DNA of 63,471 nucleotides, the filler included, from Deltaproteobacteria bacterium (GTDB lineage: Bacteria > JACQOV01): the NCBI GenBank assembly GCA_016202395.1. It is 5 parts of 5 records of this genome, joined end to end, with 100 filler letters (N's around TTAATTAATTAA, not from the genome) between each part and the next. Parts side by side here need not be neighbours in the genome. Positions count along the whole stretch, not along the records: positions 25,931 to 54,987 come from JACQOV010000103.1; 4 more parts are not named here. One strand, 5' to 3'. The notes beneath the pieces are model-generated. The model saw only the letters and a list, made by a program, of their open reading frames with translations, had not been told where the DNA came from and ran no database searches. The position numbers were made by a program, and so were the translations under genes. How positions within the stretch are numbered: the first letter of the stretch is position 1; each line of letters begins with the position of its first letter. Shown here in pieces: positions 1-63,471 of this stretch.

Positions 1-363
1 AACATCAAAAAGGTGGATCTTGCGATAAACCGAAACAATCTCACCGCTCGAACTTAGGAGAACACTGGTATTAAACACTTTCCCGTCCCGCGCTTTTTCG
101 GGAATCGTGCCACACAAGAGATAGATTTTGAGTTCTTTAGCGATTCTTCGAAGAGTCGTGATCGGCTCTCCCCTCAAAGAACAACGCACTCCCATTTCCT
201 CCCCCTCCGGACGAAGATAATAAAAATTCTCAGGAAGTCCAATCCACTCGGCTCCTTCCGCATGAGCCTTTCGAATGTAGTGAATGGCTTTCTCAAGATT
301 CTCTGCAGGATCTTGCTTCGAGCAAAGCTGAACAACAGAGGCGATCCATTTCTTCTTCATCAT
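1..363 (-). CDS. Carbon-nitrogen hydrolase (nitrilase superfamily, Nit1/Nit2-like), N-terminal part; runs off the window
   Basis: Not in the ORF track. Manual translation MMKKKWIASVVQLCSKQDPAENLEKA...LPENF...GTIPE...VFNTSVLL...YRKIHLFDV shows the catalytic Glu (LPE) and Lys (YRKIHLFD) motifs. Start overlaps the pfkA stop (ATGA). Confidence 0.9.
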   Translation of the reverse strand, partial: MMKKKWIASVVQLCSKQDPAENLEKAIHYIRKAHAEGAEWIGLPENFYYLRPEGEEMGVRCSLRGEPITTLRRIAKELKIYLLCGTIPEKARDGKVFNTSVLLSSSGEIVSVYRKIHLFDV

Positions 364-1469
364 ATACCCAAACAGACATTCAAGGACCGTGCAATTTCGA
401 GATAAGGATGATTCTTTGGAACTAATCTCTGCCCCCGAATGACTTGATGAAGTGAAACACGAGCCACTGCTCCGTTCTTCCACGCAATCATTTTCCCAAA
501 ATCACGATCGGCAATCGCCCTCACCGCCTCCACCCCCAGATGGGTGGCTAACATCCGATCAGAGGTCGAGGGCCACCCTCCGCGCAAAAGATGCCCCAAG
601 ATCGCGTATCGAGCCTCCATCCCGTGACGATTTAAATCCCCAGCGATCTTTTTTCCAATGCCACCCAAACGAAGACGGTGATCTGTCCCGGAGCCTGCTA
701 TCTCTTCCTGATACATCTGTCTGCCACCTCGAGGTCGAGCCCCCTCGGCAACCACAAGAATGCTAAAACGCCTCCCACGACGACTTCGTTCTTCAACAAC
801 CGTGCAGATCTTCTCCAAATCGTAGGGAATCTCCGGGATCAAAAGGATATCCCCACCAGAGGCAATGCCGCTGTAGAGAGCGATCCATCCCGCGTTTCGC
901 CCCATCGTTTCAACAATCATCACTCGATGATGCGACTGAGCGGTAGAATGAAGGGTATCGATCGCCTGACAGGCTTTAGCCACCGCGGTGTCAAAGCCAA
1001 TGGTCACATCGGTCTCTAAAAGGTCGTTGTCGATAGTTTTAGGGATCCCTATCACCGGGATCCCTTTCTGGAAAAGCTTCTGCGCAATGCCTAGAGTCCC
1101 ATCGCCGCCAAGACAAATGAGGGCCTCCACTTTAAGTTTCTCGCAATATCGAACCACCTCGTCCGAGCGATCCTCCCAAGTCATCTCCCCTTTCCGCTCT
1201 CTAGGAATTTTGAAAGGATTGGCGCGGTTAGAGGCCCCTAAAACGGTTCCACCCAAAGTAATAATTCCGGAGACATCGGCATATCGAAGCTTTCGAACCC
1301 TCTGTTCGATTAACCCTGCAAAGCCGTCCTGCACCCCAATGACGTGATTCAGACCCAGCTCATGGATGGCTGACTTGACCACGGCTCGAATGGCCGCATT
1401 GAGTCCGGGACAATCCCCTCCCCCTGTTAAGATTGCAATCTTTCGAATCTTCTTTTTTCGCTGTTTCAT
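360..1469 (-). CDS. pfkA: 6-phosphofructokinase (PfkA family)
   Basis: TGGGDCPGLN, GGDGT, PKTIDND and ETMGRNAGW motifs. Confidence 0.95.
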   Translation of the reverse strand: MKQRKKKIRKIAILTGGGDCPGLNAAIRAVVKSAIHELGLNHVIGVQDGFAGLIEQRVRKLRYADVSGIITLGGTVLGASNRANPFKIPRERKGEMTWEDRSDEVVRYCEKLKVEALICLGGDGTLGIAQKLFQKGIPVIGIPKTIDNDLLETDVTIGFDTAVAKACQAIDTLHSTAQSHHRVMIVETMGRNAGWIALYSGIASGGDILLIPEIPYDLEKICTVVEERSRRGRRFSILVVAEGARPRGGRQMYQEEIAGSGTDHRLRLGGIGKKIAGDLNRHGMEARYAILGHLLRGGWPSTSDRMLATHLGVEAVRAIADRDFGKMIAWKNGAVARVSLHQVIRGQRLVPKNHPYLEIARSLNVCLGI

Positions 1470-1488
1470 CTTAGTACCACCTTTTAAA

Positions 1489-2994
1489 TCAGTTGTGGAT
1501 CATTCGCTCCGCCGTGCGCGAAGCCACCGCCATAATCGTCAATTGTGGATTTACCCCCAATGCTGTAGGCAAAACCGAGCTATCACAAATGTAGAGGTTC
1601 TCAATATCGTAAGTTTGACAACGGGAGTCCACCACCGCCCTCTTACGATCTGCCCCCATCCGACAGGTCCCCATCGGATGAAACGCCGCCAATTCTAAAT
1701 CCTGTCCATTCACCGAATATCGCTTCCAAGCCAGTTCCACCTCCTCCATCGAATGGAGAATTGGAAACCCCCGGATCGCCGCATAAACATCTCGAGCCCC
1801 AGAGGCAAAGTAAGCTTGAGCCAGGTACTGGAGCCCTCGAACGATTCGAGTCGCATCCGATGGTGTCAAGTGATAGGTCACCCACGGGCGCCAACCGGGA
1901 AGCCAACGAACCGATCCGCTCGATTCATCCTTAATCAAGGCCCCATAGGCCGCCCAATGCTTAAACTGCGCCATCCATTCTTTGTGTTCTTTTCCACCAA
2001 AAGGGAGGCTCGAGGCCATGAGTTCCACAGGGCCAAAACTGGACTCGATTAAGATCCCCTCTTCCTCAAATTGATAAATGCCGAAACCTTGAGGATTGCC
2101 TTGCCAACCGAGGATCTCTTCAGGGAAGAGCGCAAAGGCAGCCCCCGCAGGATGGATGTGAAGATTCTTTCCAACTTGACCGCTACTGTTCGCCAGATGA
2201 CTCTTCTGCAAGATCATCGGAGATCCAAAGGCCCCTGCGCAAAGAATCACTCGGTCTGCAAGAATCTCAAACTCCTGTTCCCTTTTTTCGGTAGCTCGAT
2301 CCAAAATGGCTCCACGAACCCCCACGGCTCGCCTCCGTTGGGTGAGTATCTGTTCCACACGACAATCGGCATAGATTTTAGTCCCTAAATCGGAGGCCAT
2401 TGGGAGATAGGTGATGAGCATGCTCTTCTTCGCATTAATGGGACATCCGATATTACACCGACTACAACCGATGCACGTAGGAGCATTTTTGGGAAGCAAG
2501 GCTCCACGCCAACCTAATTTTTCCAATCCGGACTTTAGAATGAGATTATTTCGCCCCACAAGGGCCTCCAAGACAGGCCCCACTCCCAACACCTGCTCTA
2601 GGTCCTGAAAATGCGGAAGGAGATCTGAAGCGCTCAGCCCCTCAACCCCCTCATTTTTTTCCCAATCCTCAAGAACCGAGATCGGCGTCCGAAAGCACGT
2701 TCCGGTGTTGATGACCGAAGAGCCTCCCACACAACGCCCTTGGCAGATCGGGATGACTGGAGTCCCCACGGTCATCATGAGCCCCCTATTTTTGTAGAGC
2801 TTCCCCATCATCTCGGTAGGATTCGAGGTAAAATCCTTGTTCGTGTAATAGCCCCCTTCTTCGAGAACGATCACACGCATCCCCGCTTTTTGAAGCCGAT
2901 AGGCTAGGATCGATCCAGCCGAGCCGGAACCGATAATACAAACATCGGCTTTGTCTCGAATCGGCCCTTGAATGTGTAAAGATTCGATGATCAT
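1489..2994 (-). CDS. GMC family FAD-dependent oxidoreductase, catalytic subunit
   Basis: IIGSGSAG Rossmann motif, GRCVGGSSVIN, Cys cluster CIGCSRCNIGC, HPMGTCRMG, GVNPQLTI. Confidence 0.9.
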   Translation of the reverse strand: MIIESLHIQGPIRDKADVCIIGSGSAGSILAYRLQKAGMRVIVLEEGGYYTNKDFTSNPTEMMGKLYKNRGLMMTVGTPVIPICQGRCVGGSSVINTGTCFRTPISVLEDWEKNEGVEGLSASDLLPHFQDLEQVLGVGPVLEALVGRNNLILKSGLEKLGWRGALLPKNAPTCIGCSRCNIGCPINAKKSMLITYLPMASDLGTKIYADCRVEQILTQRRRAVGVRGAILDRATEKREQEFEILADRVILCAGAFGSPMILQKSHLANSSGQVGKNLHIHPAGAAFALFPEEILGWQGNPQGFGIYQFEEEGILIESSFGPVELMASSLPFGGKEHKEWMAQFKHWAAYGALIKDESSGSVRWLPGWRPWVTYHLTPSDATRIVRGLQYLAQAYFASGARDVYAAIRGFPILHSMEEVELAWKRYSVNGQDLELAAFHPMGTCRMGADRKRAVVDSRCQTYDIENLYICDSSVLPTALGVNPQLTIMAVASRTAERMIHN

Positions 2995-2999
2995 AAATT

Positions 3000-3533
3000 T
3001 CAGCCGCAGCGGAGCTGATATCCCATGTCATTTTTTACTTCGGGGAGACCGTAGAATGCGTTAAAGCAAAGGGCTTTCGGCAACCGAATCATATTCCGGA
3101 GGTGATACCAACGATGATTGGAAAATCGATCGAGATAGAGATCTTGAAGCTCAGGGCTCAAACGAGTCATCCGAGACCATTTCCCAATCACCAAAAACGG
3201 AGCCCATTCCACCACACCGATGAGAAGCTTTACGAACAAGGCAATCTCTCGAGGCCAGATCTGAAGCCACTTTTCAGACAGGCGTGGGATATCGAAATCT
3301 TTAGCCCCTAAGGGGTGAGGGCCTCCGGGAGGGATTGAGAGATTGGCAATGGCTTGAAGTGTGCGCGCCTCGGAAGCGCTCAAAACCTGCAATCCATCGG
3401 AACGGGAGTCCGACGGAGCGCATCCCCACGGCCAAAAGCGAGTCAAAACCAACGCAATCGGAGTCCAAAAAAGGAGTCGCAAAAAAGATCGTCGGCTGGT
3501 CGGCTGCTCAAAGAAATCCATTCCAGCTTGCAA
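3000..3533 (-). CDS. Tat-signal partner subunit (gluconate 2-dehydrogenase subunit 3-like)
   Basis: SRRSFL twin-arginine motif; LSASEARTLQAIANLSIPP and C-terminal FYG...MGY pattern; directly upstream of the GMC gene. Confidence 0.7.
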   Translation of the reverse strand: MQAGMDFFEQPTSRRSFLRLLFWTPIALVLTRFWPWGCAPSDSRSDGLQVLSASEARTLQAIANLSIPPGGPHPLGAKDFDIPRLSEKWLQIWPREIALFVKLLIGVVEWAPFLVIGKWSRMTRLSPELQDLYLDRFSNHRWYHLRNMIRLPKALCFNAFYGLPEVKNDMGYQLRCG

Positions 3534-3578
3534 GTTACACTAGAAGAATTTAGAAATCAAGAAAGGGGAACTCTAAAG

Positions 3579-4823
3579 CTAGCGAATCTGAGTCGAGGAA
3601 AAGAGGACCGAATCTTGAGAAACGCGATCCTCTGTGGTTCGAACCACCTTGGTATCTTCCCCTAAGATCACAATCCGATGGGAAGGCTCTTGATAGTTAA
3701 AAATCTCTGCTCCAAAAGTGGAAATACGATAAGCGGCGCCGTCATCACAAGTAAAGTCCCACTGGAGTTGGAGAAGGGTCTGTTTATCGTCCACCTTACC
3801 CAGTAATTCGGAGGAAGAACAGCTCAATCCCTCGATCGTTGTTTGGACAAAACCTCCGAGATCTTCTCCTTTTACAGTGTTTACAGACATCTCAAATGCC
3901 CATGGCTTAACCCCTGTAGAGAAATAAAAGACAAAGGAAAGGAAATCACCTAAAAGAGGAGACCCTACGTAGGTAAAGACTCCCGCCTTTATCGCAGAGT
4001 CCCCATCGGGATTGATCACCTCGACGTCTACGGACCCTGGAGTCGCCGCGGAAGGAGTCACAGCCCGAATGAGGTTGCGACTCACTACCTCTACGCTCTG
4101 CGCACTTTCCCCTCCGATATAAACTTGCGCTCCGCCCTCAAATCCCTTTCCTACAATCCAAATCTGTCGTCCCCCCTCCAACCCTCCAGAGTTAGGAACG
4201 ACACCATAAATCGTCACGGAATCCCCTTTGAGGCATTCCTCAGTGATCGTCGCCAAGATCTCGCTAAGATGAGCTAGATCCCACTTTCCTGCCTCGCGAA
4301 AAGCTTGAGCCACCTCCTCCACACACGTGTCCTCTCCGTCATCGCCGGGGTCATCCCCATCGTCGATATCAGAACAGGCTTGAGAATCAGAAACCACCTG
4401 AATTTTAAAGATAACAGAATCGGACTGCTGATCGGGATTCACCACATCCACAACAATCTGTCCATCGGGAAGCTCTTCCAAAACCTCTTGAGGAATTTCT
4501 GCCTGAAGATGGGTTGAAGTAATGAGCTGTGCTTCCGGAGACAGAAACCCATCGATGAAAACAGTGGCTCCCGACTGAAAATCGGCCCCAATAATGTCGA
4601 TTTTCGTAGTGGAACTGACTATCCAACACGTGGGATCGATCGCTTCGATTAAAGGGGGATTCGAAGAAGGGCTGGGCTCCGGTTCTTCTCCCGGCGATCC
4701 TGCGGTAGGAGTTGCTTCCTCCGGTTCCGGCTCCGTAGACACACGACGATCGTCCGAGCAATTCACGGCAAATAACAAAGGGACCAAACCCGCTAAAATA
4801 AATCTCTTGATCTCTTGACCCAA
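3579..4823 (-). CDS. Lipoprotein with two IPT/TIG domains and an uncharacterised C-terminal domain
   Basis: Lipobox-like LFAVNC; IPT signatures such as GVVPNSGGLEGG..I.IVGKGF..GAQVYIGG and VDVEVINPDG. Confidence 0.75.
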   Translation of the reverse strand: MGQEIKRFILAGLVPLLFAVNCSDDRRVSTEPEPEEATPTAGSPGEEPEPSPSSNPPLIEAIDPTCWIVSSTTKIDIIGADFQSGATVFIDGFLSPEAQLITSTHLQAEIPQEVLEELPDGQIVVDVVNPDQQSDSVIFKIQVVSDSQACSDIDDGDDPGDDGEDTCVEEVAQAFREAGKWDLAHLSEILATITEECLKGDSVTIYGVVPNSGGLEGGRQIWIVGKGFEGGAQVYIGGESAQSVEVVSRNLIRAVTPSAATPGSVDVEVINPDGDSAIKAGVFTYVGSPLLGDFLSFVFYFSTGVKPWAFEMSVNTVKGEDLGGFVQTTIEGLSCSSSELLGKVDDKQTLLQLQWDFTCDDGAAYRISTFGAEIFNYQEPSHRIVILGEDTKVVRTTEDRVSQDSVLFSSTQIR

Positions 4824-4847
4824 AAACCACCCCTTCGAAACTCTTAA

Positions 4848-4888
4848 ACCCCCACCCCACCCTCTCCCCTTAGAAAGGGGAGAGGGTC
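4848..4888. repeat. Palindromic repeat, CCCTCTCCC-loop-GGGAGAGGG family
   Basis: CCCTCTCCCC/GGGGAGAGGG hairpin preceded by a C-rich run; same family as copies at 56118-56223 and 57225-57274. Confidence 0.7.
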
Positions 4889-4928
4889 TCGAGTGGGAAA
4901 GAGAGATTGAGAACGCTCAACTTCCGAT

Positions 4929-5507
4929 CTAGTCCGCACACTGCACTTGTTGACCGATAGTCACCTGAGTCGAAGAAAAGGCCATGTGTTCCTGAGAAGT
5001 ATCACAATCGGGATCCTCCACACAGTCAATTTCAACTTCCAGATCGCTATCCGCTTCATTGGTAACTAAGAGGTAACGCCCGCTCGAACTCTGGAGAATC
5101 TCCACACCAAAGATAGAGAATGTAACTTGGGCGTCTCCATTATCGCTTGAAGTGCAATCTTGAGTCCAACTTACATTGGCTCGAGGGGCCTTCCGAGTCC
5201 CTCCGATACTCCCAGCAAGATTAAAGTCGGATTTTTTTACGCAACCCTCATTGTCTCTCTCTAGGGGTGTGCAGGTATAGGTAGAATCATTGACCGAAAA
5301 ATTTGAAACCTCCGCATACCCCACGGGCTGACCGGACAAATCATGAACATAGATATCGACAAACGACGCGGTCACTCCCGTGTCATAATCAAAAATAAAT
5401 CCCGTATAGTCTCCCCGGGAATCACCCGAACATCCCATGACCCCCATGGAAAGACCCAGGCTCACCACAGACAGCAGAACCCACATAACACGATGCGTCT
5501 TCTTCAT
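4929..5507 (-). CDS. Hypothetical lipoprotein
   Basis: Start chosen at MKKTHR (AAGGAG RBS upstream); hydrophobic signal ending VMGC. Confidence 0.75.
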   Translation of the reverse strand: MKKTHRVMWVLLSVVSLGLSMGVMGCSGDSRGDYTGFIFDYDTGVTASFVDIYVHDLSGQPVGYAEVSNFSVNDSTYTCTPLERDNEGCVKKSDFNLAGSIGGTRKAPRANVSWTQDCTSSDNGDAQVTFSIFGVEILQSSSGRYLLVTNEADSDLEVEIDCVEDPDCDTSQEHMAFSSTQVTIGQQVQCAD

Positions 5508-5580
5508 AATAGTCTCCTTAAGGTTGTTAGATTTTAATGATAACGACATGATCGGGCTTCTACACCCATCCATTTTTGCA

Positions 5581-5596
5581 TGCAATTTTCGTGCCA
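5581..5596 (-). promoter_or_regulatory. Sigma54 (-24/-12) promoter
   Basis: TGGCACGAAAATTGCA matches TGGCAC-N5-TTGC, about 75 bp upstream of the lipoprotein start. Confidence 0.85.
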
Positions 5597-5744
5597 GAAA
5601 CAAACACCGTTCAAAGAAAAAAACTCAGCTAGAACATACAAAAAGAAACTCGAAAAATGTTTTTAAAATTAAGATCCTACAACATATTGTTTCAAAAATG
5701 AGGGGGTCAAGGAAATAGAGAGATTTTGAAACAGCGTAAAGGGG

Positions 5745-5882
5745 TGTTAATTTTTTTTACAGGTCCAACCGCCAATTTGAGGCCTAACATCTTGTAAAAT
5801 AAAATGATTCTACTATGTAAATTTCATTCACAGTAGGATGTCAATATTAATTGACAAAAAGAGGACTGTCAAAAATTCGACA
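5745..5882. promoter_or_regulatory. Cluster of TGT-N10..12-ACA inverted repeats, probable enhancer (bEBP) sites
   Basis: Sites at 5745, 5816, 5839 (TGTCAAT-ATTA-ATTGACA) and 5867, 150-290 bp upstream of the sigma54 promoter. Confidence 0.6.
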
Positions 5883-5916
5883 CGCAATGGGTAGAATAAA
5901 GGATCAACCCGTTGGG

Positions 5917-7110
5917 CTAGCTGCGATAAGCGGAGTTGATTCGGATGTACTCTTCTGTGAGATCACTCGTGAGAACCTCTGCGTTGGACCGTCCCATCTT
6001 GAGGTCCATCACCAGATCAATTTCGTGACGTCGGAGACGACGAGCCGCCACTTTCTCTTTCGCAAACCCCAGCGGCCTCCCATTCTTGAGAACGGGAACA
6101 CCGGAGATCTTAATATCGACCTTGTTAGGATCCAAGGGAACTCCTGTGGCCCCAGCAGCGGCAACGATCCGACCCCAATTAAGGTCTTCCCCATACAACG
6201 CCGTTTTTACGAGCAAAGAGTTTGAAATGCGATAAGCCACCTCACGAGCCGCTGAAATAGAAGGGGCCCCTTGAACACAAACCTTAACAATCTTGGTTCC
6301 CCCTTCGGCATCTTTGACAATCATTCGCGCCAACTCTCTCATGACACTGTAAAGCGCTTGTTCAAACTTCCTCGCATCGCGAGATCCTGAAGTGAGTATG
6401 CGATTGTGAGCCTGGCCATTGGCAAGCAACACCGCGGTGTCGTTAGTGCTGGTATCTCCGTCAATGGTGATGGCATTAAAGCTCAAATCAATCCCTTTTC
6501 TAAAAATGGCGCGCATCCATGGGAGAGAAATTGCGGCATCGGTCACAAGATAAGCCAACATCGTCGCCATGTTTGGCATAATCATTCCAGCCCCTTTCGC
6601 AACACCCAGCAAACGAACCGGAGTTTTCCCTAATGGTATCGATTCATAAACAACTTTCCGAACGATGTCCGTAGTCATAATCGCGTCAGCAAAAGTGTGG
6701 GCCCCAAAAGGGGAAAGATGTTCAACCCCCTTTGGAACCCCTTCACGAATTGCGCTTATTCGAAGCGGCTCTCCGATGACACCGGTTGATGAAACCAAAA
6801 CCTGCTTTGGTTTGAGGCCCAAAGCGCGAGCCGCAAGCGCAGCCATCTCTTTGGCGTCGCGAACTCCTCGCTCCCCCGTGCAAGCGTTGGCATTCCCGCT
6901 ATTCACGAGGATCGCGCGACAAAAACCGGCGCGGGCTACCTCACGCCCCCAAAGAACGGGAGCAGCCGCAAATCGGTTCCGCGTAAAAACAGCGGCGATC
7001 TTGGCCGGGACCTTCGAGTAAATCAAACCGAGGTCCTTCTTCCCATTTTTCTTGATTCCAGAGGCAATGCCACTAAACAAAAACCCTTGAACTGCCTTCG
7101 ATTTCTTCAT
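5917..7110 (-). CDS. argJ: Glutamate N-acetyltransferase / ornithine acetyltransferase
   Basis: NSGNANACTG, STGVIG, KGAGMIMPNMATML autocleavage site, DGDTSTND, DAEG. Confidence 0.97.
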   Translation of the reverse strand: MKKSKAVQGFLFSGIASGIKKNGKKDLGLIYSKVPAKIAAVFTRNRFAAAPVLWGREVARAGFCRAILVNSGNANACTGERGVRDAKEMAALAARALGLKPKQVLVSSTGVIGEPLRISAIREGVPKGVEHLSPFGAHTFADAIMTTDIVRKVVYESIPLGKTPVRLLGVAKGAGMIMPNMATMLAYLVTDAAISLPWMRAIFRKGIDLSFNAITIDGDTSTNDTAVLLANGQAHNRILTSGSRDARKFEQALYSVMRELARMIVKDAEGGTKIVKVCVQGAPSISAAREVAYRISNSLLVKTALYGEDLNWGRIVAAAGATGVPLDPNKVDIKISGVPVLKNGRPLGFAKEKVAARRLRRHEIDLVMDLKMGRSNAEVLTSDLTEEYIRINSAYRS

Positions 7111-8817
7111 CTAAGCCACTCCTATTGCAGAACCATGACACTTTTTGTACTTTTTACCACTTCCACAGGGGCAAGGCTCGTTCCGCCCCACCTTTTTGGC
7201 CTCCCTTTGAACCGTCTTAGGCTGTTGCGCCGCCGCTGGGGCTCCTCGATTCATCATCAAGGGAGCGCGGCGAATCGGCTCAAATGTTTGAGCCTGAGAT
7301 TGTTTGGCCACCTGCACTTTAAAGAGCTTCTCCAACGCCTCAGAATCGACTCGAGCCGTCATGTCGATAAAGATCTCAAACGCCTCTTTCTTGTACTCTT
7401 GCAAAGGATTGCGCTGTCCATAGCCCCGCAACCCAATCCCCTCCTTGAGATGATCCATCACATAAAGATGATCCTTCCACTGCGCATCGATGGTCTGGAG
7501 CAGAATAATCCTCTCCAATCGACGCAGGATCTCAACTCCAACCTGTTTTTCCCTCTCCTCGTAAAAAGCGAGAACTTTTTCATGAATATAGGATCGCAAC
7601 GGATCGACGGGATCCTTGGCCGACTCTATCGGCGGGAAATCCAGGTGAAGATTAAAAGTTTTAAAACAATGCTCCTGCAACTCTTTGAGATCCCAATCTT
7701 CGGGGCGAGTTTTGGCATTCACACACAAAGCAAGGAGGTCCTCTGTCACGGCATTTATTTTTTCAGCAACCGTCTCTTTAGCGCTTTCCGAGGTGAGGAT
7801 TTCCCGCCGCTGCTTGTAGATGGTCTCCCGTTGCCGATTCATCACATCGTCGTATTCGAGAAGATGTTTTCGGATCTCAAAGTTGCGAGCCTCCACTTTT
7901 TTTTGCGCATTCTCAATGGCCCGCGTAACAAGTTTGTGCTCAATCGGAATATCTTCCTCCATCCCAAGCCTCTGCATTAAACCGGAGATTCGCTCGGATC
8001 CAAAGATTCTCATCAGATCATCCTCCAGCGAGAGGTAGAAACGGGAAGAACCGGGATCCCCTTGACGCCCCGATCGTCCCCGAAGCTGATTGTCGATTCG
8101 ACGCGCCTCATGCCTCTCCGTTCCCAAAATATGCAACCCCCCCGCCGCGACCACCTCTTCTCTTTCTTGCTTACATTGTTCGCGAAGGGCGGCGAGCTTT
8201 GCCGCAACCTCTTCAGGAGGAGTCTCTTCCTTAATCTGATGCTTTAAAAGCATGTCCGGATTTCCACCCAAAACGATGTCGGTTCCACGACCCGCCATAT
8301 TGGTCGAAATCGTGACCGCCCCTTTTCGCCCGGCCTGTGCGACAATCTCGGCCTCTTTTTCATGATGTTTGGCGTTTAAAACGTGGTGTTTAATCCCTTT
8401 GCGATGAAGCATATGACTGAGCTTCTCGGATTTCTCAATGGAGATCGTGCCCACAAGAATAGGTTGACCTTTCGCGTGAAGCTCCTCAATCCCGAGGATA
8501 GCGGCCCGAAACTTCTCTTCCTCGGTTCGATACACAACATCGGGATGATCCATTCGAATCATCGGCCGATGGGTCGGGACGATAATCACCTCGAGCTTGT
8601 AGATGTTGTGGAACTCCGGGGCCTCGGTATCGGCCGTCCCGGTCATCCCCGCCAACTTTTGATACATCCGGAAATAGTTCTGAAACGTGACGGAGGCCAG
8701 CGTTTGATTCTCATTGGCGATCTGAACTCCCTCTTTGGCTTCCACCGCTTGGTGCAATCCATCACTCCAACGCCGCCCTGGCATCAGGCGCCCTGTGAAC
8801 TCATCAACAATAATCAC
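7111..8817 (-). CDS. secA: Preprotein translocase SecA, C-terminal part (5' end lost in the contig gap)
   Basis: [30 protein letters not shown] and SEC-C motif [14 protein letters not shown]. Confidence 0.98.
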
Positions 8818-8917
8818 NNNNNNNNNNNNNNNNNNNNNNNNNNNNNNNNNNNNNNNNNNNNTTAATTAATTAANNNNNNNNNNNNNNNNNNNNNNNNNNN
8901 NNNNNNNNNNNNNNNNN
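8818..8917. other. Artificial contig linker
   Basis: N-run flanking the six-frame stop TTAATTAATTAA. Confidence 0.97.
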
Positions 8918-9011
8918 TTACAGAATAGTAAAAAACCTCCACACTAAAGTAAACAATCCTACACACAAAGTTGGATTGTAAATCGGAAACAAACGAGCAG
9001 ATTGAAGAAAA

Positions 9012-9039
9012 CTGGATTCCCATTTTCATGGGAATGACG
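9012..9039. repeat. Short palindromic repeat CTGGATTCCC-N8-GGGAATGACG (dRS3/RPE-like)
   Basis: Same element at 50389-50484 (3 copies) and 60982-61009. Confidence 0.8.
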
Positions 9040-9065
9040 AATGGGTTCTGGAAACCTCTAACATT

Positions 9066-9896
9066 TCAAATTTTTCGTCCGAGCTTCTTCATTCTCGCCT
9101 TTGATAAGGGGAGTAAAGGCATCATTTCATCACGAACAAAATCAGCTGCTCTGATCACATCGTAATCGGTGCCAGGCACAAGCAGTGGCCCGATGTCTTC
9201 GAGAAAACCACGATCCGCGAGCTTCTGATCCAAATTCTCGAGAAACGATTCACGATGAATCGGCTTTCGTAAATGTTGACAGTACTCCACAAAGAAATTT
9301 ACGACTTTTTTATAATCAGGTTTAATCTCTTGACTTTTCCAAAGATCGAATAGGTCTCGCCCTTTAGATCTTTGAAAGAGAGCCCTTAATTTAGTAGCCA
9401 ACAGCTCCTCGATAGAAAAAGTTGTAACTTCCGCTTCCCCTTTCAACCAAACCGAATCCAAAGTAAATTTCTTCTTTTGATAACCCTCGATCGCAACATG
9501 TTCCCGAGTATTAATTTCAATTTTAATTCGTTGCGGGTGAATGGGCCTGGCTTCAGGAACAAATGAATAATAAAGTCGGAAACTTCCCCTTCGAGGTTTC
9601 CATTTGGGGTTTTCTCCAAAGAGGGAAGCCATGGCATTTCGGAGTTCTTTGACTGTCGGTCCGATTTTCTCTGCGGTGGTTTGAACAAAATCGAGGTCTT
9701 CGCTGTATCTCGCTGGAGAACTCCAAAACAGCTTGTTCAAACAGGTCCCCCCGCGGAACGCCAATTTCTCTGCCAAAAAGGGATTCGCATAGATTTTTTG
9801 AATCATCGCATGCAGAAGGAGATCTTGCTCTACTTGAGTGTCATCCCTCCAAGGAACCCGATTTCTCCAACCCACAATGGCATCTTCACCGATCAT
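9066..9896 (-). CDS. AbiEii-like nucleotidyltransferase toxin (type IV TA)
   Basis: QVEQDL, FRGGTCL, RYSEDLD, KIEINTRE, KLRALFQRSKGRDLFDL. Confidence 0.9.
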   Translation of the reverse strand: MIGEDAIVGWRNRVPWRDDTQVEQDLLLHAMIQKIYANPFLAEKLAFRGGTCLNKLFWSSPARYSEDLDFVQTTAEKIGPTVKELRNAMASLFGENPKWKPRRGSFRLYYSFVPEARPIHPQRIKIEINTREHVAIEGYQKKKFTLDSVWLKGEAEVTTFSIEELLATKLRALFQRSKGRDLFDLWKSQEIKPDYKKVVNFFVEYCQHLRKPIHRESFLENLDQKLADRGFLEDIGPLLVPGTDYDVIRAADFVRDEMMPLLPLSKARMKKLGRKI

Positions 9897-10698
9897 ATCG
9901 GAGATTCACCTTTCTGTTTAGCAACACTCTCCAGAAAGAATCGACACGACCCTTTTTGGGATAAGTGGGGGTCAACGCTACCGCAATCGGTCTGTTTTTC
10001 TCAACCCACTTTTTTAAAGGTTGAACCAGTTTCGAATCCGCCTTCAAAGCCTTCAACAGATAACCTAGCCTTTGAATTGAAGAAGGGTTCGGATAAATAC
10101 GAACCATCTGTTTTAGATTCGGCACGGTTAAACAAGGGATCAGATCCCGAATGACAAGACAAACATTATCGAACCCTGCGCTGGCCGATTGAAAATAGAG
10201 CAGATCCAGGGCAGTCCACTCAGGAGAAGAAAACGCGACTTTGCCACTCGAACTGTGGACATCGACAATGCCTCCGGTTGGAAACTCCTTACGCACATGA
10301 AAGTCGAGCCCTAATCTTTCTCCCTTCCGAAACTTCAACTGCTTCGGTAAAATGACCTGGAGACGTTGAGGCTTCTGATGAGTCGCTCCATAGTGATCGG
10401 CTGCAGAAAGAAGACCCACATAATAAGGAGACTGCCGAAAACGCATTAACGCATCGAGAATCGGGAACGGATGAATCCCCCACTTCCGCTCCGAAGGATG
10501 CCAAAGGGCATAAAGCCCTGGGGTGAGACAAAGGACTCTCTTCTGACGTTGAAGGTAACCCAGAATGGCAAGAACGTTTTCTCTTTTGAGTCTGAGACGA
10601 TTTTGGGCTTCTTCCACAGTGAAGGTACATTGACCCTCGGCCTGGAGGCCTTCAATCAGGCAAGCTCCTTTATTTCTATTATTTCTTAAATATTCCAT
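9886..10698 (-). CDS. AbiEi-like antitoxin (type IV TA); start uncertain (10698 or 10743)
   Basis: YYVGLLSAADHYGA.HQ.PQ, SSPEWTALDL, QRLGYLL; overlaps the toxin start. Confidence 0.85.
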   Translation of the reverse strand: MEYLRNNRNKGACLIEGLQAEGQCTFTVEEAQNRLRLKRENVLAILGYLQRQKRVLCLTPGLYALWHPSERKWGIHPFPILDALMRFRQSPYYVGLLSAADHYGATHQKPQRLQVILPKQLKFRKGERLGLDFHVRKEFPTGGIVDVHSSSGKVAFSSPEWTALDLLYFQSASAGFDNVCLVIRDLIPCLTVPNLKQMVRIYPNPSSIQRLGYLLKALKADSKLVQPLKKWVEKNRPIAVALTPTYPKKGRVDSFWRVLLNRKVNLRYDR

Positions 10699-10819
10699 AA
10701 AATAGAATAAATATATATTTTGGAATATTATAGAATCCGCCACAAAAAGTCAAGTTCTATCCTGGCATAAAACAATGATGTTGCTTTTTGAGGCGCTGAG
10801 ATTTATAATGCCTTCCACT

Positions 10820-11872
10820 ATGAAAAAACTCCTCTTTTTAGGTTTCATCGTTTTCTTGGCAAACTGTGGGAGCGACTCTTCGAATCCCGATGTAACTCCC
10901 ACTACAACCACCCAAGGGCTTCGGTTCGACTCTGCAGGAGATTTTAGCAGCTCCGCCAGCGTTCCCCCTTCTATCCAACAGATCGCCAGTGCCCTCACAA
11001 CGGGACAATGCTCCGACCTCGAAGCGCCCATTACTCAAGACGATCCCATTCTCGAAGATGGGCTCGATTGTGATGAAGACGACGGCCTCGTGGCCCATAT
11101 CACTCCCAGTCACTACTCCCTTGCCCTGAAGCGGATTTCTCTAGTTCCCGAAGACGAGAGCGGCGCTTCAATTGACTTCATCGCCGACACGGGGACTCTG
11201 GCTCAATCGGAAGTCATCGAATTTACAACCGACGATAGCTCTGAAACCATCATTACCCTTGATCCCGAAGATCTTACGGCGGGGACCTATAGCGGTGTGG
11301 AGATGGAAATCTACTATTTTGAGCTCACTTTCCTCGTGGCCGGCGTGGAACAGAAAGTTCGAATTTACATGAGTGATGACGACTTTGAAGCGGAAGGGAA
11401 CCTGGGGCACCACCAAGGGGACATCACCTTTATGGATGACGACGGCACAGAGCTTGGATGGATCGATGACACATGGACGACGGCAGGCCTTTCGACCACT
11501 CGAGGGAAGGCCCAAAATGGGGCGGGTGGAACCGATGCCGAAACGGATCATGATCGAGGCTTTTTTGGGGATGCCAATCTCTGGGATCTGGAGGTTCTAA
11601 ACCAAGGAGTGGGTCAGGATATCTACCTCACCACCCTCGAATTCGACAGCCCTTTAGAAATTCCAGATATCAGCAGCTTCACAAACCTCATTACGATTAC
11701 GGCAACCTTTTCAGTGGCCGATACCTTCTTCTACGAGGATTTTGAACCACAAGACACCTCTGATTTCCCCGGTTTCTTCCCTGCGGATGGGGGAGAGGCC
11801 TCCAGTGAAGGGGCCGCGTGGGCTCCACTGACCCCGACGGCTGAGCTGAGTGTCGAGGTCTCCACTCCGTAA
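10820..11872 (+). CDS. Highly acidic hypothetical lipoprotein
   Basis: MKKLLFLGFIVFLANC signal and lipobox; D/E/T-rich mature chain. Confidence 0.75.
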   Translation: MKKLLFLGFIVFLANCGSDSSNPDVTPTTTTQGLRFDSAGDFSSSASVPPSIQQIASALTTGQCSDLEAPITQDDPILEDGLDCDEDDGLVAHITPSHYSLALKRISLVPEDESGASIDFIADTGTLAQSEVIEFTTDDSSETIITLDPEDLTAGTYSGVEMEIYYFELTFLVAGVEQKVRIYMSDDDFEAEGNLGHHQGDITFMDDDGTELGWIDDTWTTAGLSTTRGKAQNGAGGTDAETDHDRGFFGDANLWDLEVLNQGVGQDIYLTTLEFDSPLEIPDISSFTNLITITATFSVADTFFYEDFEPQDTSDFPGFFPADGGEASSEGAAWAPLTPTAELSVEVSTP

Positions 11873-11879
11873 GCCCCGC

Positions 11880-11909
11880 TTGACAAGAACAAAACAGAAA
11901 AGTTATATT
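11880..11909 (+). promoter_or_regulatory. Sigma70-type promoter
   Basis: TTGACA-N18-TATATT upstream of the RRM gene and its AAGGAG RBS. Confidence 0.55.
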
Positions 11910-11954
11910 GAGCCGTCTGTGTAATAGTAACAATAACAAGGAGTAAATAGTAGT

Positions 11955-12284
11955 ATGGGTAAGAAACTGTACATTGGGAATCTCCCGTTCGACACGCAAG
12001 AGGAATCTTTAAGATCACTCTTTGAAGCCGATGGGAGACAAGTCGCATCTGTTCAAATCATTACAGACCGAGCCACAGGTCGTTCGCGAGGTTTTGGCTT
12101 TGTCGAGTTAGAAAGTGACGAAGATGCCCAAAAAGCGATTCAATCGCTCAGCGGGAAGGAGCTCAATGGTCGAGCTCTCGTCATCAACGAAGCTCGAGAG
12201 AGAGAGCCGAGATCCGGCGGTTTTGACCGAGGTGGTTTCGGAGGTGGTGGTAATCGAGGCAGACGAGATCGCAACAGCCGCTAA
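11955..12284 (+). CDS. RRM RNA-binding protein with Gly/Arg-rich tail
   Basis: RNP2 LYIGNL, RNP1 RGFGFVEL. Confidence 0.95.
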   Translation: MGKKLYIGNLPFDTQEESLRSLFEADGRQVASVQIITDRATGRSRGFGFVELESDEDAQKAIQSLSGKELNGRALVINEAREREPRSGGFDRGGFGGGGNRGRRDRNSR

Positions 12285-12324
12285 TTCTCTCGATCCGAAA
12301 TTTCCCTAAAAGAAAAAAACGAGG

Positions 12325-12386
12325 AGACTCCGTTGCCACGAGGGTAAAGAGGTATCAAAAGCTTTTTGACCTCCGCAACGGAGTTA
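12325..12386 (+). ncRNA. Structured leader RNA, candidate Na+-sensing (DUF1646-motif-like) riboswitch
   Basis: ACTCCGTTGC/GCAACGGAGT outer stem, CACGAGGGTAAA internal loop, GAGG-TA-TCAAAA/TTTTGA-CCTC inner stem, directly upstream of hppA. Family assignment is from memory and unverified. Confidence 0.5.
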
Positions 12387-12431
12387 GCGGTTATCGTGTG
12401 TTCCTGGAAATTCATTTTTTGGAGGGTGCCA

Positions 12432-14852
12432 ATGAGTGAAAAAATTAGGGCCACTTTTGTTCGACTGTTCCTGCTGTTAGCCGCAGCCCCTGCCTACGCT
12501 GGAGAAGCGGATATCCAACTCCCCGATCTAAGCTCTATCGCTTTCACGATCTGGGGACAAACGATCCAAGGATTACACCTTCTGTACTACGGCTTAGGAG
12601 TTTGCGTGATCGGGGTTATCTTCGGCATTATTCAATATTTTCAAACTAAGAAGCTCCCTGTTCATGCCGCCATGGCCAACGTTTCCCAAACTATTTGGGA
12701 GACCTGCAAAACCTATCTCACGCAACAAGGAAAATTCCTTGCTGTTCTGTGGGCGTTGGTCGCGGCCTGCATCTTCTATTATTTCAAAGTTCTCCAACAT
12801 ATTTCATTGAATGATGTTTGGATCATCCTAGCATGCTCTATCCTGGGGGTTCTTGGCTCCTACGGCGTGGCCTGGTTCGGGATCCGAATTAACACCGTTG
12901 CGAACTCTCGAACCGCCTTTGCCTCTCTCTATGAAAAGCCGATTAACGTTATCGGAATCCCTCTCCGTTCTGGCATGAGCGTGGGATTGTTGTTAGTCAG
13001 CGTAGAGCTTTTTTTCATGATCTGTATCTTAACCTTTCTTCCCCGCGAATTGGCGGGCCCCTGCTTCCTGGGTTTTGCCGTGGGGGAATCCCTCGGAGCC
13101 AGTGTGCTTCGAATCTGCGGCGGAATCTTTACCAAGATTGCCGATATCGGCTCCGACCTAATGAAGATTATTTTTCATTTGCCGGAAGATGATCCCAAAA
13201 ACCCCGGGGTGATCGCCGATTGCACCGGAGATAACGCGGGGGATTCTGTAGGCCCCACTGCCGATGGGTTTGAGACCTATGGAGTGACCGGCGTTGCGTT
13301 AATCGCTTTTCTTGCATTAGCGCTGGTCCTCAATCCTGCGGTCTGCGGACAGCTGATTATCTGGATCTTCGTCATGAGAATCTTGATGATCCTCACCTCG
13401 CTCATTTCGTACTTCTTAACCGACCGGGTCAACCAAGTCCTCTATAGCGGCGAGAAAGAATTCAACTTGGAGGCCCCGCTTACCAATCTCATTTGGCTCA
13501 CCTCGATCGTCTCCGTGGGGATCACCTTCTGGGCAAGCCACCTGCTCCTTTTCAACTTCGGCGACCTTTGGTGGGTTTTGGCAACGATTATTAGCTGTGG
13601 CACCGCCGCAGGGGCTTTGATCCCAGAGTTCACCAAAGTTTTTACCAGCACCCACTCTCGGCATGTGAAAGAGGTGGTGACCTCCTCGCGTCAAGGGGGA
13701 GCCTCCCTAAACATCCTCTCAGGTCTAGTTGCTGGGAATTTCTCGAGTTTCTGGGAAGGCCTGCTCATTCTCGCCCTGATGTTGATCGCTTTTCTTGCTT
13801 CCCAACACCCCTCCGTTGCAGCCATGATGCCTGCGCAGTATAGCTTCGCAGCCCCGATTTTTGCTTTTGGTCTTGTCGCCTTCGGATTCCTGGGGATGGG
13901 GCCAGTAACGATTGCGGTGGATAGCTTTGGCCCTGTGACCGACAACGCCCAATCGGTCTACGAGCTCTCTCTGATCGAAAAACTCCACGATGTGAAGGGT
14001 CAGATCAAAAAAGATTTTGGTTTTTCTCCCAGCTTTGAGAAAGCGAAACACATCCTTGAGAAGGCGGACGGAGCTGGCAACACCTTCAAAGCAACCGCGA
14101 AACCGATGCTCATTGGAACCGCTGTGGTAGGAGCCACAACCATGGTCTTTGGGATCATCCTCCTTTTGGACCGGCTTTTTGGCGATGTGGTCGTCCGACT
14201 TAGCCTCGTCCAAGCCCCCGTTGTGTTCGGGCTGCTAATGGGAGGAGCGGTGGTCTACTGGTTTACAGGGGCCTCCACCCAAGCGGTGGTAACCGGGGCC
14301 TATCGAGCGGTGGTCTACATCAAGCACAACATTAAACTCCATGGAGGATCGGACAAAGCCTCGATCGAAGACAGCAAAAAGGTTGTTGAGATCTGCACCA
14401 TTTACGCGCAGAAAGGGATGGTGAATATCTTTGTGGTGATCTTCTGCTTGGCGCTCGCTCTTCCTTTCTTTAACCCCTATTTCTTCATCGGCTATCTGGT
14501 GGCTCTCGCTTTCTTCGGCCTCTTCCAGGCGATCTTTATGGCCAATGCCGGAGGGGCCTGGGATAACGCCAAAAAGGTAGTTGAGGTGGAGCTCAAACAG
14601 AAAAACACCCCTCTCCATGAGGCAACCGTTGTGGGCGACACCGTGGGGGATCCGTTCAAAGACACCTCTTCTGTCGCATTGAATCCTGTCATCAAATTCA
14701 CCACCCTTTTTGGCCTGCTTGCGGTGGAGATTGCTGTCACCCTGTCTTCAAGGCCCATCAAGATGGCGATTGGAACAGGGCTCTTTCTGGTTGCTTTGAT
14801 CTTCGTTTTCCGATCGTTCTATGGGATGAGGATTCCTGAGGAGACGAAGTAA
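12432..14852 (+). CDS. hppA: Membrane-bound ion-translocating pyrophosphatase (K+-independent signature, long divergent type)
   Basis: GGIFTKIADIGSD, EDDPKNPGVIAD, DSFGPVTDNA, GNTFKA, GGAWDNAKK, GDTVGDPFKDT; GGAGG RBS before 12432. Confidence 0.95.
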   Translation: MSEKIRATFVRLFLLLAAAPAYAGEADIQLPDLSSIAFTIWGQTIQGLHLLYYGLGVCVIGVIFGIIQYFQTKKLPVHAAMANVSQTIWETCKTYLTQQGKFLAVLWALVAACIFYYFKVLQHISLNDVWIILACSILGVLGSYGVAWFGIRINTVANSRTAFASLYEKPINVIGIPLRSGMSVGLLLVSVELFFMICILTFLPRELAGPCFLGFAVGESLGASVLRICGGIFTKIADIGSDLMKIIFHLPEDDPKNPGVIADCTGDNAGDSVGPTADGFETYGVTGVALIAFLALALVLNPAVCGQLIIWIFVMRILMILTSLISYFLTDRVNQVLYSGEKEFNLEAPLTNLIWLTSIVSVGITFWASHLLLFNFGDLWWVLATIISCGTAAGALIPEFTKVFTSTHSRHVKEVVTSSRQGGASLNILSGLVAGNFSSFWEGLLILALMLIAFLASQHPSVAAMMPAQYSFAAPIFAFGLVAFGFLGMGPVTIAVDSFGPVTDNAQSVYELSLIEKLHDVKGQIKKDFGFSPSFEKAKHILEKADGAGNTFKATAKPMLIGTAVVGATTMVFGIILLLDRLFGDVVVRLSLVQAPVVFGLLMGGAVVYWFTGASTQAVVTGAYRAVVYIKHNIKLHGGSDKASIEDSKKVVEICTIYAQKGMVNIFVVIFCLALALPFFNPYFFIGYLVALAFFGLFQAIFMANAGGAWDNAKKVVEVELKQKNTPLHEATVVGDTVGDPFKDTSSVALNPVIKFTTLFGLLAVEIAVTLSSRPIKMAIGTGLFLVALIFVFRSFYGMRIPEETK

Positions 14853-14859
14853 GAAAGAG

Positions 14860-14932
14860 TGAGCCGCGGGGGGATCGAACCCCCGACCCTCGGCTTAAAA
14901 GGCCGATGCTCTACCAACTGAGCTAGCGGCTC
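14860..14932 (-). tRNA. tRNA-Lys(UUU), CCA not encoded
   Basis: Cloverleaf with GAGCCGC acceptor stem, AGCTCAGTTGGTAGAGC D arm, TCGGC-CTTTTAA-GCCGA anticodon arm, GGTTCGATCC T arm. Confidence 0.97.
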
Positions 14933-14936
14933 GCAT

Positions 14937-15344
14937 TTATCCGGAAGCTAACCCTTTAATCAAAATCGTTGCAGAGGCCAAATTCGTGGCCAAAGGGACG
15001 TTGTGAACGTCGGCAAGCCGCAGAAGCATAGAAATGTCGGGCTCATGAGGATGAACCCCCAAGGGATCTCTTAAAAAGATCACTCCGTTTAATTTCTTCT
15101 CAACCAACATCGCTGCAATCTGCGCATCCCCGCCATGAGGTCCACGCTCCATCCGAGTCACCTTTAGTCCCGCCTGCTCGATGTATTTCCCCGTCGTCCC
15201 CGTCGCCACAATATTAAATTTTTTCATAAAAGGAAGATGGTCTTTAACAAAGCCGACCATTTCGGCCTTCTTGCCGTCATGCGCGATCAAAGCAATCGTT
15301 CTTCGTTCTTTTCGAATCCCTTTCAAATTATCAATAATCTTCAT
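14937..15344 (-). CDS. mgsA: Methylglyoxal synthase
   Basis: IALIAHD.KK, ATGTTG, GP.GGDAQI, DPL..HPHEPD, PLATN. Confidence 0.95.
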   Translation of the reverse strand: MKIIDNLKGIRKERRTIALIAHDGKKAEMVGFVKDHLPFMKKFNIVATGTTGKYIEQAGLKVTRMERGPHGGDAQIAAMLVEKKLNGVIFLRDPLGVHPHEPDISMLLRLADVHNVPLATNLASATILIKGLASG

Positions 15345-15356
15345 ATCCCTCTTTCC

Positions 15357-16604
15357 TTAAAAGCGAAATGAGGTCGCAATCATAACGGTAACATGAAGAA
15401 GTGACAAGTCATTGATCTCACTGGAAACTAAAGTATCTCCCGACCCATAAGCCGTTTGAACCCCGAACTGAGTTGTGTAATGGGCTCTCTCATAAGCCAC
15501 GGAGGCAACCCCTCCATAGTAGTCGATCTGAGTGGTGCTGCCCCCCACTTCAACGTCAGGGGCTGAAGAGAAGTTGGTAAAAAGCCCTCCTCGAAAAGAC
15601 CAAAGTGGGCGAAATCGATATTCCATTCCTACATTCCCATTAACGGTTAATTCCTGTTTGATGAAAGCATCGGAGGCCCTCCCCTGTGGATCATGAACTG
15701 CTGCAAAATCGTTGGGAAGATAGAGACTGACATCCCCTCCCACACTGAAGCGTTGGTTGTCATGATAACCGATCCCTAGGGTAAACTTCCATGGAAGAGG
15801 GAGATCGACCTCTAGATCCTCTAAAACCGTTTTACTGGGATTCGTGGCGCTCACTTCAGCTTCCGTTGTCGTAGAGCTCAAAGATTCGCCAGCCCCATGA
15901 AGCCTCCATGAAACAGATCGAACAGCAAACCCCAAATCCAAAACAGGGCTCATTCGCCATTTGGCTCCTAAGATGGCTAGAAGCCCACCATAATTGTACT
16001 CGCTCTTCGAGAAGACTTGTTGAAATGCTGTAGCGGTGCTCCCTATGATAAACGTCTCTCGCAAGAAACGGCGATAGGCATAAAATAAGGAGCCTCCCAC
16101 TCCCAATGTTTCGTTGATCTTCAGAGAATAGGAAGGCCCCGCTAAAAGCAAAGAATCGTTCACCCGATAGCTGAGCAAGGCATCGATCCCTCCTTCCACG
16201 AGCTCTTCATCCCCTGCGTAAGAGATCGAATCAGGTGTGTAGAACGAAAGGGCCATGGCGCTCTCTTTGGAGACTCTCAGGGCCACAGAGCTTGCAGGGA
16301 TCACTTGTAAAGCGCTCAGGTCCAGATCTTTTTTTAAGGAATCGATCGTAATTCCATTTTCTATGGTTCCTTGGGTCCATCGAGCAATATTGGCGGAAAG
16401 GGAGATTTGACTCTCTTTTGAAAAAACAATCCCCCCCGGATTATAAAGAGTCCCCTCGGCAGATTCGGAAAAGGCGGTGTAGGCCCCTCCCATTCCTGCG
16501 GCCCTCTCGCCAACAACATAATTTTGATAGTTGGCATCGTCGGCCAAGCCCTGAGACGCTTGGACGAGGAGAAACGCTCCAAAAACCCATCGGATTTTTA
16601 GCAT
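15357..16604 (-). CDS. OmpP1/FadL-like outer-membrane transporter
   Basis: Signal peptide, GERAAGMGGAYTA...YNPGG hatch motif, C-terminal Phe. Confidence 0.8.
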   Translation of the reverse strand: MLKIRWVFGAFLLVQASQGLADDANYQNYVVGERAAGMGGAYTAFSESAEGTLYNPGGIVFSKESQISLSANIARWTQGTIENGITIDSLKKDLDLSALQVIPASSVALRVSKESAMALSFYTPDSISYAGDEELVEGGIDALLSYRVNDSLLLAGPSYSLKINETLGVGGSLFYAYRRFLRETFIIGSTATAFQQVFSKSEYNYGGLLAILGAKWRMSPVLDLGFAVRSVSWRLHGAGESLSSTTTEAEVSATNPSKTVLEDLEVDLPLPWKFTLGIGYHDNQRFSVGGDVSLYLPNDFAAVHDPQGRASDAFIKQELTVNGNVGMEYRFRPLWSFRGGLFTNFSSAPDVEVGGSTTQIDYYGGVASVAYERAHYTTQFGVQTAYGSGDTLVSSEINDLSLLHVTVMIATSFRF

Positions 16605-16648
16605 GGAGGGGATTATTATAAACCAGACATCGATGTAAAGCAAAAGGA

Positions 16649-17065
16649 CTACCGAGACCGGGTGACGACGTAGAAGGTGGCCGTGGCCATGGCAACCGGC
16701 TCGGCCTCCCCTTTACGGAAAAGTTGCGCATGAACAACGGCTAAACGATTTCCACGATACATGACACGAGCCTGGCAGTTCAGCTGATTCCCAACATCCA
16801 AGGGGCGGAAGTAGTTGACCTTGAGTTCTACGGTAGAGCAGAAATCCTCATCCCCCATGGTGGAAAAAACAGCCACTCCACAAGCAAAGTCGAAAAATCC
16901 AGAAACAACCCCTCCATGGATTTTTCCAGCAGGGGAAAGATGATCTTCCCGAAGCGTAATGGTCACCTCGGCCTCTCTCTTTTGACGATTCACCTTCACC
17001 ACACGATAACCGAGCCACTCCCCAAATTTGTCAGGGCAACGGTAGTTTTTGAGGGGTGTCTTCAT
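16649..17065 (-). CDS. PaaI family thioesterase
   Basis: IHGGVVSGFFD, TVELKVNYFRP. Confidence 0.9.
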   Translation of the reverse strand: MKTPLKNYRCPDKFGEWLGYRVVKVNRQKREAEVTITLREDHLSPAGKIHGGVVSGFFDFACGVAVFSTMGDEDFCSTVELKVNYFRPLDVGNQLNCQARVMYRGNRLAVVHAQLFRKGEAEPVAMATATFYVVTRSR

Positions 17066-17108
17066 AGGCCTACAGGATCCAACCACAACGGGGCCAAAAG
17101 ATCAAGCC

Positions 17109-17143
17109 AAAAAAAATCCGGCCCCGTTTTGCGGAGCCGGATT
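17109..17143 (-). terminator. Rho-independent terminator
   Basis: AATCCGGCTCCG/CGGGGCCGGATT stem followed by a T-run, downstream of ORF 17179-17442. Confidence 0.8.
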
Positions 17144-17178
17144 CCACTCAACCTCTTCTCTTACGAACACGACCCTTG

Positions 17179-17442
17179 TTACCGTCTGTGACCGAGGTAC
17201 GTGTAAGCGAGTATCGCCAACAAGACCACCACCAGCGTAGAACCGCCACTCGTCGCTGAAATGAAATCCCGATAGTACCGCATGACGGTGTCAATCCAGC
17301 CTAGCCGTGCCGTTACGAAGTCAACTAACAACCCCACGAAGAAGACCGGTCTAGCCAAACTCCACGCCTTTTGAGCTGCATCATGTAAGAGTTCGTAGAC
17401 AGATCCCACAAGGTCTTTGGCAGGTGCGAATGCTCTTTCCAT
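17179..17442 (-). CDS. Small two-TM hypothetical membrane protein
   Basis: AAGGAGGT RBS, own promoter and terminator, two hydrophobic segments. Confidence 0.75.
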   Translation of the reverse strand: MERAFAPAKDLVGSVYELLHDAAQKAWSLARPVFFVGLLVDFVTARLGWIDTVMRYYRDFISATSGGSTLVVVLLAILAYTYLGHRR

Positions 17443-17519
17443 GTTACTTACCTCCTTCTCTGGGTTTCCCCAGTCTATTAAGGAGAGAGCTCAAAAGCGA
17501 TGCTCCCCTTAACACGGAA

Positions 17520-17548
17520 AGTGTAGCAAAATCAAAGAGATAAGTCAA
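17520..17548 (-). promoter_or_regulatory. Sigma70-type promoter with extended -10
   Basis: TTGACT-N17-TACACT with TG before the -10 box. Confidence 0.7.
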
Positions 17549-17719
17549 ATGGACTGAAATGCATAACCTGTTGTTTTCAATGTCCTTTTCCCTATTTATG
17601 GCCCGCTCTGATCATTTTCAGTAGCGTTAAGAGCCATTGATAACGCAATGTGTTAACATTCCACTTGATTAGTCAAGAAAAAGATGATTTATTAATGACT
17701 TACACTTGGAGATTTTGGT

Positions 17720-18421
17720 ATGGATCTGACAGTACGGGATTTGACGCAGTTATTTCAGGTATCCGAAAAGACCATTTATTGCTGGATTAAAGAAAAGGGG
17801 CTCGCTGCCTCAAAGATTCAAGATCAATATCGTGTCAATCGAGCGATACTTTTGGAGTGGATCCGCGCCAGAGGCCTAACCGCACCACTGGGTCTCCTGA
17901 AAGATGAGAAACACACCCCTGTAGATCTCCCTCTTACCGCTGCAATCTCTGAAGAAGCGATCCACTACGAAATTCCCGGAAAAACAAAAGAAGAGGTTTT
18001 TAGCGCCATGGTGCAAAGGATCCCATTCCCTCCCTCTTTAGAAACTCAAGAGCTGGTGCAACTCCTCCTCTTGCGAGAATCCCTGGCCTCTACCGGTGTT
18101 GGCGAAGGGATAGCGATCCCTCACGTGAGGGATCCGATTGTTCTACCGATCACGGCCTCTTCCATCTCCATCTGTTTCTTAAAACATCCTCTTGATTTTC
18201 AAGCCATTGACAGAAAACCGGTCCATACCTTTTTTCTTCTCCTATCCACAACGATCCGAGATCATCTCCACCTACTTTCGAGAATCTCTTATCTTCTACA
18301 CGATCCCGCTCTTCTCAAAATGCTAGCCCAACGCGCAAAGAAAGAAGATCTTATAGAAAAGATTCGATTTCTTGAGAAAGGATTAGCCCACAAGCTACTA
18401 CTTGGAACGGAAAATATATGA
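17720..18421 (+). CDS. HTH (excisionase-like) fused to PTS EIIA (PtsN-like) domain
   Basis: LTVRDLTQLFQVSEKTIYCW HTH; RESLASTGVGEGIAIPH phospho-His motif. Confidence 0.9.
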   Translation: MDLTVRDLTQLFQVSEKTIYCWIKEKGLAASKIQDQYRVNRAILLEWIRARGLTAPLGLLKDEKHTPVDLPLTAAISEEAIHYEIPGKTKEEVFSAMVQRIPFPPSLETQELVQLLLLRESLASTGVGEGIAIPHVRDPIVLPITASSISICFLKHPLDFQAIDRKPVHTFFLLLSTTIRDHLHLLSRISYLLHDPALLKMLAQRAKKEDLIEKIRFLEKGLAHKLLLGTENI

Positions 18422-18664
18422 CACTTTGGAGGCCCAGATTTGAGCTCGCTGCAAGGCGCGACGACGCAGGCGTATCGACAGAGATACGTCAAGGAGGAGC
18501 AACACAGCAGCGAGCCAAAGATGGGCCTAGCTGGCCGCTTTTGGGCTGCGACAGCGTCGCTCGTCCTCGACGTAGCACTTCGGCTACGCCTTCGTCCTCG
18601 CTCCTTGTCTCGCCTCAAAATCGGCTCAGCCAAAGTGTCATATATTTTCCGTTCCAAGTAGTAG
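18395..18664. mobile_element. 270-bp MITE with perfect 35-bp terminal inverted repeats
   Basis: CTACTACTTGGAACGGAAAATATATGACACTTTGG at 18395-18429 and its exact reverse complement at 18630-18664; internal hairpins, no transposase. Confidence 0.85.
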
Positions 18665-18683
18665 GGCGCCGAGTGGTTCGGGC

Positions 18684-21600
18684 TTACTTTTTGAGGGGTG
18701 GGAGATAGTCCTCATAGATCGAGTCGCAGGTGTCGTTCTCCAAACAGGGGTCGTAGAGTTTTTTCCCTGTCCTGAAGAAATAGGAGGCTTGGTTGGTAAG
18801 GAAGGTGCCCGTGTCGGAGCGGATGGAACTCCCATCGGGCATTGGAATCTTGTAACCAATGTCGGGAGCATTCAGTCCGTGGTGGTTGGTGGTTCCATCG
18901 ATAAAGGCAAATCCCGCAGAGGCTTCAATCGATTTTCCATCCGCCATCTCCCCAACTTCGGTAGGGGGAAGAGGCCCTCCGTTCTCGTTGGGATCGTTAG
19001 GGATGGTCAGGAGGCTCCCATCCAGGTTCGGGCTGGAACTCCACATCGGGGCACACCAATTCGCAAGATTGGGAGCTTGGGGATCTGCGGGGCTGCACCC
19101 TTCCGGTGGACTTTGGGCATTATTAGGGTTCCATACAATGGGGTCGGGAGCCCAGGGGATAATATCGTAACAGGGAGTGGAGTTTCCCTCTTCATCGAGA
19201 GGACAGAGGTTTCCTTGGTTGTCATGGGTGAGGCGACAATCTGCATTCCCGCGCATGCAGATTTTTCCGCTTTCGTTAACAAAGGCTTTTCCAACAGCTC
19301 CTTTCAGGAGGCCATTCTCGATCAACTTTTCGTTAAAGGCATAGTCCCAGGCGCCGTAGAAACGCCCATACATGCAGGAGCTGATCGGAACGTTAGAATC
19401 TCCTACGCTACAAACGTTGAAAAGCGCTCGATCGTTGTCGATGCCAGGGAATCGTCGATTCTTAATGACAAAGCCGGTGGGATCGTTGTAAGGGATATCG
19501 CCATTAAAATAATGGCTCACATAGTTGGCGCCATTGAAATCATCGAGAATGTGATGAGAAACGTGAAGCAGGCGCCGAAATCTTGGGGTGTTTCTATCGA
19601 CTCCGTAACCTCGAATTGGAGAAGAGAGATCCTGTTGGAATAGGGTCTCTCCTTGGGCGTTTTGGAGAGTGAGGCGCAGAGGATCCCCCTCGTCGGTCGC
19701 TACGGTTAAGCGAAATTTTGAGTTTCGATCGATGCGGGCCGCCTTTTTGTCGCCGTTTTTTAGATTTTCAAGCCTGGCGGTTCCTCCTGCGAGTTGGCTG
19801 ATGACACTCGAGTCGTGAAGAGTTGTGAGGTCGGAGAGCGCTTTCATCTCGGGAATAACCTGATCCGGATGGATGTATTCTGTCATGTCGGCGAAGGTAA
19901 GGAAGAGTTGATAGCCGTTTCCATCTTCAGTAGGTCGACCTGCAACGCAGGGGGCGCAAAAGATTCCACCAAAGGCCACTTGCCAAAACGGATCTTGGAA
20001 CGTTCGGACGACGATGTCGCTAAGCTCGGCCCCTCCTGAGATGGGGAATGTCCCCGACACGAGCGGATTCAAGCTCCCATTGAGGTTGGAGAAGATCCCT
20101 CCGAGTGAGGATCCGGTCAGGAAAAAGGGGCCTCCCAGATCGACTTTACCGTCCTCGTTAAAATCTCCATTCAGAGCCGAGGGGTTCCCTTTTGCGTCGA
20201 CACCGGTGAAATGGAGAATGGTCTGAATAAATTGCGATTGATCCAGGATAGCTTGATGTGCGTTGGCCCGTGTATGGAAAGGGTTTGTCGGATCGAACAT
20301 CTTCCCAGCGGAGAGCGTTTGCCCTCGCAGTCCGATTGCTTTGGCGCGGCCGTCCCCCGCGATAATTTCATCGAAGAAAGGGCAACTCCAGAGGTCCTCT
20401 ATGAGATCGACGATATCGGCGCTTGTCGAGAAGTCGCCGGATGACATTTTGGAAGTCGAACAGTAAAGGGAGGTCTGTCGGATCAAAAAATGTTTTGTAA
20501 GGAGAAGGGCCGTTTCTTCCGTTGCATCGAGGAACTTTTGAATAAAGGCTTCTATCTTCGAGTCATCGACGGTGGATAAAAATTTGGAGATAGTCGTGAG
20601 GAGCAAAGCGACTTTCGATGTCAGATTTTGACTACAGTTTTCCGAAAAATCGGAGGAGCTTAATATCGTTTTCATGAAAGCGGTTGCGGGGGAATAAACA
20701 CCTGGAAGATCTTCATTATTGTAGATTCCAATTTTGCATATCCCATCCGCAATGTCTGCGCTTGCTTCGGAAATATTGTCGGCGCTCTCTTTCAATACCT
20801 CGGCAAGCAACTCGGCGGTTGAAGCTTCTTCGCATGGCTTTCCAAAATGCTCGATGCATTCTTCTTCATTGGGATTCCATGCCTCGATGAGGTTGCTTTT
20901 TACCAAGGCTTCGATGGCTTTTTTTGCTTCACTGTCGTTACAGATTCCTGCATGATTGCAAAGAAAAGGGACGAGATTTTCAATGCGGAGTTTATCGGTG
21001 GGGCCATGTTCTGGAGCGTCCATTCCACAGACTGCGAATCCGTGTCTGGCAAAAGGTCCTGATAGGATCAGGGCCTTTAAGCGAGAAGAGGCAAATCCGT
21101 GTCCCGCGAATACCACCGGGAAGGGGGCTTCGATCCCCAGTTCGGGTCTTTCCTTCGGGATGGAGCAAAGAAAAGTGACATTCTCTTCTCCAAAAACTGG
21201 AATTTTCCCTGTTCGCAAGTCTGTTCCATCTCGGTAATCCAGGGTGAGGACCTGCTCTGTTTCAGGGGTATCGGGGAAATCGTTCGGTTGTGAGGTCAGC
21301 AGTGGGGTTCGGAAAGCTCCCCAGATCGTGTAGTCGACATAATCGGTCAGAAGATTAGTAAGGGTGAGTCCCGCGGTAGGGGACATCTCCGTTCCTCCGG
21401 TTTCTCCTCCTCCGGCCCAGATTGTGAAAATAACGGCGGCCATCGGTTGGAAAGGTTCTGTTTTGATGATGTAGGGGTTCTGCGACTTCCCTCCAAAGGT
21501 TTTCTCGATCTTAGCGTCGCTGAGGTAAGTGATTTCCGCAGGATAGTCTTTCTCAAAATGCGCGAAGATCCCTTTCCCGAAAGGGGCTTGAGCCAAAGCT

Positions 21601-22568
21601 TGTGCCAGCTCCGTTTGAGTTCCCGTGGTGTAATTCCAGGCGAAGGCGATATCTTCGGTCTGAATCCCGAGCTGTTGGAGATAGGGAATAGCCGGTTTGA
21701 GCGCCTCGGTTTGTGTCGTATGGTTGATATACTTAAAGGGGGATTGAATCGGATAGCCATCGAGCCCTTTAATCTTTCGATTCAAGAAAACCCCGTATTC
21801 ACACTGTTCCTCCAGAGGAAAAATAGGTCGGATGATCAATGTATTCGTTTCCGTTTCGTAAAAATCGACATAGTCCAGATCTCCATCGCCATCAAGGTCG
21901 AAATAATTTCCTGTGAAATTGCAGCGGCCGTCTTGGTTGATATCCTCGTCGTAGTCGCATTCTCCATCGCCGTCCACATCGGGTTCAGAATTAAAAAGGG
22001 TGTCCTCGGCCCTTTTGTTGGGGTCGTTTGCAAAAATTTCGTGCCACTCTCCAAGAAGGGCGGACTGAAGTTGTGTGGGATAATTTCCCTCTCCCATATC
22101 GACGGGAAAGACGGTTCCCACGGGGTAACGTCCGCAGTCTTTGAGCTGCATCAAAACGACGCTGTTTTGGCTATTTCGGTAAACAGTTTTGAGATCGAGC
22201 GGCTTGTCGAAGGAGAGCCAGATAGGGCCCGTTGTTCCAAAACCATCGAGGTAATTGATGTGCCCTCGCGTCGTTTTCTCAAAGTTTGTTTCTACGTTTT
22301 CGATGGAGATATTGAGACGACGTTGTGTGGGAGAGGTCGAATCATAAATCGCTCCCGCGTTATTGGGGAAGGGGGCGTCGGGAAGGGTCCCCGGTTCTTC
22401 GGGATAAGGCTCCCAATGGATTTTAGGGCCTTCTCCTGCAATGGTAAGAGCCAGACCTTGAGTCTCTACTCCGTCCTTGTCGAGATTGAAGCACCCCGAG
22501 GCGATCAGGTTTGCGCAAATGGTAAAAAAGAGCAAGAACCGTTCGTTCAGTCCAGACCCGAGCATCAT
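18684..22568 (-). CDS. Large lipoprotein with Ig-like N-terminus and alpha/beta-hydrolase (lipase-like) domain
   Basis: Lipobox IASGC after GAGGAGG RBS; PFPN, LDGFGT, FAGHGF, CGMDAPEHG, GSSLGG nucleophile elbow; DxDGDG loops. Confidence 0.75.
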   Translation of the reverse strand: MMLGSGLNERFLLFFTICANLIASGCFNLDKDGVETQGLALTIAGEGPKIHWEPYPEEPGTLPDAPFPNNAGAIYDSTSPTQRRLNISIENVETNFEKTTRGHINYLDGFGTTGPIWLSFDKPLDLKTVYRNSQNSVVLMQLKDCGRYPVGTVFPVDMGEGNYPTQLQSALLGEWHEIFANDPNKRAEDTLFNSEPDVDGDGECDYDEDINQDGRCNFTGNYFDLDGDGDLDYVDFYETETNTLIIRPIFPLEEQCEYGVFLNRKIKGLDGYPIQSPFKYINHTTQTEALKPAIPYLQQLGIQTEDIAFAWNYTTGTQTELAQALAQAPFGKGIFAHFEKDYPAEITYLSDAKIEKTFGGKSQNPYIIKTEPFQPMAAVIFTIWAGGGETGGTEMSPTAGLTLTNLLTDYVDYTIWGAFRTPLLTSQPNDFPDTPETEQVLTLDYRDGTDLRTGKIPVFGEENVTFLCSIPKERPELGIEAPFPVVFAGHGFASSRLKALILSGPFARHGFAVCGMDAPEHGPTDKLRIENLVPFLCNHAGICNDSEAKKAIEALVKSNLIEAWNPNEEECIEHFGKPCEEASTAELLAEVLKESADNISEASADIADGICKIGIYNNEDLPGVYSPATAFMKTILSSSDFSENCSQNLTSKVALLLTTISKFLSTVDDSKIEAFIQKFLDATEETALLLTKHFLIRQTSLYCSTSKMSSGDFSTSADIVDLIEDLWSCPFFDEIIAGDGRAKAIGLRGQTLSAGKMFDPTNPFHTRANAHQAILDQSQFIQTILHFTGVDAKGNPSALNGDFNEDGKVDLGGPFFLTGSSLGGIFSNLNGSLNPLVSGTFPISGGAELSDIVVRTFQDPFWQVAFGGIFCAPCVAGRPTEDGNGYQLFLTFADMTEYIHPDQVIPEMKALSDLTTLHDSSVISQLAGGTARLENLKNGDKKAARIDRNSKFRLTVATDEGDPLRLTLQNAQGETLFQQDLSSPIRGYGVDRNTPRFRRLLHVSHHILDDFNGANYVSHYFNGDIPYNDPTGFVIKNRRFPGIDNDRALFNVCSVGDSNVPISSCMYGRFYGAWDYAFNEKLIENGLLKGAVGKAFVNESGKICMRGNADCRLTHDNQGNLCPLDEEGNSTPCYDIIPWAPDPIVWNPNNAQSPPEGCSPADPQAPNLANWCAPMWSSSPNLDGSLLTIPNDPNENGGPLPPTEVGEMADGKSIEASAGFAFIDGTTNHHGLNAPDIGYKIPMPDGSSIRSDTGTFLTNQASYFFRTGKKLYDPCLENDTCDSIYEDYLPPLKK

Positions 22569-22859
22569 AACCCTCCTCTCCCGCTTCCCCTGGATTTCAA
22601 GTTGTGCCCATCCGCTAACAACAGTTTTCAATGTTTTTCTTGTTCAGTCAAATGAAAAACGGGTTTTTTTGAATTTATTTTTAGACGCAACGCGTTGATT
22701 TTATTATTTAATTGATCTATAGCCTCTTTGTATAAAGCGCCTTTGAAGCGGGGCAGACTGAATCTTTATTGTAGGGAGCGGTTTGATCCGATTCCTTGAA
22801 AAATGAATTTTCGTTCATTTAATCGACAGAGCCAGATCCCTTATCGAACATCGCAGTCC

Positions 22860-22893
22860 TTGACAGGACTTTTTAAATTGACTATTCTAGTCA
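22860..22893 (+). promoter_or_regulatory. Promoter/operator of the vapBC operon
   Basis: TTGACA-N17-TATTCT overlapped by palindrome TGACTA-TTC-TAGTCA; ATG 6 nt after the -10 box. Confidence 0.7.
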
Positions 22894-22894
22894 T

Positions 22895-23188
22895 ATGAAA
22901 AATGCTGCCGTTTCAATACTGAAAGCTTCTTTGAGTGAGTACCTCGCCAAGGTTAAGCAAGGGGAAGAGGTCATTGTGACCGATCGAGGGAAGCCGATAG
23001 CCAAAATTATCCCCTTCCGTTCCGTAGGAGGTTTTCTAAATGTTCAAAGAACGAGTTTGGCTCGAGAGGGGGTTTTGGAGCTTGGGACCGGAAAAGTTTC
23101 AGAGGATTTTCTCAAGCCATCCCCTGTTCGCGACCCCTCCGGTTCTGTCTTGGAAGCCCTGCTCGAGGAAAGGGAGGAAGGGATTTGA
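22895..23188 (+). CDS. Phd/YefM family antitoxin
   Basis: LKASLSEYLAKVKQGEEVIVTDRGKPIAKI. Confidence 0.9.
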   Translation: MKNAAVSILKASLSEYLAKVKQGEEVIVTDRGKPIAKIIPFRSVGGFLNVQRTSLAREGVLELGTGKVSEDFLKPSPVRDPSGSVLEALLEEREEGI

Positions 23189-23610
23189 GGTATTGGGACT
23201 CCTCAGCCCTCATTCCTTTATTGGTTGAGGAAAAGCAGAGCGGCCCGATCCGATCGATTTTGAAGGAAGATCCCTCTATCATTTCATGGTGGGGAACCTC
23301 CGTGGAGTGCTTTTCAGCGTTGTGTCGTCGTTGGCGGGATCGGACGTTTAACGATCTGGAGTTCCAGAAGTTAAGAAAACGGTCGAGCCGCTTGATGAAT
23401 GAAGTGGATTTTGTGTCCCCTTCTAATATTGTGAGAGATCGTGCCATTCGATTGCTCGCAACGCATCCCCTCAGATCGGCCGATGCCCTACAACTGGCTG
23501 CCGCTTTGCGCTGGATCCAAGATGAAACGAAAGGGGTCGGTTTTGTTTGCCTGGACGAACAACTCCGTGCGGCCGCTTCTGCAGAGGGATTCACTCTTTT
23601 CCCTGAATAA
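23185..23610 (+). CDS. VapC PIN-domain toxin
   Basis: YWDSSALIPL, LRSADALQLAAA, FVCLDEQL. Confidence 0.9.
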   Translation: MRYWDSSALIPLLVEEKQSGPIRSILKEDPSIISWWGTSVECFSALCRRWRDRTFNDLEFQKLRKRSSRLMNEVDFVSPSNIVRDRAIRLLATHPLRSADALQLAAALRWIQDETKGVGFVCLDEQLRAAASAEGFTLFPE

Positions 23611-23662
23611 TATCCATACCGTTTGACAGACATGGCAGGCTTTATCTAAAATCCCTCTCAGG

Positions 23663-25387
23663 ATGGAAAACGCCGATATTGCAAAGATTTTTAGTGATAT
23701 CGCCGATATTCTTGAGATTCGAGAGGAAAATCCTTTCCGCATTCGCGCCTATCGGAACGGCGCTCTCACCCTCGAAAATCTCTCTGAAAGATTAGCAAAG
23801 ATTGTTGAAAGAGATCCCAAGCAATTGAGGGAACTCCCTGGCATTGGAGAGGATCTTGCGGCAAAAATTGTGGAGGCGGTCACAACTGGGAAGATTTCTT
23901 TTTATGAAAAACTTCTGACCCAAATTCCACGCACGCTTCTGGATCTCATGAGGATTCAAGGAATAGGGCCCAGAAAAGCAAGACTTTTTTACAAGAAACT
24001 CAAGGTGGAATCGATTGAAGACCTCGAAGAAGCAGCCAAGGCGGGAAAACTTCAAAACCTTCCAGGGATGGGGAAAAAATCGGAGCGCAAAATTCTTCAA
24101 GCGATTGCCGATTTTCGAGGCCGAGACTCTAAAAGATTTTCCCTCTTTCGTGTTCTCCCGCATGTGGAGGCTCTCGTCGATTATCTGAAAAATGGCTTTA
24201 AAGGGATTGAGGTCACCCCTTCCGGATCAGTGCGGCGCCGGAAAGAGACGATTGGGGACATCGATATTTTGGTTGCGGGTGGAAATGCCTCTAAAATAAT
24301 GGGCCATTTTGTTCAATACAGAGAGGTGAAGAACGTTTTGGCCAAAGGGGAGACCAAATCTTCCATCGTTTTGAATAACGGCTTGCAGGTGGACGTTCGA
24401 GTGATTGGAAAAGGGAGCCATGGTTCCGCACTCCATTATTTCACCGGTTCCAAGGAACATAACGTAGCGATTCGGGATCGAGCGAAGCGGATGGGGCTCA
24501 AAATAAGCGAGTACGGCGTTTTTCGTGAAAAGACAGGGAAGCGAGTGGGTGGCAAAACAGAAGCAGAGGTTTTCAAAGCGGTAGGGCTCTCATGGATTCC
24601 GCCGGAGATGCGGGAGAATCGGGGAGAGATTGAGCTGGCTGAGAAGGGGGAATTGCCGAAGCTGATCGAGCTGTCCGATATGCAAGGGGATCTCCACATG
24701 CATACCCAAGCGAGCGATGGATCTCATTCCATCGAGGAAATGGCGTTAGCCGCGAAAAAGGCGGGCCGAAAATATGTGGCGATCACGGATCATTCCAAGG
24801 CAGTAACGGTGGCTCATGGCCTTGATGAAAAACAGATGCTTCAACACATGAAAGAGATTGACAAAGTCAACGAAAAGATCGATGGGATTGAGGTGCTAAA
24901 AGGGGTGGAGGTGGACATCTTGAAAGAGGGCTTGCTCGATTTGGAAGATGCGGTCCTCGAGAAAATGGATGTGGTGGTGGGATCCATCCATTCCCATTTT
25001 GGGATGGAGGAGAAGGCAATGACAAAGCGGATTCTCCAAGCGATCGAGACCGGCTTCGTCGATATTGTGGGGCATCCCACGGGGCGACTTTTGGGGGAGC
25101 GTTCCGCATACGCCGTCGATATGGAGAAACTGATGGATGCCGCCAGGTCGAATCATGTGGCTCTGGAATTAAACGCCTATCCCAATCGTTTAGACTTGAG
25201 CGATATTTATTGTAAAATGGCGCGAGACAAAGGGGTGTGGCTAGTGATCTCAACCGATTCTCATAGCACGGCGCAGCTCGAGAACATGATCTATGGGATT
25301 TATACGGCGCGACGCGGTTGGTTGGAAAAGGAGCATGTTCTAAACACCCGTCCCTGCGCCGAATTTAAAAAAATATTACATCGGTAG
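23663..25387 (+). CDS. polX: DNA polymerase X / PHP phosphoesterase fusion
   Basis: GSVRR.KETIGDIDIL, YFTGSKEHN, DLHMHT..SDG, ITDHS, STDSH. Confidence 0.95.
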   Translation: MENADIAKIFSDIADILEIREENPFRIRAYRNGALTLENLSERLAKIVERDPKQLRELPGIGEDLAAKIVEAVTTGKISFYEKLLTQIPRTLLDLMRIQGIGPRKARLFYKKLKVESIEDLEEAAKAGKLQNLPGMGKKSERKILQAIADFRGRDSKRFSLFRVLPHVEALVDYLKNGFKGIEVTPSGSVRRRKETIGDIDILVAGGNASKIMGHFVQYREVKNVLAKGETKSSIVLNNGLQVDVRVIGKGSHGSALHYFTGSKEHNVAIRDRAKRMGLKISEYGVFREKTGKRVGGKTEAEVFKAVGLSWIPPEMRENRGEIELAEKGELPKLIELSDMQGDLHMHTQASDGSHSIEEMALAAKKAGRKYVAITDHSKAVTVAHGLDEKQMLQHMKEIDKVNEKIDGIEVLKGVEVDILKEGLLDLEDAVLEKMDVVVGSIHSHFGMEEKAMTKRILQAIETGFVDIVGHPTGRLLGERSAYAVDMEKLMDAARSNHVALELNAYPNRLDLSDIYCKMARDKGVWLVISTDSHSTAQLENMIYGIYTARRGWLEKEHVLNTRPCAEFKKILHR

Positions 25388-25396
25388 GAGGGAGAC

Positions 25397-25830
25397 GGAT
25401 GTCCTTTTCGCTCACGCACAAAATTTTGACTGATCAGTGGGAAAAATTCACTGGAATGTTTTTTCTCGCTTCACTCGCAAGATTTTTGACCCGTGGGGAC
25501 AGTTTGGCTTTGCTAACTGTCCCCACAGGGGTCGCTCTAGCAAATACGACCTACCTGGGGACAGGTAGCTTCGCAACCTGTCCCCATGTTCGCCAAGAGG
25601 GGTACCCCAAAAATCTTGCGGCGTTCGCTCAAAAAAACATCCTAGTGAACTTTTCCAACCTCCACCAACGGTTTCTGTTGTTTAGCCTCTCTAAGGGAGG
25701 TAGGTCTCTGAACTCGCTAGCATTTCTCGCCTAGCACCTGCACAGGGGTCGCTCTAGCAAATACGACCCACATGGGGACAGGTAGCTTCGCAACCTGTCC
25801 CCATGTTCGCCAAGAGGGGTACCCCAAAAA
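25397..25830. repeat. Composite palindromic repeat cluster, truncated by the contig end
   Basis: 90-bp direct repeat at 25524-25613 and 25741-25830 (2 mismatches); 25681-25735 recurs inverted at 58891-58945. Confidence 0.85.
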
Positions 25831-25930
25831 NNNNNNNNNNNNNNNNNNNNNNNNNNNNNNNNNNNNNNNNNNNNTTAATTAATTAANNNNNNNNNNNNNN
25901 NNNNNNNNNNNNNNNNNNNNNNNNNNNNNN
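25831..25930. other. Artificial contig linker
   Basis: N-run with TTAATTAATTAA. Confidence 0.97.
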
Positions 25931-26434
25931 ATGCTGTTCTATGTGCCGCCTCTCCTGCCGGTGATGGCCTCCGTAAAAGAGGCGAATCAGCGTGAGCAGG
26001 CGGCCAAGCTCGGACCGATCGCCAAGGTCTGGGACGACAATTGGCTCTATGACACCAGCACCGAAGAGCTTTGGGGAACCATCGACCAGGCCCGCTTCCC
26101 GCTGAAGTATCTTGCGAATCTCTTAAGCGCCGGGGACGAGGGGAAGGTCAAAGAGAGATTAAAGAAATTGATGGCGGTCCGGATTTATCGCCGCTTTAAA
26201 ACGGTTGGGGATATTCCGGAGAAAAAGGCGAACGAAGCGCTGAGGGAGGTGGGCTACACGCCCGAGATGGCCAACGACGTCTTCTATCTGACGTCGCTAC
26301 CCAAGTTCGATGACCGGTTCGTGATCCCGGCGGCCCATCGCGAGCAGGCGATCGAGATGCTGGAGTTTACCGGCGACCGCAGAGGCAACGCCGGCTTCGG
26401 CTTCAAAGAAGGCACGATGCAGAGAGGATTGTGA
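25931..26434 (+). CDS. narH: Respiratory nitrate reductase beta subunit, C-terminal fragment
   Basis: MLFYVPPLLPV, R.PLKYLANLLSAGD, DDRFVIP..HRE; followed by narJ and narI. Confidence 0.9.
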   Translation: MLFYVPPLLPVMASVKEANQREQAAKLGPIAKVWDDNWLYDTSTEELWGTIDQARFPLKYLANLLSAGDEGKVKERLKKLMAVRIYRRFKTVGDIPEKKANEALREVGYTPEMANDVFYLTSLPKFDDRFVIPAAHREQAIEMLEFTGDRRGNAGFGFKEGTMQRGL

Positions 26435-26440
26435 GTCCAA

Positions 26441-27151
26441 ATGAACACCGCACATTATTGCCATCTGGCGGAGTTGTTTGATTTTCCAGGGCCGGAGTTC
26501 GCCGCCCGGGAACGGGCGCTGGTGGGCCTGCTGCGTGAAAACTATCCCGCTGCTGCCCTCGAGGTGGAGCATTTTCTGGACGCGATTCCGGAGCGGACGC
26601 TGGACCTCCAAGAACTCCACACCCGCACCTTTGACGTGCAGTCCCTGACGACGTTGGACATCGGTTATGTCCTGTTCGGAGACGACTACAAGCGCGGGGC
26701 GTTGCTGTCCCATTTGAGTCGCGAGCACGCACAGGCAGAAAATGACCTTGGGCGCGAACTGGCCGATCACTTGCCGAACGTGCTACGACTGATTCCGAAG
26801 CTGAAAGATTTGAGCCTGCTGGACGAATTGGTCCGGCAGATCCTGGTGCCGGCGCTGATGCTGATGATCCGGGAGTTTGACCCGGGACGGATCGAGAAGA
26901 AAAACGTGAACTACCAGAAACATTTCAAGACGCTCATTGATCCGGCCACCGGATGCGACTCGACGATTTATTGCCTGCCGCTCAAGGCTGTGTTGCATGT
27001 ACTAGAAAAGGATTTCCCGGTGACCGAGATGATGACCCGGTTGTCGGACTGGAGCGATCGGCCGCAAACGGTAGATTTTCTGGGATTGATTGAGAAGGAA
27101 ATGGACATTGAAAACAACTCAAACCCGGTCAATAGCAGTTGTGACTCTTGA
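26441..27151 (+). CDS. narJ: Nitrate reductase molybdenum cofactor chaperone
   Basis: QELHTRTFD, LFGDDYKRG, ELADHLP; located between narH and narI. Confidence 0.85.
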   Translation: MNTAHYCHLAELFDFPGPEFAARERALVGLLRENYPAAALEVEHFLDAIPERTLDLQELHTRTFDVQSLTTLDIGYVLFGDDYKRGALLSHLSREHAQAENDLGRELADHLPNVLRLIPKLKDLSLLDELVRQILVPALMLMIREFDPGRIEKKNVNYQKHFKTLIDPATGCDSTIYCLPLKAVLHVLEKDFPVTEMMTRLSDWSDRPQTVDFLGLIEKEMDIENNSNPVNSSCDS

Positions 27152-27177
27152 CCACAGGCTCCTAGCGAGGAACGAAT

Positions 27178-27906
27178 ATGAACTTATTTAATAATTTCTT
27201 GTTTATCGCCCTCCCCTATATCGCGATTGTGACTTTTGTTGTCGGGTCCGTTCAACGGTATAGGGCAACCGGGTTTAAAGTCTCCTCTTTATCCTCCCAG
27301 TTCCTGGAAGGGAAAAAACTTTTCTTCGGCTCCATGCTATTTCACTGGGGGATTCTGGTAGTCTTCATGGGGCATCTCGTCACCTTTCTTTTTCCGACGG
27401 CGACCTTGGCATGGAACAGCAATCCGGTGCGTCTGATTGTGCTCGAGGTGCTGGCCTTCACGTTCGGCCTAAGCCTCTTGATCGGATTGACCGGGCTCTT
27501 CCTTCGGCGGATCTCGAATCCGCGCATTCAAACAGTGACCAGTCGAATGGATCTTGCCACCGAGCTTCTGATTTTGGCGCAGGTTGTCTTGGGATGTTGG
27601 ATCGCGCTAGGATACCGATGGGGAGCTTCCTGGTTCGCATCGGATCTATCCCCCTACCTGTGGTCGATTATGAAACTGAATCCACAGATCGAAGCGGTGA
27701 ACGCCATGCCTCCCGTGATCAAGGCTCACATCGTCGGGGCCTTCATTATCATTGGAGTGATCCCGTTTACCCGACTGATGCATTTTCTGGTGGCCCCCTT
27801 CCACTACATCGGACGGCCTTATCAACTGGTGATGTGGACCTGGGATCGCAAACGGGTCCGTGACTCGATGACCGTTTGGACGGAACATCGCCCGAAGAAT
27901 AATTAA
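27178..27906 (+). CDS. narI: Respiratory nitrate reductase gamma subunit
   Basis: PYIA, SSLSSQFLE, FHWGIL...GH, PFTRLMH heme b ligands. Confidence 0.95.
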   Translation: MNLFNNFLFIALPYIAIVTFVVGSVQRYRATGFKVSSLSSQFLEGKKLFFGSMLFHWGILVVFMGHLVTFLFPTATLAWNSNPVRLIVLEVLAFTFGLSLLIGLTGLFLRRISNPRIQTVTSRMDLATELLILAQVVLGCWIALGYRWGASWFASDLSPYLWSIMKLNPQIEAVNAMPPVIKAHIVGAFIIIGVIPFTRLMHFLVAPFHYIGRPYQLVMWTWDRKRVRDSMTVWTEHRPKNN

Positions 27907-27918
27907 CAATAACTAACA

Positions 27919-28602
27919 ATGAACACTCAAGAGTTAAACCAGATCGATCCTCTGACAAAACAGCCGGAACTGGGGCCGGAACAAATGAGGGATGAGAAGG
28001 AATTGTCCCCCATGGATCCCCCGGAGGCCTACTCTCCCCCTGCCATGAACCCGGTGTCTCCAGAAGAGATGCACCCTTTCCTAAGAAAGTTTAGCAAGGA
28101 GCATGTGCTTTTCATAGAAGAGTTGAACATTTTTGAAGAGGCTCTCCTTTCGATTCAAAAAACGGGGTTCACCAGAGAGTTAGACGGCAAATTGAAGCAT
28201 TTCTTCCATTTCTTTGATTCCAACTTCGTCCCTCACAGCAGGCGGGAGGAGGCGACCCTGTTTCCCTTGCTGAACGAACGACTGATTGCAAATGGGGAGC
28301 ATAGCAAGAGCGCAGTTCCTATGACGGCAATCGATCTTATGCAGGATGAGCACCTCCAGGCCGTACAGTGGGCCGCGGTGATTCTTAATTTTCTAGGGCT
28401 CGCCTTTCGTCTTCCGGACGAAAAATCGAGGTTGATCGTGCTGGATGCCGCGCTCGAACAGGGGAAAAACCTGGTTGAGCTCTTGCGCCTTCATATTTTT
28501 CGCGAGGACAACATCGTTTTTCCATCGGCTCATCGGCTGATCTCCGAGACCGAATTCGACTCAATGAGGATGTTTCCGTATGGAACAGAACGTAACCGGT
28601 AA
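27919..28602 (+). CDS. Hemerythrin-like (HHE) domain protein
   Basis: KEH, PHSRREEATLFP, DEH, LHIFREDNIVFP. Confidence 0.85.
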   Translation: MNTQELNQIDPLTKQPELGPEQMRDEKELSPMDPPEAYSPPAMNPVSPEEMHPFLRKFSKEHVLFIEELNIFEEALLSIQKTGFTRELDGKLKHFFHFFDSNFVPHSRREEATLFPLLNERLIANGEHSKSAVPMTAIDLMQDEHLQAVQWAAVILNFLGLAFRLPDEKSRLIVLDAALEQGKNLVELLRLHIFREDNIVFPSAHRLISETEFDSMRMFPYGTERNR

Positions 28603-30079
28603 ATCCCACCAGATTCTTTTCTTCAACACGCTCGCCTTCACCGTCTGCTTTGCGGTGTGGATGCTCAATGGCGTTTTGGTCACCTTTCTTGTAGAAAACC
28701 AGCTCTACAAATGGTCCATGGTGGAAATTGCCTGGCTCATGGCAATTCCACCCTTAAGCGGCTCCATCTTTCGTCTTCATACAGGGATATGGACTGATAA
28801 ATACGGCGGCAAGGTAACATTCAGCGCTCTGCTTTTTTTCTGTGCCCTTCCGATGTACCTGCTTAGTTATGCCGATAGTTTTCTTGCGTTCGCCTTTTGC
28901 AGTTTTGGTTTCGGGCTGGCGGGGCAAGGATTCTCCATAGGCATTGCCTATACCTCCGTCTGGTACCCCAAATCATGGCAGGGAAGAGCGCTGGGGATCT
29001 TCGGGGTGGGCAATGCCGGCGCAGCCGTCACCACAATGCTGGCTCCCTCTTTGCTGAAACATTTAACCGACAACGGAGCCGATCTAGAAGGATGGCGCTA
29101 CCTGCCCCAAATCTACGCAGTAGCGTTAGTTCTGATGGGGATTCTTTTTCTTCTCTTCACGGTTAATAAAAAATCAAAAGCGGCCGCAGGAAAAACATTC
29201 GTTCAGATGCTCGCCCCGCTGAAGGAAGTGCGGGTATGGCGCTTTGGCTTGTATTATTATCTGGTCTTCGGATGTTTTGTCGCGCTGGCTCAATGGCTGG
29301 TCCCTTATTTCCTGAATATGTATGCCGTCTCATTAATCACTGCCGGCATGTTCGCATCCATATTCAGTTTGCCGGCGGGGCTCCTGCGAGCGCTGGGCGG
29401 ATGGCTGTCGGATAAGCTCGGGGCCAGAACCGTGATGTACTGGGTGCTCGGTTTATCCGTCGTTTTCTGTCTGATGCTCGTCGTCCCGAAAATGGAAATT
29501 GATTCTCCGGGCAAGGGGATCATGGCAAAAAGGGCAGGCACGGCAACGGTTGTCTCCGATAGTTTGATAAAAATAGATGACATGAGTTACCCCCTGGTTG
29601 GAAAACCGGCGGAGGCCGCTTCAGAGGACCGGTCATTCTCTGTTTTCCCAAGTAAAAAAATCTGGCAGGTGCCGACGGTAAAGGAAGGGGACAAGGTGGC
29701 AAGGAAACAACTCATAGCCCAAGGAACGACTCATATCTACTTTCAGGCGAATATCTGGATCGCAGCCGCTCTGGTTTTTATCATCGGCGCTTTGTGGGGA
29801 ATCGGCAAGGCAGCCGTGTACAGACACATCCCGGATTATTTCCCAAACGACGTGGGGGCTGTGGGCGGCATGGTGGGATTGCTGGGAGGGCTCGGCGGAT
29901 TCGTTTCTCCTATCATTTTTGGTTATCTATTGAAATGGACTGGCTTGTGGACGAGCATGTGGATATTTCTCTTCTTCATCTCCGCAATTTGTCTGTGGTG
30001 GATGCATGTTACCATCACAAAGATGAGAGACAAAGCGGCCCCGCAAACAAAAGGAAAATTCGAATCGCAAAACGCCTAA
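28580..30079 (+). CDS. narK: NarK-family nitrate/nitrite transporter (first copy)
   Basis: QGRALGIFGVGNAG, LRALGGWLSDKLG, GGMVGLLGGLGGF. Confidence 0.9.
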   Translation: MEQNVTGKSHQILFFNTLAFTVCFAVWMLNGVLVTFLVENQLYKWSMVEIAWLMAIPPLSGSIFRLHTGIWTDKYGGKVTFSALLFFCALPMYLLSYADSFLAFAFCSFGFGLAGQGFSIGIAYTSVWYPKSWQGRALGIFGVGNAGAAVTTMLAPSLLKHLTDNGADLEGWRYLPQIYAVALVLMGILFLLFTVNKKSKAAAGKTFVQMLAPLKEVRVWRFGLYYYLVFGCFVALAQWLVPYFLNMYAVSLITAGMFASIFSLPAGLLRALGGWLSDKLGARTVMYWVLGLSVVFCLMLVVPKMEIDSPGKGIMAKRAGTATVVSDSLIKIDDMSYPLVGKPAEAASEDRSFSVFPSKKIWQVPTVKEGDKVARKQLIAQGTTHIYFQANIWIAAALVFIIGALWGIGKAAVYRHIPDYFPNDVGAVGGMVGLLGGLGGFVSPIIFGYLLKWTGLWTSMWIFLFFISAICLWWMHVTITKMRDKAAPQTKGKFESQNA

Positions 30080-30102
30080 AAAATCTTGGATGAGAGGCAA
30101 TC

Positions 30103-31437
30103 ATGTCAACGTGGCTGAAAGTTTGGGAACCGGAAAACCCGGAGTTCTGGAAAAAGACCGGAAGCCGAATCGCCTGGAGCACCCTAACCCTCACTACCGT
30201 TAGCCTCATTCTCTCGTTTGCCACTTGGTTCGTGATGAGCGTGTTGGTGGTCCGCTTGCCGGCGGTTGGCTTTAAGTTCGACACGATGCAACTGTTCTGG
30301 CTCGCCGCGATGCCTGGGCTGGCCGGTGGCACTCTGCGGGTCATTCACAGTTTTTTGATCCCCATCTTTGGAACCCGTCTGGTGATCGGGGTCGCCACTC
30401 TGCTCAAGCTCATTCCGTGCATCGGGCTAGGCTTGGCGGTGCTCAACCCCCAGACCCCCTTTTGGATGTTCATGCTGCTGGCGCTCTTGGCCGGCATGGG
30501 AGGGGGCGATTTCTCCTCGTACATGCCAAGCACTAGCCTTTTTTTCCCCAAGCGTTTGCAGGGAGCGGCATTGGGCATTCAGGCGGGAGTCGGAAATTTC
30601 GGCGTGAGCTTGGCGCAGTTCGTGAGTCCCTGGATCATCGGCTTTGCCCTCTTTGGGACGATCGCTGGAGGCTCCCAGGTCTTCAAGAAGGGTGAGGTCA
30701 TCAAAGACATCTGGTTGCAGAATGCGGTTTTCTGGTACGTGCCTCTGCTGCTTGTTCTCGGCATCGCGTGCCTTATCTGGCTTCGGAGCATCCCAGTCAA
30801 AGCGTCGTTCCGCGAGCAACTCGATATCTTCAAAAGCAAACACACCTGGTTTTGTACCATCACCTATGTCATGACCTTCGGATCGTTCTCGGGGTTTGCG
30901 GCGGCCTTCCCTCTCATGATCAAGACGATCTACGGAATCTTTCCAGACGCCCCCGACCCGTTGAAGTACGCCTTTCTTGGGCCGCTCATCGGCTCCGCTA
31001 CCCGAGTGAGCTTTGGGTTCGTCTCGGACAAGACCGGAGGGGCCATCCTCACTCACATCGCTGGCTTGGCGATGATCGGTCTGTGTGGAGCGATGGTGTT
31101 CCTAGGGCTATTGACCCCGACCTCGATCGAGTCGTTCCCCCTCTTCGTCGGTTGCATGCTGGGGATATTCTTCTTCGCGGGCATCGGCAACGCCTCGACC
31201 TTCCGGCAGTATCCGATCATCTTCTCGCACTCGCCGCGTCAGGGCGCGCAGGTGTTGGGCTGGACGGGCGCAGTTGCGGCATACGGGCCATTCGTCTTCT
31301 CGACGCTGATAGGGAGCTCCATTACGAAGACTGGATCGGCCATTCCGTTCTTTATCGGAGCGGCAATCTTCTACCTCATCGCGGTGGCAATCAATTGGTG
31401 GTTTTACACTCGCAAGGGCTGTGAAAAACCTTGTTGA
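30103..31437 (+). CDS. narK: NarK-family nitrate/nitrite transporter (NarK2-like)
   Basis: W.PENPEFW, FFPKRLQGAALGIQAGVGNFG, TFGSFSGF, GIGNASTFRQ. Confidence 0.92.
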   Translation: MSTWLKVWEPENPEFWKKTGSRIAWSTLTLTTVSLILSFATWFVMSVLVVRLPAVGFKFDTMQLFWLAAMPGLAGGTLRVIHSFLIPIFGTRLVIGVATLLKLIPCIGLGLAVLNPQTPFWMFMLLALLAGMGGGDFSSYMPSTSLFFPKRLQGAALGIQAGVGNFGVSLAQFVSPWIIGFALFGTIAGGSQVFKKGEVIKDIWLQNAVFWYVPLLLVLGIACLIWLRSIPVKASFREQLDIFKSKHTWFCTITYVMTFGSFSGFAAAFPLMIKTIYGIFPDAPDPLKYAFLGPLIGSATRVSFGFVSDKTGGAILTHIAGLAMIGLCGAMVFLGLLTPTSIESFPLFVGCMLGIFFFAGIGNASTFRQYPIIFSHSPRQGAQVLGWTGAVAAYGPFVFSTLIGSSITKTGSAIPFFIGAAIFYLIAVAINWWFYTRKGCEKPC

Positions 31438-31488
31438 ATGGGACCAGAAAACGCGTTGTTTTTTGGATCCCTTTGGAGGTCAAAAAAA

Positions 31489-32763
31489 ATGAGTAACGAA
31501 AACAGCAAATTTTATCCAGGGCTCCTATTCCTAAGTTGGCTAGCGATTTTTACATGGAGCCCTTCCCTAACTTTTGGGGAAGACAATTCCTCGTCGCTGA
31601 ATTTCGGAGGAGAGATCCGACTGCGATTGGAAACACTCGCAGAGTTTGATGCCTTCACTCCCACTCGGAATGACAAGGCCAATGAGACATTCGCTCTCAT
31701 GCGAGTCCGAGCCTATTTGGATGCCAAACCGATTGAAGGGCTTGGGATTTTTCTCCAACCGCAATTCTCGCGGGAATGGGCTCAAGAGCAATCCACGGTT
31801 GCTAACACGAATAATGTCGATGATCTAGATCTCCATCAAGGCTATGTGGATCTAAAGGGGATTGGAAGCCCCTCGCTCTCGCTTCGGTTGGGACGTCAAG
31901 AACTCGCTTACGGAGATGAACGATTGATTGGGACCTTCGGTTGGTCCAATGTGGGGCGATCTTTTGACGCGGCGAAGGCTCGATGGAATTGGGATCATGC
32001 CTGGCTGGATGGTTTTCTAAGTTGGATCCAAAGCGCTCCCGATAACCAATTTTTAAGCGGTCTTTATGGCCATTGGGACAAGGATGAGAAAACAGATTAC
32101 GAGGCCTATCTTCTCTCTCTCAACGACAAAAATAGTGGCGTTGGAGGGGGGGATCTCAATCTTTACACGATCGGTGGACACCTCGAAAGAAAGTTCGGCC
32201 CATGGGATTACGATTCTGAAGTAGCCCTTCAACTGGGGGAGTCAGGGACAAAAGACGTTTTTGCCTATGCAGCCCATCTCGACGGAGGATACACGATCGA
32301 TCGCGAATGGCAGCCTCGTTTGGGGTTAGAGTACAACGTCGCCTCCGGAGATGACTCTCCCAACTCCGGCAATGTGGGAACGTTTAATAATCTTTCTCCT
32401 ACGAACCACGACAAATATGGTTACATGGATCTGGTCGGCTGGCGCAACATCCACAACGGTCGCGCCTCGATTCAACTAAAACCGACCCCTTCTGTAACCA
32501 CCTCGCTCGATTACCACATCTTCTTCCTTATGGAGCCAGCCGACGGCCTCTACCAAGCCAGTGGCGCGCAACTCCGCGCGGGATCGGCTGACGCTTCTCG
32601 CTACACGGGACAAGAGATCGACACCCTCCTCAAATACAAGTGGAACAAGTGGGCCCATTGTTTGTTCGGCTATTCCTTTTTTAAGGCGGGAGATTTTCTA
32701 GAAGACACCGGTGATGCCAAAGACGCTCACTTTCTGTACGCCCAAATCACCGCGAGTTATTGA
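31489..32763 (+). CDS. Alginate-export-family outer-membrane beta-barrel
   Basis: GGEIRLRLE, DLHQGY, RLGRQELAYGDERLIG..GW.N.GRSFD, PTNHDKYGYMD; start uncertain (31438 or 31489). Confidence 0.85.
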   Translation: MSNENSKFYPGLLFLSWLAIFTWSPSLTFGEDNSSSLNFGGEIRLRLETLAEFDAFTPTRNDKANETFALMRVRAYLDAKPIEGLGIFLQPQFSREWAQEQSTVANTNNVDDLDLHQGYVDLKGIGSPSLSLRLGRQELAYGDERLIGTFGWSNVGRSFDAAKARWNWDHAWLDGFLSWIQSAPDNQFLSGLYGHWDKDEKTDYEAYLLSLNDKNSGVGGGDLNLYTIGGHLERKFGPWDYDSEVALQLGESGTKDVFAYAAHLDGGYTIDREWQPRLGLEYNVASGDDSPNSGNVGTFNNLSPTNHDKYGYMDLVGWRNIHNGRASIQLKPTPSVTTSLDYHIFFLMEPADGLYQASGAQLRAGSADASRYTGQEIDTLLKYKWNKWAHCLFGYSFFKAGDFLEDTGDAKDAHFLYAQITASY

Positions 32764-33191
32764 TCCGTTGAAAGGACAGGCAACCCAAAGTCTCGCGCGC
32801 AAAAGGCCTGATCTCGATCCAGTGTAACAAAACCGGCTAATCCTTGGTTTTCATGGAACCATCTCGCGGTTCTTAAATGAACGAGATCGCTCGATTTAGG
32901 AATTCGCACCGGGGGGAAAATCCCCGTCAAGCAGATATCTAAAGACAATTCCTTGAGCAAAAAATGTTCGCCATCCTTCTCCAAACAATCCATAGCTCTC
33001 CTATACTCTTCATCGGAAAGAATCTTTTCACGACTGAAACGGACCAGATTCCGTTCCGCTTCTATCACCAATAATACGCTGGAACATAGAGATTTTTTAT
33101 TAAGAAAATCGTAAAAGGCGTTTCTTCGGGGATCCATGAGCAAAACGGCAAGGTAAGCGGAGGTATCCAAATAAACTAAATCGGTCGTCAC
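32757..33191 (-). CDS. PIN-domain toxin
   Basis: VYLDTSAYL, DLVHLRTA, FVTLD..Q; GTG start overlaps the antitoxin stop. Confidence 0.85.
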   Translation of the reverse strand: MTTDLVYLDTSAYLAVLLMDPRRNAFYDFLNKKSLCSSVLLVIEAERNLVRFSREKILSDEEYRRAMDCLEKDGEHFLLKELSLDICLTGIFPPVRIPKSSDLVHLRTARWFHENQGLAGFVTLDRDQAFCARDFGLPVLSTDQ

Positions 33192-33430
33192 GGGTCCTCT
33201 CGATCCTCTAGAAGATATCGAAGCCAATCTCCCTGGATCGGCTTTTTCAAGGCGGGCTTAAAATGACCGCGTCCCACGAGACGTCCCCGATGAAGTCCAA
33301 CATCACGGCCAGGAACCAAAGCCACATAAGGTCGATTGTATTTTGTAACATGGACGACGTTCCCTTTGGCCGCCTCCTCTGCCCAATGGGAGAGATTCTC
33401 TTTAAGGTCTTTTAAGGGCACACTTGGCAT
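33188..33430 (-). CDS. Phd/YefM family antitoxin
   Basis: LKDLKENLSHW...GNVVHVTKYNRPYVAL. Confidence 0.85.
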   Translation of the reverse strand: MPSVPLKDLKENLSHWAEEAAKGNVVHVTKYNRPYVALVPGRDVGLHRGRLVGRGHFKPALKKPIQGDWLRYLLEDREDP

Positions 33431-33436
33431 GCATAA

Positions 33437-33465
33437 AAAGTACACCTTTATGTCTTATTTGTCAA
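33437..33465 (-). promoter_or_regulatory. Sigma70 promoter of the TA operon
   Basis: TTGACA-N17-TACTTT, ATG 6 nt downstream. Confidence 0.65.
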
Positions 33466-33468
33466 ATG

Positions 33469-33506
33469 CGGGATCGTTCTACTGCAAGCTACTGAGGTTG
33501 GAGTGA
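33469..33506. repeat. 38-bp direct repeat, left (att-like)
   Basis: Identical to 41369-41406. Confidence 0.95.
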
Positions 33507-33569
33507 TGAGGTTTTTTCTTAAAATCGTGAAATCTTAATCAATAAAGCCCACCGACAAACCATTGAGGC

Positions 33570-33585
33570 GTTTTTAGAGGTGCCC
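33570..33585. mobile_element. Solo IS/MITE terminal inverted repeat
   Basis: GTTTTTAGAGGTGCCC is identical to the MITE end at 55252-55267. Confidence 0.65.
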
Positions 33586-33676
33586 CATAGATATACCCCG
33601 CCGTTAAGGCATCAGGAGTTTGTCGAGAAACTCCGAAAAATGACCGATGAAAAACTGCAACCGCCATCAGTGCCTC

Positions 33677-36451
33677 TCACTGCGTCTTCACATACCTGTA
33701 AATCGCATTGATTTCCTCATCCGATAAATTCTGGTCCGGCATCGGTATATGATATTCATTAAAAAGGGCCACGGCCTCTTTGTCTCCTTTCTTCACCATG
33801 GCCTGGGATGATTTGATCCATTGGATGAGCCATTCCTTAGAACGCTTGGAAGTCACACCTTTCAGATCAGGACCCACCAGTTTTCCCTTGCCGATGGTAT
33901 GACAAGCCGTGCAGTTTTTCTGGAAAAGAGCGGCACCGTCGATTGCCGACTCTGTGCCTAAGGTCGGCTTTTTGCTCTCAACTGTTTCTTTGACAAAGGT
34001 TGTTTTGGGCGGCTCTTTAATTTCACCGACAAAAGCAGCAAGGGCTAACACCGCCGTTTGCACGGCCTTGTCATGTTCTTCAGGTGTCAAAGCACGTCCA
34101 TCGGCAACATGGAGACCTTTACGCAGGTTCGTACGGATAGATTCCCAAGTAGGGGTATTGTAGTATTGGTGGCACGCCACACAAGAACCCTCACGTTCCA
34201 CTTTATTCCGCTCCTGCTCGTTCAGAGGACGGTCTGCCAAAAGGGGAAGATTTTGCGTCTGTCGGCCGCTACGGGTTACCAGCTGATCCCAGGCATAGGG
34301 AAAATCCTTAATTCCCGGGATCTGTGGTTTGGCTTTTTTGGACGACAGGATATCGGCATTTATGTCAAAACCCATATTCCCAAAATGCGGTTTATCCCCG
34401 TCAATTATGGAAGAAGAACGGCTCACCCCGACACCGTATCCAATGGCCTTGGGATCCGTATGACAGCTTTCACAGGTACGGGCCACGGCGGTATTGGCAT
34501 GGGGCTGAAGCGGCGCCAGAGTGGGGGCATTATAACCATCGGAGGTCTTGTAGACTTTGTTGACCTCTTTCAGGACGCCATTTTTGTCGACAAAACTCCA
34601 CACGACCTGGCAACCGGGAATGGCCGGGGCCACCTTGCCTTTGTAATTAACGGCAAGAAGCGGATTTTCCCAGCGGATATAACTGACATTCTCGGTATGG
34701 ATATCCCCCGGGGCCGTTGTTTTGACCTGTTTTCCTAAAGCATTGTGTTTTTCGGCAGAAAGCGGCCAGTCAATCCCCTCCTTGCGGGCGTCGTATTTGA
34801 TGTGACAACCGTAGCATTGCGGCGCCCAAGTGGAATGGCAGGCATAACACTCGAGTTTATCCATATGCTGAGAAACCACTTCCATGGCGACATGCCCCTG
34901 TTCCGTTTTCCAGCTACTCTCCAGGGCCTTGTTTTTCAGGAGCGGGATCTCACGCTTCTTCCCATCGGAGACATTGGTTAGATAGGCCTTATTTTCTTCT
35001 TTTGTCCATCGCGTGCGTGCGTTTCCTCTTGTGGTGATGAGATATTCGTTTTCTCCCGACCGATAGGTTCCCCTTTCCGTTTTTGTCTCTACAGGCGTTC
35101 CGAAGCCCACCGGCAGTTCCCAAGGGTATTTCTGGGGCGTTCCATGACAATCCGCACAACCGACTTCCACCTGGTAGAAAGTGACGGGGTAGATATTCCC
35201 GTCTCCGTGCACGTCAATGGATGAGTGACAATCGGCACACTGCATGCCGCGTTCGCCGTGGACGTCTTCGCGAACATGGTTGTATTCTTTTGTATATAAA
35301 GGAACCTGGACCTCCCCGTGATCGTCAAACGGCGGCGTTTTACCGGAACCGACATACTGGTGTTCAACAATCCCGGCAAATGTCGTGCCGATGCGTTTCC
35401 CCCGCGTATGACAATGGTTGCACTGTTGGGCCGGTATTTGCTTTGTAATCTCGTGTTTCATCGGATGGGGTGCAACGTCTTTTGGAATAGTGGGGTCATT
35501 GCTTTCTGAAAAGGCATCATTGGTATAAAGTATGTGACAGGCCGCACAGCCGCCAGCGCGATGATCCCCCCGTTTATCGCGCCCCTCGCCCCAGACGTGG
35601 CAACGGCCGCATTGCTTGCGGTGCATGTCGGCAAAACCGGCTTTGGCGGGGTCGCCCCATAGTTTTGTCCCTTCTTCAAGATTGGGGATTCGTTCCGTAT
35701 GATTCATCACCTCGATGAGCTTCTCTTTTAACGCCTTGGCAATCCATTCCTTGTATTCCGGACTCCCTGCGGAAGGGACGGGACCATCCGGATCATCCAT
35801 GTCAAAATTGGCGTATTTCCATTTCCCTTTCGGAATGACGCCATTGGACATCAGGGTTTTGTTGGCTTTGCCCGTTTCCAGAGCCATGAGGGCGCGTTCC
35901 ATGCGATAGACGTGGTTTCTTCCGGAGGCGCCGCTGGGGTCTGTGGCATAACTGACGACCTCCATCAGACTACCGCCTGCAGGATGTTGCTTTTGGGGCT
36001 TCCCCATCAGGCTTTTAATGGCGTTTTTATCACTATGACATTTGGCGCATCCCTTTCCCTCATTCAAGACCCACATGCTGGAGGGATTAGGGTATATATC
36101 TTTGTGCGCTTCAAGTTTGGTGGTTGCATCGGGGATTCCTTCGTGGCAAACGGCGCATTCAAACCCTGATTTTCCCCCCGCCTGTGACAGCAGAAAAGGC
36201 TGCATTTTTTCATTGATCACCTCAATGCCCTGGTGACAGGAAAGACACCCTTTTTCTTTGGCAAGGGAAGGGCTGACAGTCTCATTTTTTCCGGAGGTTG
36301 TTGGTGATGTTTTGGATTCAGAAGCAACTATGGAAGTCTGTTGCGTTTGGGGTTGGATCGACCTGGTTTTATTTTTTTCATCGGAACAACCGCTCACCGC
36401 GACGATCAAATAACATAAGAAGGCGACAATTTCAGCCAATTTTTTGGTCAT
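33677..36451 (-). CDS. Multiheme cytochrome c lipoprotein (13 CxxCH; the last in a C-terminal class I cytochrome c domain)
   Basis: Lipobox VSGC; CLSCH, CAVCH, CAKCH, CGRCH, CAACH, CNHCH, CADCH x2, CYACH, CYGCH, CESCH, CVACH, then GAALFQKNCTACH...VGPDLKGV...PMP. Confidence 0.93.
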   Translation of the reverse strand: MTKKLAEIVAFLCYLIVAVSGCSDEKNKTRSIQPQTQQTSIVASESKTSPTTSGKNETVSPSLAKEKGCLSCHQGIEVINEKMQPFLLSQAGGKSGFECAVCHEGIPDATTKLEAHKDIYPNPSSMWVLNEGKGCAKCHSDKNAIKSLMGKPQKQHPAGGSLMEVVSYATDPSGASGRNHVYRMERALMALETGKANKTLMSNGVIPKGKWKYANFDMDDPDGPVPSAGSPEYKEWIAKALKEKLIEVMNHTERIPNLEEGTKLWGDPAKAGFADMHRKQCGRCHVWGEGRDKRGDHRAGGCAACHILYTNDAFSESNDPTIPKDVAPHPMKHEITKQIPAQQCNHCHTRGKRIGTTFAGIVEHQYVGSGKTPPFDDHGEVQVPLYTKEYNHVREDVHGERGMQCADCHSSIDVHGDGNIYPVTFYQVEVGCADCHGTPQKYPWELPVGFGTPVETKTERGTYRSGENEYLITTRGNARTRWTKEENKAYLTNVSDGKKREIPLLKNKALESSWKTEQGHVAMEVVSQHMDKLECYACHSTWAPQCYGCHIKYDARKEGIDWPLSAEKHNALGKQVKTTAPGDIHTENVSYIRWENPLLAVNYKGKVAPAIPGCQVVWSFVDKNGVLKEVNKVYKTSDGYNAPTLAPLQPHANTAVARTCESCHTDPKAIGYGVGVSRSSSIIDGDKPHFGNMGFDINADILSSKKAKPQIPGIKDFPYAWDQLVTRSGRQTQNLPLLADRPLNEQERNKVEREGSCVACHQYYNTPTWESIRTNLRKGLHVADGRALTPEEHDKAVQTAVLALAAFVGEIKEPPKTTFVKETVESKKPTLGTESAIDGAALFQKNCTACHTIGKGKLVGPDLKGVTSKRSKEWLIQWIKSSQAMVKKGDKEAVALFNEYHIPMPDQNLSDEEINAIYRYVKTQ

Positions 36452-36463
36452 ACCGCCATTTCC

Positions 36464-37672
36464 TCAAAACTTGACATTTAAATCAACCCGCGACCGTACC
36501 TGTTGATTCCCTCCGGGGGCGCTGTCCAATTCGTCAATTAAACCCCAAGCATGAAGATCGACATTTTTGTAAACGGCCAAGGCAATCCCCAAGAGATGCC
36601 CTTTGAAATTTGTTTGTCGTAAAAAATCATCCTGGGAAAAGGGTGAAAAAACGGCATCCTGCTGGACCCGTTGGTATTGATAATAGGCCCGCCAATCCCA
36701 CTGTTTCTTCAACTGCCCATAAGCGATCCCAAAGGCATAACCATCGTTTCGTGCAGCGTTTGCGCCAAAATTGTGGAGGTATTGGGCTTGAAAGGCAAGG
36801 GGCATGGGGAGACCCGTGTAGGCTGCATCCATGAAAGAGTCTAAAATTCTAAAACCAGAAACAAAACTGTCAGCAGTGCCGTCCCCATCGTTATCCATAG
36901 CTGTATTTCCACCATTGTCGTTGCGGACAATCGCATCGGCACCGGGGGCTCCAGCATTGACGTTGGAATAATAATAAAAACCTGTAGCGGCCGTTAGCTC
37001 CAATTTGCTGGCAAACTGAAATGTGGTTGCCACTTGCGAACCATTCATCCATGCTTCACTCCCTGGATCCTGCTCAAGGAGAATATAACTTCCATTGACA
37101 ACATTTAACTTTTTTACGATTCCAAGATCCCTAAAGGTAAAACCAACGGCACCCCCCTCCGGTTGCACATCCTGGTCCCAGACGAGTTCAGGATAAACGA
37201 CAGGTGTAGCAAAGGGATGACCAAATTTCCCCAACCACAACGTCATTTCTTCAAAAAAAGAGGGAATCCATCTTACGAAAGCCCGATCGAGGGAAAAGTT
37301 TGGTCTATCGAAAGCGCCGGTAAAGGTGGCATGGGGGGAGTTGGGATCGGCAAGGGGCCCCGTGGCAAAACGCGCGCCGACTGTTACGTCGTCATTGACG
37401 GGAAAATCAAGACCCAAACGGAAACGAATTCGCCCACGGGTTCTGGTATCGGTTGTCGCATCGCGATTAAAATCGTTCTCAAGACGCCCGCGAAAGTCGC
37501 CTGAGATGCTAAGTTTACCTTTGATGTCTTCTACCGTTTTTAAAATCGATGAATCCTTTTTTGTTTCACCGTCCGGCTTTTGATCCGATTCTTTTTCTGC
37601 ATGGACGAATCCCGGATGGAGAAAAAAACAGGCCGTAAAAAACAAAATAAACGCGGCTTTGCCAATTTTCAT
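36464..37672 (-). CDS. Putative outer-membrane porin
   Basis: Signal peptide (VHA-E), SGDFRGRLE, RGRIRFRLG, LVWDQDVQPEG, terminal VDLNVKF. Confidence 0.85.
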   Translation of the reverse strand: MKIGKAAFILFFTACFFLHPGFVHAEKESDQKPDGETKKDSSILKTVEDIKGKLSISGDFRGRLENDFNRDATTDTRTRGRIRFRLGLDFPVNDDVTVGARFATGPLADPNSPHATFTGAFDRPNFSLDRAFVRWIPSFFEEMTLWLGKFGHPFATPVVYPELVWDQDVQPEGGAVGFTFRDLGIVKKLNVVNGSYILLEQDPGSEAWMNGSQVATTFQFASKLELTAATGFYYYSNVNAGAPGADAIVRNDNGGNTAMDNDGDGTADSFVSGFRILDSFMDAAYTGLPMPLAFQAQYLHNFGANAARNDGYAFGIAYGQLKKQWDWRAYYQYQRVQQDAVFSPFSQDDFLRQTNFKGHLLGIALAVYKNVDLHAWGLIDELDSAPGGNQQVRSRVDLNVKF

Positions 37673-37704
37673 AAAAATGCCCTCCCAGGCTTATCCCCTT
37701 CATA

Positions 37705-37720
37705 TGCAAACCAGATGCCA
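37705..37720 (-). promoter_or_regulatory. Sigma54 promoter of the porin-cytochrome operon
   Basis: TGGCATCTGGTTTGCA, 32 bp upstream of the porin ATG (GGGAGG RBS). Confidence 0.85.
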
Positions 37721-37860
37721 ATGTTTGGGAAAAACGATGCGGATAGTTTCTTTTATGAAATCATCCAGTTGGAAGTCCATGCGGAAACGGCGGAAGATTC
37801 CTGACGAATCATGGTGGCAGAAAAACTGCCGGCATGGAACGCTGACCGGCAGGACTTCGA

Positions 37861-39240
37861 TCACGTTATCTCTTCGGGGTCGGAGCCGATTCCATACTTT
37901 TTCAGTTTTTCACGGAGGGTAATACGGGCGATTCCAAGAATGCGGGCCGCCTCCGATTTATTGCCGCCCGTTTTTTCGAGCACCGTCAGAATATGTCGTT
38001 TCTCGACTTCTTCGAGAGACAATTCATCCCGCCGGGCGGAGAAGTCCCCGGCAGGATCTTGTGGATTTGCCGCCCGTAAATCGACGGGAAGGTGGGACGG
38101 TAAAATGACGCCGTTCGCGGCCAGAATGCAGGCCCGTTCAATAACATTCCTGAGTTCCCGAATATTTCCAGGCCACGGATAACCCGCAAGAAGTTCTTTC
38201 GCCCCTTCATCGATCCGCAGTTCCCTGCGAAACTGGGCACCAAAATGCCGCAAAAATTTTTCCGTCAACCAGGGGATATCTTCCCTTCGGTCCCTAAGCG
38301 GCGGCACACCTATCTGAAAGACCTTCAGACGATAATAGAGATCTTCACGGAATTGGCCATCCCGAACCAGGGCGGTGAGATCCCTGTTTGTGGAAGCCAT
38401 GATACGGACATTCACATCAATGTCTTTGACTCCGCCAATCCGTTTGAACGTCTGATATTCCAGAACACGCAAAATCTTTGCCTGCAGGGGAAGCGGCATT
38501 TCAGCGATTTCATCCAAAAGAAGAGAGCCGCCATCCGCAAGTTCCAAGAGACCCTTTCTCGTTTCTTTTGAATCGGTAAAGGCCCCCTTCTCAGCGCCAA
38601 AAAATTCCGTTTCCAGGAGATGGGCGGGAATAGCGCTACAGTTAATTTTCAATAAAGGATTTTTTGCGCGATCACTGACGAAATGGATAGCATCTACAAC
38701 CAATTCTTTTCCTGTTCCGCTTTCCCCTGTAATGAGAACCGTTGTTTTTGATACAGTGCCAACGTCTCTGATATTTGACTCCAACTCTTTTGCTTTGGAA
38801 CTGATGCCAAGTCCCTGATCCGGTTGAAAGAAGGGTTGCGTCAAACGCCTCAAGCGTTGAATATCATCCTTCATGTGAGTCGCTTCCAAAGCCCTACCCA
38901 CAATCAATTTGAGTTCGTCGAGTTCAAAGGGTTTAATGATATAATCAAAAGCCCCCAGTTTCATGGCCTTAACGGCTGTTTTGGCGTCGGGGTTCGCTGT
39001 CATCATAATAACGGGTGTGAGATTATCCTGACTCCGGATGTCCTGTAAGACTTCAAGACCGCTACGATCCGGAAGCCTGAGATCCATCAGGACAAGATCA
39101 ACTTTTTTTGTCTGGAATAACCGCAAGCCTTCTCCGGCAGAGGCCCCTGCATAGCTTAAAAATCCACTTTTTTGAAACACTTCCGTCAGTGTCTGCTGCA
39201 TGACCCCATCGTCCTCGATAATAAGAATTTTATGATGCAT
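37861..39240 (-). CDS. NtrC-family sigma54-dependent response regulator
   Basis: Receiver domain, GESGTGKE, GAFTD, WPGNIREL, C-terminal Fis HTH. Confidence 0.95.
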   Translation of the reverse strand: MHHKILIIEDDGVMQQTLTEVFQKSGFLSYAGASAGEGLRLFQTKKVDLVLMDLRLPDRSGLEVLQDIRSQDNLTPVIMMTANPDAKTAVKAMKLGAFDYIIKPFELDELKLIVGRALEATHMKDDIQRLRRLTQPFFQPDQGLGISSKAKELESNIRDVGTVSKTTVLITGESGTGKELVVDAIHFVSDRAKNPLLKINCSAIPAHLLETEFFGAEKGAFTDSKETRKGLLELADGGSLLLDEIAEMPLPLQAKILRVLEYQTFKRIGGVKDIDVNVRIMASTNRDLTALVRDGQFREDLYYRLKVFQIGVPPLRDRREDIPWLTEKFLRHFGAQFRRELRIDEGAKELLAGYPWPGNIRELRNVIERACILAANGVILPSHLPVDLRAANPQDPAGDFSARRDELSLEEVEKRHILTVLEKTGGNKSEAARILGIARITLREKLKKYGIGSDPEEIT

Positions 39241-41206
39241 AATCCCTCACCGGAAAAAGAATTTCAAAGGTGGTTCCATGACCCACCTGGCTTTTCGCAT
39301 GAATGTCCGCCCCATGTTCCTTGACGATCTTGTAAGCAATAGCGAGCCCCAAACCCGATCCATCCGCATGTGTTGTAAAAAATGGTTCAAAAATCCTTGA
39401 GATATTCTCCTGCGGAATTCCCACCCCATTGTCAATGACCGCGACTGAGACCTTCGACGAATCACTATCTTGAACTTCGATTTTTAGCGTTAGTACTCCC
39501 CCATCCGGCATGGCGCGCAAGGCGTTGACAATGAGATTCCAGAGTACTTGTTGTATCTGATGAGAATCTCCGAATATCGGAGGAGTTTCCGCAAATTCCC
39601 TGCGAATAGTCACGCTGTGCCATTCGGCCTCTTTACCAACAAGGAAAATAACCTCTTCGGCAATCTTTACAAGATCACAGGGAGACAATTTCCGGTCTCC
39701 CGGTGTTACAAAGGAATGAAACGTTTTTAGAAAATGGCTTAGCCGATCAATTTCAGAGATAATTCGTCGAAAATAAGTTTGTTGTTCCTGCGGCGTTATG
39801 TTTTCATCCATTGCTTGAATCACTGTTTTAATAGCGGCCAAAGGATTGCCAATTTCATGAGCGATTCCCGCAGAAAGTTGCCCCAGGCTTGCCATTTTTT
39901 CCATCTGATAGACTCGTTCCATGGAAGCGGCAAGTTTCTCCTCGGCACGTCGAATTTCCTCTTGAAGTTGACGATTCCATCCCTTCTCTTTTTCGACAAG
40001 TTCTCGAATATGCTGCGCCATTGTATTCATGGCACGAGCCATGTCCTCTATTTCATCTTTTGTTTCCACATCCAAATAGACATTGAAGTTCCCTTTTCCG
40101 ATTTTTTCCATCTCACGGTGGATGGCAAGCAGGGGTATGGTTAACTGGCGGGCAGCCACCCCTCCCAGGAAAAAAAGCACTAGGGCTATGACAAGACCGA
40201 TCAAAAACAGCACGACAACAAATTCACTCAAAGGCTTCAGAATAATTTTCTTTGGATATTGTAATCCAACAACCCAGTATCGACTTTCTTCTTTCTGATA
40301 TTTGACGGGGGTAAAAATGGTGAAGTGATCTTTATTTTCAATGATTCCTGTTTTACCAGTGAACAATGCATCTTTCGAGGTATTTCCCACGACGTTTTGA
40401 CCCGACAACAGGGATAATGATGTCGTTTTGTCATTTTCTCCCATAGAAATCATGGTGCCATTTATGTTGACGAAAAAGGTTCTGACGCCGGGACGGGTTT
40501 CCAGGCTTCGAATCAGGGCCAGGAGGTCGGTTGCATACAGATTCAGGATCACAAGACCCCTCTTTTGTCCTGCTTCATCAACAAAAGGGGTGGCAAACCG
40601 GACAACAAGCTGGTGAGGTACCTCCACGTGACCGAACTCTTCATTGAGGTCGAGGGAAGAGACATAAATTTCACCGGTGGAAATCTTCATGGCTTCATGG
40701 AGATAATAACGTTCTCCCTTGTTTTGCAATTGTTCCAGAGAGGTGATCATCACATCGCCTCCTTTGGAGTCAACGCGCAACCTTTCCCAACCCTCCATAT
40801 CGAGAAAGCGAATCTGATAGATGCCAATACGATACTTGGCAAAGTTTGAAAAAGCCTCAAGAACGGCCGTGCGCAACTCTATGCGCTCGGATTCTCCATG
40901 GGCGGGCATATGGCGCACATAGTTTTTGAGCGTCGGCAAACGGGAGAGGAAGAGGATATCTCCGCGAACATTCGTGAGCGTTTTTTCGAGCTCTTTACTC
41001 CGGTCCTCGACCTCACGGGTAAGTTCACTCATGTAATTGGACTTCAAAGTTTTCGAAGCAAAGTAAACGCCATAAATGCCCCCAATCGTCAGCGGTAAGA
41101 TCGCACTCAAGAAAAAGGCAATCCGGAGTTTTTTGCGGATGCTTAATGATCCAAAAAACCGATTTAGGTTATACCCGGATTTATTCACATCCTCTTGTCG
41201 ACGCAT
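39230..41206 (-). CDS. Sensor histidine kinase (TM-Cache-TM-HAMP-HisKA-HATPase)
   Basis: Cache-type periplasmic region (QIRFLD..G.ERLRV...YVS.LDLN.E), DEIEDMARAMN, AHEIGNPL, DNGVGI, GSGLGL. Confidence 0.95.
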   Translation of the reverse strand: MRRQEDVNKSGYNLNRFFGSLSIRKKLRIAFFLSAILPLTIGGIYGVYFASKTLKSNYMSELTREVEDRSKELEKTLTNVRGDILFLSRLPTLKNYVRHMPAHGESERIELRTAVLEAFSNFAKYRIGIYQIRFLDMEGWERLRVDSKGGDVMITSLEQLQNKGERYYLHEAMKISTGEIYVSSLDLNEEFGHVEVPHQLVVRFATPFVDEAGQKRGLVILNLYATDLLALIRSLETRPGVRTFFVNINGTMISMGENDKTTSLSLLSGQNVVGNTSKDALFTGKTGIIENKDHFTIFTPVKYQKEESRYWVVGLQYPKKIILKPLSEFVVVLFLIGLVIALVLFFLGGVAARQLTIPLLAIHREMEKIGKGNFNVYLDVETKDEIEDMARAMNTMAQHIRELVEKEKGWNRQLQEEIRRAEEKLAASMERVYQMEKMASLGQLSAGIAHEIGNPLAAIKTVIQAMDENITPQEQQTYFRRIISEIDRLSHFLKTFHSFVTPGDRKLSPCDLVKIAEEVIFLVGKEAEWHSVTIRREFAETPPIFGDSHQIQQVLWNLIVNALRAMPDGGVLTLKIEVQDSDSSKVSVAVIDNGVGIPQENISRIFEPFFTTHADGSGLGLAIAYKIVKEHGADIHAKSQVGHGTTFEILFPVRDYAS

Positions 41207-41280
41207 GGCGAGAGCATAGCAGTGTTTTGGGAAAAGAGGAACGATCTAAATCACATTCCGTGCGCCTCAACCACCTTGTA

Positions 41281-41367
41281 GTCAGTCAACGGGTGATCGC
41301 GATATCCTTTCTCATGAATCCGATTTCTGATCCTCCTGCCCTTGAGCTTCTTATCAACCTCTTCAAT
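41281..41367 (-). pseudogene. IS5-family transposase fragment
   Basis: Manual translation IEEVDKKLKGRRIRNRIHEKGYRDHPLTD resembles the IS5 (R)IHEKGYR.xPLT motif (recalled, not searched). Confidence 0.65.
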
Positions 41368-41368
41368 A

Positions 41369-41406
41369 CGGGATCGTTCTACTGCAAGCTACTGAGGTTG
41401 GAGTGA
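41369..41406. repeat. 38-bp direct repeat, right (att-like)
   Basis: Identical to 33469-33506; encodes HSNLSSLQ-stop of the PRTase. Confidence 0.95.
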
Positions 41407-42044
41407 CGAACCTGATGGAGGAGGGCTAACACCTCTTTATCGGTCACTTGTTTGAAATCTTTGTAACATTGCCCCACGGCTCCAAAATCTTCCGGCATCC
41501 ATAGACAAACCACCTCGGAAACCTCCTTCATATTCCGAATCTTTTCAACCGTGTCTGGGGAACCGGTCGGAACGGCAACGACAATAGAGGCCGGATTCTG
41601 AGCGGAGGCAACCTGAATGGAGGCAATCATGGTGGCTCCTGTTGCCAATCCATCATCGACTAGGATTACGAGGCGATTTTTTGGAGAGATCCTGGGGACT
41701 CCATGACGATACAACTGGATCTCCTCGAAAAGGTCGCCATATCGCCCGGCGACTTCGTCATCGATGTATTCCTCTTTCACTCCAAGCTGCTGAATCAAAG
41801 GCATGTTGAGATAAACGGCCTCTCCTTCCCCAATGGCGCCAATGGCAAGCTCCGGATTCTCAGGGGCTCGCAGTTTTTTAAGAGGCATGACATCCAAGTC
41901 CCATCCCAACTCCTCCCAAACGGGGTGAGCCACTAAGACACCGCCGCGAAGAAGACCCACAGTCAGGGGATTCTCCACTTTGTAAGCCGAGAGAGCTTTC
42001 CCCAATTGGCGCCCTGCTTCGGCGCGATCGGCAAAACTGCGCAT
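41379..42044 (-). CDS. Type I phosphoribosyltransferase family protein
   Basis: FADRAEAGRQL, RGG, ELAIGAI, VILVDDGLATGATM PRPP loop. Confidence 0.92.
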   Translation of the reverse strand: MRSFADRAEAGRQLGKALSAYKVENPLTVGLLRGGVLVAHPVWEELGWDLDVMPLKKLRAPENPELAIGAIGEGEAVYLNMPLIQQLGVKEEYIDDEVAGRYGDLFEEIQLYRHGVPRISPKNRLVILVDDGLATGATMIASIQVASAQNPASIVVAVPTGSPDTVEKIRNMKEVSEVVCLWMPEDFGAVGQCYKDFKQVTDKEVLALLHQVRHSNLSSLQ

Positions 42045-42091
42045 GACTTTCTCTTTAGCTCGTGTTTGAAAAAAGGACAAGAACCGATGGG

Positions 42092-43396
42092 TTAAGGCGG
42101 CGAATGGTAAGCGCTGCCGGGCTCGGAGAAATGGGGCAGCTCCTCGATCGGTTTCTCGATAATTTTAGGAGTAATAAAAATGAGAAGCTCACTCTTCTGC
42201 TGTGTCTTGGTATCGCTCTTAAAGAGGTAACCCAAGAGGGGAATCCGCATCAAGCCGGGGATCCCACGCTCCGCTTCGGTCTCTCGAACTCGATACAATC
42301 CCCCAATGATGGTCGTATCCCCATTTTTCAGCATCACCGTCGTTGTGGCGGTGCTATCAATCACGGCAGGGATCCCTTCGACAGCGCGGCTAAAATCGGC
42401 CTCCGATTCGACCGCCTCGATCTCTAATTTAATCAAATCGTTGACCGAGATCTGCGGAGTCACCTGAAGTTCAATCCCGGTTCCGATCTGCTGAAGATTC
42501 GTGGAGCTGTCCCCCGTTTGCCCCACCGTAATAGCAGCGCTGGTCACCACATAGAACTTAACACCACTCCGAATCTTCGCGGAGTGATTGTTTAAAGTCG
42601 CCACCGAGGGACGTGACAGAATTTTGATGTCTCCCTTTTCTTCCGCCGCTGAAAGTTGAAGATCCGCAATAGTGCTGTCCACATTACCAATAATCAAACC
42701 CAACCCCCCCAAGGGAGAACCGGAATTCAACCCCTCCGCGGGCAGATTCACCCCAAGATTTCGCCCCGCATCGGAGGTCCCCACCGCGCTGAGACCGCCC
42801 ACATCGGCATCCCCACCGGAGTGGGTGACCCCCCACTGAATCCCAAAACTGCGAATGAAATCCACCGAGGCATCCACAATCTTGGCCTCAATCAAAACCT
42901 GGCGATCCTCTCGATCGAGGTTCGACACCAACTTTCGAATATTCTCCACCGCCAGCGAGGTGTCACGGACATAAACGGAATTGGTTCTTTCATCCGCAAT
43001 TGTTGTCCCCCTTTCTGTGATGAACGATTGTAGATGAGGGAGAACATCCTTGGCTTTCGCGTACTGAAGGTTGAAGGAGGCGCTCATCAGATCCTCCCCT
43101 AACGCCTCGACCTCTTTTTTGGAAACCACCAGCAACGTCCCTTCCTCCACAACGAACCCAAACCCATGCGTTTTGAGAATGGCGCCCAAGGCCTCCTCCA
43201 GCTTAACCTGTTCAAAGCTTGCCGTCACTTTCCCTTCCACACTCTCTGGCACGACGATATTTTGTCCCCCGAGTTTGGCAAGCATTCGAACGGCAGCGCG
43301 AATATCGGCATCGTGGAACTCCACGCTATAGAGATACTCGGAGGCCAAGGCTCTAGAAACAAAGCAAATAGCTAAAAACCAACTTCTCCACATCAT
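42092..43396 (-). CDS. Secretin (PilQ/MshL-like)
   Basis: QVLIEAKIV, GIELQVTPQI, GIPGLMRIPLLGYLF, ELLIFITPKI. Confidence 0.92.
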   Translation of the reverse strand: MMWRSWFLAICFVSRALASEYLYSVEFHDADIRAAVRMLAKLGGQNIVVPESVEGKVTASFEQVKLEEALGAILKTHGFGFVVEEGTLLVVSKKEVEALGEDLMSASFNLQYAKAKDVLPHLQSFITERGTTIADERTNSVYVRDTSLAVENIRKLVSNLDREDRQVLIEAKIVDASVDFIRSFGIQWGVTHSGGDADVGGLSAVGTSDAGRNLGVNLPAEGLNSGSPLGGLGLIIGNVDSTIADLQLSAAEEKGDIKILSRPSVATLNNHSAKIRSGVKFYVVTSAAITVGQTGDSSTNLQQIGTGIELQVTPQISVNDLIKLEIEAVESEADFSRAVEGIPAVIDSTATTTVMLKNGDTTIIGGLYRVRETEAERGIPGLMRIPLLGYLFKSDTKTQQKSELLIFITPKIIEKPIEELPHFSEPGSAYHSPP

Positions 43397-43776
43397 CGAG
43401 CTTCTCCCGTGAAAGACAAACGGTACAACCCATTCTCATTACGAAGAACCACATGATTTTTTTCTACCTCAACGACCTCGTGGGAACCGATCTTTTCTCC
43501 TTTGCGGACCGCACGGTCGTTGATCAGCGCTGCCCGATCGACATCGCCATAAACAATTCCTGTCAGAACAAGATCGGTCACAGAGAAATCCTCCACCGCC
43601 TCCACAAAAGGATTGTCTTGCCACAAAAGGCCGCCCTCCCTCGATCGAGCCCCTCCTTCAAACCCCTCCAAATCCAGCCCCGAAAAGGCCCCATCGCGCC
43701 TCCCTTCTCCCTGAACCCCGGAGAAGATCAGCAGGATAGGGAAGGCCCACCAGAGTCTCTTTTTATTCCCAACCAT
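43393..43776 (-). CDS. PilP/MshK-like pilus assembly protein
   Basis: NPF, LVLTGIVYG...ALIND.AVRKGEKIG; located before the secretin. Confidence 0.65.
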   Translation of the reverse strand: MVGNKKRLWWAFPILLIFSGVQGEGRRDGAFSGLDLEGFEGGARSREGGLLWQDNPFVEAVEDFSVTDLVLTGIVYGDVDRAALINDRAVRKGEKIGSHEVVEVEKNHVVLRNENGLYRLSFTGEAR

Positions 43777-44341
43777 AAACAATCCCCTCCAGCGTTAATT
43801 TTACACCCGCAGCTCCCTCCTCCTCCAAAGAGAGGATCTCCCAATGAGAAATGAGAAGAGGGGCCGAAAGCCGATCCAATCGCTCCAGGTACCTTCCCAA
43901 AAATGGGAAGGATCCCAAGAGGGAAACCGTAAATTCTTGTGTCGTCACACGCCCCTGGCGAACCGGATCGGGAAATTCGACGCCGGTCACTTGAAGCCCT
44001 TTCGTTAGGATGGGATTCGTCATCTCTTGCATCACCCATCCGCTCGGATTGCGAGCGATTTGATGAGCCCATTCTTCATACGAGGCTAAAACGGCGCTCC
44101 CCGCATGAGGCTCCACCTTTTGAGACTGCGCTCCGAACTGCCTCTGCGCCTGAACAAAGGCCTCCTTCTCTTTGAAAGCCTCCTCCAAATGCGCCTGAAC
44201 CTCTGAGAGAGCCTCACGACTTGGAAACCAACAAGACTTTAGGAACACCAACACGAAAGCGAGCAAGGCCGCTAAAAAAATCAACCTCTCCCGTGAGTTC
44301 GGAACCTCTCGCCAACGGACCGAGGTGATCTGCAACGCCAT
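43763..44341 (-). CDS. PilO/MshJ-like alignment protein
   Basis: NSRERLI plus TM plus coiled coil; G.F..LGRYLERL. Confidence 0.7.
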   Translation of the reverse strand: MALQITSVRWREVPNSRERLIFLAALLAFVLVFLKSCWFPSREALSEVQAHLEEAFKEKEAFVQAQRQFGAQSQKVEPHAGSAVLASYEEWAHQIARNPSGWVMQEMTNPILTKGLQVTGVEFPDPVRQGRVTTQEFTVSLLGSFPFLGRYLERLDRLSAPLLISHWEILSLEEEGAAGVKLTLEGIVYGWE

Positions 44342-44887
44342 CTAAAATCCCTCGCAGCGAATCTTAAAACGAAACCCCCTTCGCGTCCCCTCTGGAACCT
44401 CTTGGGAAGACAACAATTGAACCTGTAAACAGACGGGGTCTTGGGCTAAAGTTTGTATCCAATAAGCGACCGCCCTCTGATCTCGCGCCTCCCCCTCAAG
44501 ATCAATGCCCGCAGGGTCTGCAACGATAGAGGTTAAACGTATTTGAGAGGGAACATAGCTCGAGATCTGATAAAGGATTTTAGACCAGGTGATCCGATTC
44601 TGCAACTCCTCCCAAGGGATTCCTTCGTAAAAAGAGATCTTCTTTGGACTCTCCAAAGAAGGGGAAGTGGCGCGAAGCTGGGATAGAGAGACCGTCGTTG
44701 CGTTTAGCTTTTTTTGGAGCGAGTCTAGGCGAACCTTCTGGACCGCGCCATAGCTCGCCATGAACATCAAAACAAGGGTGGCTATCGAAACGAGACTCAG
44801 TCGATTCCACCGAAATCTTCCAAAGATCTTTCGAGGATCCCAAAAATCCACCCTCCATCTCCGTTTTTCAATAAAATTGATGTGCAT
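44342..44887 (-). CDS. PilN-like protein
   Basis: MHINF (INLL-like), TM, coiled coil, P.QIRLTSI, LEGEA. Confidence 0.75.
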   Translation of the reverse strand: MHINFIEKRRWRVDFWDPRKIFGRFRWNRLSLVSIATLVLMFMASYGAVQKVRLDSLQKKLNATTVSLSQLRATSPSLESPKKISFYEGIPWEELQNRITWSKILYQISSYVPSQIRLTSIVADPAGIDLEGEARDQRAVAYWIQTLAQDPVCLQVQLLSSQEVPEGTRRGFRFKIRCEGF

Positions 44888-44890
44888 CGT

Positions 44891-45907
44891 TTATCCATCC
44901 ACGGCTAACCCGCAAGCCACCGCAAAGAGAGCCTTGCGAGAGGCCAACGCATCGCCGGGAAACGACTCGGTGTCGATTTTTTGAAAAGGATCGAACAAGG
45001 AAACAGGAATCCCTAACGTGGAGGTCAGATAATCGATCAGCCCTCGGTAGTAAGCCCCTCCGCCACAAAGATAAATGTGGTCAATGGGGCGATGCTCAAA
45101 GAGTAGCGCAAATCCATCCACCGATCTTTGAATCTCAATGGCCATCCGAGAATAAAAATGGGAGATGGTATTCTTCAACCGCCCGTCCAGAGCAAAATCC
45201 TCAGAGAATGTCCCTTCTTTCATGTACTGTTGCTTCCCTTCAATGGCCTTTTCTGCGGGCAGCCCTAAATCTCTCTCGAGCTGACGGTTTAAGTCCTCAT
45301 CCGCGCAATGGCTTAAAGGCCTTGAATAAATCATCCCCCCCTTTCCCATGACCACAAAAAAGGAGAGATGGTTCCCCACATCCATCAAAACCTCATAACG
45401 ATCCCTTTGGGCTCCGCGACAAAAATCGAAAATCGAGGCCAAGGCCCCCACATCGGGTTCCACCACCTGAGGAGAAGGGAGTCCAGATTCCCTAACGCGA
45501 CGTATCCGATTTTTCGCAGCGCTTCTTCGAATTGCAAACACCATCAACGAAACCTTGCCTGCGATACGAACATCTTGAGAATCAATTTTGGCCCATCGAA
45601 AGACAAAATCTTCCACCTCGCCATCAATAACATCCTTAACCGCCCAAGGGACCGCTCGATCCCATTCGGAATCGGGAATCGGAGGCAGATCGACCCTCCG
45701 GATCTTTAAGGAGGGATCCTCGATATTGATCCGGATATCTCTCGACCGGATCGGATGATGCCGAAAGACCTTCCTTAACCGCCCCGCATCTCCTCGATAA
45801 GAATAGAAACCGTAGGCCACGAGCCGGTAACCCTCTTGAAGCGGCTCTACGCAGACGACCTTCACATTCTTCGAACCGATGTCGATTCCCACTGAGATCT
45901 GTGCCAT
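44891..45907 (-). CDS. PilM-like actin-fold protein
   Basis: VGIDIGS.NVKVV, MDVG, IYLCGGGA, FAVACGLA. Confidence 0.88.
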   Translation of the reverse strand: MAQISVGIDIGSKNVKVVCVEPLQEGYRLVAYGFYSYRGDAGRLRKVFRHHPIRSRDIRINIEDPSLKIRRVDLPPIPDSEWDRAVPWAVKDVIDGEVEDFVFRWAKIDSQDVRIAGKVSLMVFAIRRSAAKNRIRRVRESGLPSPQVVEPDVGALASIFDFCRGAQRDRYEVLMDVGNHLSFFVVMGKGGMIYSRPLSHCADEDLNRQLERDLGLPAEKAIEGKQQYMKEGTFSEDFALDGRLKNTISHFYSRMAIEIQRSVDGFALLFEHRPIDHIYLCGGGAYYRGLIDYLTSTLGIPVSLFDPFQKIDTESFPGDALASRKALFAVACGLAVDG

Positions 45908-45909
45908 CT

Positions 45910-46701
45910 TTAATCCGTTAACTTAGAAATCCGCGCCTTGATTTTATAAACCAATTCCTCTTGAGGATGCGGATGCCTCTCCAAAAACTGGCGATAGTTC
46001 TGAATCGCATGTCCTACATCCCCCTGTTGTTCGCACAAAACCGCCAAATTAAAATAAGGATCGGCATAGTCCGAAGAGAGTTCAATCGCCTTCTCGAAAT
46101 AGTTTCTCGCCTCCATAGCCTCTCCCAAAGAGGATTTGAGAAGGCCCAAATTATTAAAACAGACGGCGCATTTTCCGTCCAATTCAAGCGCTTTTTGGTA
46201 CTCCGTGGAGGCGTTGGTCAGCAACCCTTGACGGTAAAAGACAAAGCCTAAGTTATTGTGAAGCCTCGCATCGTTAGGGCTTTGGGCGAGGAGCTGTTTC
46301 AAGAGTTCCATGCTGGTGAGCCAATCCCCCTCTTCAAAAGCCTGATTCACTTGAAGGACCACGGCCTCCACCGGAACAACAACCGGTTCTTCCTGTGGCT
46401 GAGGGAGAGAGACCGCAGCAGGCTCCGGCGTGGGGGTGATTTCAACAATAGCAGGGACTTTTCGAGGCCTGTGACCATTTTGAATCCATCGGAAGGCAAA
46501 GCTAAAACCTAAAAGGACCGCGAGGATGGAGATTAAAATCGGGATCCTTTTAGATAAAAAAGGCTCCGGGCCCCAAAAAGAGGATCTCTTCACAATAGAG
46601 GGGGTCCCCTGAAAGATCCCTTCCCCTTCTCCCAAAAAAGGTTCCGCCTCTTTGTTTCCTTTTTGAGCGCTGCTTTTAAGGGCCTTTAAAATAATCGACA
46701 T
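45910..46701 (-). CDS. Membrane-anchored TPR protein (MshN/GspB-like)
   Basis: MSIILKALK N-terminus, TM, TPR repeats (HNNLG, FNNLG, YFNLA). Confidence 0.8.
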   Translation of the reverse strand: MSIILKALKSSAQKGNKEAEPFLGEGEGIFQGTPSIVKRSSFWGPEPFLSKRIPILISILAVLLGFSFAFRWIQNGHRPRKVPAIVEITPTPEPAAVSLPQPQEEPVVVPVEAVVLQVNQAFEEGDWLTSMELLKQLLAQSPNDARLHNNLGFVFYRQGLLTNASTEYQKALELDGKCAVCFNNLGLLKSSLGEAMEARNYFEKAIELSSDYADPYFNLAVLCEQQGDVGHAIQNYRQFLERHPHPQEELVYKIKARISKLTD

Positions 46702-47563
46702 GAAAATCCTTCTCACCTCTCAAAGTCTTCCCATAGATCTTGTGGACGGGCTCGCGGGTGGTCCCTTCAACATCGGCTACTGCTTCACCGATCATCCGGA
46801 CCGTTACCAAACGGGCGCGCTCCGCATACGCCGCCAGCAAGGCTCGATCGCAGATGACATTAATCAATCGAGGGATTCCCCCTGAAACTCGATAAATCCG
46901 ATCGATCGCCTTCTCCTGAAATTGCACACCCCCCTCTCCTCCGGCAACACAGATCCGATGGACGATGTACCCTTCTGTTTCTTCTCGGTTCAGGCCCGTT
47001 AGAAAATAACGGATCCCAATCCTCTGGTTGAGCTGCTTCAGAGCCCTGCTGTGAAGTTTTTGCTCAAGCTCCAACTGTCCCGAAAGAATAATCTGAAGAA
47101 GCTTTTTTTCCTCTGTTTCGAGGTTGGAGAGCAGCCGGATCATCTCCAACGCCTCCATGGAAAGATCCTGAGCCTCATCGATCAAAACAACGGCGTTGCG
47201 TCCTCTCTGACAACGCTCCATTAAAAAGCGGTTTAAGGCATCGATCTGACCTTTGACCGTGGGGTAGGAGGCGGAGTTTCCAAAATCGTCGTTGAGGGTT
47301 TGGAGCAGCTCTAAGGTCGATAGCATCGGGTTCAAGATGACGGCGGTGTCCACCTCCTCGCCTAACCGATCGAGCAAGGTGCGACAGAGGGTCGTTTTCC
47401 CAGTCCCGATCTCCCCCATGAGCGCCATAAACCCTTTGCGGTAACGGACCCCGTAAAGGAGCGATTCGATAGCCTCTTCATGTTGCTGTGAAAGAAACAA
47501 AAATCCGGGATCTGGAGTCAGATTAAAAGGTTCCTCTTTAAAATGAAAAAAGGGGAGATACAT
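46676..47563 (-). CDS. ExeA/MshM-family AAA ATPase
   Basis: PFNLTPDP.FLF, GEIGTGKTT, LIDEAQ, GIPRLIN.ICDRALL. Confidence 0.92.
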   Translation of the reverse strand: MYLPFFHFKEEPFNLTPDPGFLFLSQQHEEAIESLLYGVRYRKGFMALMGEIGTGKTTLCRTLLDRLGEEVDTAVILNPMLSTLELLQTLNDDFGNSASYPTVKGQIDALNRFLMERCQRGRNAVVLIDEAQDLSMEALEMIRLLSNLETEEKKLLQIILSGQLELEQKLHSRALKQLNQRIGIRYFLTGLNREETEGYIVHRICVAGGEGGVQFQEKAIDRIYRVSGGIPRLINVICDRALLAAYAERARLVTVRMIGEAVADVEGTTREPVHKIYGKTLRGEKDFHVDYFKGP

Positions 47564-47614
47564 CCGTTAAGCTTAGGCGCAGTATATCAAAAATTCCGAG
47601 AATCTTCCATGACA

Positions 47615-49483
47615 TTATCCATCGGGAGGGATAAAACTGGCGGTGGTCGTGGAGGTGCCATCTCCCATCACAAACTGAATCGTGAAGGCGCGAGTGCTCA
47701 TGTCCCCATTGAATCGGAAGAAATCGATCGATTTTGTCTGGCCGGCCGTGAGGGTCACATCGGTCACGTTCTGATTCGATCCCGAGGCGACATTGCCAGT
47801 CCAAACCGTAGAACCAACGACATCGATCCGTTGTAATCTTCGCCCTCCCGTGGTGGGACTCCAGGTTACAATCACCCGATCCCATGTAATCGTGGAGCTC
47901 CCTGTGTTCGTGAGGGTGATCCCCATCAAATCGATATCCCCGCTGCCAGCGATATTAGCCGCCGAGATATCGACCGAGAGGTGATTTGCCTGAGCATCAG
48001 GCGTGAAGGTGGCAGACTTCGTATTTCCATCGGCCATCGTCCATTGAAGCGTGAAAGCAAGGCCAGGGGTCACATCGTCATTAAATTCGAGACGTGTTAT
48101 GTTTTGAGGGCCAATGCCGTTCGTCAGATAAAGATCGTTGTCTCCAAAATCGACGGCAGAGCCACTCGCGGCGTTGCTGTTGTAGGTGTTACTTCCATCG
48201 ACATCGACGATCACGCTCTGAGTCAGCCGCCGACTACTCTCACCACTCCATGAAAGCGTCAGGTTCGTCATCCCAATATCGGCCCCACAGGTATTTTCTA
48301 GAGTAAGCCCGATAATTTGCGTGTTGTCGGAAGGGTTGATCGAAGAGTTGCTGGCGTTGATCGTCAAGCAATCGTGCTCATTACTATTAAAAAGATTGAG
48401 AGGGGTGCTGCTTGTCGTCCCATCGGCCCATTGCCAAACGACGGTGTCGTTGCGCCCCAGCATTTCATCATCAAACCGAAAACGATCGACCGTCAGCGTG
48501 GTGGAGGCGCTGATCGACTGATCGACATCGATCTGAACGCCACTGGCTGCGGAGGAGCTGTAGATGTTGCTCCCATCGATTCGGACCTGTTCCAGATTGC
48601 GGCTGGGAGAGGTGGGCGTCCAGCTCACAGTCATTTTATCGAGCCGAATGGGGCTGGAACAGGTGTTTTGAACGGTGGTTCCAGTAAGGTCTCGCCAAAG
48701 ACTGCTCGTTTGAGTCAAACGGGCGCTAGCGGTATTCCAGCTAAAACAGCTCGCTTGATTGGAGGCCAGAAAATTGACCTGAACCGTTTTTGTGGAGCTG
48801 TCCTCCATTAAAAAAACCAACGTGAAATTGTGATTCGTGATATTCGAACTCCAACGGATGTCGGTGAGATCGTGATCGCTGCTATCGTTGATAGTATAGT
48901 CATTGGATCCGAAATCGAAGGTCGATCCCGAACTTTGAGCAGGGCCGCTGTACTCCACAGACCCCCCTGCAATCCTAATCCGATTAGCTTGTTCACCGTT
49001 ATCGGGAGTCCAACTCATCTGCATCCCTGTGATGACAAGGGCCGCGGTACAACTCGCATCTCGGCTCAGAACTAATCCGACCAACAAGGTATTTCCCGAA
49101 ATCGCCTTTGCAGAGGTATCGACTTGAAGGCAAGACCCCTGGCTCGGGGGATTCGGATCGGTCACGGAATAAGTCGCCACGGCGCTCTTCTCGGTTGCCG
49201 ACACCGTAATCAAACTGGAGGCTCGCGTAATATTGATCGTCTCTCCCGAGAAGTTACGGGTAAAGGTCAACGCGCTGGAGCCACCGGTTAAGATCTGCCC
49301 TAAAGCAAATTCGATACCGGCATGAGCGCTGTAGAACGCCTGATCGCTTGTGACCTGTTGGATACGGGTTTGCTGATTGGAGGCTACAAAATAGGCGATT
49401 CCCGCTCCCAGCGCCCCCATGAGAAAAATCGCAATAAGGGCAGCGACAACGGCAACCCCTCTTTCGTTATTGAAATCCGGCAT
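47615..49483 (-). CDS. PilX/MshP-like minor pilin fused to four tandem beta-rich repeats (putative adhesin)
   Basis: NERG-VAVVAALI, QAFYSAHAGIE; four ~125-aa repeats. Confidence 0.75.
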   Translation of the reverse strand: MPDFNNERGVAVVAALIAIFLMGALGAGIAYFVASNQQTRIQQVTSDQAFYSAHAGIEFALGQILTGGSSALTFTRNFSGETINITRASSLITVSATEKSAVATYSVTDPNPPSQGSCLQVDTSAKAISGNTLLVGLVLSRDASCTAALVITGMQMSWTPDNGEQANRIRIAGGSVEYSGPAQSSGSTFDFGSNDYTINDSSDHDLTDIRWSSNITNHNFTLVFLMEDSSTKTVQVNFLASNQASCFSWNTASARLTQTSSLWRDLTGTTVQNTCSSPIRLDKMTVSWTPTSPSRNLEQVRIDGSNIYSSSAASGVQIDVDQSISASTTLTVDRFRFDDEMLGRNDTVVWQWADGTTSSTPLNLFNSNEHDCLTINASNSSINPSDNTQIIGLTLENTCGADIGMTNLTLSWSGESSRRLTQSVIVDVDGSNTYNSNAASGSAVDFGDNDLYLTNGIGPQNITRLEFNDDVTPGLAFTLQWTMADGNTKSATFTPDAQANHLSVDISAANIAGSGDIDLMGITLTNTGSSTITWDRVIVTWSPTTGGRRLQRIDVVGSTVWTGNVASGSNQNVTDVTLTAGQTKSIDFFRFNGDMSTRAFTIQFVMGDGTSTTTASFIPPDG

Positions 49484-49982
49484 AGCGACTAAAAAACTTT
49501 CTTGGGAAAACGTGATTGCGAACCGTCATCGATCCGTAACCGGCGCCCGCGCTGATCGAAAGCTCAACCTGAACCCTTTGAATATTGGCCTTCGTCGCGG
49601 TGGAGTTCCCATCGGCATCGAGATAGGTAAAAGTCAAAGCCATCGCACTGTTCGCCAACGTCACGCCACTGCGCTGTAAATTGTCTCCGCTGAGAGAGTA
49701 GTTGATATTACTTTCGGTCGAAAGATCGAATTGAAAAACGCTGGAGGTGAAGGTGTCAATATCGTTCTGCGTGGCGATGAGTCGGGCCTCGCTCGCTATC
49801 CGCTCCATGGCGAGTCTTGCAGAATTTAAGGCCACTTTGCGATTGACGATGAGCGCGTAACTTCGGATGCCTGTCCCCAGGACAGGCCCCACGACAGCAG
49901 CAAGAATCCCAAGGATTGCCATCGAAAGGAGAAGTTCAACAAGAGTAAAACCGCAGATTTTTTTACGAACTATAGTTTGCAA
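49467..49982 (-). CDS. Minor pilin (PilW/MshO-like)
   Basis: G-FTLVELLLSM prepilin motif; ARLAMERI..E.R. Confidence 0.85.
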   Translation of the reverse strand: MQTIVRKKICGFTLVELLLSMAILGILAAVVGPVLGTGIRSYALIVNRKVALNSARLAMERIASEARLIATQNDIDTFTSSVFQFDLSTESNINYSLSGDNLQRSGVTLANSAMALTFTYLDADGNSTATKANIQRVQVELSISAGAGYGSMTVRNHVFPRKFFSRYAGFQ

Positions 49983-50499
49983 GGAGCGTCTCCAGTTTGA
50001 CCGACTGAGCCCCTCCCAACCCGCTCACGGTGACAGTAACTCGGGCATAACCGGAACCGGATTGCGCGTTCAAAAAATCATCGGTTGCGCTATCATCGTC
50101 AGGATTGACCTCCGTGATCGTGACGGTCCGAGTAAACTCGCTGTACTCACCCGAGAGAGCTCCCTCCGAATAGTTCGTGGCAATCGTCGTGGCGTATCCT
50201 TTGTTGGCTCGATCGGCGATGATCTGCTCTAGTTTTTCACGGGCGAGGTTGGAAGCAATCAGGGTCTGATCCGCCAGCAACGAAGCCTGCGTCCCCCCAT
50301 TCATCACATACAAAACTCCCAGGAGCCCCACTCCCACGATCGCAATCATCAACACCGCTTCGATGAGGGTAAACCCCAGAACCCTCTTGTCATCCCCGTG
50401 AAAACGGGGATCCAGATCTTTCGATAGACTGGATTCCCACTTCCGTGGGAATGACGCTGGATCCCCGCTTGCGCGGGGATGACGTGATTCCCGCTTCAT
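49963..50499 (-). CDS. Minor pilin (PilV/MshD-like) with repeat-extended leader
   Basis: G-FTLIE; LAREKLEQI; ATG at 50499 directly after the upstream stop. Confidence 0.82.
   Translation of the reverse strand: MKRESRHPRASGDPASFPRKWESSLSKDLDPRFHGDDKRVLGFTLIEAVLMIAIVGVGLLGVLYVMNGGTQASLLADQTLIASNLAREKLEQIIADRANKGYATTIATNYSEGALSGEYSEFTRTVTITEVNPDDDSATDDFLNAQSGSGYARVTVTVSGLGGAQSVKLETLLANYSS
50389..50484. repeat. Three dRS3/RPE-like palindromes inside the prepilin leader
   Basis: 50389-50415 (inverted), 50429-50456 and 50457-50484. Confidence 0.9.
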
Positions 50500-50500
50500 T

Positions 50501-50971
50501 TTATTGCACGGTAACGTGGCCGGTGACGGCGGTAACGATGATGGTTTTTGTGTTGGTTCCATCGGTAATCTGGACACTCCCTCCCCCTCCCGTCGTAGGA
50601 GACCCTAAAGAATTAAACTCCACGGTGTAGTTTCCACCCGTCAGGGTCACTCCCGACCATTTAGAGAAGGTTTCGATGAGATTTTGCTTCGTTAAAGGAT
50701 CCGCAACCGGGGTCGTCACCGCTGTTTGATAGACGGTGTACTGATCCGTGGAATCATTGAAGAAGACTCCAAAGGTTGTCCCCTTTTTCGTCATGGCGAG
50801 GCTTCGAGCCTGTTCAATATCAGTGCGAACTTTTTCGGCTGCAACCTGAAGATGGGAGCGTTTAAAATTAAAGGTCATCGTCACCACCCCTACCGCGAAA
50901 AGACCCAGAAGGGCGATGACTAGAACCAACTCCACCAGGGTAAACCCATTTTTCAGCGGCCTGCTATCCAC
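50501..50971 (-). CDS. Minor pilin (FimT/MshC-like)
   Basis: G-FTLVELVLVI; DIEQARSLAM; FNSLGSP; VTGHV. Confidence 0.85.
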   Translation of the reverse strand: MDSRPLKNGFTLVELVLVIALLGLFAVGVVTMTFNFKRSHLQVAAEKVRTDIEQARSLAMTKKGTTFGVFFNDSTDQYTVYQTAVTTPVADPLTKQNLIETFSKWSGVTLTGGNYTVEFNSLGSPTTGGGGSVQITDGTNTKTIIVTAVTGHVTVQ

Positions 50972-51407
50972 AATCGGCTACCCCTAAAAACGTTCCACTC
51001 GCGCTCGTATATTGATATTCGACATCCGTTCCTTGATTCAAGGCTCCATTCCCATTGGTGTCAAAGGCATAGCAATCATCATCGATTTTAAACCACTGAG
51101 AGGTCACCCCATTTTGCAAAACCTGATTAAAGAGGGGGACCGTCCGCTCGGCAGCCGTCGCATCCGCAAGATCGCTCGTCTCAAGCAAAGTGGGATAGCT
51201 TTCCGCGCTCCCAGAGGCAATCTGATTGGCGGCATAGAGGCTTAAACCGGACTGAATCGCCCCCACCACTCCATCGCGGGCATTGTTTCTGGCGGCCGTG
51301 AGCGAGATATCAAAGATGTTGGGGAGCGCCGAGACTGCTAAAACCCCTAAGATGGCGATCACCAGAACGAGTTCAATTAACGTAAAACCTTTGTGATCGA
51401 AATTCAT
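50964..51407 (-). CDS. Type IV pilin, probable major (MshA-like)
   Basis: AAGGAG RBS; MNFDHKG-FTLIELVLVIAILGVLAVSALP. Confidence 0.85.
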   Translation of the reverse strand: MNFDHKGFTLIELVLVIAILGVLAVSALPNIFDISLTAARNNARDGVVGAIQSGLSLYAANQIASGSAESYPTLLETSDLADATAAERTVPLFNQVLQNGVTSQWFKIDDDCYAFDTNGNGALNQGTDVEYQYTSASGTFLGVADCG

Positions 51408-51421
51408 TTTCGGCTCCTTTC

Positions 51422-51832
51422 TTACCAAGATTGATACGACTCCGTCCCTGGCCAAACACGGCCGGCCGTGGGATCGTATTGGAAACGGTGGCCAAAAGGA
51501 TCGAGGGGATAGTTTCCGCCATCCACTTCAACCCCTGTGAGATAAAGAGAGCTGCGACGCCCTACCGTATATTTCTGTGTCGTCAACGCCTGCAAATCGG
51601 GAGGAAAAGCGCCGCTCAACGCAACATAGAGATGGATCGACCCTCGGATCGCTTGCAACTGCGCGATTAATGCCTGTTCATCGGCGGCTTTATTGTTGAC
51701 ATAAAGTCTCAACCCCAACACTCCCAAAGCTGCGAGCAGGATTCCTATCCACAAAATTATCTTCGACCCTTGCTTTCGATTTTTTTCCGGTCGAACCTCT
51801 TCGGATCGAATCTCTTCTTGAATCTCAGCCAC
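51422..51832 (-). CDS. Pilin/pseudopilin-like membrane protein without a canonical cleavage motif
   Basis: TM helix, G.FPPDLQAL, LDPFG..FQY (GspG-like). Confidence 0.6.
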   Translation of the reverse strand: MAEIQEEIRSEEVRPEKNRKQGSKIILWIGILLAALGVLGLRLYVNNKAADEQALIAQLQAIRGSIHLYVALSGAFPPDLQALTTQKYTVGRRSSLYLTGVEVDGGNYPLDPFGHRFQYDPTAGRVWPGTESYQSW

Positions 51833-51833
51833 A

Positions 51834-53054
51834 TTATCCTCCAGGAAGGATGAGTTTGGTAACGTTCCACATCGGCAGAAAGATTGCTAGCGCCAAAAGT
51901 CCTACCATAAAAAAGATCCCCACGAGAAGCAACGGCTCAATCAGGGTCGTCATCCGACTCAGCATATCGGAAACCTCCTCGTCATAAAAACGAGCCGTGG
52001 AATCTAAAAGCTCATCCAACATCCCCGATTGCTCCCCCACAGCCACCGATTCTACCAAAAGTGGGGTAAAAAATCTCTTCCCCTCCATGGCAATCGACAA
52101 AGGGGTCCCTTTCTGGACAGCGAGGTTGATCTCCTGAACCTCCCCCTCATAGGCCTTGTTTCCCATGACCTTCCCCACAACCCCCAAGGTGCGCGACAGA
52201 GAGACCCCACTTCTATACAGAGCGCTCACCAAATGAGCAAACCGAGCATTCACCACCATCCGATTCAAACGTCCAAAAACAGGAAATTTAAACTGGAGAC
52301 GATCCCATTGAAAACGGCCTCGCGGAGTCAACAGAACACTCTTGAATCCAAAGATTCCAGCGAGGACCACAAGCAAGACAATATACCCCTGATGAACAAC
52401 AATGTCACTCAGACCGATCATCATTCGAGTGGGAAGTGGAAGAGTGGCTCCATAACCGGCATAGAAATCGGCAAAGCGGGGGACGACATAGCTCATCATT
52501 CCAGTAAAAACGAGGATAAAAACAGTGATGACAATCCGAGGGTAAAGGGTTGCCGATTTCACACTGGCGATCACTCGATGTTCCTTTGCTAAAACCTCCG
52601 CAAGTTGAGTGAGGGTCTTGTCGAGCCCCCCTCCGTGCTCTCCAACCACGAGCATGTTCACATAAAGCTCGTCAAAGCAGTCGGGATGGCGACTAAAGGC
52701 CTCCGATAACGCCACACCGCCAGAAACGTTGCGCTGAATCTCGCCCAAAGCTTGCTGAAGTCGAGGGTCTGAGGTTTGTCGTGTGAGGAGGGTCAAGATC
52801 CGATCCATGGCGACCCCTGCCTTGAATAGAGCGGCAAATTGGCGGGTGATCGCAATGAGCTCTTTGGATTCCACCTTCCGTTTGCGACGTAGAAAAGAAG
52901 GGAGTTCTAGCCGCATTTCTTTAGAAGAAACCTCCCTAGGAATCAGCCCCTTCTTTGCCAGCTCTGCCTTGACGGTCCTCGCATTTTCTCCCTGGACCTC
53001 TCCTGCCACTAAGGTCCCCTTCGCATCCCACGCTTTGTACAAATATAAAGCCAT
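51834..53054 (-). CDS. Platform protein PilC/GspF/MshG
   Basis: RQFAALFKAGV, GEHGG.L, ATLYP, LPLPTR, GEQSG.LD, LIEP. Confidence 0.93.
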   Translation of the reverse strand: MALYLYKAWDAKGTLVAGEVQGENARTVKAELAKKGLIPREVSSKEMRLELPSFLRRKRKVESKELIAITRQFAALFKAGVAMDRILTLLTRQTSDPRLQQALGEIQRNVSGGVALSEAFSRHPDCFDELYVNMLVVGEHGGGLDKTLTQLAEVLAKEHRVIASVKSATLYPRIVITVFILVFTGMMSYVVPRFADFYAGYGATLPLPTRMMIGLSDIVVHQGYIVLLVVLAGIFGFKSVLLTPRGRFQWDRLQFKFPVFGRLNRMVVNARFAHLVSALYRSGVSLSRTLGVVGKVMGNKAYEGEVQEINLAVQKGTPLSIAMEGKRFFTPLLVESVAVGEQSGMLDELLDSTARFYDEEVSDMLSRMTTLIEPLLLVGIFFMVGLLALAIFLPMWNVTKLILPGG

Positions 53055-53056
53055 CG

Positions 53057-54760
53057 TTATGTCTCGGCGGTGACGCGTAAAACCTCGTCAAGGGTGGTTG
53101 CTCCTTGTTTAATCTTCTCAATCCCATCCGCGAGAATGGGGTGATGTCCCAACGCGGCCACTTTTTCTCGAATCCGAACCTCAGGGAGGCGATTATTGAT
53201 TAAAACCCGCACTTCGTCGTTCACCTGGACAATCTCGAATAGCCCCATCCTACCTCGATAGCCGGTCTGACGGCACTCTTTACAACCGATTCCACGATAG
53301 GCCTGGATTCCTCCCACCTCCAACCCCAATTGCTGAAGTTGAGAGGGGCCAACCTCGCACTCCGATTTGCACTGAGGACAGATCTTTCGGATGAGTCTTT
53401 GGGCCACGACCCCAATCAGGCTTGAGCTGATGAGAAACGGCTCTACCCCCAAATCGATCAATCGGGCGATCGCTCCAATAGCCGTGTTGGTGTGCAAACT
53501 GGAAAAGACAAGATGGCCGGTCATGGCGGCGCGCACTGCAATCTCGGCGGTCTCTGCATCTCGAATCTCTCCAACCAAGATCACATCAGGATCCTCTCGA
53601 AGCATCGCACGCAAGGAGGAGGCAAAGGTTAATCCCGCTTTGAGGTGGACTTGCTGTTGAGAGACGCCAGGGATCTCATTCTCAATGGGATCCTCAATGG
53701 AAAGGATATGTCTATCGCCAGAATTGATCTGCATGAGAGAGGCGTAGAGCGTGGTCGTTTTTCCAGAACCGGTAGGCCCGGTCACCAAGAAAATTCCGTG
53801 AGGCTTTACAATGAGCGACTTAAAAATTTTAAGGTCGGTCTCCAAAAAACCAAGCTCCTCCAACGTCCGAAGCTGCTCTTTGCTCAGAAGCCGAATCGCG
53901 GCCGCCTCACCAAATAGGGTCGGATAAGTGGCAATGCGCAGATCGACCTCCTTTTCTGAAACACGCACCCGCACACGCCCATCTTGAGGAAGCCGGCGCT
54001 CCGCAATATCCATCCCCCCCATAATCTTAATCCTAGAGATTAAAGAGAGATGCATCGTTTTTGAGAGCGAGGGGAGCTCCTCTAAAACGCCGTCGATTCG
54101 CAAACGAACGCGGACTTTTTCTCGAGTCGGCTCCAAATGGATATCGCTTGCAGAATCGGCATAAGCCCGAGAAAGAAGGTTGTTGACCGTGCTCACAATC
54201 TTTTGATTAGAAGCCTCTCGCTCTAAACGCTCAATGGGGGTTTCCTCGACAACGGCGGCCTCTACAGAACCCAAAATCTCAATCTCTCCCGAGGTGGCCT
54301 CCTCCATGAGGTCCGCGACCCGATAGTGTTCCCGAATGGCAAGCTCGATATCCCGATCCAACGCGTAAATCGGATCGATATCAGCCTTCAACGCATCCTG
54401 AATATCGTCTAACGCCATCAAGTTCATAGGATTGGAGGTCGCCACGGTGATCCGATTTTCGATCTTAAAAAGAGGAATGGCGCGATATTTACGGGCCAGA
54501 GAAACCGGCAAGAGTTTAACAATCTCCGGATCGAGCCGATACTTGACGAGAGAAACAAAGGTGGTTTTCAACTTTCGGGCGAGCGCTTTTAAAAGAGCCT
54601 CTTCCTGTAAAAACCCTTTTTGGATTAGAATCTGCTCCAGGGGAAGTCCCAAATTTTTTTGGGACTCTAAGGCCACGGCCCACTGATCGGAGGTAAGAAG
54701 TCCCACCCCAACTAAGGCTTCCTGAAGAGTCTGTAAAGCGATTCCACCAACATGGGGCAT
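53057..54760 (-). CDS. Assembly ATPase PilB/GspE/MshE
   Basis: ASDIHLEP, GPTGSGKTTT, EDPIE, VGEIRD, TGHLVFSSLH, CxxC...CxxC. Confidence 0.95.
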   Translation of the reverse strand: MPHVGGIALQTLQEALVGVGLLTSDQWAVALESQKNLGLPLEQILIQKGFLQEEALLKALARKLKTTFVSLVKYRLDPEIVKLLPVSLARKYRAIPLFKIENRITVATSNPMNLMALDDIQDALKADIDPIYALDRDIELAIREHYRVADLMEEATSGEIEILGSVEAAVVEETPIERLEREASNQKIVSTVNNLLSRAYADSASDIHLEPTREKVRVRLRIDGVLEELPSLSKTMHLSLISRIKIMGGMDIAERRLPQDGRVRVRVSEKEVDLRIATYPTLFGEAAAIRLLSKEQLRTLEELGFLETDLKIFKSLIVKPHGIFLVTGPTGSGKTTTLYASLMQINSGDRHILSIEDPIENEIPGVSQQQVHLKAGLTFASSLRAMLREDPDVILVGEIRDAETAEIAVRAAMTGHLVFSSLHTNTAIGAIARLIDLGVEPFLISSSLIGVVAQRLIRKICPQCKSECEVGPSQLQQLGLEVGGIQAYRGIGCKECRQTGYRGRMGLFEIVQVNDEVRVLINNRLPEVRIREKVAALGHHPILADGIEKIKQGATTLDEVLRVTAET

Positions 54761-54781
54761 AACGAAGGTGTTCTTAACCTC

Positions 54782-54987
54782 CTATAGGGCGCCTATGAAT
54801 TTTTGGATTTTACTTAAGAGAAGCTGATTGTCAAAAGGCTTCGTGATGTAATCATCGGCCCCCACCTCTTTCCCCACCACTTTATCTCGTTCTTGTCCCC
54901 GCGCCGTTAATAGAATGACAGGAATGTGTTGATAATTTTCGTCAAACTTTAAAAATCGGCAAACCTGATAGCCATCCATCTTAGGCA
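54782..54987 (-). CDS. Response regulator receiver, C-terminal fragment
   Basis: PKMDGYQVC, IPVILLTA, GADDYITKPF; cut by the gap. Confidence 0.9.
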
Positions 54988-55087
54988 NNNNNNNNNNNNN
55001 NNNNNNNNNNNNNNNNNNNNNNNNNNNNNNNTTAATTAATTAANNNNNNNNNNNNNNNNNNNNNNNNNNNNNNNNNNNNNNNNNNNN
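54988..55087. other. Artificial contig linker
   Basis: N-run with TTAATTAATTAA. Confidence 0.97.
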
Positions 55088-55088
55088 A

Positions 55089-55268
55089 AGGGCACCTCTA
55101 AAAACTATGTTCGTCACGAAAAAACAGGATCTGAGCCGAGACAAGGAAGATGAACAAAAAGCCCGCAAGCGTAGCCAAAGTGCTACGCTGAGGACTTTTT
55201 GTGAAATCTGACGCAGTCGCAGGCCAGAGCCCGTTTTTGCAGTAGAAGATAGTTTTTAGAGGTGCCCT
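55089..55268. mobile_element. 180-bp MITE with 20-bp terminal inverted repeats
   Basis: AGGGCACCTCTAAAAACTAT (55089-55108) and ATAGTTTTTAGAGGTGCCCT (55249-55268); internal GCGTAGC/GCTACGC hairpin. Confidence 0.82.
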
Positions 55269-56115
55269 AAATAGTCTGGATTCGTCTTCGAAAGGCCCGT
55301 TGGAGGGAGGAGATTGCAGGATGGGAAGAATCTCCTGTCTTCCGGCCATCAAACTCCAGGATGGGGGCGATCTCGACAATCGAGCTGGTCATGAAAACCT
55401 CGTCCGCCTTGAAAAGTTGATCGCGATGGATCATCGTTTCTTCAACGGGAATACCCGCCTCGCGCGCTAATTGAAGGACAGTCTGTCGAGTGATCCCAGC
55501 CAAAACAGCCCCTCGCAAAGGGGGCGTTTTGAGAGTCCCCTTTTCAACGATAAAAATATTGCTTCGGGCCCCTTCTAAAACATACCCAGGGTCATCGACA
55601 AAAAAGGCCTCGAACCAGCCATTCTTTTTTGCAATCCGGGAGACCATGACCGTCGGAAGATAGTTAATGGTTTTGTGATGCGAGAGTTGCGGAGAAAGCC
55701 ACGAGGCCTCAACACTGCCACACCGAATCCCTTTTTGCCAGGTTTCAATCTCAACCCGATCCACAGGTTTTACAAAAACGACCCACGTGGGCCGATCGGG
55801 CTCGGCCGCATAATCCAAAGTAGAAACACCTCGTGTCACTTCAATGCGAACCGCAGCCTCTTTTCTCAATAAATCATTTTTTTGAAGCAACTCTTGAACC
55901 CAACCGTGAATCTCTTCCGAAGAATGGTCGAGTTTAAGCTCAATAAATTGAGCGGAGGACTCTAAGCGACGCCAGTGCCCGCTCCACTCAAAAACTTTTC
56001 CCTCATAGGAATGCAATGTTTCAAACACCCCATCACCATAGAGAAAACCTCGGTCAAATGCGGAAACTTTGGCTTTATCGTCTGCTAAGAATTCTCCATT
56101 AATACAAATGATCAT
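55267..56115 (-). CDS. Class IV aminotransferase (PabC/IlvE-like)
   Basis: DRGFLYGDGVFET, HKTINY, EG..SNIF, LAGITR, ADEVFMTSS; next to a pabB-like gene. Confidence 0.9.
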   Translation of the reverse strand: MIICINGEFLADDKAKVSAFDRGFLYGDGVFETLHSYEGKVFEWSGHWRRLESSAQFIELKLDHSSEEIHGWVQELLQKNDLLRKEAAVRIEVTRGVSTLDYAAEPDRPTWVVFVKPVDRVEIETWQKGIRCGSVEASWLSPQLSHHKTINYLPTVMVSRIAKKNGWFEAFFVDDPGYVLEGARSNIFIVEKGTLKTPPLRGAVLAGITRQTVLQLAREAGIPVEETMIHRDQLFKADEVFMTSSIVEIAPILEFDGRKTGDSSHPAISSLQRAFRRRIQTI

Positions 56116-56117
56116 AT

Positions 56118-56223
56118 CCCCTCACCTCAATCCTCTCCCCAGAGGGGAGAGGAGGAAAAAGACATTGATTCCCCCTTCTTCTTTTTCCTCTCCCCAGAGG
56201 GGAGAGGACCTAAGGTGAGGGGA
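56118..56223. repeat. Inverted pair of CCTCTCCCC/GGGGAGAGG palindromes overlapping the pabB 3' end
   Basis: tcctctccccagaggggagagga occurs twice, framed by cccctcacct/aggtgagggg. Confidence 0.85.
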
Positions 56224-57500
56224 AACCGTAGGATCCATTGCAAAATAGTAGCTTTCAGTAAAGACTCTTCATACTCCTTTTCAGGATCCGAATCGGCAAC
56301 GATCCCACCCCCCGCAGCATAGCAAAGTTTATCCCCAATGCGCCAGGCAGTTCGAATGGCAACGTTGAAATGCAGGCTCCCATCAAAACCCAAATAACCG
56401 ATGGCGCCAGTGTACACCTCCCGAGGCGAGGGTTCCAATTCCTCTAAAATCTGGAGCGCGCGCAACTTAGGGGCTCCAGTTACCGACCCTCCAGGAAAAC
56501 AGGCGCGAAGGATATCGATTCGATCACAATCCTCTCGAACCCTACCACGCACCTGTGACACCAAATGATGAACCGTCCCGTAACTGCGCGCCTCACAAAG
56601 TTTAGGGACCTGCACCGAACCGATTTCGCACACACGACTGAGATCGTTTCGCTCTAGATCGACGATCATGAGATTTTCAGCGCGATCTTTGGTGGAAGTG
56701 AGCAGCTCCTCACAAAGCCGAGCGTCCTCCACAGTTGTCGCGCCTCGCGGTCGCGTCCCTTTAATCGGCCAGGTTTCCAAGACACGTGTTTGAGGATCGT
56801 ACTTTAAAAAACACTCGGGGGAATTCGAGAGAATCTCTAAATCTCCACAGCGTAAATAAGCTCCGTAAGGGACGGGATGATTCTTACACAAACCTAGAAA
56901 AGCTTGGGCTAACGAAGCGGAGCAAGGGATCGTAAATCGTTGAGTCAAATTGGCTTGATAGATGTCGCCGGCAGCAATATAGATTTGAATTTTCTTGATT
57001 CTGTCCATGTATGCATTGCGCGAAAGATTTGAAAAAGATTCAAGATCACTCCCCCGACCTCCCCCTCTTACTTTAGGAGAGAAAAAGGGGAAGTGATCCA
57101 TCTTGTCGTAAAAACCAAAAAAGAGTGTGGGAAGCTCGGTGGGACCCCTTTGGGATTCGATTCCCAATCCTAAGGAAGACCAGAGTTCGTAACCCAAAAA
57201 ACCAACCGCAGCGCCATAACTCTTCCCCTCACCCTCAACCCTCTCCCCTCTGGGGAGAGGGAATGGGTGAGGGGCTTCGGTAGAATAACGATCCAAGAGT
57301 TTTCTTAACTCTAAAAGAGGATCTGCTTCAAAAGTGGTGGTTTTACCTCTCTCCTGAATCGTCACCTGACGTCCATACGCCGTGATCGTGAGGAAGGGGT
57401 CTACTCCCCATAAAATCCCTCCCCAGTGGGGAGGTCTTCCCGTGCCACAGAAGCAAAACCCAATCTCCTTTTCCCTTATCTTCGAGAGGATTTTCCGCAT
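56127..57500 (-). CDS. pabB: Aminodeoxychorismate synthase component I (chorismate-binding family)
   Basis: GDIYQANL, SPECFL, PIKGTRPRG, AENLMIVDL.RND, FPGGSVTGAPK. Confidence 0.88.
   Translation of the reverse strand: MRKILSKIREKEIGFCFCGTGRPPHWGGILWGVDPFLTITAYGRQVTIQERGKTTTFEADPLLELRKLLDRYSTEAPHPFPLPRGERVEGEGKSYGAAVGFLGYELWSSLGLGIESQRGPTELPTLFFGFYDKMDHFPFFSPKVRGGGRGSDLESFSNLSRNAYMDRIKKIQIYIAAGDIYQANLTQRFTIPCSASLAQAFLGLCKNHPVPYGAYLRCGDLEILSNSPECFLKYDPQTRVLETWPIKGTRPRGATTVEDARLCEELLTSTKDRAENLMIVDLERNDLSRVCEIGSVQVPKLCEARSYGTVHHLVSQVRGRVREDCDRIDILRACFPGGSVTGAPKLRALQILEELEPSPREVYTGAIGYLGFDGSLHFNVAIRTAWRIGDKLCYAAGGGIVADSDPEKEYEESLLKATILQWILRFPLTLGPLPSGERKKKKGESMSFSSSPLWGED
57225..57274. repeat. 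Palindromic repeat inserted in-frame in pabB
   Basis: cccctcaccc...ccctctcccc-tct-ggggagaggg...gggtgagggg, translated as PHPFPLPRGERVEGEG. Confidence 0.85.
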
Positions 57501-57604
57501 GACCTCAAGATGTATTCCAACACCCTCTCTTTGTCAAAGAATGCCCCTCGGGAACCCCAAATCGATTGACAACACAAAGCTCTGTCTGCTAGCTTAAGAC
57601 CTCA

Positions 57605-58399
57605 ATGCATCCGATTCTGCTGAACTTCGGAGATATTAAGATCTATACCTACGGGGTCGCGATGGCCCTCTCCTTCACCATCGCTATCTACCTCGCCCTA
57701 AAAAGAACCGAGAAAGAGAAAAAAAACCCGATCATCACTCTGGATTTAAGCTTTTGGGTTTTGATCAGCTCCATTCTTGGCGCCAGAATCCTTTTCATCC
57801 TAACCCGATGGGACGAGTACCTGCAGTACCCCATGGAGATATTCAAAATCTGGAAGGGAGGGCTGGTTTACTACGGCGGGCTTATCGGAGCCGTGATCGG
57901 CGGATGGATTTATCTGCGCACTAAGAGGGCTCCGGGCTTTGTCTACCTCGACATCATTGCTCCGTACGCGGCCCTCGGTCTTGCGATTCATCGCGCTCTG
58001 GGCTGTTTCGTGGGAACCGGCTGTTGCTACGGGAAGCCAACCGAGGCCCCTTGGGGGGTTACATTTCCGTCGGGAAGTCCAGCCGCTGCTGCCTTTGGCC
58101 CTAATGTTTCGGTTCATCCCACTCAGCTCTATGAATCTTTGAATGGCCTCGTGATCTTTCTCTTCCTTAAATGGTTTGCTCGATACAAAAAGATCATCCA
58201 TGGAGAAGAGACGGCTCTCTTTTTTATGATCTATAGTGTGAACCGATTCGTGATCGAATTCTTTCGAGGAGACAAAATCCGCGGATCTGTAGGCTTTCTT
58301 TCCACTTCACAATTTATCTCTGCTCTCATGTTTGTTACTGGAGTAGGCCTGTTCTGGTGGCTGCGCACTCAAAAAACCAAAGGCCCGGCTGCGGCTTGA
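57605..58399 (+). CDS. lgt: Prolipoprotein diacylglyceryl transferase
   Basis: GARI, IW.GGL.YYGG, GCCYG, HPTQLYE, RF.IEFFRGD. Confidence 0.95.
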   Translation: MHPILLNFGDIKIYTYGVAMALSFTIAIYLALKRTEKEKKNPIITLDLSFWVLISSILGARILFILTRWDEYLQYPMEIFKIWKGGLVYYGGLIGAVIGGWIYLRTKRAPGFVYLDIIAPYAALGLAIHRALGCFVGTGCCYGKPTEAPWGVTFPSGSPAAAAFGPNVSVHPTQLYESLNGLVIFLFLKWFARYKKIIHGEETALFFMIYSVNRFVIEFFRGDKIRGSVGFLSTSQFISALMFVTGVGLFWWLRTQKTKGPAAA

Positions 58400-58410
58400 T
58401 CCGGTTAGAC

Positions 58411-58590
58411 TGTGAATATCCCTTTACAACCCTCTGTTAAAATTTCTTAACAACAAAAAGACCAATGAAAATAGAGAGTTGAGAAGACTCCTCTGTTAGA
58501 TTGTTCAAAATCTTTAACAAGCGACCCCCTTCGAAAAATCGGGCTTTTCTTCTCAGAAAGTAAAAAATATCCTTTGAAATCAACGACTTC
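58411..58590 (+). promoter_or_regulatory. Three TGT-N12-ACA sites plus an IHF-like site (sigma54 enhancer)
   Basis: Sites at 58411, 58435 and 58502; AATCAACGACTT at 58578. Confidence 0.65.
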
Positions 58591-58618
58591 AAAAAAATGT
58601 GCGGGAGACGACCCCACT

Positions 58619-58634
58619 TGGCACAAGATTTGCA
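58619..58634 (+). promoter_or_regulatory. Sigma54 promoter; target gene lost in the gap
   Basis: TGGCACAAGATTTGCA. Confidence 0.85.
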
Positions 58635-58646
58635 TTAAACAACTGG

Positions 58647-58731
58647 GAGTCTGTTGAAAAAACCTACTTTGTCATTGCGAGCGAAGCGAAGCAATCTCCA
58701 GGGGATTGCTTCGGCCCCTTTCGCTCCGCTC
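58647..58731. repeat. MITE/RPE-like repeat, truncated by the contig end
   Basis: GAGTCTGTTGAAAAA end followed by GTCATTGCGAGCGAAGCGAAGCAATC...GATTGCTTCG palindrome. Confidence 0.7.
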
Positions 58732-58831
58732 NNNNNNNNNNNNNNNNNNNNNNNNNNNNNNNNNNNNNNNNNNNNTTAATTAATTAANNNNNNNNNNNNN
58801 NNNNNNNNNNNNNNNNNNNNNNNNNNNNNNN
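58732..58831. other. Artificial contig linker
   Basis: N-run with TTAATTAATTAA. Confidence 0.97.
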
Positions 58832-58975
58832 GCTGCTTTGCGAAGCCTACAGTGGCCAGCCCGCATTGCTGCGCAAAGCGCTGCTGGCGGGCTAGGCGAG
58901 AAATGCTAGCGAGTTCAGAGACCTACCTCCTTTAGAGGGGTTAAAAATTTCTTGCGTGAGCGAAAAGGATATCCT
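58832..58975. repeat. Repeat of the same family as 25397-25830, inverted
   Basis: 58891-58945 is the reverse complement of 25681-25735 (3 mismatches); the end matches 25397-25430. Confidence 0.85.
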
Positions 58976-59063
58976 GACCTGAAAACTGGGGGCGAGTGGC
59001 GATGAGCGGTTGACTGAGGTTCTTCCCCTATGTTAGTCTGCGGGCATTTCAGGAGGGATTTTC

Positions 59064-60071
59064 ATGTCATGGGTCACTCGAGATTTTATTCGGGAATGTG
59101 AAACCAAAGTTCTAGCTGGAAAACAGCTCGAATTCGACGAAGGGCTTCAACTCATCTCTGTGGAGGGGCCCGATGTCATTGATCTCATCGCGGCGGCCAA
59201 TCGGGTGCGCCATGAGTTTAAAGGGGACATGATTAGTCTCTGCTCGATCGTCAACGCTAAAAGTGGAGCTTGCTCGGAGAACTGTTCGTTTTGCGCTCAA
59301 TCGGCCCATTTCAAAACCGAAATTGAAACCTACCCCTTGATGAATGCCGACGAGATTGTGCAGGCGGCGCAAGAGGTGGAGAGCCATGGGGCACAAGCCT
59401 TGGGGATTGTGGCGGCTTGGAAGGGTTTGAAAGAGGGGCCTGTCTTGGAGAATGTTTTGGATCGCCTTCGAGTGCTCTCCAGCACGGGGCTTCAGGCCGA
59501 TGCATCGTTGGGAATTATCTCCGATCCTCAGATTGCTCATAAGCTCAAGGAGGCGGGGCTTCACACCTACAATCATAATTTGGAGACGGCCGAGAGCCAT
59601 TTTAACCAGATCTGCACGACGCATACCTACCAAGATCGAGTTCAGACGATTCGGTTTTTGAAAGAGGCGGGGGTCCGAATCTGTTCCGGTGGAATTTTTG
59701 GGATGGGGGAAAACCTAAAACAGCGCGTTGAGATGGCCATGGCGCTGCGCGAGTTGGAGGTCGATGTGGTTCCGCTCAATTTTCTTCACGCGATTCACGG
59801 GACCCCTCTCGAAGGAGTGGAGTCCTTGGTTCCGATGGAGATTTTAAAGATCATTGCAACCTATCGCATGTTGCTTCCCGAAAAAGATATTATGACAGCC
59901 GGTGGACGAGAGTTGCATCTGCGCGATCTGCAATCTTGGATGTACGCGGCAGGCGCAAGTCACACCTTAATTGGAAATTATTTGACTACCGAGGGGCGCA
60001 AAGCCGGAGAAGATCTTCGCATGATTCGAGACCTCGGTCTCAAGGTGGCTAGCGATGTCGTTATGGCTTAA
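59064..60071 (+). CDS. bioB: Biotin synthase (radical SAM)
   Basis: NAKSGACSENCSFCAQS, YNHNLET, CSGGIFGMGE, VPLNFL, GNYLTT.G. Confidence 0.92.
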   Translation: MSWVTRDFIRECETKVLAGKQLEFDEGLQLISVEGPDVIDLIAAANRVRHEFKGDMISLCSIVNAKSGACSENCSFCAQSAHFKTEIETYPLMNADEIVQAAQEVESHGAQALGIVAAWKGLKEGPVLENVLDRLRVLSSTGLQADASLGIISDPQIAHKLKEAGLHTYNHNLETAESHFNQICTTHTYQDRVQTIRFLKEAGVRICSGGIFGMGENLKQRVEMAMALRELEVDVVPLNFLHAIHGTPLEGVESLVPMEILKIIATYRMLLPEKDIMTAGGRELHLRDLQSWMYAAGASHTLIGNYLTTEGRKAGEDLRMIRDLGLKVASDVVMA

Positions 60072-60969
60072 GGTTTGGGCGCCTGCAAGCATTGGGAACG
60101 TCGGTCCTGGATTCGATGTTCTTGGGATGGCCGTCAAAGAATTTGGGGATGCCGTTTCGGTCCATCGCTCCGATCATCGGGGGATTCGAATCGTTGAGAT
60201 CGAAGGGGCTGAAGGGCTCCCTTTGGATCCGCGTGAAAACACCGCGGGGATTGCGGCTCAAGAGGTTTTGCGCTTAACGAAGCGTTCCGTTGGAATAGAG
60301 CTCCGTTTAAAAAAAGGGGTCCCGGGAAGTGGCTTGGGCAGTAGCGCGGCGAGCGCCGTGGCGGCGGCATTTGCGGTGAATGAGCTTTTGGGCAGGCCTT
60401 TGGATAAAACGATTCTGCTCCGAGCCGCTCTCGAGGCAGAGTATCACGTCAGTGGCGCCCGTTTTCTCGACAATGTGGGGGCCTCTCTTTACGGGGGGGT
60501 GGTGGTTGCTGATCCTTTGCGTCGAGAGGTCCTTCCGCTTGGGACGGTGTCACGAGCCGTGATCGTTCTACTGACCCCTGCGAAAAAAGTTTCGACGCGT
60601 CTGGCTCGGCAAGTTCTTCCTAAAAAGGTTCCGCTTCAGGGCGCGATCTCTAATCTTTCTAAAGCCTGTCAGATCGTGGCTGCGGTCGCCCAAAATGATG
60701 TAGCGTTATTCGGCGCTTCGATCCAAGATTTTTTGATCGAGCCCCATCGCGCTCGACTCATTCCCGGTTTTCAACGAGTGAAAACGGCAGCCCTTCAAGC
60801 AGGCGCGCTCGGATGCGCCATCAGCGGGGCCGGTTCCACAATATTCGCGGTTTGTGGAGGTCATCCACAGGGGGCGAGAGTGGGGTTAGCGATGAGAAGA
60901 GCCTTTCCTGCGGAGGCTAGCTTTACAATAACCTCGATAGATTCCCACGGCGCCCGCCGAATCGCGTGA
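60055..60969 (+). CDS. thrB: Homoserine kinase
   Basis: APASIGNVGPGFDVLG, GSGLGSSAAS, DNV, ISGAG.T. Confidence 0.93.
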   Translation: MSLWLKVWAPASIGNVGPGFDVLGMAVKEFGDAVSVHRSDHRGIRIVEIEGAEGLPLDPRENTAGIAAQEVLRLTKRSVGIELRLKKGVPGSGLGSSAASAVAAAFAVNELLGRPLDKTILLRAALEAEYHVSGARFLDNVGASLYGGVVVADPLRREVLPLGTVSRAVIVLLTPAKKVSTRLARQVLPKKVPLQGAISNLSKACQIVAAVAQNDVALFGASIQDFLIEPHRARLIPGFQRVKTAALQAGALGCAISGAGSTIFAVCGGHPQGARVGLAMRRAFPAEASFTITSIDSHGARRIA

Positions 60970-60981
60970 AGCGGGGGTGAC

Positions 60982-61009
60982 CTGGATTCCCGTTTGCACG
61001 GGAATGACG
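60982..61009. repeat. dRS3/RPE-like palindrome downstream of thrB
   Basis: ctggattcccgtttgcacgggaatgacg. Confidence 0.8.
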
Positions 61010-61064
61010 AAAACAGAATTCCTATCTCTTGGCAATAGAGTTGGAATATGGCATAAATAGGCCC

Positions 61065-61688
61065 ATGATTCTAGATGAACTCACGTGGTTTCAGCATTCT
61101 GCGTTTCTTTGGGACAGAGGGATCAAGATCTATTTGGATCCCTGGGGACTTCCTGAGAGGCCTGAAATCGCTGATATCATTTTGATTACTCACGATCACC
61201 ACGATCATCTCTCTGAACAGGACCTTCGAAAAATTCTTTCTCCAAAAACAGTGATTGTGGCTCCCCCCGATTGTCAGAAGAGGCTCGTTGGGAACGTCGT
61301 TCTCTTAAAGGCAGGTGAGAGTACCACAATTCAAGGGGTAAAAATTACCGCAACCCCAGCCTACACGATGAAGACCTCCCATCATTCTAAAGAGAAAGCC
61401 TGGGTCGGCTATCTTGTGGAAGTGGGAGGAGAGAAGATTTACCATGCCGGTGATACCGACTTTATCCCGGAGATGAACTCGATCAAAACCGATCTTGCGT
61501 TGTTACCTATCGGCGGCGCTACCACAATGAATTGGGAAGAGGCGGCCAAAGCGGCGGAAGCGATTCAACCTCGAGTCGCTGCCATTCCGATGCATTTTGG
61601 CGCTGGGGTGGGATCTCTTTGGGATGCGAAGAAGTTTGCCGAAAGGGTGAAGGTTCCTGTCGAGATTTTAACCCCCGTGTTTGGGTAG
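61065..61688 (+). CDS. Metallo-beta-lactamase fold hydrolase
   Basis: IYLDP, THDHHDH, YHAGDT, LPIGG..TM, IPMH. Confidence 0.92.
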   Translation: MILDELTWFQHSAFLWDRGIKIYLDPWGLPERPEIADIILITHDHHDHLSEQDLRKILSPKTVIVAPPDCQKRLVGNVVLLKAGESTTIQGVKITATPAYTMKTSHHSKEKAWVGYLVEVGGEKIYHAGDTDFIPEMNSIKTDLALLPIGGATTMNWEEAAKAAEAIQPRVAAIPMHFGAGVGSLWDAKKFAERVKVPVEILTPVFG

Positions 61689-61897
61689 AAAACGTCTATG
61701 GTCCAATTTTAAATATCACTTTACATTTGGCCAGCCAAACGTAAAGTTAACTTTTCACCTAGCTTCCCCGATGTCCTTCGCCAAGAGGGATGAGCCTTAA
61801 ACATTGTTTCACTATGGCATCATTCGTCAATCGATAGGTATTACCTGCGAATCGTCGCCCATTGCGGATAGCGGGAGTTGCTTGCTATAATGAACTT

Positions 61898-62131
61898 ATG
61901 GACATTCGACATTACAAATTTAATCGAATCACGTTAAACCCCGATAAATGTTTTGGAAAGCCCTGCATTCGAGGATTAAGGATGCCCATCGCTTCTATTC
62001 TCGCTTATTTGGGTTCTGGGATGACTGTTGAAGAGATGCTGAAAGAATGGCCCGAGTCGGAGCTAGAAGATATTTATCAAGCGTTGGGATACGCGGCCTT
62101 ATCGATGGAAGAACGCATTGTTGCCGTATAA
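61898..62131 (+). CDS. DUF433 family putative antitoxin
   Basis: [36 protein letters not shown] 6 nt upstream of ATG. Confidence 0.88.
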
Positions 62132-62146
62132 TCTGGACGGTGTGGC

Positions 62147-62208
62147 ATGAAGTTGTTATAGAGGACAACGCGCTTCGTCTCCGACGTCTCCCTATCGATG
62201 GGATATAG
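62147..62208 (+). pseudogene. Remnant of a DUF5615 PIN-like toxin (internal deletion)
   Basis: ATG-AAG-TTG start overlapping, out of frame, VVIEDNALRLRRLPIDGI-stop, a typical C-terminus of this family. Confidence 0.6.
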
Positions 62209-62211
62209 CTG

Positions 62212-62787
62212 CTATTTTAGGATCGAACGGATCTCGGCGCGGGCTTTTTGGAATTCGTCTTCGGATAAAACTGGCCTGGGTGAGCCAATTTCGATCGAGT
62301 CTTCTAAATCGACCCACGAGCGACAACCTAAATAGCTTTTTCTTTCTTCACAAATTTGAGGTTTTCCCAAAAGAAAAGTCCGGACGAAAAGTATTTTAAT
62401 CGATTCCTTGGGCCGAAAATTTTGATAGCGATCTAAGAGGGACTGCGGCGTATAAATCGTTTTTTCGCTCAACGCTTTGAGCGTTTCGATGTCGGTGGTT
62501 TCTTTAGAATCGACCACTTGAGCGAGGCTTGAGATCCGAATCTTCCCTTCCGCCGGCTGCAAAGCTCTCGCTTGCCCCAAAATCGATTGAAACTGCGGCC
62601 GTATCTGATCCTCCGATTGGTGATAGCGCGTGGGGTAGAGGAGGAACATCGGTGATTCCACGTCGAACCCCGGGTCCATGATTCCTCCTTTGCGGAGCAG
62701 AATCACCTGCTTTCCGGATTCTAGCGCCGCCACCACACTGGCCCATTCTTTGAGCGCTTTTTTAAGATCAGGTTGAGTTTGTATCAT
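62212..62787 (-). CDS. DUF1802 family protein
   Basis: ALKEWA.V..AL..G.Q.ILLRKGGI, FLLYPT..HQ, Y.GCRSWV.L. Confidence 0.9.
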   Translation of the reverse strand: MIQTQPDLKKALKEWASVVAALESGKQVILLRKGGIMDPGFDVESPMFLLYPTRYHQSEDQIRPQFQSILGQARALQPAEGKIRISSLAQVVDSKETTDIETLKALSEKTIYTPQSLLDRYQNFRPKESIKILFVRTFLLGKPQICEERKSYLGCRSWVDLEDSIEIGSPRPVLSEDEFQKARAEIRSILK

Positions 62788-62802
62788 GCTTTGATTCCCT
62801 CC

Positions 62803-63138
62803 TCATGCCGCTCTTCCCATGCCCTTTGCAAGCAGGTAAGAGATGTACTGATTTAGACTAATTCCTTCATCCTTTGCTTTTTCGCTCAAAGCTTTATGGA
62901 GACTCCGAGGGATCCGTGCGAGCACCTTTCCGCTGACTTCTTCTGCAGCAGGAGTCGCTTGCGGGACGGAGCGCCCTTCCTTTCTAGCTACTTCAAGCCA
63001 TAAATCTGAGGCCACATGAATCTCCTTTAGAGCTTCATCTTCCGTTTCTCCAAAAGCGGAACATCCAGGAAGGTCTGGAATGGTTGCAATATACCCTTGA
63101 TCTTCTTTGCTATAGAAAACTTTGATAGGGTAGCGCAT
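62803..63138 (-). CDS. hicB: HicB family antitoxin
   Basis: GYIA.IPDLPGCSAFGET.DEA, SGK...RIP.SLH..L...A..EGISLNQY. Confidence 0.92.
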   Translation of the reverse strand: MRYPIKVFYSKEDQGYIATIPDLPGCSAFGETEDEALKEIHVASDLWLEVARKEGRSVPQATPAAEEVSGKVLARIPRSLHKALSEKAKDEGISLNQYISYLLAKGMGRAA

Positions 63139-63139
63139 T

Positions 63140-63238
63140 TTATTCCACCTCCTTCAGTTTGTAATCTTCGATTAACCTTAACAGTTGCTTTACTTGATAC
63201 GGCTTGGCCTTTCCTCCCACATTCTGAAAATTGAGTAA
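63140..63238 (-). pseudogene. hicA: C-terminal remnant of HicA toxin
   Basis: Manual translation LLNFQNVGGKAKPYQVKQLLRLIEDYKLKEVE-stop; preceded by in-frame TAG, no start codon. Confidence 0.78.
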
Positions 63239-63300
63239 CTATCGTATATAATATCATCTGTCAATCAGCCGAGGGTGGCAACCCCTTTTCTGCGACAGGG

Positions 63301-63471
63301 TGTTAAAGATTCTTCACACCTCCACTGTGAAGGAAATTTCATAGGTAATACAATGGAATATCAATGGGTTAAACAATCTTTTCGATTTGTGTGTTAATTT
63401 TTTTTAACAGAGGTTTTAAGCCCAAGCTTAAACCCCATTCAGAGGTTTTTAAAAAAATCATTTAAAATCAA
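63301..63471 (+). promoter_or_regulatory. Three TGT-N12-ACA(-like) sites plus the start of an IHF-like site
   Basis: Sites at 63301, 63326 (ends ATA) and 63392; AATCAA at 63466. Confidence 0.55.

Follow-up and report, generated by a model that had tools for sequence, protein, structure and literature searches.

Introduction

Duplications of 38-45 bp placed exactly at the 3′ end of a gene are a typical trace of site-specific integration. Integrase-less islands that retain att repeats form a named class, the cis-mobilizable elements (CIMEs), as described in PMC5704250. In MtrCAB and in the Pcc system OmaB/OmbB/OmcB an outer-membrane β-barrel gene adjoins a multiheme lipoprotein gene, an arrangement that is also found at the locus described here. 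MtrB, the barrel of the former, has 26 strands. The Geobacter sulfurreducens ext cluster (extHIJKLMNOPQS) places the gene of a roughly 45-kDa porin with kinship to phosphate-type porins next to that of a c-type cytochrome of about 12 hemes (PMC5877670). Here we analyse a 7.9-kb segment that we take, with modest confidence, to be a cassette of four genes gained by horizontal transfer and inserted between the 3′ end of a phosphoribosyltransferase (PRTase) gene and a Phd/PIN operon, with a direct repeat as the footprint of the insertion.

The locus

The window, that is, the whole stretch of 63,471 nucleotides that was analysed, comes from a metagenome assembly, the host being an uncultured groundwater bacterium, and consists of five contigs joined by N44-TTAATTAATTAA-N44 linkers. 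The repeat and the four-gene segment lie wholly within a single 29,057-nt contig (25931-54987). Between the repeat copies there are four co-oriented genes, all on the minus strand; gene calls and Pfam confirm the Cache kinase, NtrC-type activator, porin and 13-heme lipoprotein that the preliminary description had named (Table 1). A type IV pilus / DNA-uptake-like cluster adjoins the cassette locus.

Table 1. Position of the features of the cassette and its surroundings, counted along the window
Feature	Position	Strand	Remarks
Phd-like antitoxin and PIN-like toxin	32757..33445 (Phd 33188-33445, likely ATG 33430; PIN 32757-33227)	-	Pfam
Left repeat copy	33465..33509 (perfect core 33469-33506)	.	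non-coding; terminates at the Phd/PIN operon's -35-like TTGACA
Left inner spacer, cytochrome stop to repeat	33510..33676	-	without recognisable gene remnant
Lipoprotein cytochrome c, 924 aa	33677..36451	-	13 CxxCH motifs, lipobox LIVAVSGC
Outer-membrane porin, signal peptide	36464..37672	-	Porin_5 E 1.8e-35; model with 16 β-strands
Sigma-54-type promoter	37706..37720	-	TGGCAT-N5-TTGCA; 1 mismatch to consensus; 34 nt upstream of the porin ATG
Three CTGCC/GGCAG half-sites, two dyads	37816..37852	-	about 100-130 nt upstream of the sigma-54 promoter
NtrC-type sigma-54 activator	37861..39240	-	REC 6.7e-29, Sigma54_activat (AAA+) 4e-61, HTH_8 2e-16
Sensor histidine kinase	39230..41206	-	HK_sensor/dCache, HAMP, HisKA (H-box HEIGNP at 450), HATPase
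Right inner spacer, repeat to kinase start	41207..41364	-	without recognisable gene remnant
Right repeat copy	41365..41409 (perfect core 41369-41406)	.	last 9 PRTase codons, TAG stop, 14 nt 3′
PRTase gene, target	41379..42044	-	Pfam Pribosyltran E 1.5e-10

The direct repeat and its target

The repeat search yields one two-copy direct-repeat family of 45 nt with 96% identity (43/45, two mismatches), whose perfect core of 38 nt recurs 7900 bp apart, start to start. Together with the pattern search this bears out the perfect 38-bp repeat and its spacing as they had been reported. When up to three mismatches were allowed on both strands of the window, the 38-mer was present in exactly two copies, against an expectation of 0.00 and with 0 of 100 shuffles giving two or more; only three long direct-repeat families occur in the whole window, this one among them. 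A third, degenerate copy is absent from the window, the next-best ungapped match to the 45-mer being 25/45 (background mean 11.2, sd 3.0).

The codons of the right copy read RHSNLSSLQ and are followed by the TAG stop at 41381-41379. On the other side, the Phd gene and the cytochrome stop (33677) enclose the left copy; a stop codon in frame occurs a short way upstream of it, and there is no further similarity to the PRTase. The sequences of both copies accord with the earlier claim that the right one holds the last PRTase codons and stop and that the left one is intergenic. Counted from the ATG that its database relatives use, the PRTase is 221 aa long (the longest ORF extends to 42080), and its two closest relatives, at 83% and 75% identity, are both 221 aa long and keep the C-terminal tail. 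Their tails, RRSNLSSSQ and RRLDLSRSR, have the same length as that of the window and differ from it at 2 and 6 of 10 residues, respectively. Judging by these tails, the stretch of PRTase within the right copy belongs natively to the lineage, though it changes fast; its homology in the relatives sustains the view that the repeat duplicates the 3′ end of a real gene. Since the coding tail differs in the nearest relatives and the non-coding copy is still identical at 38/38 positions, that copy must have arisen long after the lineage parted from those relatives. Scans of genome and metagenome contigs with the PRTase, either as a single protein or as an alignment of three close sequences, returned either nothing or 29 loci whose best segments are 31-54% identical; where most of the query is matched, identity is 31-47%, so that no relative exceeds 47%, and these loci are uninformative on this site.

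As at att-type sites, direct repeats flank the segment, one of them over the 3′ end of the target, and the PRTase is left full length. The similarity between the copies falls off at both edges (43/45), as it does in att sites sharing a core. When the outer flanks are joined, the PRTase stop, 14 nt and the TTGACA -35 box of Phd/PIN follow one another in a compact, natural layout. Phd/PIN is the predicted PRTase neighbour in an empty site; the Phd and PIN Pfam matches are both weak, under gathering scores. The 38-45-bp direct repeat would then be an attL/attR-like pair left by the insertion, and its 38 bp of identity would in principle allow the segment to be lost again by homologous recombination.

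Pfam families of recombinases, integrases or transposases were found neither in the four genes nor in the other 54 scanned ORFs of the window (58 in total). Both inner spacers lack a Pfam match (best E 0.11, which is noise) and an Rfam family, and no integrase remnant was detected in five spacer frames at E up to 10; 'integrase-less' is therefore an apt description of the segment. Having no recombinase of its own, the cassette would have been placed by an enzyme encoded elsewhere, or would be the decayed remnant of a larger integrative element, and hence CIME-like. With neither integrase nor remnant the insertion mechanism draws no support from any enzyme, and we consider a site-specific mechanism a tentative reading that falls short of probable.

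The segment could also have entered without a site-specific recombinase, through an illegitimate, microhomology-mediated or template-switch event, its source being transformed DNA or another place in the genome; repair would then have produced the 45-bp duplication as a by-product, and the segment would not be a mobile unit. Such an insertion, which we judge to be unlikely, would agree with the missing recombinase and remnant, with a repeat that has no obvious dyad symmetry or structure, with the absence of the 38-mer, and of any element bearing it, from 2.9 million viral/proviral contigs, and with the DNA-uptake-like cluster next to the locus. However, a duplication of 38-45 bp exactly at the 3′ end of a gene is typical of site-specific integration, and the decay at the edges suits two att partners better, since a fresh duplication would be identical throughout.

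The regulatory pair, the porin and the cytochrome

The kinase has a predicted periplasmic domain of the dCache type, framed by two hydrophobic segments (residues 27-45 and 320-357), and its gene overlaps that of the activator by 11 nt. The activator shows the REC, AAA+ sigma-54 interaction and HTH_8 domains of the NtrC family, with a variant loop, GAFTDS, in place of GAFTGA, in which F and T are retained. The CTGCC/GGCAG dyads are candidate activator binding sites, and the sigma-54 promoter upstream of the porin gene supports the earlier designation of the module as self-regulated.

The porin matches Porin_5 (PF16930) at 122.9 bits against a gathering threshold of 22, and 39/39 of its homologues carry PF16930; it matched no NCBIfam model. 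Its AlphaFold model (pLDDT 86.8) displays 16 strands in a general-porin fold, and the best solved-structure matches of the model are 16-strand porins, most like OmpM1, OmpF/C and OprO. Porin_O_P is also present in 11-17% of members of some related Porin_5 clusters. Two Porin_5 relatives on viral contigs, at 25-26% identity, are without a CxxCH-bearing ORF among their neighbours, and a literature search returned no paper linking PF16930 or Porin_5 to multiheme cytochromes.

The CxxCH motifs and the lipobox of the cytochrome are those of a multiheme outer-membrane lipoprotein, a localisation that is predicted. Its core of 12 hemes is partly ExtM-like: the NCBIfam ExtM model (NF040943) matches with E 2.3e-67, residues 274-682 aligning with positions 141-519 of a 599-position profile, at 227.7 bits where the equivalog cut-off is 800, and the comparison with Atlas clusters named ExtM scored 0.83, a lead only. 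Residues 23-68 form a Ser-, Thr- and Gln-rich tether some 45 residues long, and the class I cytochrome c domain at the C terminus (about residues 830-924) has no counterpart in the two closest cluster representatives. A weak Pfam match to MtrC/MtrF domains II/IV lies below threshold; the Atlas model of the cytochrome gives a TM-score of 0.68 by query and 0.79 by target to clusters of cytochromes of about 790 aa, 78-85% of whose members carry MtrC/MtrF domain II/IV. A tblastn search of plasmids with the cytochrome returned 25 records, all below 60% identity and none spanning 80% of the query. Prediction of a complex between the porin (26-402) and the cytochrome (23-620) scored 0.00, where the mark is 0.32, and speaks neither for nor against such a complex.

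We infer the regulatory link and the redox role of the cassette. The dCache kinase would sense a periplasmic or extracellular signal and phosphorylate the NtrC-type activator, which would bind the CTGCC/GGCAG dyads and fire the sigma-54 promoter before the porin-cytochrome operon. The operon would yield an outer-membrane porin of 16 strands and a 13-heme cytochrome with a lipid anchor, which together would make an inducible periplasm/outer-membrane redox module, most like the ExtI-porin/ExtM-cytochrome part of the ext cluster.

Composition and distribution of relatives

The tetranucleotide and codon-usage comparison that the preliminary description had called for makes the segment the strongest outlier of the window on both counts, where the host is represented by no more than the remaining 55 kb or so of the window, from one binned assembly. 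The tetranucleotide correlation of the segment with that reference is 0.777; among 112 sliding 7.9-kb windows one is lower, and it overlaps the segment, while none shows a larger tetranucleotide distance. The trough sits exactly on the repeat-bounded interval, with correlations in 2-kb windows of 0.54-0.77 within the segment versus 0.82-0.91 in the immediate flanks. GATC and TCGA are over-represented 2.2-fold and 1.9-fold outside the segment and 1.4-fold and 1.1-fold inside it. The pooled synonymous codon bias of the segment (0.267) is the highest of 47 contiguous gene blocks, although other blocks reach 0.24 and the kinase gene alone is ordinary (0.259). In its left half (25.9-32.8 kb) this contig is atypical too, with GC3 up to 0.76, so the region as a whole may be mosaic and the cassette is not alone in its contrast; the skew can also arise from the type of protein encoded (cytochrome, porin).

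The close relatives of the kinase (67/60/57% identity) and of the porin (73/72/65/64%) all come from Logan assemblies. In these assemblies no PRTase exceeds 53% identity, the PRTase relatives coming from other sources, but the contigs of the relatives are short, which makes this absence from the same source weak. One kinase relative and one porin relative were found on equally long contigs, 7444 nt, in another assembly, which fits a linked module. Acquisition of the segment as one unit, as first proposed, is in keeping with the composition and with the kinase and porin relatives; the insertion event itself we infer.

An old, vertically inherited locus, for instance the two-component system of the pilus cluster with its regulon, is rather improbable. 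Kinase/NtrC pairs such as PilS/PilR are common beside type IV pilus clusters, the relatives of kinase, porin and cytochrome, at 57-73% identity, are not far under the 75-83% of the PRTase relatives, and the left copy abuts the Phd promoter; the repeat would in that case be a functional or incidental duplication, kept identical by selection or conversion. Against this, identity of the non-coding copy persists at 38/38 while the coding tail differs in the nearest relatives, the repeat considered as RNA matches no Rfam family and does not fold stably (z-scores 0.48 and 1.24), no other stretch of the window is such an outlier in composition, and PilS, in contrast to this kinase, lacks a periplasmic Cache domain.

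Reads and assembly

Four public runs from one study were checked, all as k=31 contigs. Neither an empty site nor a circular junction nor a donor was seen; no 7.9-kb skip or back-joint is listed in the four runs, where k=31 contigs share every word of both forms across the 38-bp repeat. In the two likely source runs all listed contigs break at the repeat, with 30-nt overlaps at 33469/33498 and 41377/41406, and among the contigs listed none spans the right copy. Run X4 has a contig (33408-33870) that reads through the complete left copy with the same arrangement as the window, although k=31 does not phase both sides. The depths of flank and cassette contigs are alike in 4/4 runs (10.6 / 12.4-9.07 / 9.87 in run X2, for example), a weak indicator, and the four samples differ about two-fold in abundance. 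An odd joint from 42424 to 37872, with 38 other letters, was seen in runs X3 and X4 only.

The cassette might also be a molecule of its own, such as an excised circle, a small replicon or a piece of another organism's DNA, which shares the 38-mer with the chromosome and was threaded through the repeat by the assembler. This is the least probable alternative, and a decidedly improbable one: a metagenome assembly of concatenated contigs, the breaks at the repeat with the right copy unspanned, and a composition that would also suit another organism speak for it, but ordinary reads are longer than 38 bp, so that reads spanning the repeat should anchor a modern multi-k assembly, the X4 contig crosses the left copy, within the limit of its phasing, and cassette and flank depths match, if weakly, across samples of unequal abundance.

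Comparison with known systems

If the insertion of the four-gene cassette is real, it offers a clean, small example of redox or respiratory capacity moving as one unit with its own sensor and switch in uncultured subsurface bacteria, and would show that such cargo can persist with att-like ends after loss of the recombinase. A far more speculative reading, to which we attach very little probability, would make it a cargo-only mobile cassette that targets the PRTase tail via the 38-45-bp att-like repeat with a recombinase in trans, and that would spread a self-contained, sigma-54-switched redox module among groundwater bacteria. The 13-heme lipoprotein, its tether perhaps threaded through a dedicated 16-strand porin in the way that RcsF threads through OmpA/C/F, might then form with that porin a unit of two proteins for electron transfer at the outer membrane, different from both MtrCAB and Pcc.

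The segment is best filed as a CIME-like, integrase-less islet. To present it as a candidate for an undescribed system was an overstatement, since att-repeat islands without integrase already are a named class (PMC5704250). As in that account of CIMEs, the cassette contains cargo only and no integration or transfer genes, and it keeps an attL/attR-like pair, the repeats being putative att sites. It differs in that CIMEs are defined for streptococcal ICE/IME families with known cognate integrases and shown mobilisation, whereas the cassette is known from sequence only, its target being a PF00156 PRTase gene and its host an uncultured groundwater bacterium. With ICEs, IMEs and genomic islands it shares a composition unlike that of the host, as judged against the rest of the window only, but not an integrase of its own next to the att site.

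The regulatory pair has the domain order of the AtoS/AtoC and ZraS/ZraR two-component systems in both proteins. The best NCBIfam matches are AtoC for the activator (493.5 bits) and AtoS for the kinase (227.9 bits), both under the equivalog cut-offs (714 and 646), and the pair differs from these systems in its dCache-type sensor domain and the GAFTDS loop of its activator.

Compared with MtrCAB and Pcc, the barrel has 16 strands versus the 20-26 of a cytochrome sheath, and no periplasmic cytochrome of the MtrA/OmaB type is present, a single cytochrome gene lying between the repeats. The reading as an 'electron conduit' went too far, because the porin has an ordinary 16-strand fold without an MtrB-type sheath and the cytochrome is only partly ExtM-like. 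Closer is the ext cluster, whose ExtI porin and 12-heme ExtM cytochrome resemble the porin-cytochrome pair of the window, the porin being likened to ExtI through its description and not through its sequence. The cassette is without ExtH, J, KL, N, O, P, Q or S, and its cytochrome, which matches ExtM only over residues 274-682, has in addition a lipobox and a heme domain of class I. Islets without an integrase, operons under two-component control and clusters that pair a porin with a cytochrome are known already, and the locus adds no new category to them. The function of the ExtI/ExtM part of the ext cluster is only partly understood, and the sigma-54-controlled pair of Porin_5 porin and ExtM-like cytochrome offers a concrete, testable candidate for an inducible periplasm/outer-membrane redox module.

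Direct repeat and organization of the locus

The cassette is delimited by a 45-nt direct repeat whose two copies are 96% identical and lie 7900 bp apart (see table). Its perfect 38-nt core occurs exactly twice in the window when both strands are searched with up to three mismatches (expectation 0.00; two or more matches in none of 100 shuffles), and elsewhere, ungapped alignment of the 45-mer matches at most 25 of 45 positions (mean 11.2, sd 3.0). The perfect 38-bp repeat and its spacing, as put forward in the preliminary description, are therefore borne out by the repeat search and by the mismatch-tolerant pattern search, and as to a multicopy repeat, only the two copies exist within the window. 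Reading of the open frames at both copies agreed equally with the earlier assignment of one coding and one non-coding copy. On the minus (coding) strand the right copy runs CGT CAC TCC AAC CTC AGT AGC TTG CAG TAG plus 14 nt and so comprises the final nine codons of the phosphoribosyltransferase (PRTase) gene together with its stop. The left copy is situated past the cytochrome stop (33677) and ahead of the Phd gene; its frame is closed by a stop a few codons upstream, and its resemblance to the PRTase goes no further.

Features of the locus, listed from PilQ to the Phd/PIN genes in transcriptional order, with positions along the window
Feature	Position	Strand	Remarks
PilQ secretin	42092-43396	-	end of a type IV pilus-like cluster reaching ~54.8 kb
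PRTase	41379-42044	-	PF00156
Right repeat	41365-41409	-	
Right spacer	41207-41364	-	158 nt
Kinase	39230-41206	-	hydrophobic segments 27-45 and 320-357 flanking a dCache-type domain, followed by HAMP, HisKA, HATPase
Activator	37861-39240	-	REC, sigma-54 AAA+, HTH_8; 11-nt overlap with kinase; loop GAFTDS (family motif, GAFTGA)
Intergenic region	37673-37860	-	188 nt
Porin	36464-37672	-	Porin_5, E 1.8e-35
Cytochrome	33677-36451	-	924 aa, lipobox LIVAVSGC, 13 CxxCH; starts 12 nt past porin
Left spacer	33510-33676	-	167 nt
Left repeat	33465-33509	-	
Phd-like gene	33188-33445	-	weak Pfam match, below gathering score
PIN-like gene	32757-33227	-	weak Pfam match, below gathering score
Left part of contig	25931-32763		NarH fragment, possible NarJ, NarI (nitrate-reductase gamma), hemerythrin, two MFS transporters, AlgE-like porin on the opposite strand

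A Pfam scan of 58 ORFs across the window detected no integrase, recombinase or transposase domain, in keeping with the earlier picture of four co-oriented genes without an integrase between the repeats. Neither spacer gave a Pfam match in any frame (best E 0.11), and no Rfam family was matched between 31 and 44 kb. Further toxin-antitoxin-like pairs are found on other contigs (AbiEii/AbiEi at 9066-10743; HicB beside a DUF1802 protein at 62212-63138).

The five contigs of the window are connected by four N44-TTAATTAATTAA-N44 joins (8818-8917, 25831-25930, 54988-55087 and 58732-58831). These linkers are artificial, so that adjacency across them is not real and the genes abutting them are truncated by contig ends and not by biology. 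Thus, SecA (7111-8817) lacks its N-terminal third, cut at a contig end, and the NarH C-terminal fragment is cut at the contig start, 25931. The cassette and its flanks lie wholly within one contig, 25931-54987 (29,057 nt). This length equals that of the longest contig recorded in the protein database for the proteins of the window itself, so the database supplies no independent assembly of the locus. Three families of long direct repeats, the cassette repeat among them, are present in the whole window. A 90-nt direct repeat (25524-25613 and 25741-25830, 98% identical, spacing 217 nt), containing a GGGGACAGG...CCTGTCCCC hairpin, closes its contig beyond a PolX gene, and may be part of an intergenic repeat family, dispersed or tandem, at which the assembly broke off. 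Around a chorismate-binding enzyme gene, a palindromic CCTCTCCCC-N4-GGGGAGAGG motif has three copies (56118-56208 and 57226-57261), possibly terminators or a REP-like repeat.

Evidence for a proposed insertion

The nearest relatives of the PRTase, two 221-aa proteins at 83% and 75% identity, end in the tails RRSNLSSSQ and RRLDLSRSR, equal in length to that encoded by the right copy, which indicates that this tail is native to the lineage. The tail is the fastest-changing part of the protein, yet the non-coding copy matches it at 38 of 38 positions; judged from this divergence, the repeat must be young and have arisen long after the lineages of those relatives branched off.

Composition inside versus outside, a check that the preliminary description had called for, singles out the cassette as the outlier of the window, taking the rest of the window as reference, that is, only ~55 kb of a binned assembly. 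Cassette and remainder correlate in tetranucleotide usage at 0.777; among 112 equally long sliding windows one is lower (0.771, overlapping the cassette) and none has a larger distance, while those free of overlap give ~0.90-0.96. Windows of 2 kb give 0.54-0.67 for the cytochrome, 0.70-0.77 for porin, activator and kinase, and 0.82-0.91 for the immediate flanks. The excess of GATC, TCGA and ATCG, 1.9-2.2x in host sequence, drops to 1.1-1.4x inside the cassette. Pooled synonymous codon-usage deviation (0.267) is the highest of 47 contiguous blocks, followed by 0.244 for the next non-overlapping block; the kinase gene alone is ordinary in codon bias (0.259). Joining the outer flanks in silico puts the PRTase stop 14 nt ahead of a promoter-like site, TTGACA-N17-TACTTT, which the Phd start follows; this hypothetical junction looks natural and compact.

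Young repeat, composition and junction all point towards insertion, and we lean slightly to the reading that a foreign cassette was inserted here with the repeat as its footprint; a site-specific mechanism takes rather more than half of that credence. Insertion through non-specific recombination is considered unlikely. An old, vertically inherited locus, to which the age of the repeat is opposed, is improbable. The left part of the contig is also atypical (GC3 0.60-0.76, tetranucleotide correlation 0.72-0.75) and resembles a further block of distinct composition beside the cassette. Hence, the region from the PRTase to the contig end may be a mosaic.

Sequencing runs

Four public runs of one groundwater-metagenome study (X1 to X4), two of which may be the source, contain shares of 0.98, 0.98, 0.76 and 0.44 of the stretch, all as contigs. 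Those listed are interrupted at the repeat and overlap there by 30 nt, X1 stopping at 33498 and resuming at 33469 and X2 stopping at 41406 and resuming at 41377, which agrees with construction at k=31, as we presume; in a k=31 graph a 38-bp repeat is expected to break contigs. No 7.9-kb joint is listed in the contigs of the four runs, a result that is uninformative since at k=31 the same words make up both the integrated form and an empty site plus circle. One X4 contig (33408-33870) crosses the entire left copy in the order of the window, at a word length that does not phase both sides. Contig depths on flank, cassette and flank are 4.6-5.8, 6.5-7.3 and 5.4-6.3 in X1, and 10.6, 9.1-12.4 and 9.9 in X2; this similarity, seen in each run, is a weak hint that cassette and flanks are in one genome at one copy. 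An assembly artefact, for which the breaks at the repeat leave room, is very unlikely. In X3 and X4, contigs connect position 42424, within pilQ, to 37872, where the activator gene ends, through an insert of 38 other letters; this joint may represent conserved domains of another organism or a structural variant.

Proposed regulation of the cargo

A sigma-54-type promoter, TGGCAT-N5-TTGCA (37720-37706), precedes the porin ATG by 34 nt and is one of seven sites in the window with at most one mismatch to the consensus; the relaxed motif is not enriched in the window (63 sites, 44 expected). Some 100-130 nt further upstream, three CTGCC/GGCAG half-sites form two dyads, plausible candidates for activator binding. 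Taking into account promoter, dyads and domain content, we propose a likely circuit in which the Cache kinase would relay its signal to the activator, which would in turn switch on the porin-cytochrome operon from its sigma-54 promoter. Outside the cassette, perfect -24/-12 consensus sites (TGGCAC-N5-TTGC) exist at 5582-5596 (-) and 58619-58633 (+), which makes a separate sigma-54 regulon of the host probable.

Relatives of the encoded proteins

Relatives of the kinase reach 67, 60 and 57% identity, the remainder at most 40%, and the 39 porin homologues, all with Porin_5, reach 73, 72, 65 and 64%, the remainder at most 43%. The cytochrome has 5,414 representatives at E <=0.001; the best two (68%, 821 aa; 59%, 1,061 aa) align only to residues 43-806 and therefore miss the C-terminal class I heme domain. 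This domain (residues ~830-924, carrying the 13th heme) is present in unrelated shorter proteins and probably reflects a fusion specific to the lineage.

P0122, related to the kinase, and P0244, related to the porin, are each on a contig of 7,444 nt, very probably the same one, in which case the module is linked beyond this locus. A further close relative, P0243, is encoded on a contig of 12,389 nt. The 68% cytochrome relative is on a 35,484-nt contig, a size at which none of the porin relatives found occurs, and the porin-cytochrome pairing is thus not universal. Logan assemblies are the source of all the close cargo relatives, and their PRTases reach at most 53% identity; the two PRTase relatives (83% and 75%, on contigs of 1,511 and 7,483 nt) come from other sources. 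The split suggests different hosts, weakly, as contigs are short. Four scans of contig collections with the PRTase returned no relative above 47% identity.

Comparison with known systems

The model of the porin (36-sequence alignment, pLDDT 86.8, pTM 0.80) shows a barrel of 16 strands and a short helix at the N terminus. Its best solved matches are porins that likewise have 16 strands, OmpM1 first (E 1.6e-16, TM 0.61/0.75), followed by OmpF/C, OmpU, PorB and OprO; AlgE, also among the structural matches, and C. jejuni MOMP are 18-strand barrels. MtrB has 26 strands, so the porin as modelled is not an MtrB-type sheath, and in a further difference from an MtrB-type conduit the cassette encodes no MtrA-type periplasmic partner.

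Cis-mobilizable elements (CIMEs) retain attL and attR without integration or transfer genes, as set out in PMC5704250. The cassette is likewise integrase-less, repeat-flanked and placed at the 3' end of a gene, agreeing with CIMEs in structure; a class demanding its own integrase does not include it. The earlier suggestion of an undescribed system is consequently overstated, since such islets already form a named class. A narrow literature query combining Porin_5 or PF16930 with multiheme cytochromes returned no paper. Against the NCBIfam ExtM model the cytochrome scores 227.7 bits, under the equivalog cut-off of 800. According to PMC5877670, the Geobacter extHIJKLMNOPQS cluster encodes ExtM, the 12-heme protein GSU2935, as well as ExtI, a 45-kDa porin, weakly similar to phosphate porins, whose loss impairs selenite and tellurite reduction. 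The cassette porin and cytochrome resemble the ExtI and ExtM part of that cluster, whose other nine genes are absent, and add to it a lipid anchor, a ~45-residue low-complexity tether and the class I heme domain. In the cargo, components that are ordinary by themselves are combined in a new way.

Follow-up and report, generated by a model that had tools for sequence, protein, structure and literature searches.

The porin and cytochrome genes of this window (a 63,471-nucleotide stretch of deltaproteobacterial DNA, filler included) may form an inducible periplasmic redox module that is wired to the cytochrome-c chain and provided with an arginine-lined pore, rather than a trans-membrane conduit, a reading that we hold at a little under even confidence. 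As the initial annotation described, the porin gene (36464-37672, minus strand; 402 aa, P0002) lies upstream of a gene for a 924-aa lipoprotein cytochrome (33677-36451, minus strand; P0001), and the intervening gap of only 12 bases suggests that the two are cotranscribed. The cytochrome frame is the only stop-to-stop frame of at least 60 aa in the whole 63-kb window to carry CxxCH, indicating that its 13 CxxCH motifs are not due to chance, and a scan for CxxCH-bearing ORFs found no second cytochrome gene in the window. The operon is adjoined by nar genes, and no Rieske or cytochrome b gene neighbors the cytochrome gene within the window.

P0001 begins with a signal peptide and lipobox (VSGC, Cys22; 36386..36451, minus strand), its N-terminus reading MTKKLAEIVAFLCYLIVAVSGC with Ser at position +2; the Cys22 column holds a Cys in 42 of 80 aligned relatives. 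A Ser/Thr/Gln-rich tether (residues 23-62; 36266..36385, minus strand), considered disordered from its composition and from pLDDT values below 50 at residues 20-37 and 44-51, leads into a 12-heme core (residues 63-805; 34037..36265, minus strand), which the NCBIfam ExtM model and motif alignment place in the ExtM superfamily. The core is followed by a Lys/Glu/Thr-rich linker (residues 806-836; 33944..34036, minus strand) with 5 Glu, 5 Lys and 5 Thr among its 31 residues and pLDDT below 50 at residues 813-867, and by a class I monoheme cytochrome c domain (residues 837-924; 33680..33943, minus strand). Twelve CxxCH motifs fall within residues 69-761 and the 13th (CTACH) is at 847, so that the lipoprotein, linker and 13th heme originally reported are all present in the sequence. 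A motif scan of P0001 found neither CxxCK nor a genuine longer-spacer heme motif (e.g., CX15CH), the sole longer-spacer match being an overlap of the adjoining motifs at 535 and 546. Heme density in residues 63-805 is about 62 residues per heme, as low as initially remarked, and the AF2 model (pLDDT 86.6, pTM 0.81) shows insertions that lack hemes, along with a beta-sheet domain (strands 462-501 and 543-647). This model had no PDB match by Foldseek at E<=0.001, and neither Foldseek nor profile search gave a fold match to NrfA, HAO, OTR or MccA; a profile match to NrfA (6v0a_A, 6.9e-6) covers short heme-motif stretches only. The full-length fusion likewise matched no characterized family. By sequence comparison, the core, which is presumably periplasmic, belongs to a large, widespread, unnamed and uncharacterized subfamily of about 780 aa without a solved relative.

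Residues 274-682 of P0001 match the NCBIfam ExtM equivalog model (NF040943) at 227.7 bits over positions 141-519 of the 599-position profile. Since the curated 800-bit cut-off over the full profile is not reached, P0001 is not a full ExtM equivalog; the true Geobacter ExtM proteins P0223 and P0263 reach 826 and 881 bits, respectively. All 12 core heme motifs are collinear with those of P0223 and P0263, and the CHTRGKRIG stretch, in which the initial annotation had seen an Ext-type resemblance, falls within residues 274-682; the profile searches it suggested yielded ExtM below the cut-off and no MtrA family match. ExtM (GSU2935), for which we know of no demonstrated function, has 12 CxxCH motifs in one-to-one alignment with those of P0001, and the two share the lone cysteine discussed below as well as the positions of His116, His333, His398, His529 and His651 (P0001 numbering). 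P0001 exceeds ExtM in length by about 180 residues, has insertions at 141-178, 217-258 and 774-800, and differs further in its lipobox, its tether and its C-terminal class I domain. Both proteins are encoded in clusters that also hold a small porin, which in the Geobacter sulfurreducens extHIJKLMNOPQS cluster is the anion-type porin ExtI, whose loss lowers selenite and tellurite reduction according to an excerpt of PMC5877670. Unlike the ext cluster, the window presents the cytochrome without ExtKL (MccSep), ExtN or ExtOPQ neighbors.

Our main lead on possible catalysis is a conserved lone cysteine that tracks heme 10. Cys614 (codon 34610..34612, minus strand), the sole conserved cysteine outside the heme motifs, is retained in both true ExtM sequences and in 173 of 237 aligned relatives, and is missing from 29 of the 32 sequences among these relatives that lack heme motif 10 (co-occurrence counts for Cys614 and heme 10, 170/3/27/29). 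Because the co-occurrence is seen within related sequences, shared ancestry may account for the link. Only nine non-motif His of P0001 are conserved among 47 close relatives, and hence at least three of the 12 core hemes need Met, Cys614 or nothing as the sixth ligand. Candidate Met ligands are M83, M523 and M189, the last in a column where it alternates with His (167:51). Together with the nine His and C614, these give 13 conserved candidate sixth ligands for 12 core hemes, and an open heme is therefore not required. In the His/Cys-heme sulfur enzymes TsdA, SoxA and MccSep, a cysteine thiolate serves as heme ligand, a putative role for Cys614. By analogy only, a multiheme protein that has a conserved extra cysteine and is joined to or paired with class I cytochromes resembles MccSep and the TsdB-TsdA fusions of thiosulfate dehydrogenase; Pfam gave no match to a SoxA/TsdA domain in P0001.

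The C-terminal domain was confidently identified as the class I domain initially proposed. Residues 838-923 match Pfam Cytochrom_C (PF00034; 2.2e-11, 45.3 bits, cut-off 21.3), the domain also matches Cytochrome_CBB3 (PF13442; 32.6 bits, cut-off 27), and it aligns with the cytochrome c domain of the Sco1/SenC-cytochrome c protein 2l4d_A (1.4e-14) and with ACIII ActA (6btm_A, 2.5e-12). The Met of HIPMP stands opposite the 2l4d_A Met and is, on this alignment, the probable axial ligand of the 13th heme. Domains of this type are also fused to proteins resembling ACIII ActA, NarI and multicopper oxidases, and identity between the P0001 domain and the class I repeats at the N-terminus is 54% for the ActA-like protein P0310 and 53% for P0311. 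Unlike the ActA and SenC cytochromes, P0001 carries a single such domain, C-terminal to an ExtM-type core, an arrangement found in no other protein among 258 relatives. An N-terminal extension with one or two extra CxxCH motifs occurs in 28 of the 258 (17 of 119 close ones), so that across the 12-heme relatives a class I partner takes the form of a separate gene (locus L004), an N-terminal diheme fusion or, in P0001 only, a C-terminal fusion. The idea of a tethered electron shuttle fits this pattern, in which the 12-heme family is repeatedly accompanied by a class I cytochrome.

The outer-membrane porin, P0002 (36464..37672, minus strand), has a signal peptide ending VHA|E, a short N-terminal helix, a barrel and a C-terminal Phe (...NVKF). 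The match to Pfam Porin_5 (122.9 bits, cut-off 22), the 16 strands of the AF2 model (pLDDT 86.8), the signal peptide and the C-terminal aromatic residue fit a general diffusion porin. The best Foldseek match was OmpM1 of Veillonella parvula (8bym_A; 4.9e-16, TM 0.75 by target), followed by OmpF/OmpC at about 1e-10; this strand count and these fold matches bear out the earlier statement that the barrel is much smaller than MtrB. P0002 shares with OmpM1 and OmpF/OmpC the 16-strand fold, a helix before the barrel and a conserved acidic loop that faces a cluster of arginines, and differs from OmpM1 in having no SLH domain. Across 37 sequences R63, R77, R79, R81, R83, R85, D129 and D168 do not vary, and conservation is 90% or higher at R61 and R101. 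Along one strand, five of these arginines alternate, and a conserved loop bears D166 and D168; one lumen wall has a conserved arginine stripe facing a conserved acidic loop, for which reason P0002 probably favors small anions. In the excerpt of PMC5877670, the arginine ladder of OprP, an anion-selective porin, comprises 8 Arg, and P0002 likewise has 8 conserved arginines in its stripe. The Pfam family of P0002 is Porin_5, not Porin_O_P, and OprP was not found among the 46 Foldseek matches listed for P0002 within ranks 1-50.

Linkage of the porin to the cytochrome, whose absence elsewhere the initial annotation had itself named as a refutation, was not conserved: no porin relative was found near the cytochrome by tblastn or by profile HMM (E<=10, ORFs and six frames) in any of seven related loci, a small sample in which the gene upstream of the cytochrome was visible in six. 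The porin may therefore be only loosely tied to cytochrome function, and the best reading is that it was added in this lineage and is not a conserved partner of the cytochrome. The signal peptides of the L004 and L005 homologues are plain, and the L007 homologue has a C-terminal membrane helix, indicating that the cytochrome family works without a dedicated pore; such soluble periplasmic or helix-anchored forms include Anaerolineae proteins. In five of the seven loci no redox partner gene adjoins the cytochrome gene. Respiratory neighbors recur, as nar genes in the window, nosZ at L001, where the closest named homologue lies between nosZ/nosR' and 'nosR-nosD/nosF/nosY, and cox genes adjoining the L007 homologue.

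Upstream of the porin, the window encodes a 459-aa sigma-54-dependent response regulator (37861..39240, minus strand) with receiver, AAA+ sigma-54 activator and Fis-type HTH domains (Pfam Response_reg, Sigma54_activat at 4e-61, and HTH_8) and a 658-aa sensor histidine kinase (39230..41206, minus strand) with periplasmic dCache/HK_sensor, HAMP, HisKA and HATPase_c domains. A sigma-54 promoter consensus, TGGCATctggtTTGCA (37705..37720, minus strand), lies 32 nt 5' of the porin ATG; the window has three consensus matches against 0.13 expected, a number reached in none of 100 shuffles. An inverted repeat with perfect 7-nt arms, CTGCCGG-N13-CCGGCAG (37826..37852, no strand assigned), some 105-130 nt 5' of the promoter, is a weak candidate for the activator-binding site, being so short that it could be a chance occurrence. 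Kinases homologous to that of the window, sensor domain included, stand upstream of the 12-heme gene at L004 (31% identity over 651 aa by tblastn) and at L007 (32% over query residues 11-420), so that the dCache sensor kinase recurs in three phyla; at L007 the sensor domain is joined to a HisKA_3/LuxR-type system. In L004, from another phylum, the order is that of the window, with the kinase, the activator (45% identity) and a sigma-54 motif all upstream of the 12-heme gene; this motif (7496-7511 of that locus), the second instance of the promoter, lies 30 nt upstream of a pair of genes, the first encoding a class I cytochrome, not a porin, and the second being the 12-heme gene.

It is possible, if doubtful, that the 12-heme protein is instead a non-catalytic hub, which would relay or store electrons between a quinol-oxidizing membrane complex and terminal enzymes that depend on cytochrome c (N2O reductase, oxidases), with the class I domain as adaptor and the porin co-regulated but functionally separate. 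In excerpts of PMC5877670 and bioRxiv 10.1101/2025.11.18.688581, the ExtM operon also has a distinct catalytic enzyme alongside a Rieske/cytochrome b pair, MccSep (ExtKL) being given as the operon neighbor of ExtM in the latter. The position of ExtM beside MccSep and of the L001 homologue beside NosZ, within a nosZ-nosR-nosDFY cluster, places both near other catalytic enzymes, such that a relay fits better than an enzyme; the cox neighbors at L007, conserved ligands sufficient for 12 six-coordinate hemes, the lack of likeness to any catalytic multiheme enzyme found and the unconserved porin point the same way. Against this, the cytochrome gene stands alone, with no partner enzyme, in five of seven loci, a dedicated periplasmic sensor of the kind typical of substrate-induced enzymes recurs in three phyla, the low heme density, large heme-free insertions and beta-sheet domain exceed the needs of a wire, and conservation of the lone cysteine extends across the superfamily.

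Display at the cell surface seems improbable. Here, the lipid anchor would be placed in the outer leaflet, with the disordered tether of 40 residues threaded through the porin, in the way that RcsF threads through OmpA/C/F, exposing part of a reductase or oxidase. The Ser at +2 of the lipobox, the long tether and the porin gene directly upstream would suit this arrangement, and surface cytochromes of the MtrC/OmcA type also combine low heme density with beta domains, a resemblance in design only. Foldseek gave no MtrC/OmcA fold match, lipobox-like motifs occur in just 39 of 119 close relatives, other anchoring modes exist in the family and the porin is not conserved. Slightly less probable again is a true conduit, with the cytochrome in or on the barrel and electrons crossing the outer membrane to or from minerals: barrel and multiheme lipoprotein genes do lie 12 bases apart in one operon, as barrel and cytochrome genes lie together in MtrAB/MtoAB/PioAB and Geobacter Pcc, and 'porin-dodecaheme' complexes, which may or may not be homologous to the window pair, are proposed for Ca. 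Manganitrophus (Nitrospirota) in an excerpt of bioRxiv 10.1101/2021.11.15.468770, but a barrel of 16 rather than about 26 strands, like that of general porins, is too small to sheath a cytochrome, Pfam and NCBIfam gave no match of P0001 or P0002 to the MtrB/PioB or MtrA families (MtrC-MtrF_II-IV was sub-threshold at 25.1 bits, cut-off 30), the whole window has a single cytochrome gene, with 62 residues per heme, no related locus has a porin relative, homologues are soluble or helix-anchored, and the class I domain fused to P0001 belongs to a periplasmic type of module. An MtrAB-type conduit is thus largely refuted by strand count, absent family match and unconserved linkage.

In the inducible periplasmic module that we favor, the dCache kinase would sense a periplasmic solute and phosphorylate the activator, which would fire the sigma-54 promoter so that porin and cytochrome are transcribed together. 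The 16-strand diffusion pore would then raise the entry of small anions into the periplasm, where the lipid-anchored ExtM-superfamily cytochrome, on its tether of about 40 residues, would most likely oxidize or reduce the sensed solute at or near heme 10, beside Cys614; we infer catalysis, the role of this cysteine and the direction of electron flow, and as substrate we would guess at a polysulfide, an oxyanion of sulfur or selenium, or an N-oxide. The cytochrome would use the class I domain tethered to it for electron exchange with the respiratory chain, at the level of cytochrome c.

The two genes lie on the (-) strand as open reading frames separated by 12 bases, the porin P0002 at 36464-37672 (402 aa) and the cytochrome P0001 at 33677-36451 (924 aa). 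At the N-terminus of P0001, a signal peptide with the lipobox VSGC (Cys22) at its end precedes a Ser/Thr/Gln-rich stretch (residues 23-62). The protein contains 13 CxxCH motifs, 12 between residues 69 and 761 and one at 847; a motif scan of the protein found no CxxCK and no genuine long-spacer heme motif. After a Lys/Glu/Thr-rich segment (residues 806-836) comes a class I cytochrome c domain (residues 838-923; Pfam PF00034, 2.2e-11), whose best PDB sequence matches are 2l4d_A (1.4e-14) and ActA of ACIII (6btm_A, 2.5e-12), and the Met of its HIPMP motif is aligned opposite the Met of 2l4d_A. The initial annotation had described two reading frames, a lipoprotein with 12 hemes, a Lys/Glu/Thr-rich linker and a 13th heme in a class I domain, and all of these are present in the sequence. 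P0001 is the sole CxxCH-bearing stop-to-stop frame (at least 60 aa) anywhere in the window. A 156-aa ORF located 450 bases downstream of the cytochrome (32757-33227, (-)) has a weak PIN-domain match (22.1 bits, cut-off 23.6) and is probably not part of the operon.

The best NCBIfam match of P0001 is ExtM (NF040943); it covers residues 274-682 and scores 227.7 bits, where the cut-off is 800. True ExtM proteins are found among its distant relatives (P0223, 826 bits; P0263, 881 bits), and in an alignment of 237 sequences all 12 heme motifs of the P0001 core align one to one with those of both; P0001 differs from true ExtM by additional segments at residues 141-178, 217-258 and 774-800 and by its C-terminal addition. 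The close family of the core is large, with a typical length of about 780 aa. A length-limited search returned 893 relatives at E<=0.001 among 7303 candidates, and a search of 1.84 billion cluster representatives returned 5414 at E<=0.001 and 188 at E<=1e-30. Relatives come from Ca. Magnetobacterium (79% identity), Brocadiaceae, Scalinduaceae, Nitrospinota, Planctomycetota, Bacteroidota, Acidobacteriota and Gemmatimonadetes, and most are labeled 'hypothetical protein', the remainder carrying generic cytochrome c names. The AlphaFold2 model of P0001 is confident (pLDDT 86.6, pTM 0.81) and includes a beta-sheet domain formed by strands at 462-501 and 543-647. A fold search of this model against the PDB gave no match at E<=0.001; a likeness to choline-binding or CROP repeats was dismissed, as it involved short beta-hairpins at an E of about 1. 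Sequence and profile searches of the PDB with the core gave matches at the level of the heme motif only, and none of the three kinds of PDB search found a solved structure for any member of the 12-heme family.

Only nine non-motif histidines (116, 329, 333, 346, 398, 415, 529, 651 and 793) are at least 85% conserved in 47 close relatives, and therefore at least three of the 12 hemes are not bis-His ligated. Met83 and Met523 are conserved among the relatives, the column of Met189 alternates between Met and His (167 and 51 of 237 sequences), and that of His415 alternates between His and Met (188 and 40 in the same alignment). Such His/Met swaps at a column are typical of axial heme ligands. Outside the heme motifs a single cysteine, Cys614, is conserved; 173 of 237 relatives have it, as do both true ExtM proteins. 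Where that column holds a residue, the Cys is present in 170 of 197 sequences with heme motif 10 and absent from 29 of 32 without it; these counts, like those of the other ligands, are drawn from related rather than independent sequences. With 13 candidate ligands for 12 sites, no heme needs to be open, and individual ligands can be assigned to hemes only putatively. That P0001 serves purely as an electron hub is possible and, in our judgment, rather doubtful. We tentatively favor an oxidoreductase of the periplasm that is induced by its substrate and connected to the cytochrome-c chain. A broader and more speculative proposition, which we consider improbable, is that the ExtM-like 12-heme proteins of ~780 aa represent an unrecognised class of periplasmic multiheme oxidoreductases, in which heme 10, with Cys614 as its ligand or helper, would turn over an inorganic anion, perhaps a sulfur or selenium species or an N-oxide, and exchange electrons with the cytochrome-c pool.

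Extensions of the core were counted in 258 relatives matching it at E<=1e-20, 119 of them close relatives. N-terminal extensions of more than 150 aa occur in 29 of the 258, in 28 cases with one or two additional CxxCH motifs (17 of the 28 belonging to the close relatives). C-terminal extensions of more than 60 aa occur in 16, none of which contains a monoheme class I domain, and a search with P0001 residues 806-924 found no second protein of the same architecture. The C-terminal class I fusion is so far unique to P0001. Relatives of residues 806-924 are instead parts of fusions with ActA-like (P0310, P0311), NarI-like (P0312, P0313) or multicopper oxidase-like (P0314) proteins. No match was seen between the P0001 domain and the N-terminal domains that the long forms carry, whereas the separate class I cytochrome of a planctomycetal locus (L004, Planctomycetia) matches the latter weakly; class I cytochromes have thus been joined to the core on at least two independent occasions. 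Of the 119 close relatives, 39 have a lipobox-like motif, the homologues of L004 and of a further locus, L005, have plain signal peptides, and that of L007 (Anaerolineaceae) has a C-terminal membrane helix. This varied anchoring points to the periplasm as the likely workplace of the 12-heme family, and surface display of the cytochrome through the porin seems highly improbable.

P0002 belongs to Pfam Porin_5 (122.9 bits, cut-off 22) and matched no NCBIfam family at E<=0.1. Its AlphaFold2 model, built from an alignment of 37 relatives, is confident (pLDDT 86.8) and consists of 16 strands and a short helix at residues 41-53. The top Foldseek match is OmpM1 of Veillonella parvula (8bym_A, 4.9e-16, TM 0.75 by target), followed by OmpF, OmpC and further 16-strand porins. 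Within the P0002 family six arginines (R63, R77, R79, R81, R83 and R85) are invariant, and conservation of two more (R61 and R101) is at least 90%; of these eight, five alternate along one strand and therefore lie on the same face. Asp166 and Asp168 are kept in the long loop joining strands 5 and 6. P0002 thus combines a general-porin eyelet with a positive stripe of unusual strength, and from this we infer that it probably favors anions. A multiheme cytochrome cannot fit inside a 16-strand barrel, and a trans-membrane conduit formed by the two proteins is improbable in the extreme. Prediction of a complex between P0002 and cytochrome residues 55-650 (score 0.00, mark 0.32) gave no answer and counts neither way.

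The neighborhood of the 12-heme gene was compared across seven related loci from one scan of genome contigs, in six of which the gene upstream is visible. The initial annotation had described a two-gene porin-cytochrome pair; in this small sample the pairing is not conserved, as neither tblastn nor a profile HMM search of ORFs and six frames (E<=10) found a relative of the porin at any of the seven loci. Regulatory genes recur. In the window, a dCache sensor kinase (39230-41206, (-)) and a sigma-54 activator (37861-39240, (-)) lie upstream of the operon, and a sigma-54 consensus, TGGCATctggtTTGCA, is located 32 nt upstream of the porin start. Three exact matches to this consensus were observed in the window (0.13 expected), the other two at 5581-5596 (-) and 58619-58634 (+). 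Upstream in L004 are homologues of both the kinase (31% identity over 651 aa) and the activator (45%), followed by a sigma-54 consensus (7496-7511 of that locus), a gene for a 134-aa class I cytochrome and the 12-heme gene. In L007 the kinase, whose sensor domain is homologous (32% over query residues 11-420), is linked to a HisKA_3/LuxR-type system, and cox subunits I, III and IV are encoded immediately upstream of its 12-heme gene. When compared with the PDB to characterize its sensor domain, the kinase of the window matched in the kinase core only.

In Ca. Magnetobacterium cryptolimnobacter (L001), the 12-heme gene lies inside a nos cluster (347-14883 of that locus). On one side are nosZ (820 bits vs 625) and the N-terminal half of nosR; on the other, the C-terminal half of nosR is fused to nosD, and ABC transporter genes resembling nosF and nosY come next. 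The maturation genes ccdA and resA adjoin the 12-heme gene. The nosR gene of this locus appears to be in two pieces, an N-terminal FMN-binding half (2336-3457) and a C-terminal half within the nosD fusion gene (10700-13033); the ~7 kb between them hold a SoxA-like monoheme gene, a pair of ECF sigma/anti-sigma genes, and genes for CcdA, a ResA-like protein and the 12-heme cytochrome. In the window, what remains of a respiratory nitrate reductase (nar) cluster (25931-32763, (+)) converges on the cytochrome operon and comprises a narH fragment, a narJ-like gene, narI, a hemerythrin/RIC-like gene, two NarK-family transporters and an AlgE-type (Alginate_exp) porin. The recurrence of a dedicated sensor and of class I partners marks the 12-heme family as a regulated input or output of a high-potential respiratory chain.

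The window consists of five contigs placed end to end. The contig of the operon spans window 25931-54987 (29,057 bases, as also recorded for both proteins in the protein database), and Rfam found no RNA family on it. The joins (8818-8917, 25831-25930, 54988-55087 and 58732-58831) each consist of two 44-N runs with 12 bases between them. A truncated nar operon and a truncated SecA were rejected as biology and ascribed to the assembly, both ending at such joins: SecA (7111-8817) lacks its N-terminal third and NarH (25931-26434) is a C-terminal piece, each cut by a contig edge. Two copies of a 90-nt repeat that contains a palindrome (25524-25613 and 25741-25830; 98% identical, 217 nt apart) lie at a contig edge and probably broke the assembly there. 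The contig of the operon also carries a long cluster (42092-54760, (-)) that resembles type IV pilus/type II secretion genes and encodes a secretin, PilN, PilM, TPR and AAA proteins, pseudopilins, a GspF-like protein and an MshE-type ATPase. Elsewhere are an AbiEii/AbiEi type IV toxin-antitoxin pair at a contig start (9066-10743, (-)), a 1315-aa ORF (18684-22631, (-)) with no Pfam family and a single short, weak match to a VolA/Pla-1 lipase model, and a HicB-family antitoxin gene beside a DUF1802 gene (62212-63138, (-)).

One study lists ExtM as a protein of 12 hemes and 68 kDa and assigns it no role, and loss of the porin ExtI (about 380 aa) lowers reduction of selenite and tellurite (PMC5877670). 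By description ExtI is Porin O/P-like (PMC5877670); P0002 falls in Porin_5. A literature search on Porin_5 returned nothing of relevance. ExtKL, a neighbor of ExtM, is reported to be the polysulfide reductase MccSep, which contains a His/Cys heme and selenocysteine, and gsu2935 figures in the accessible text of that report as a polarity control only (bioRxiv 10.1101/2025.11.18.688581). Work on cable bacteria notes ExtM homologues situated away from porins (PMC11976967), and 'porin-dodecaheme' complexes have been proposed in Ca. Manganitrophus (bioRxiv 10.1101/2021.11.15.468770). Our search of the literature on ExtM/GSU2935 and dodecahemes found no functional study or demonstrated function of ExtM.

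Taken together, the operon is a sigma-54-controlled, sensor-controlled pair of a general-type porin that probably favors anions and a lipid-anchored 12-heme protein of the ExtM superfamily with its own class I cytochrome, a variant of a kind already known yet uncharacterised. Adjacent barrel and multiheme genes alone do not make a porin-cytochrome conduit, a caution that applies to similar gene pairs. If the 12-heme proteins do form a new oxidoreductase class, the window would hold its fullest self-contained version, with its own sensor, anion pore and tethered cytochrome c. Members of the family occur in lineages at the heart of the nitrogen, sulfur and metal cycles, and the identity of its substrate would supply a missing piece of the electron-transfer maps for anammox bacteria, Nitrospinota and magnetotactic Nitrospirota.
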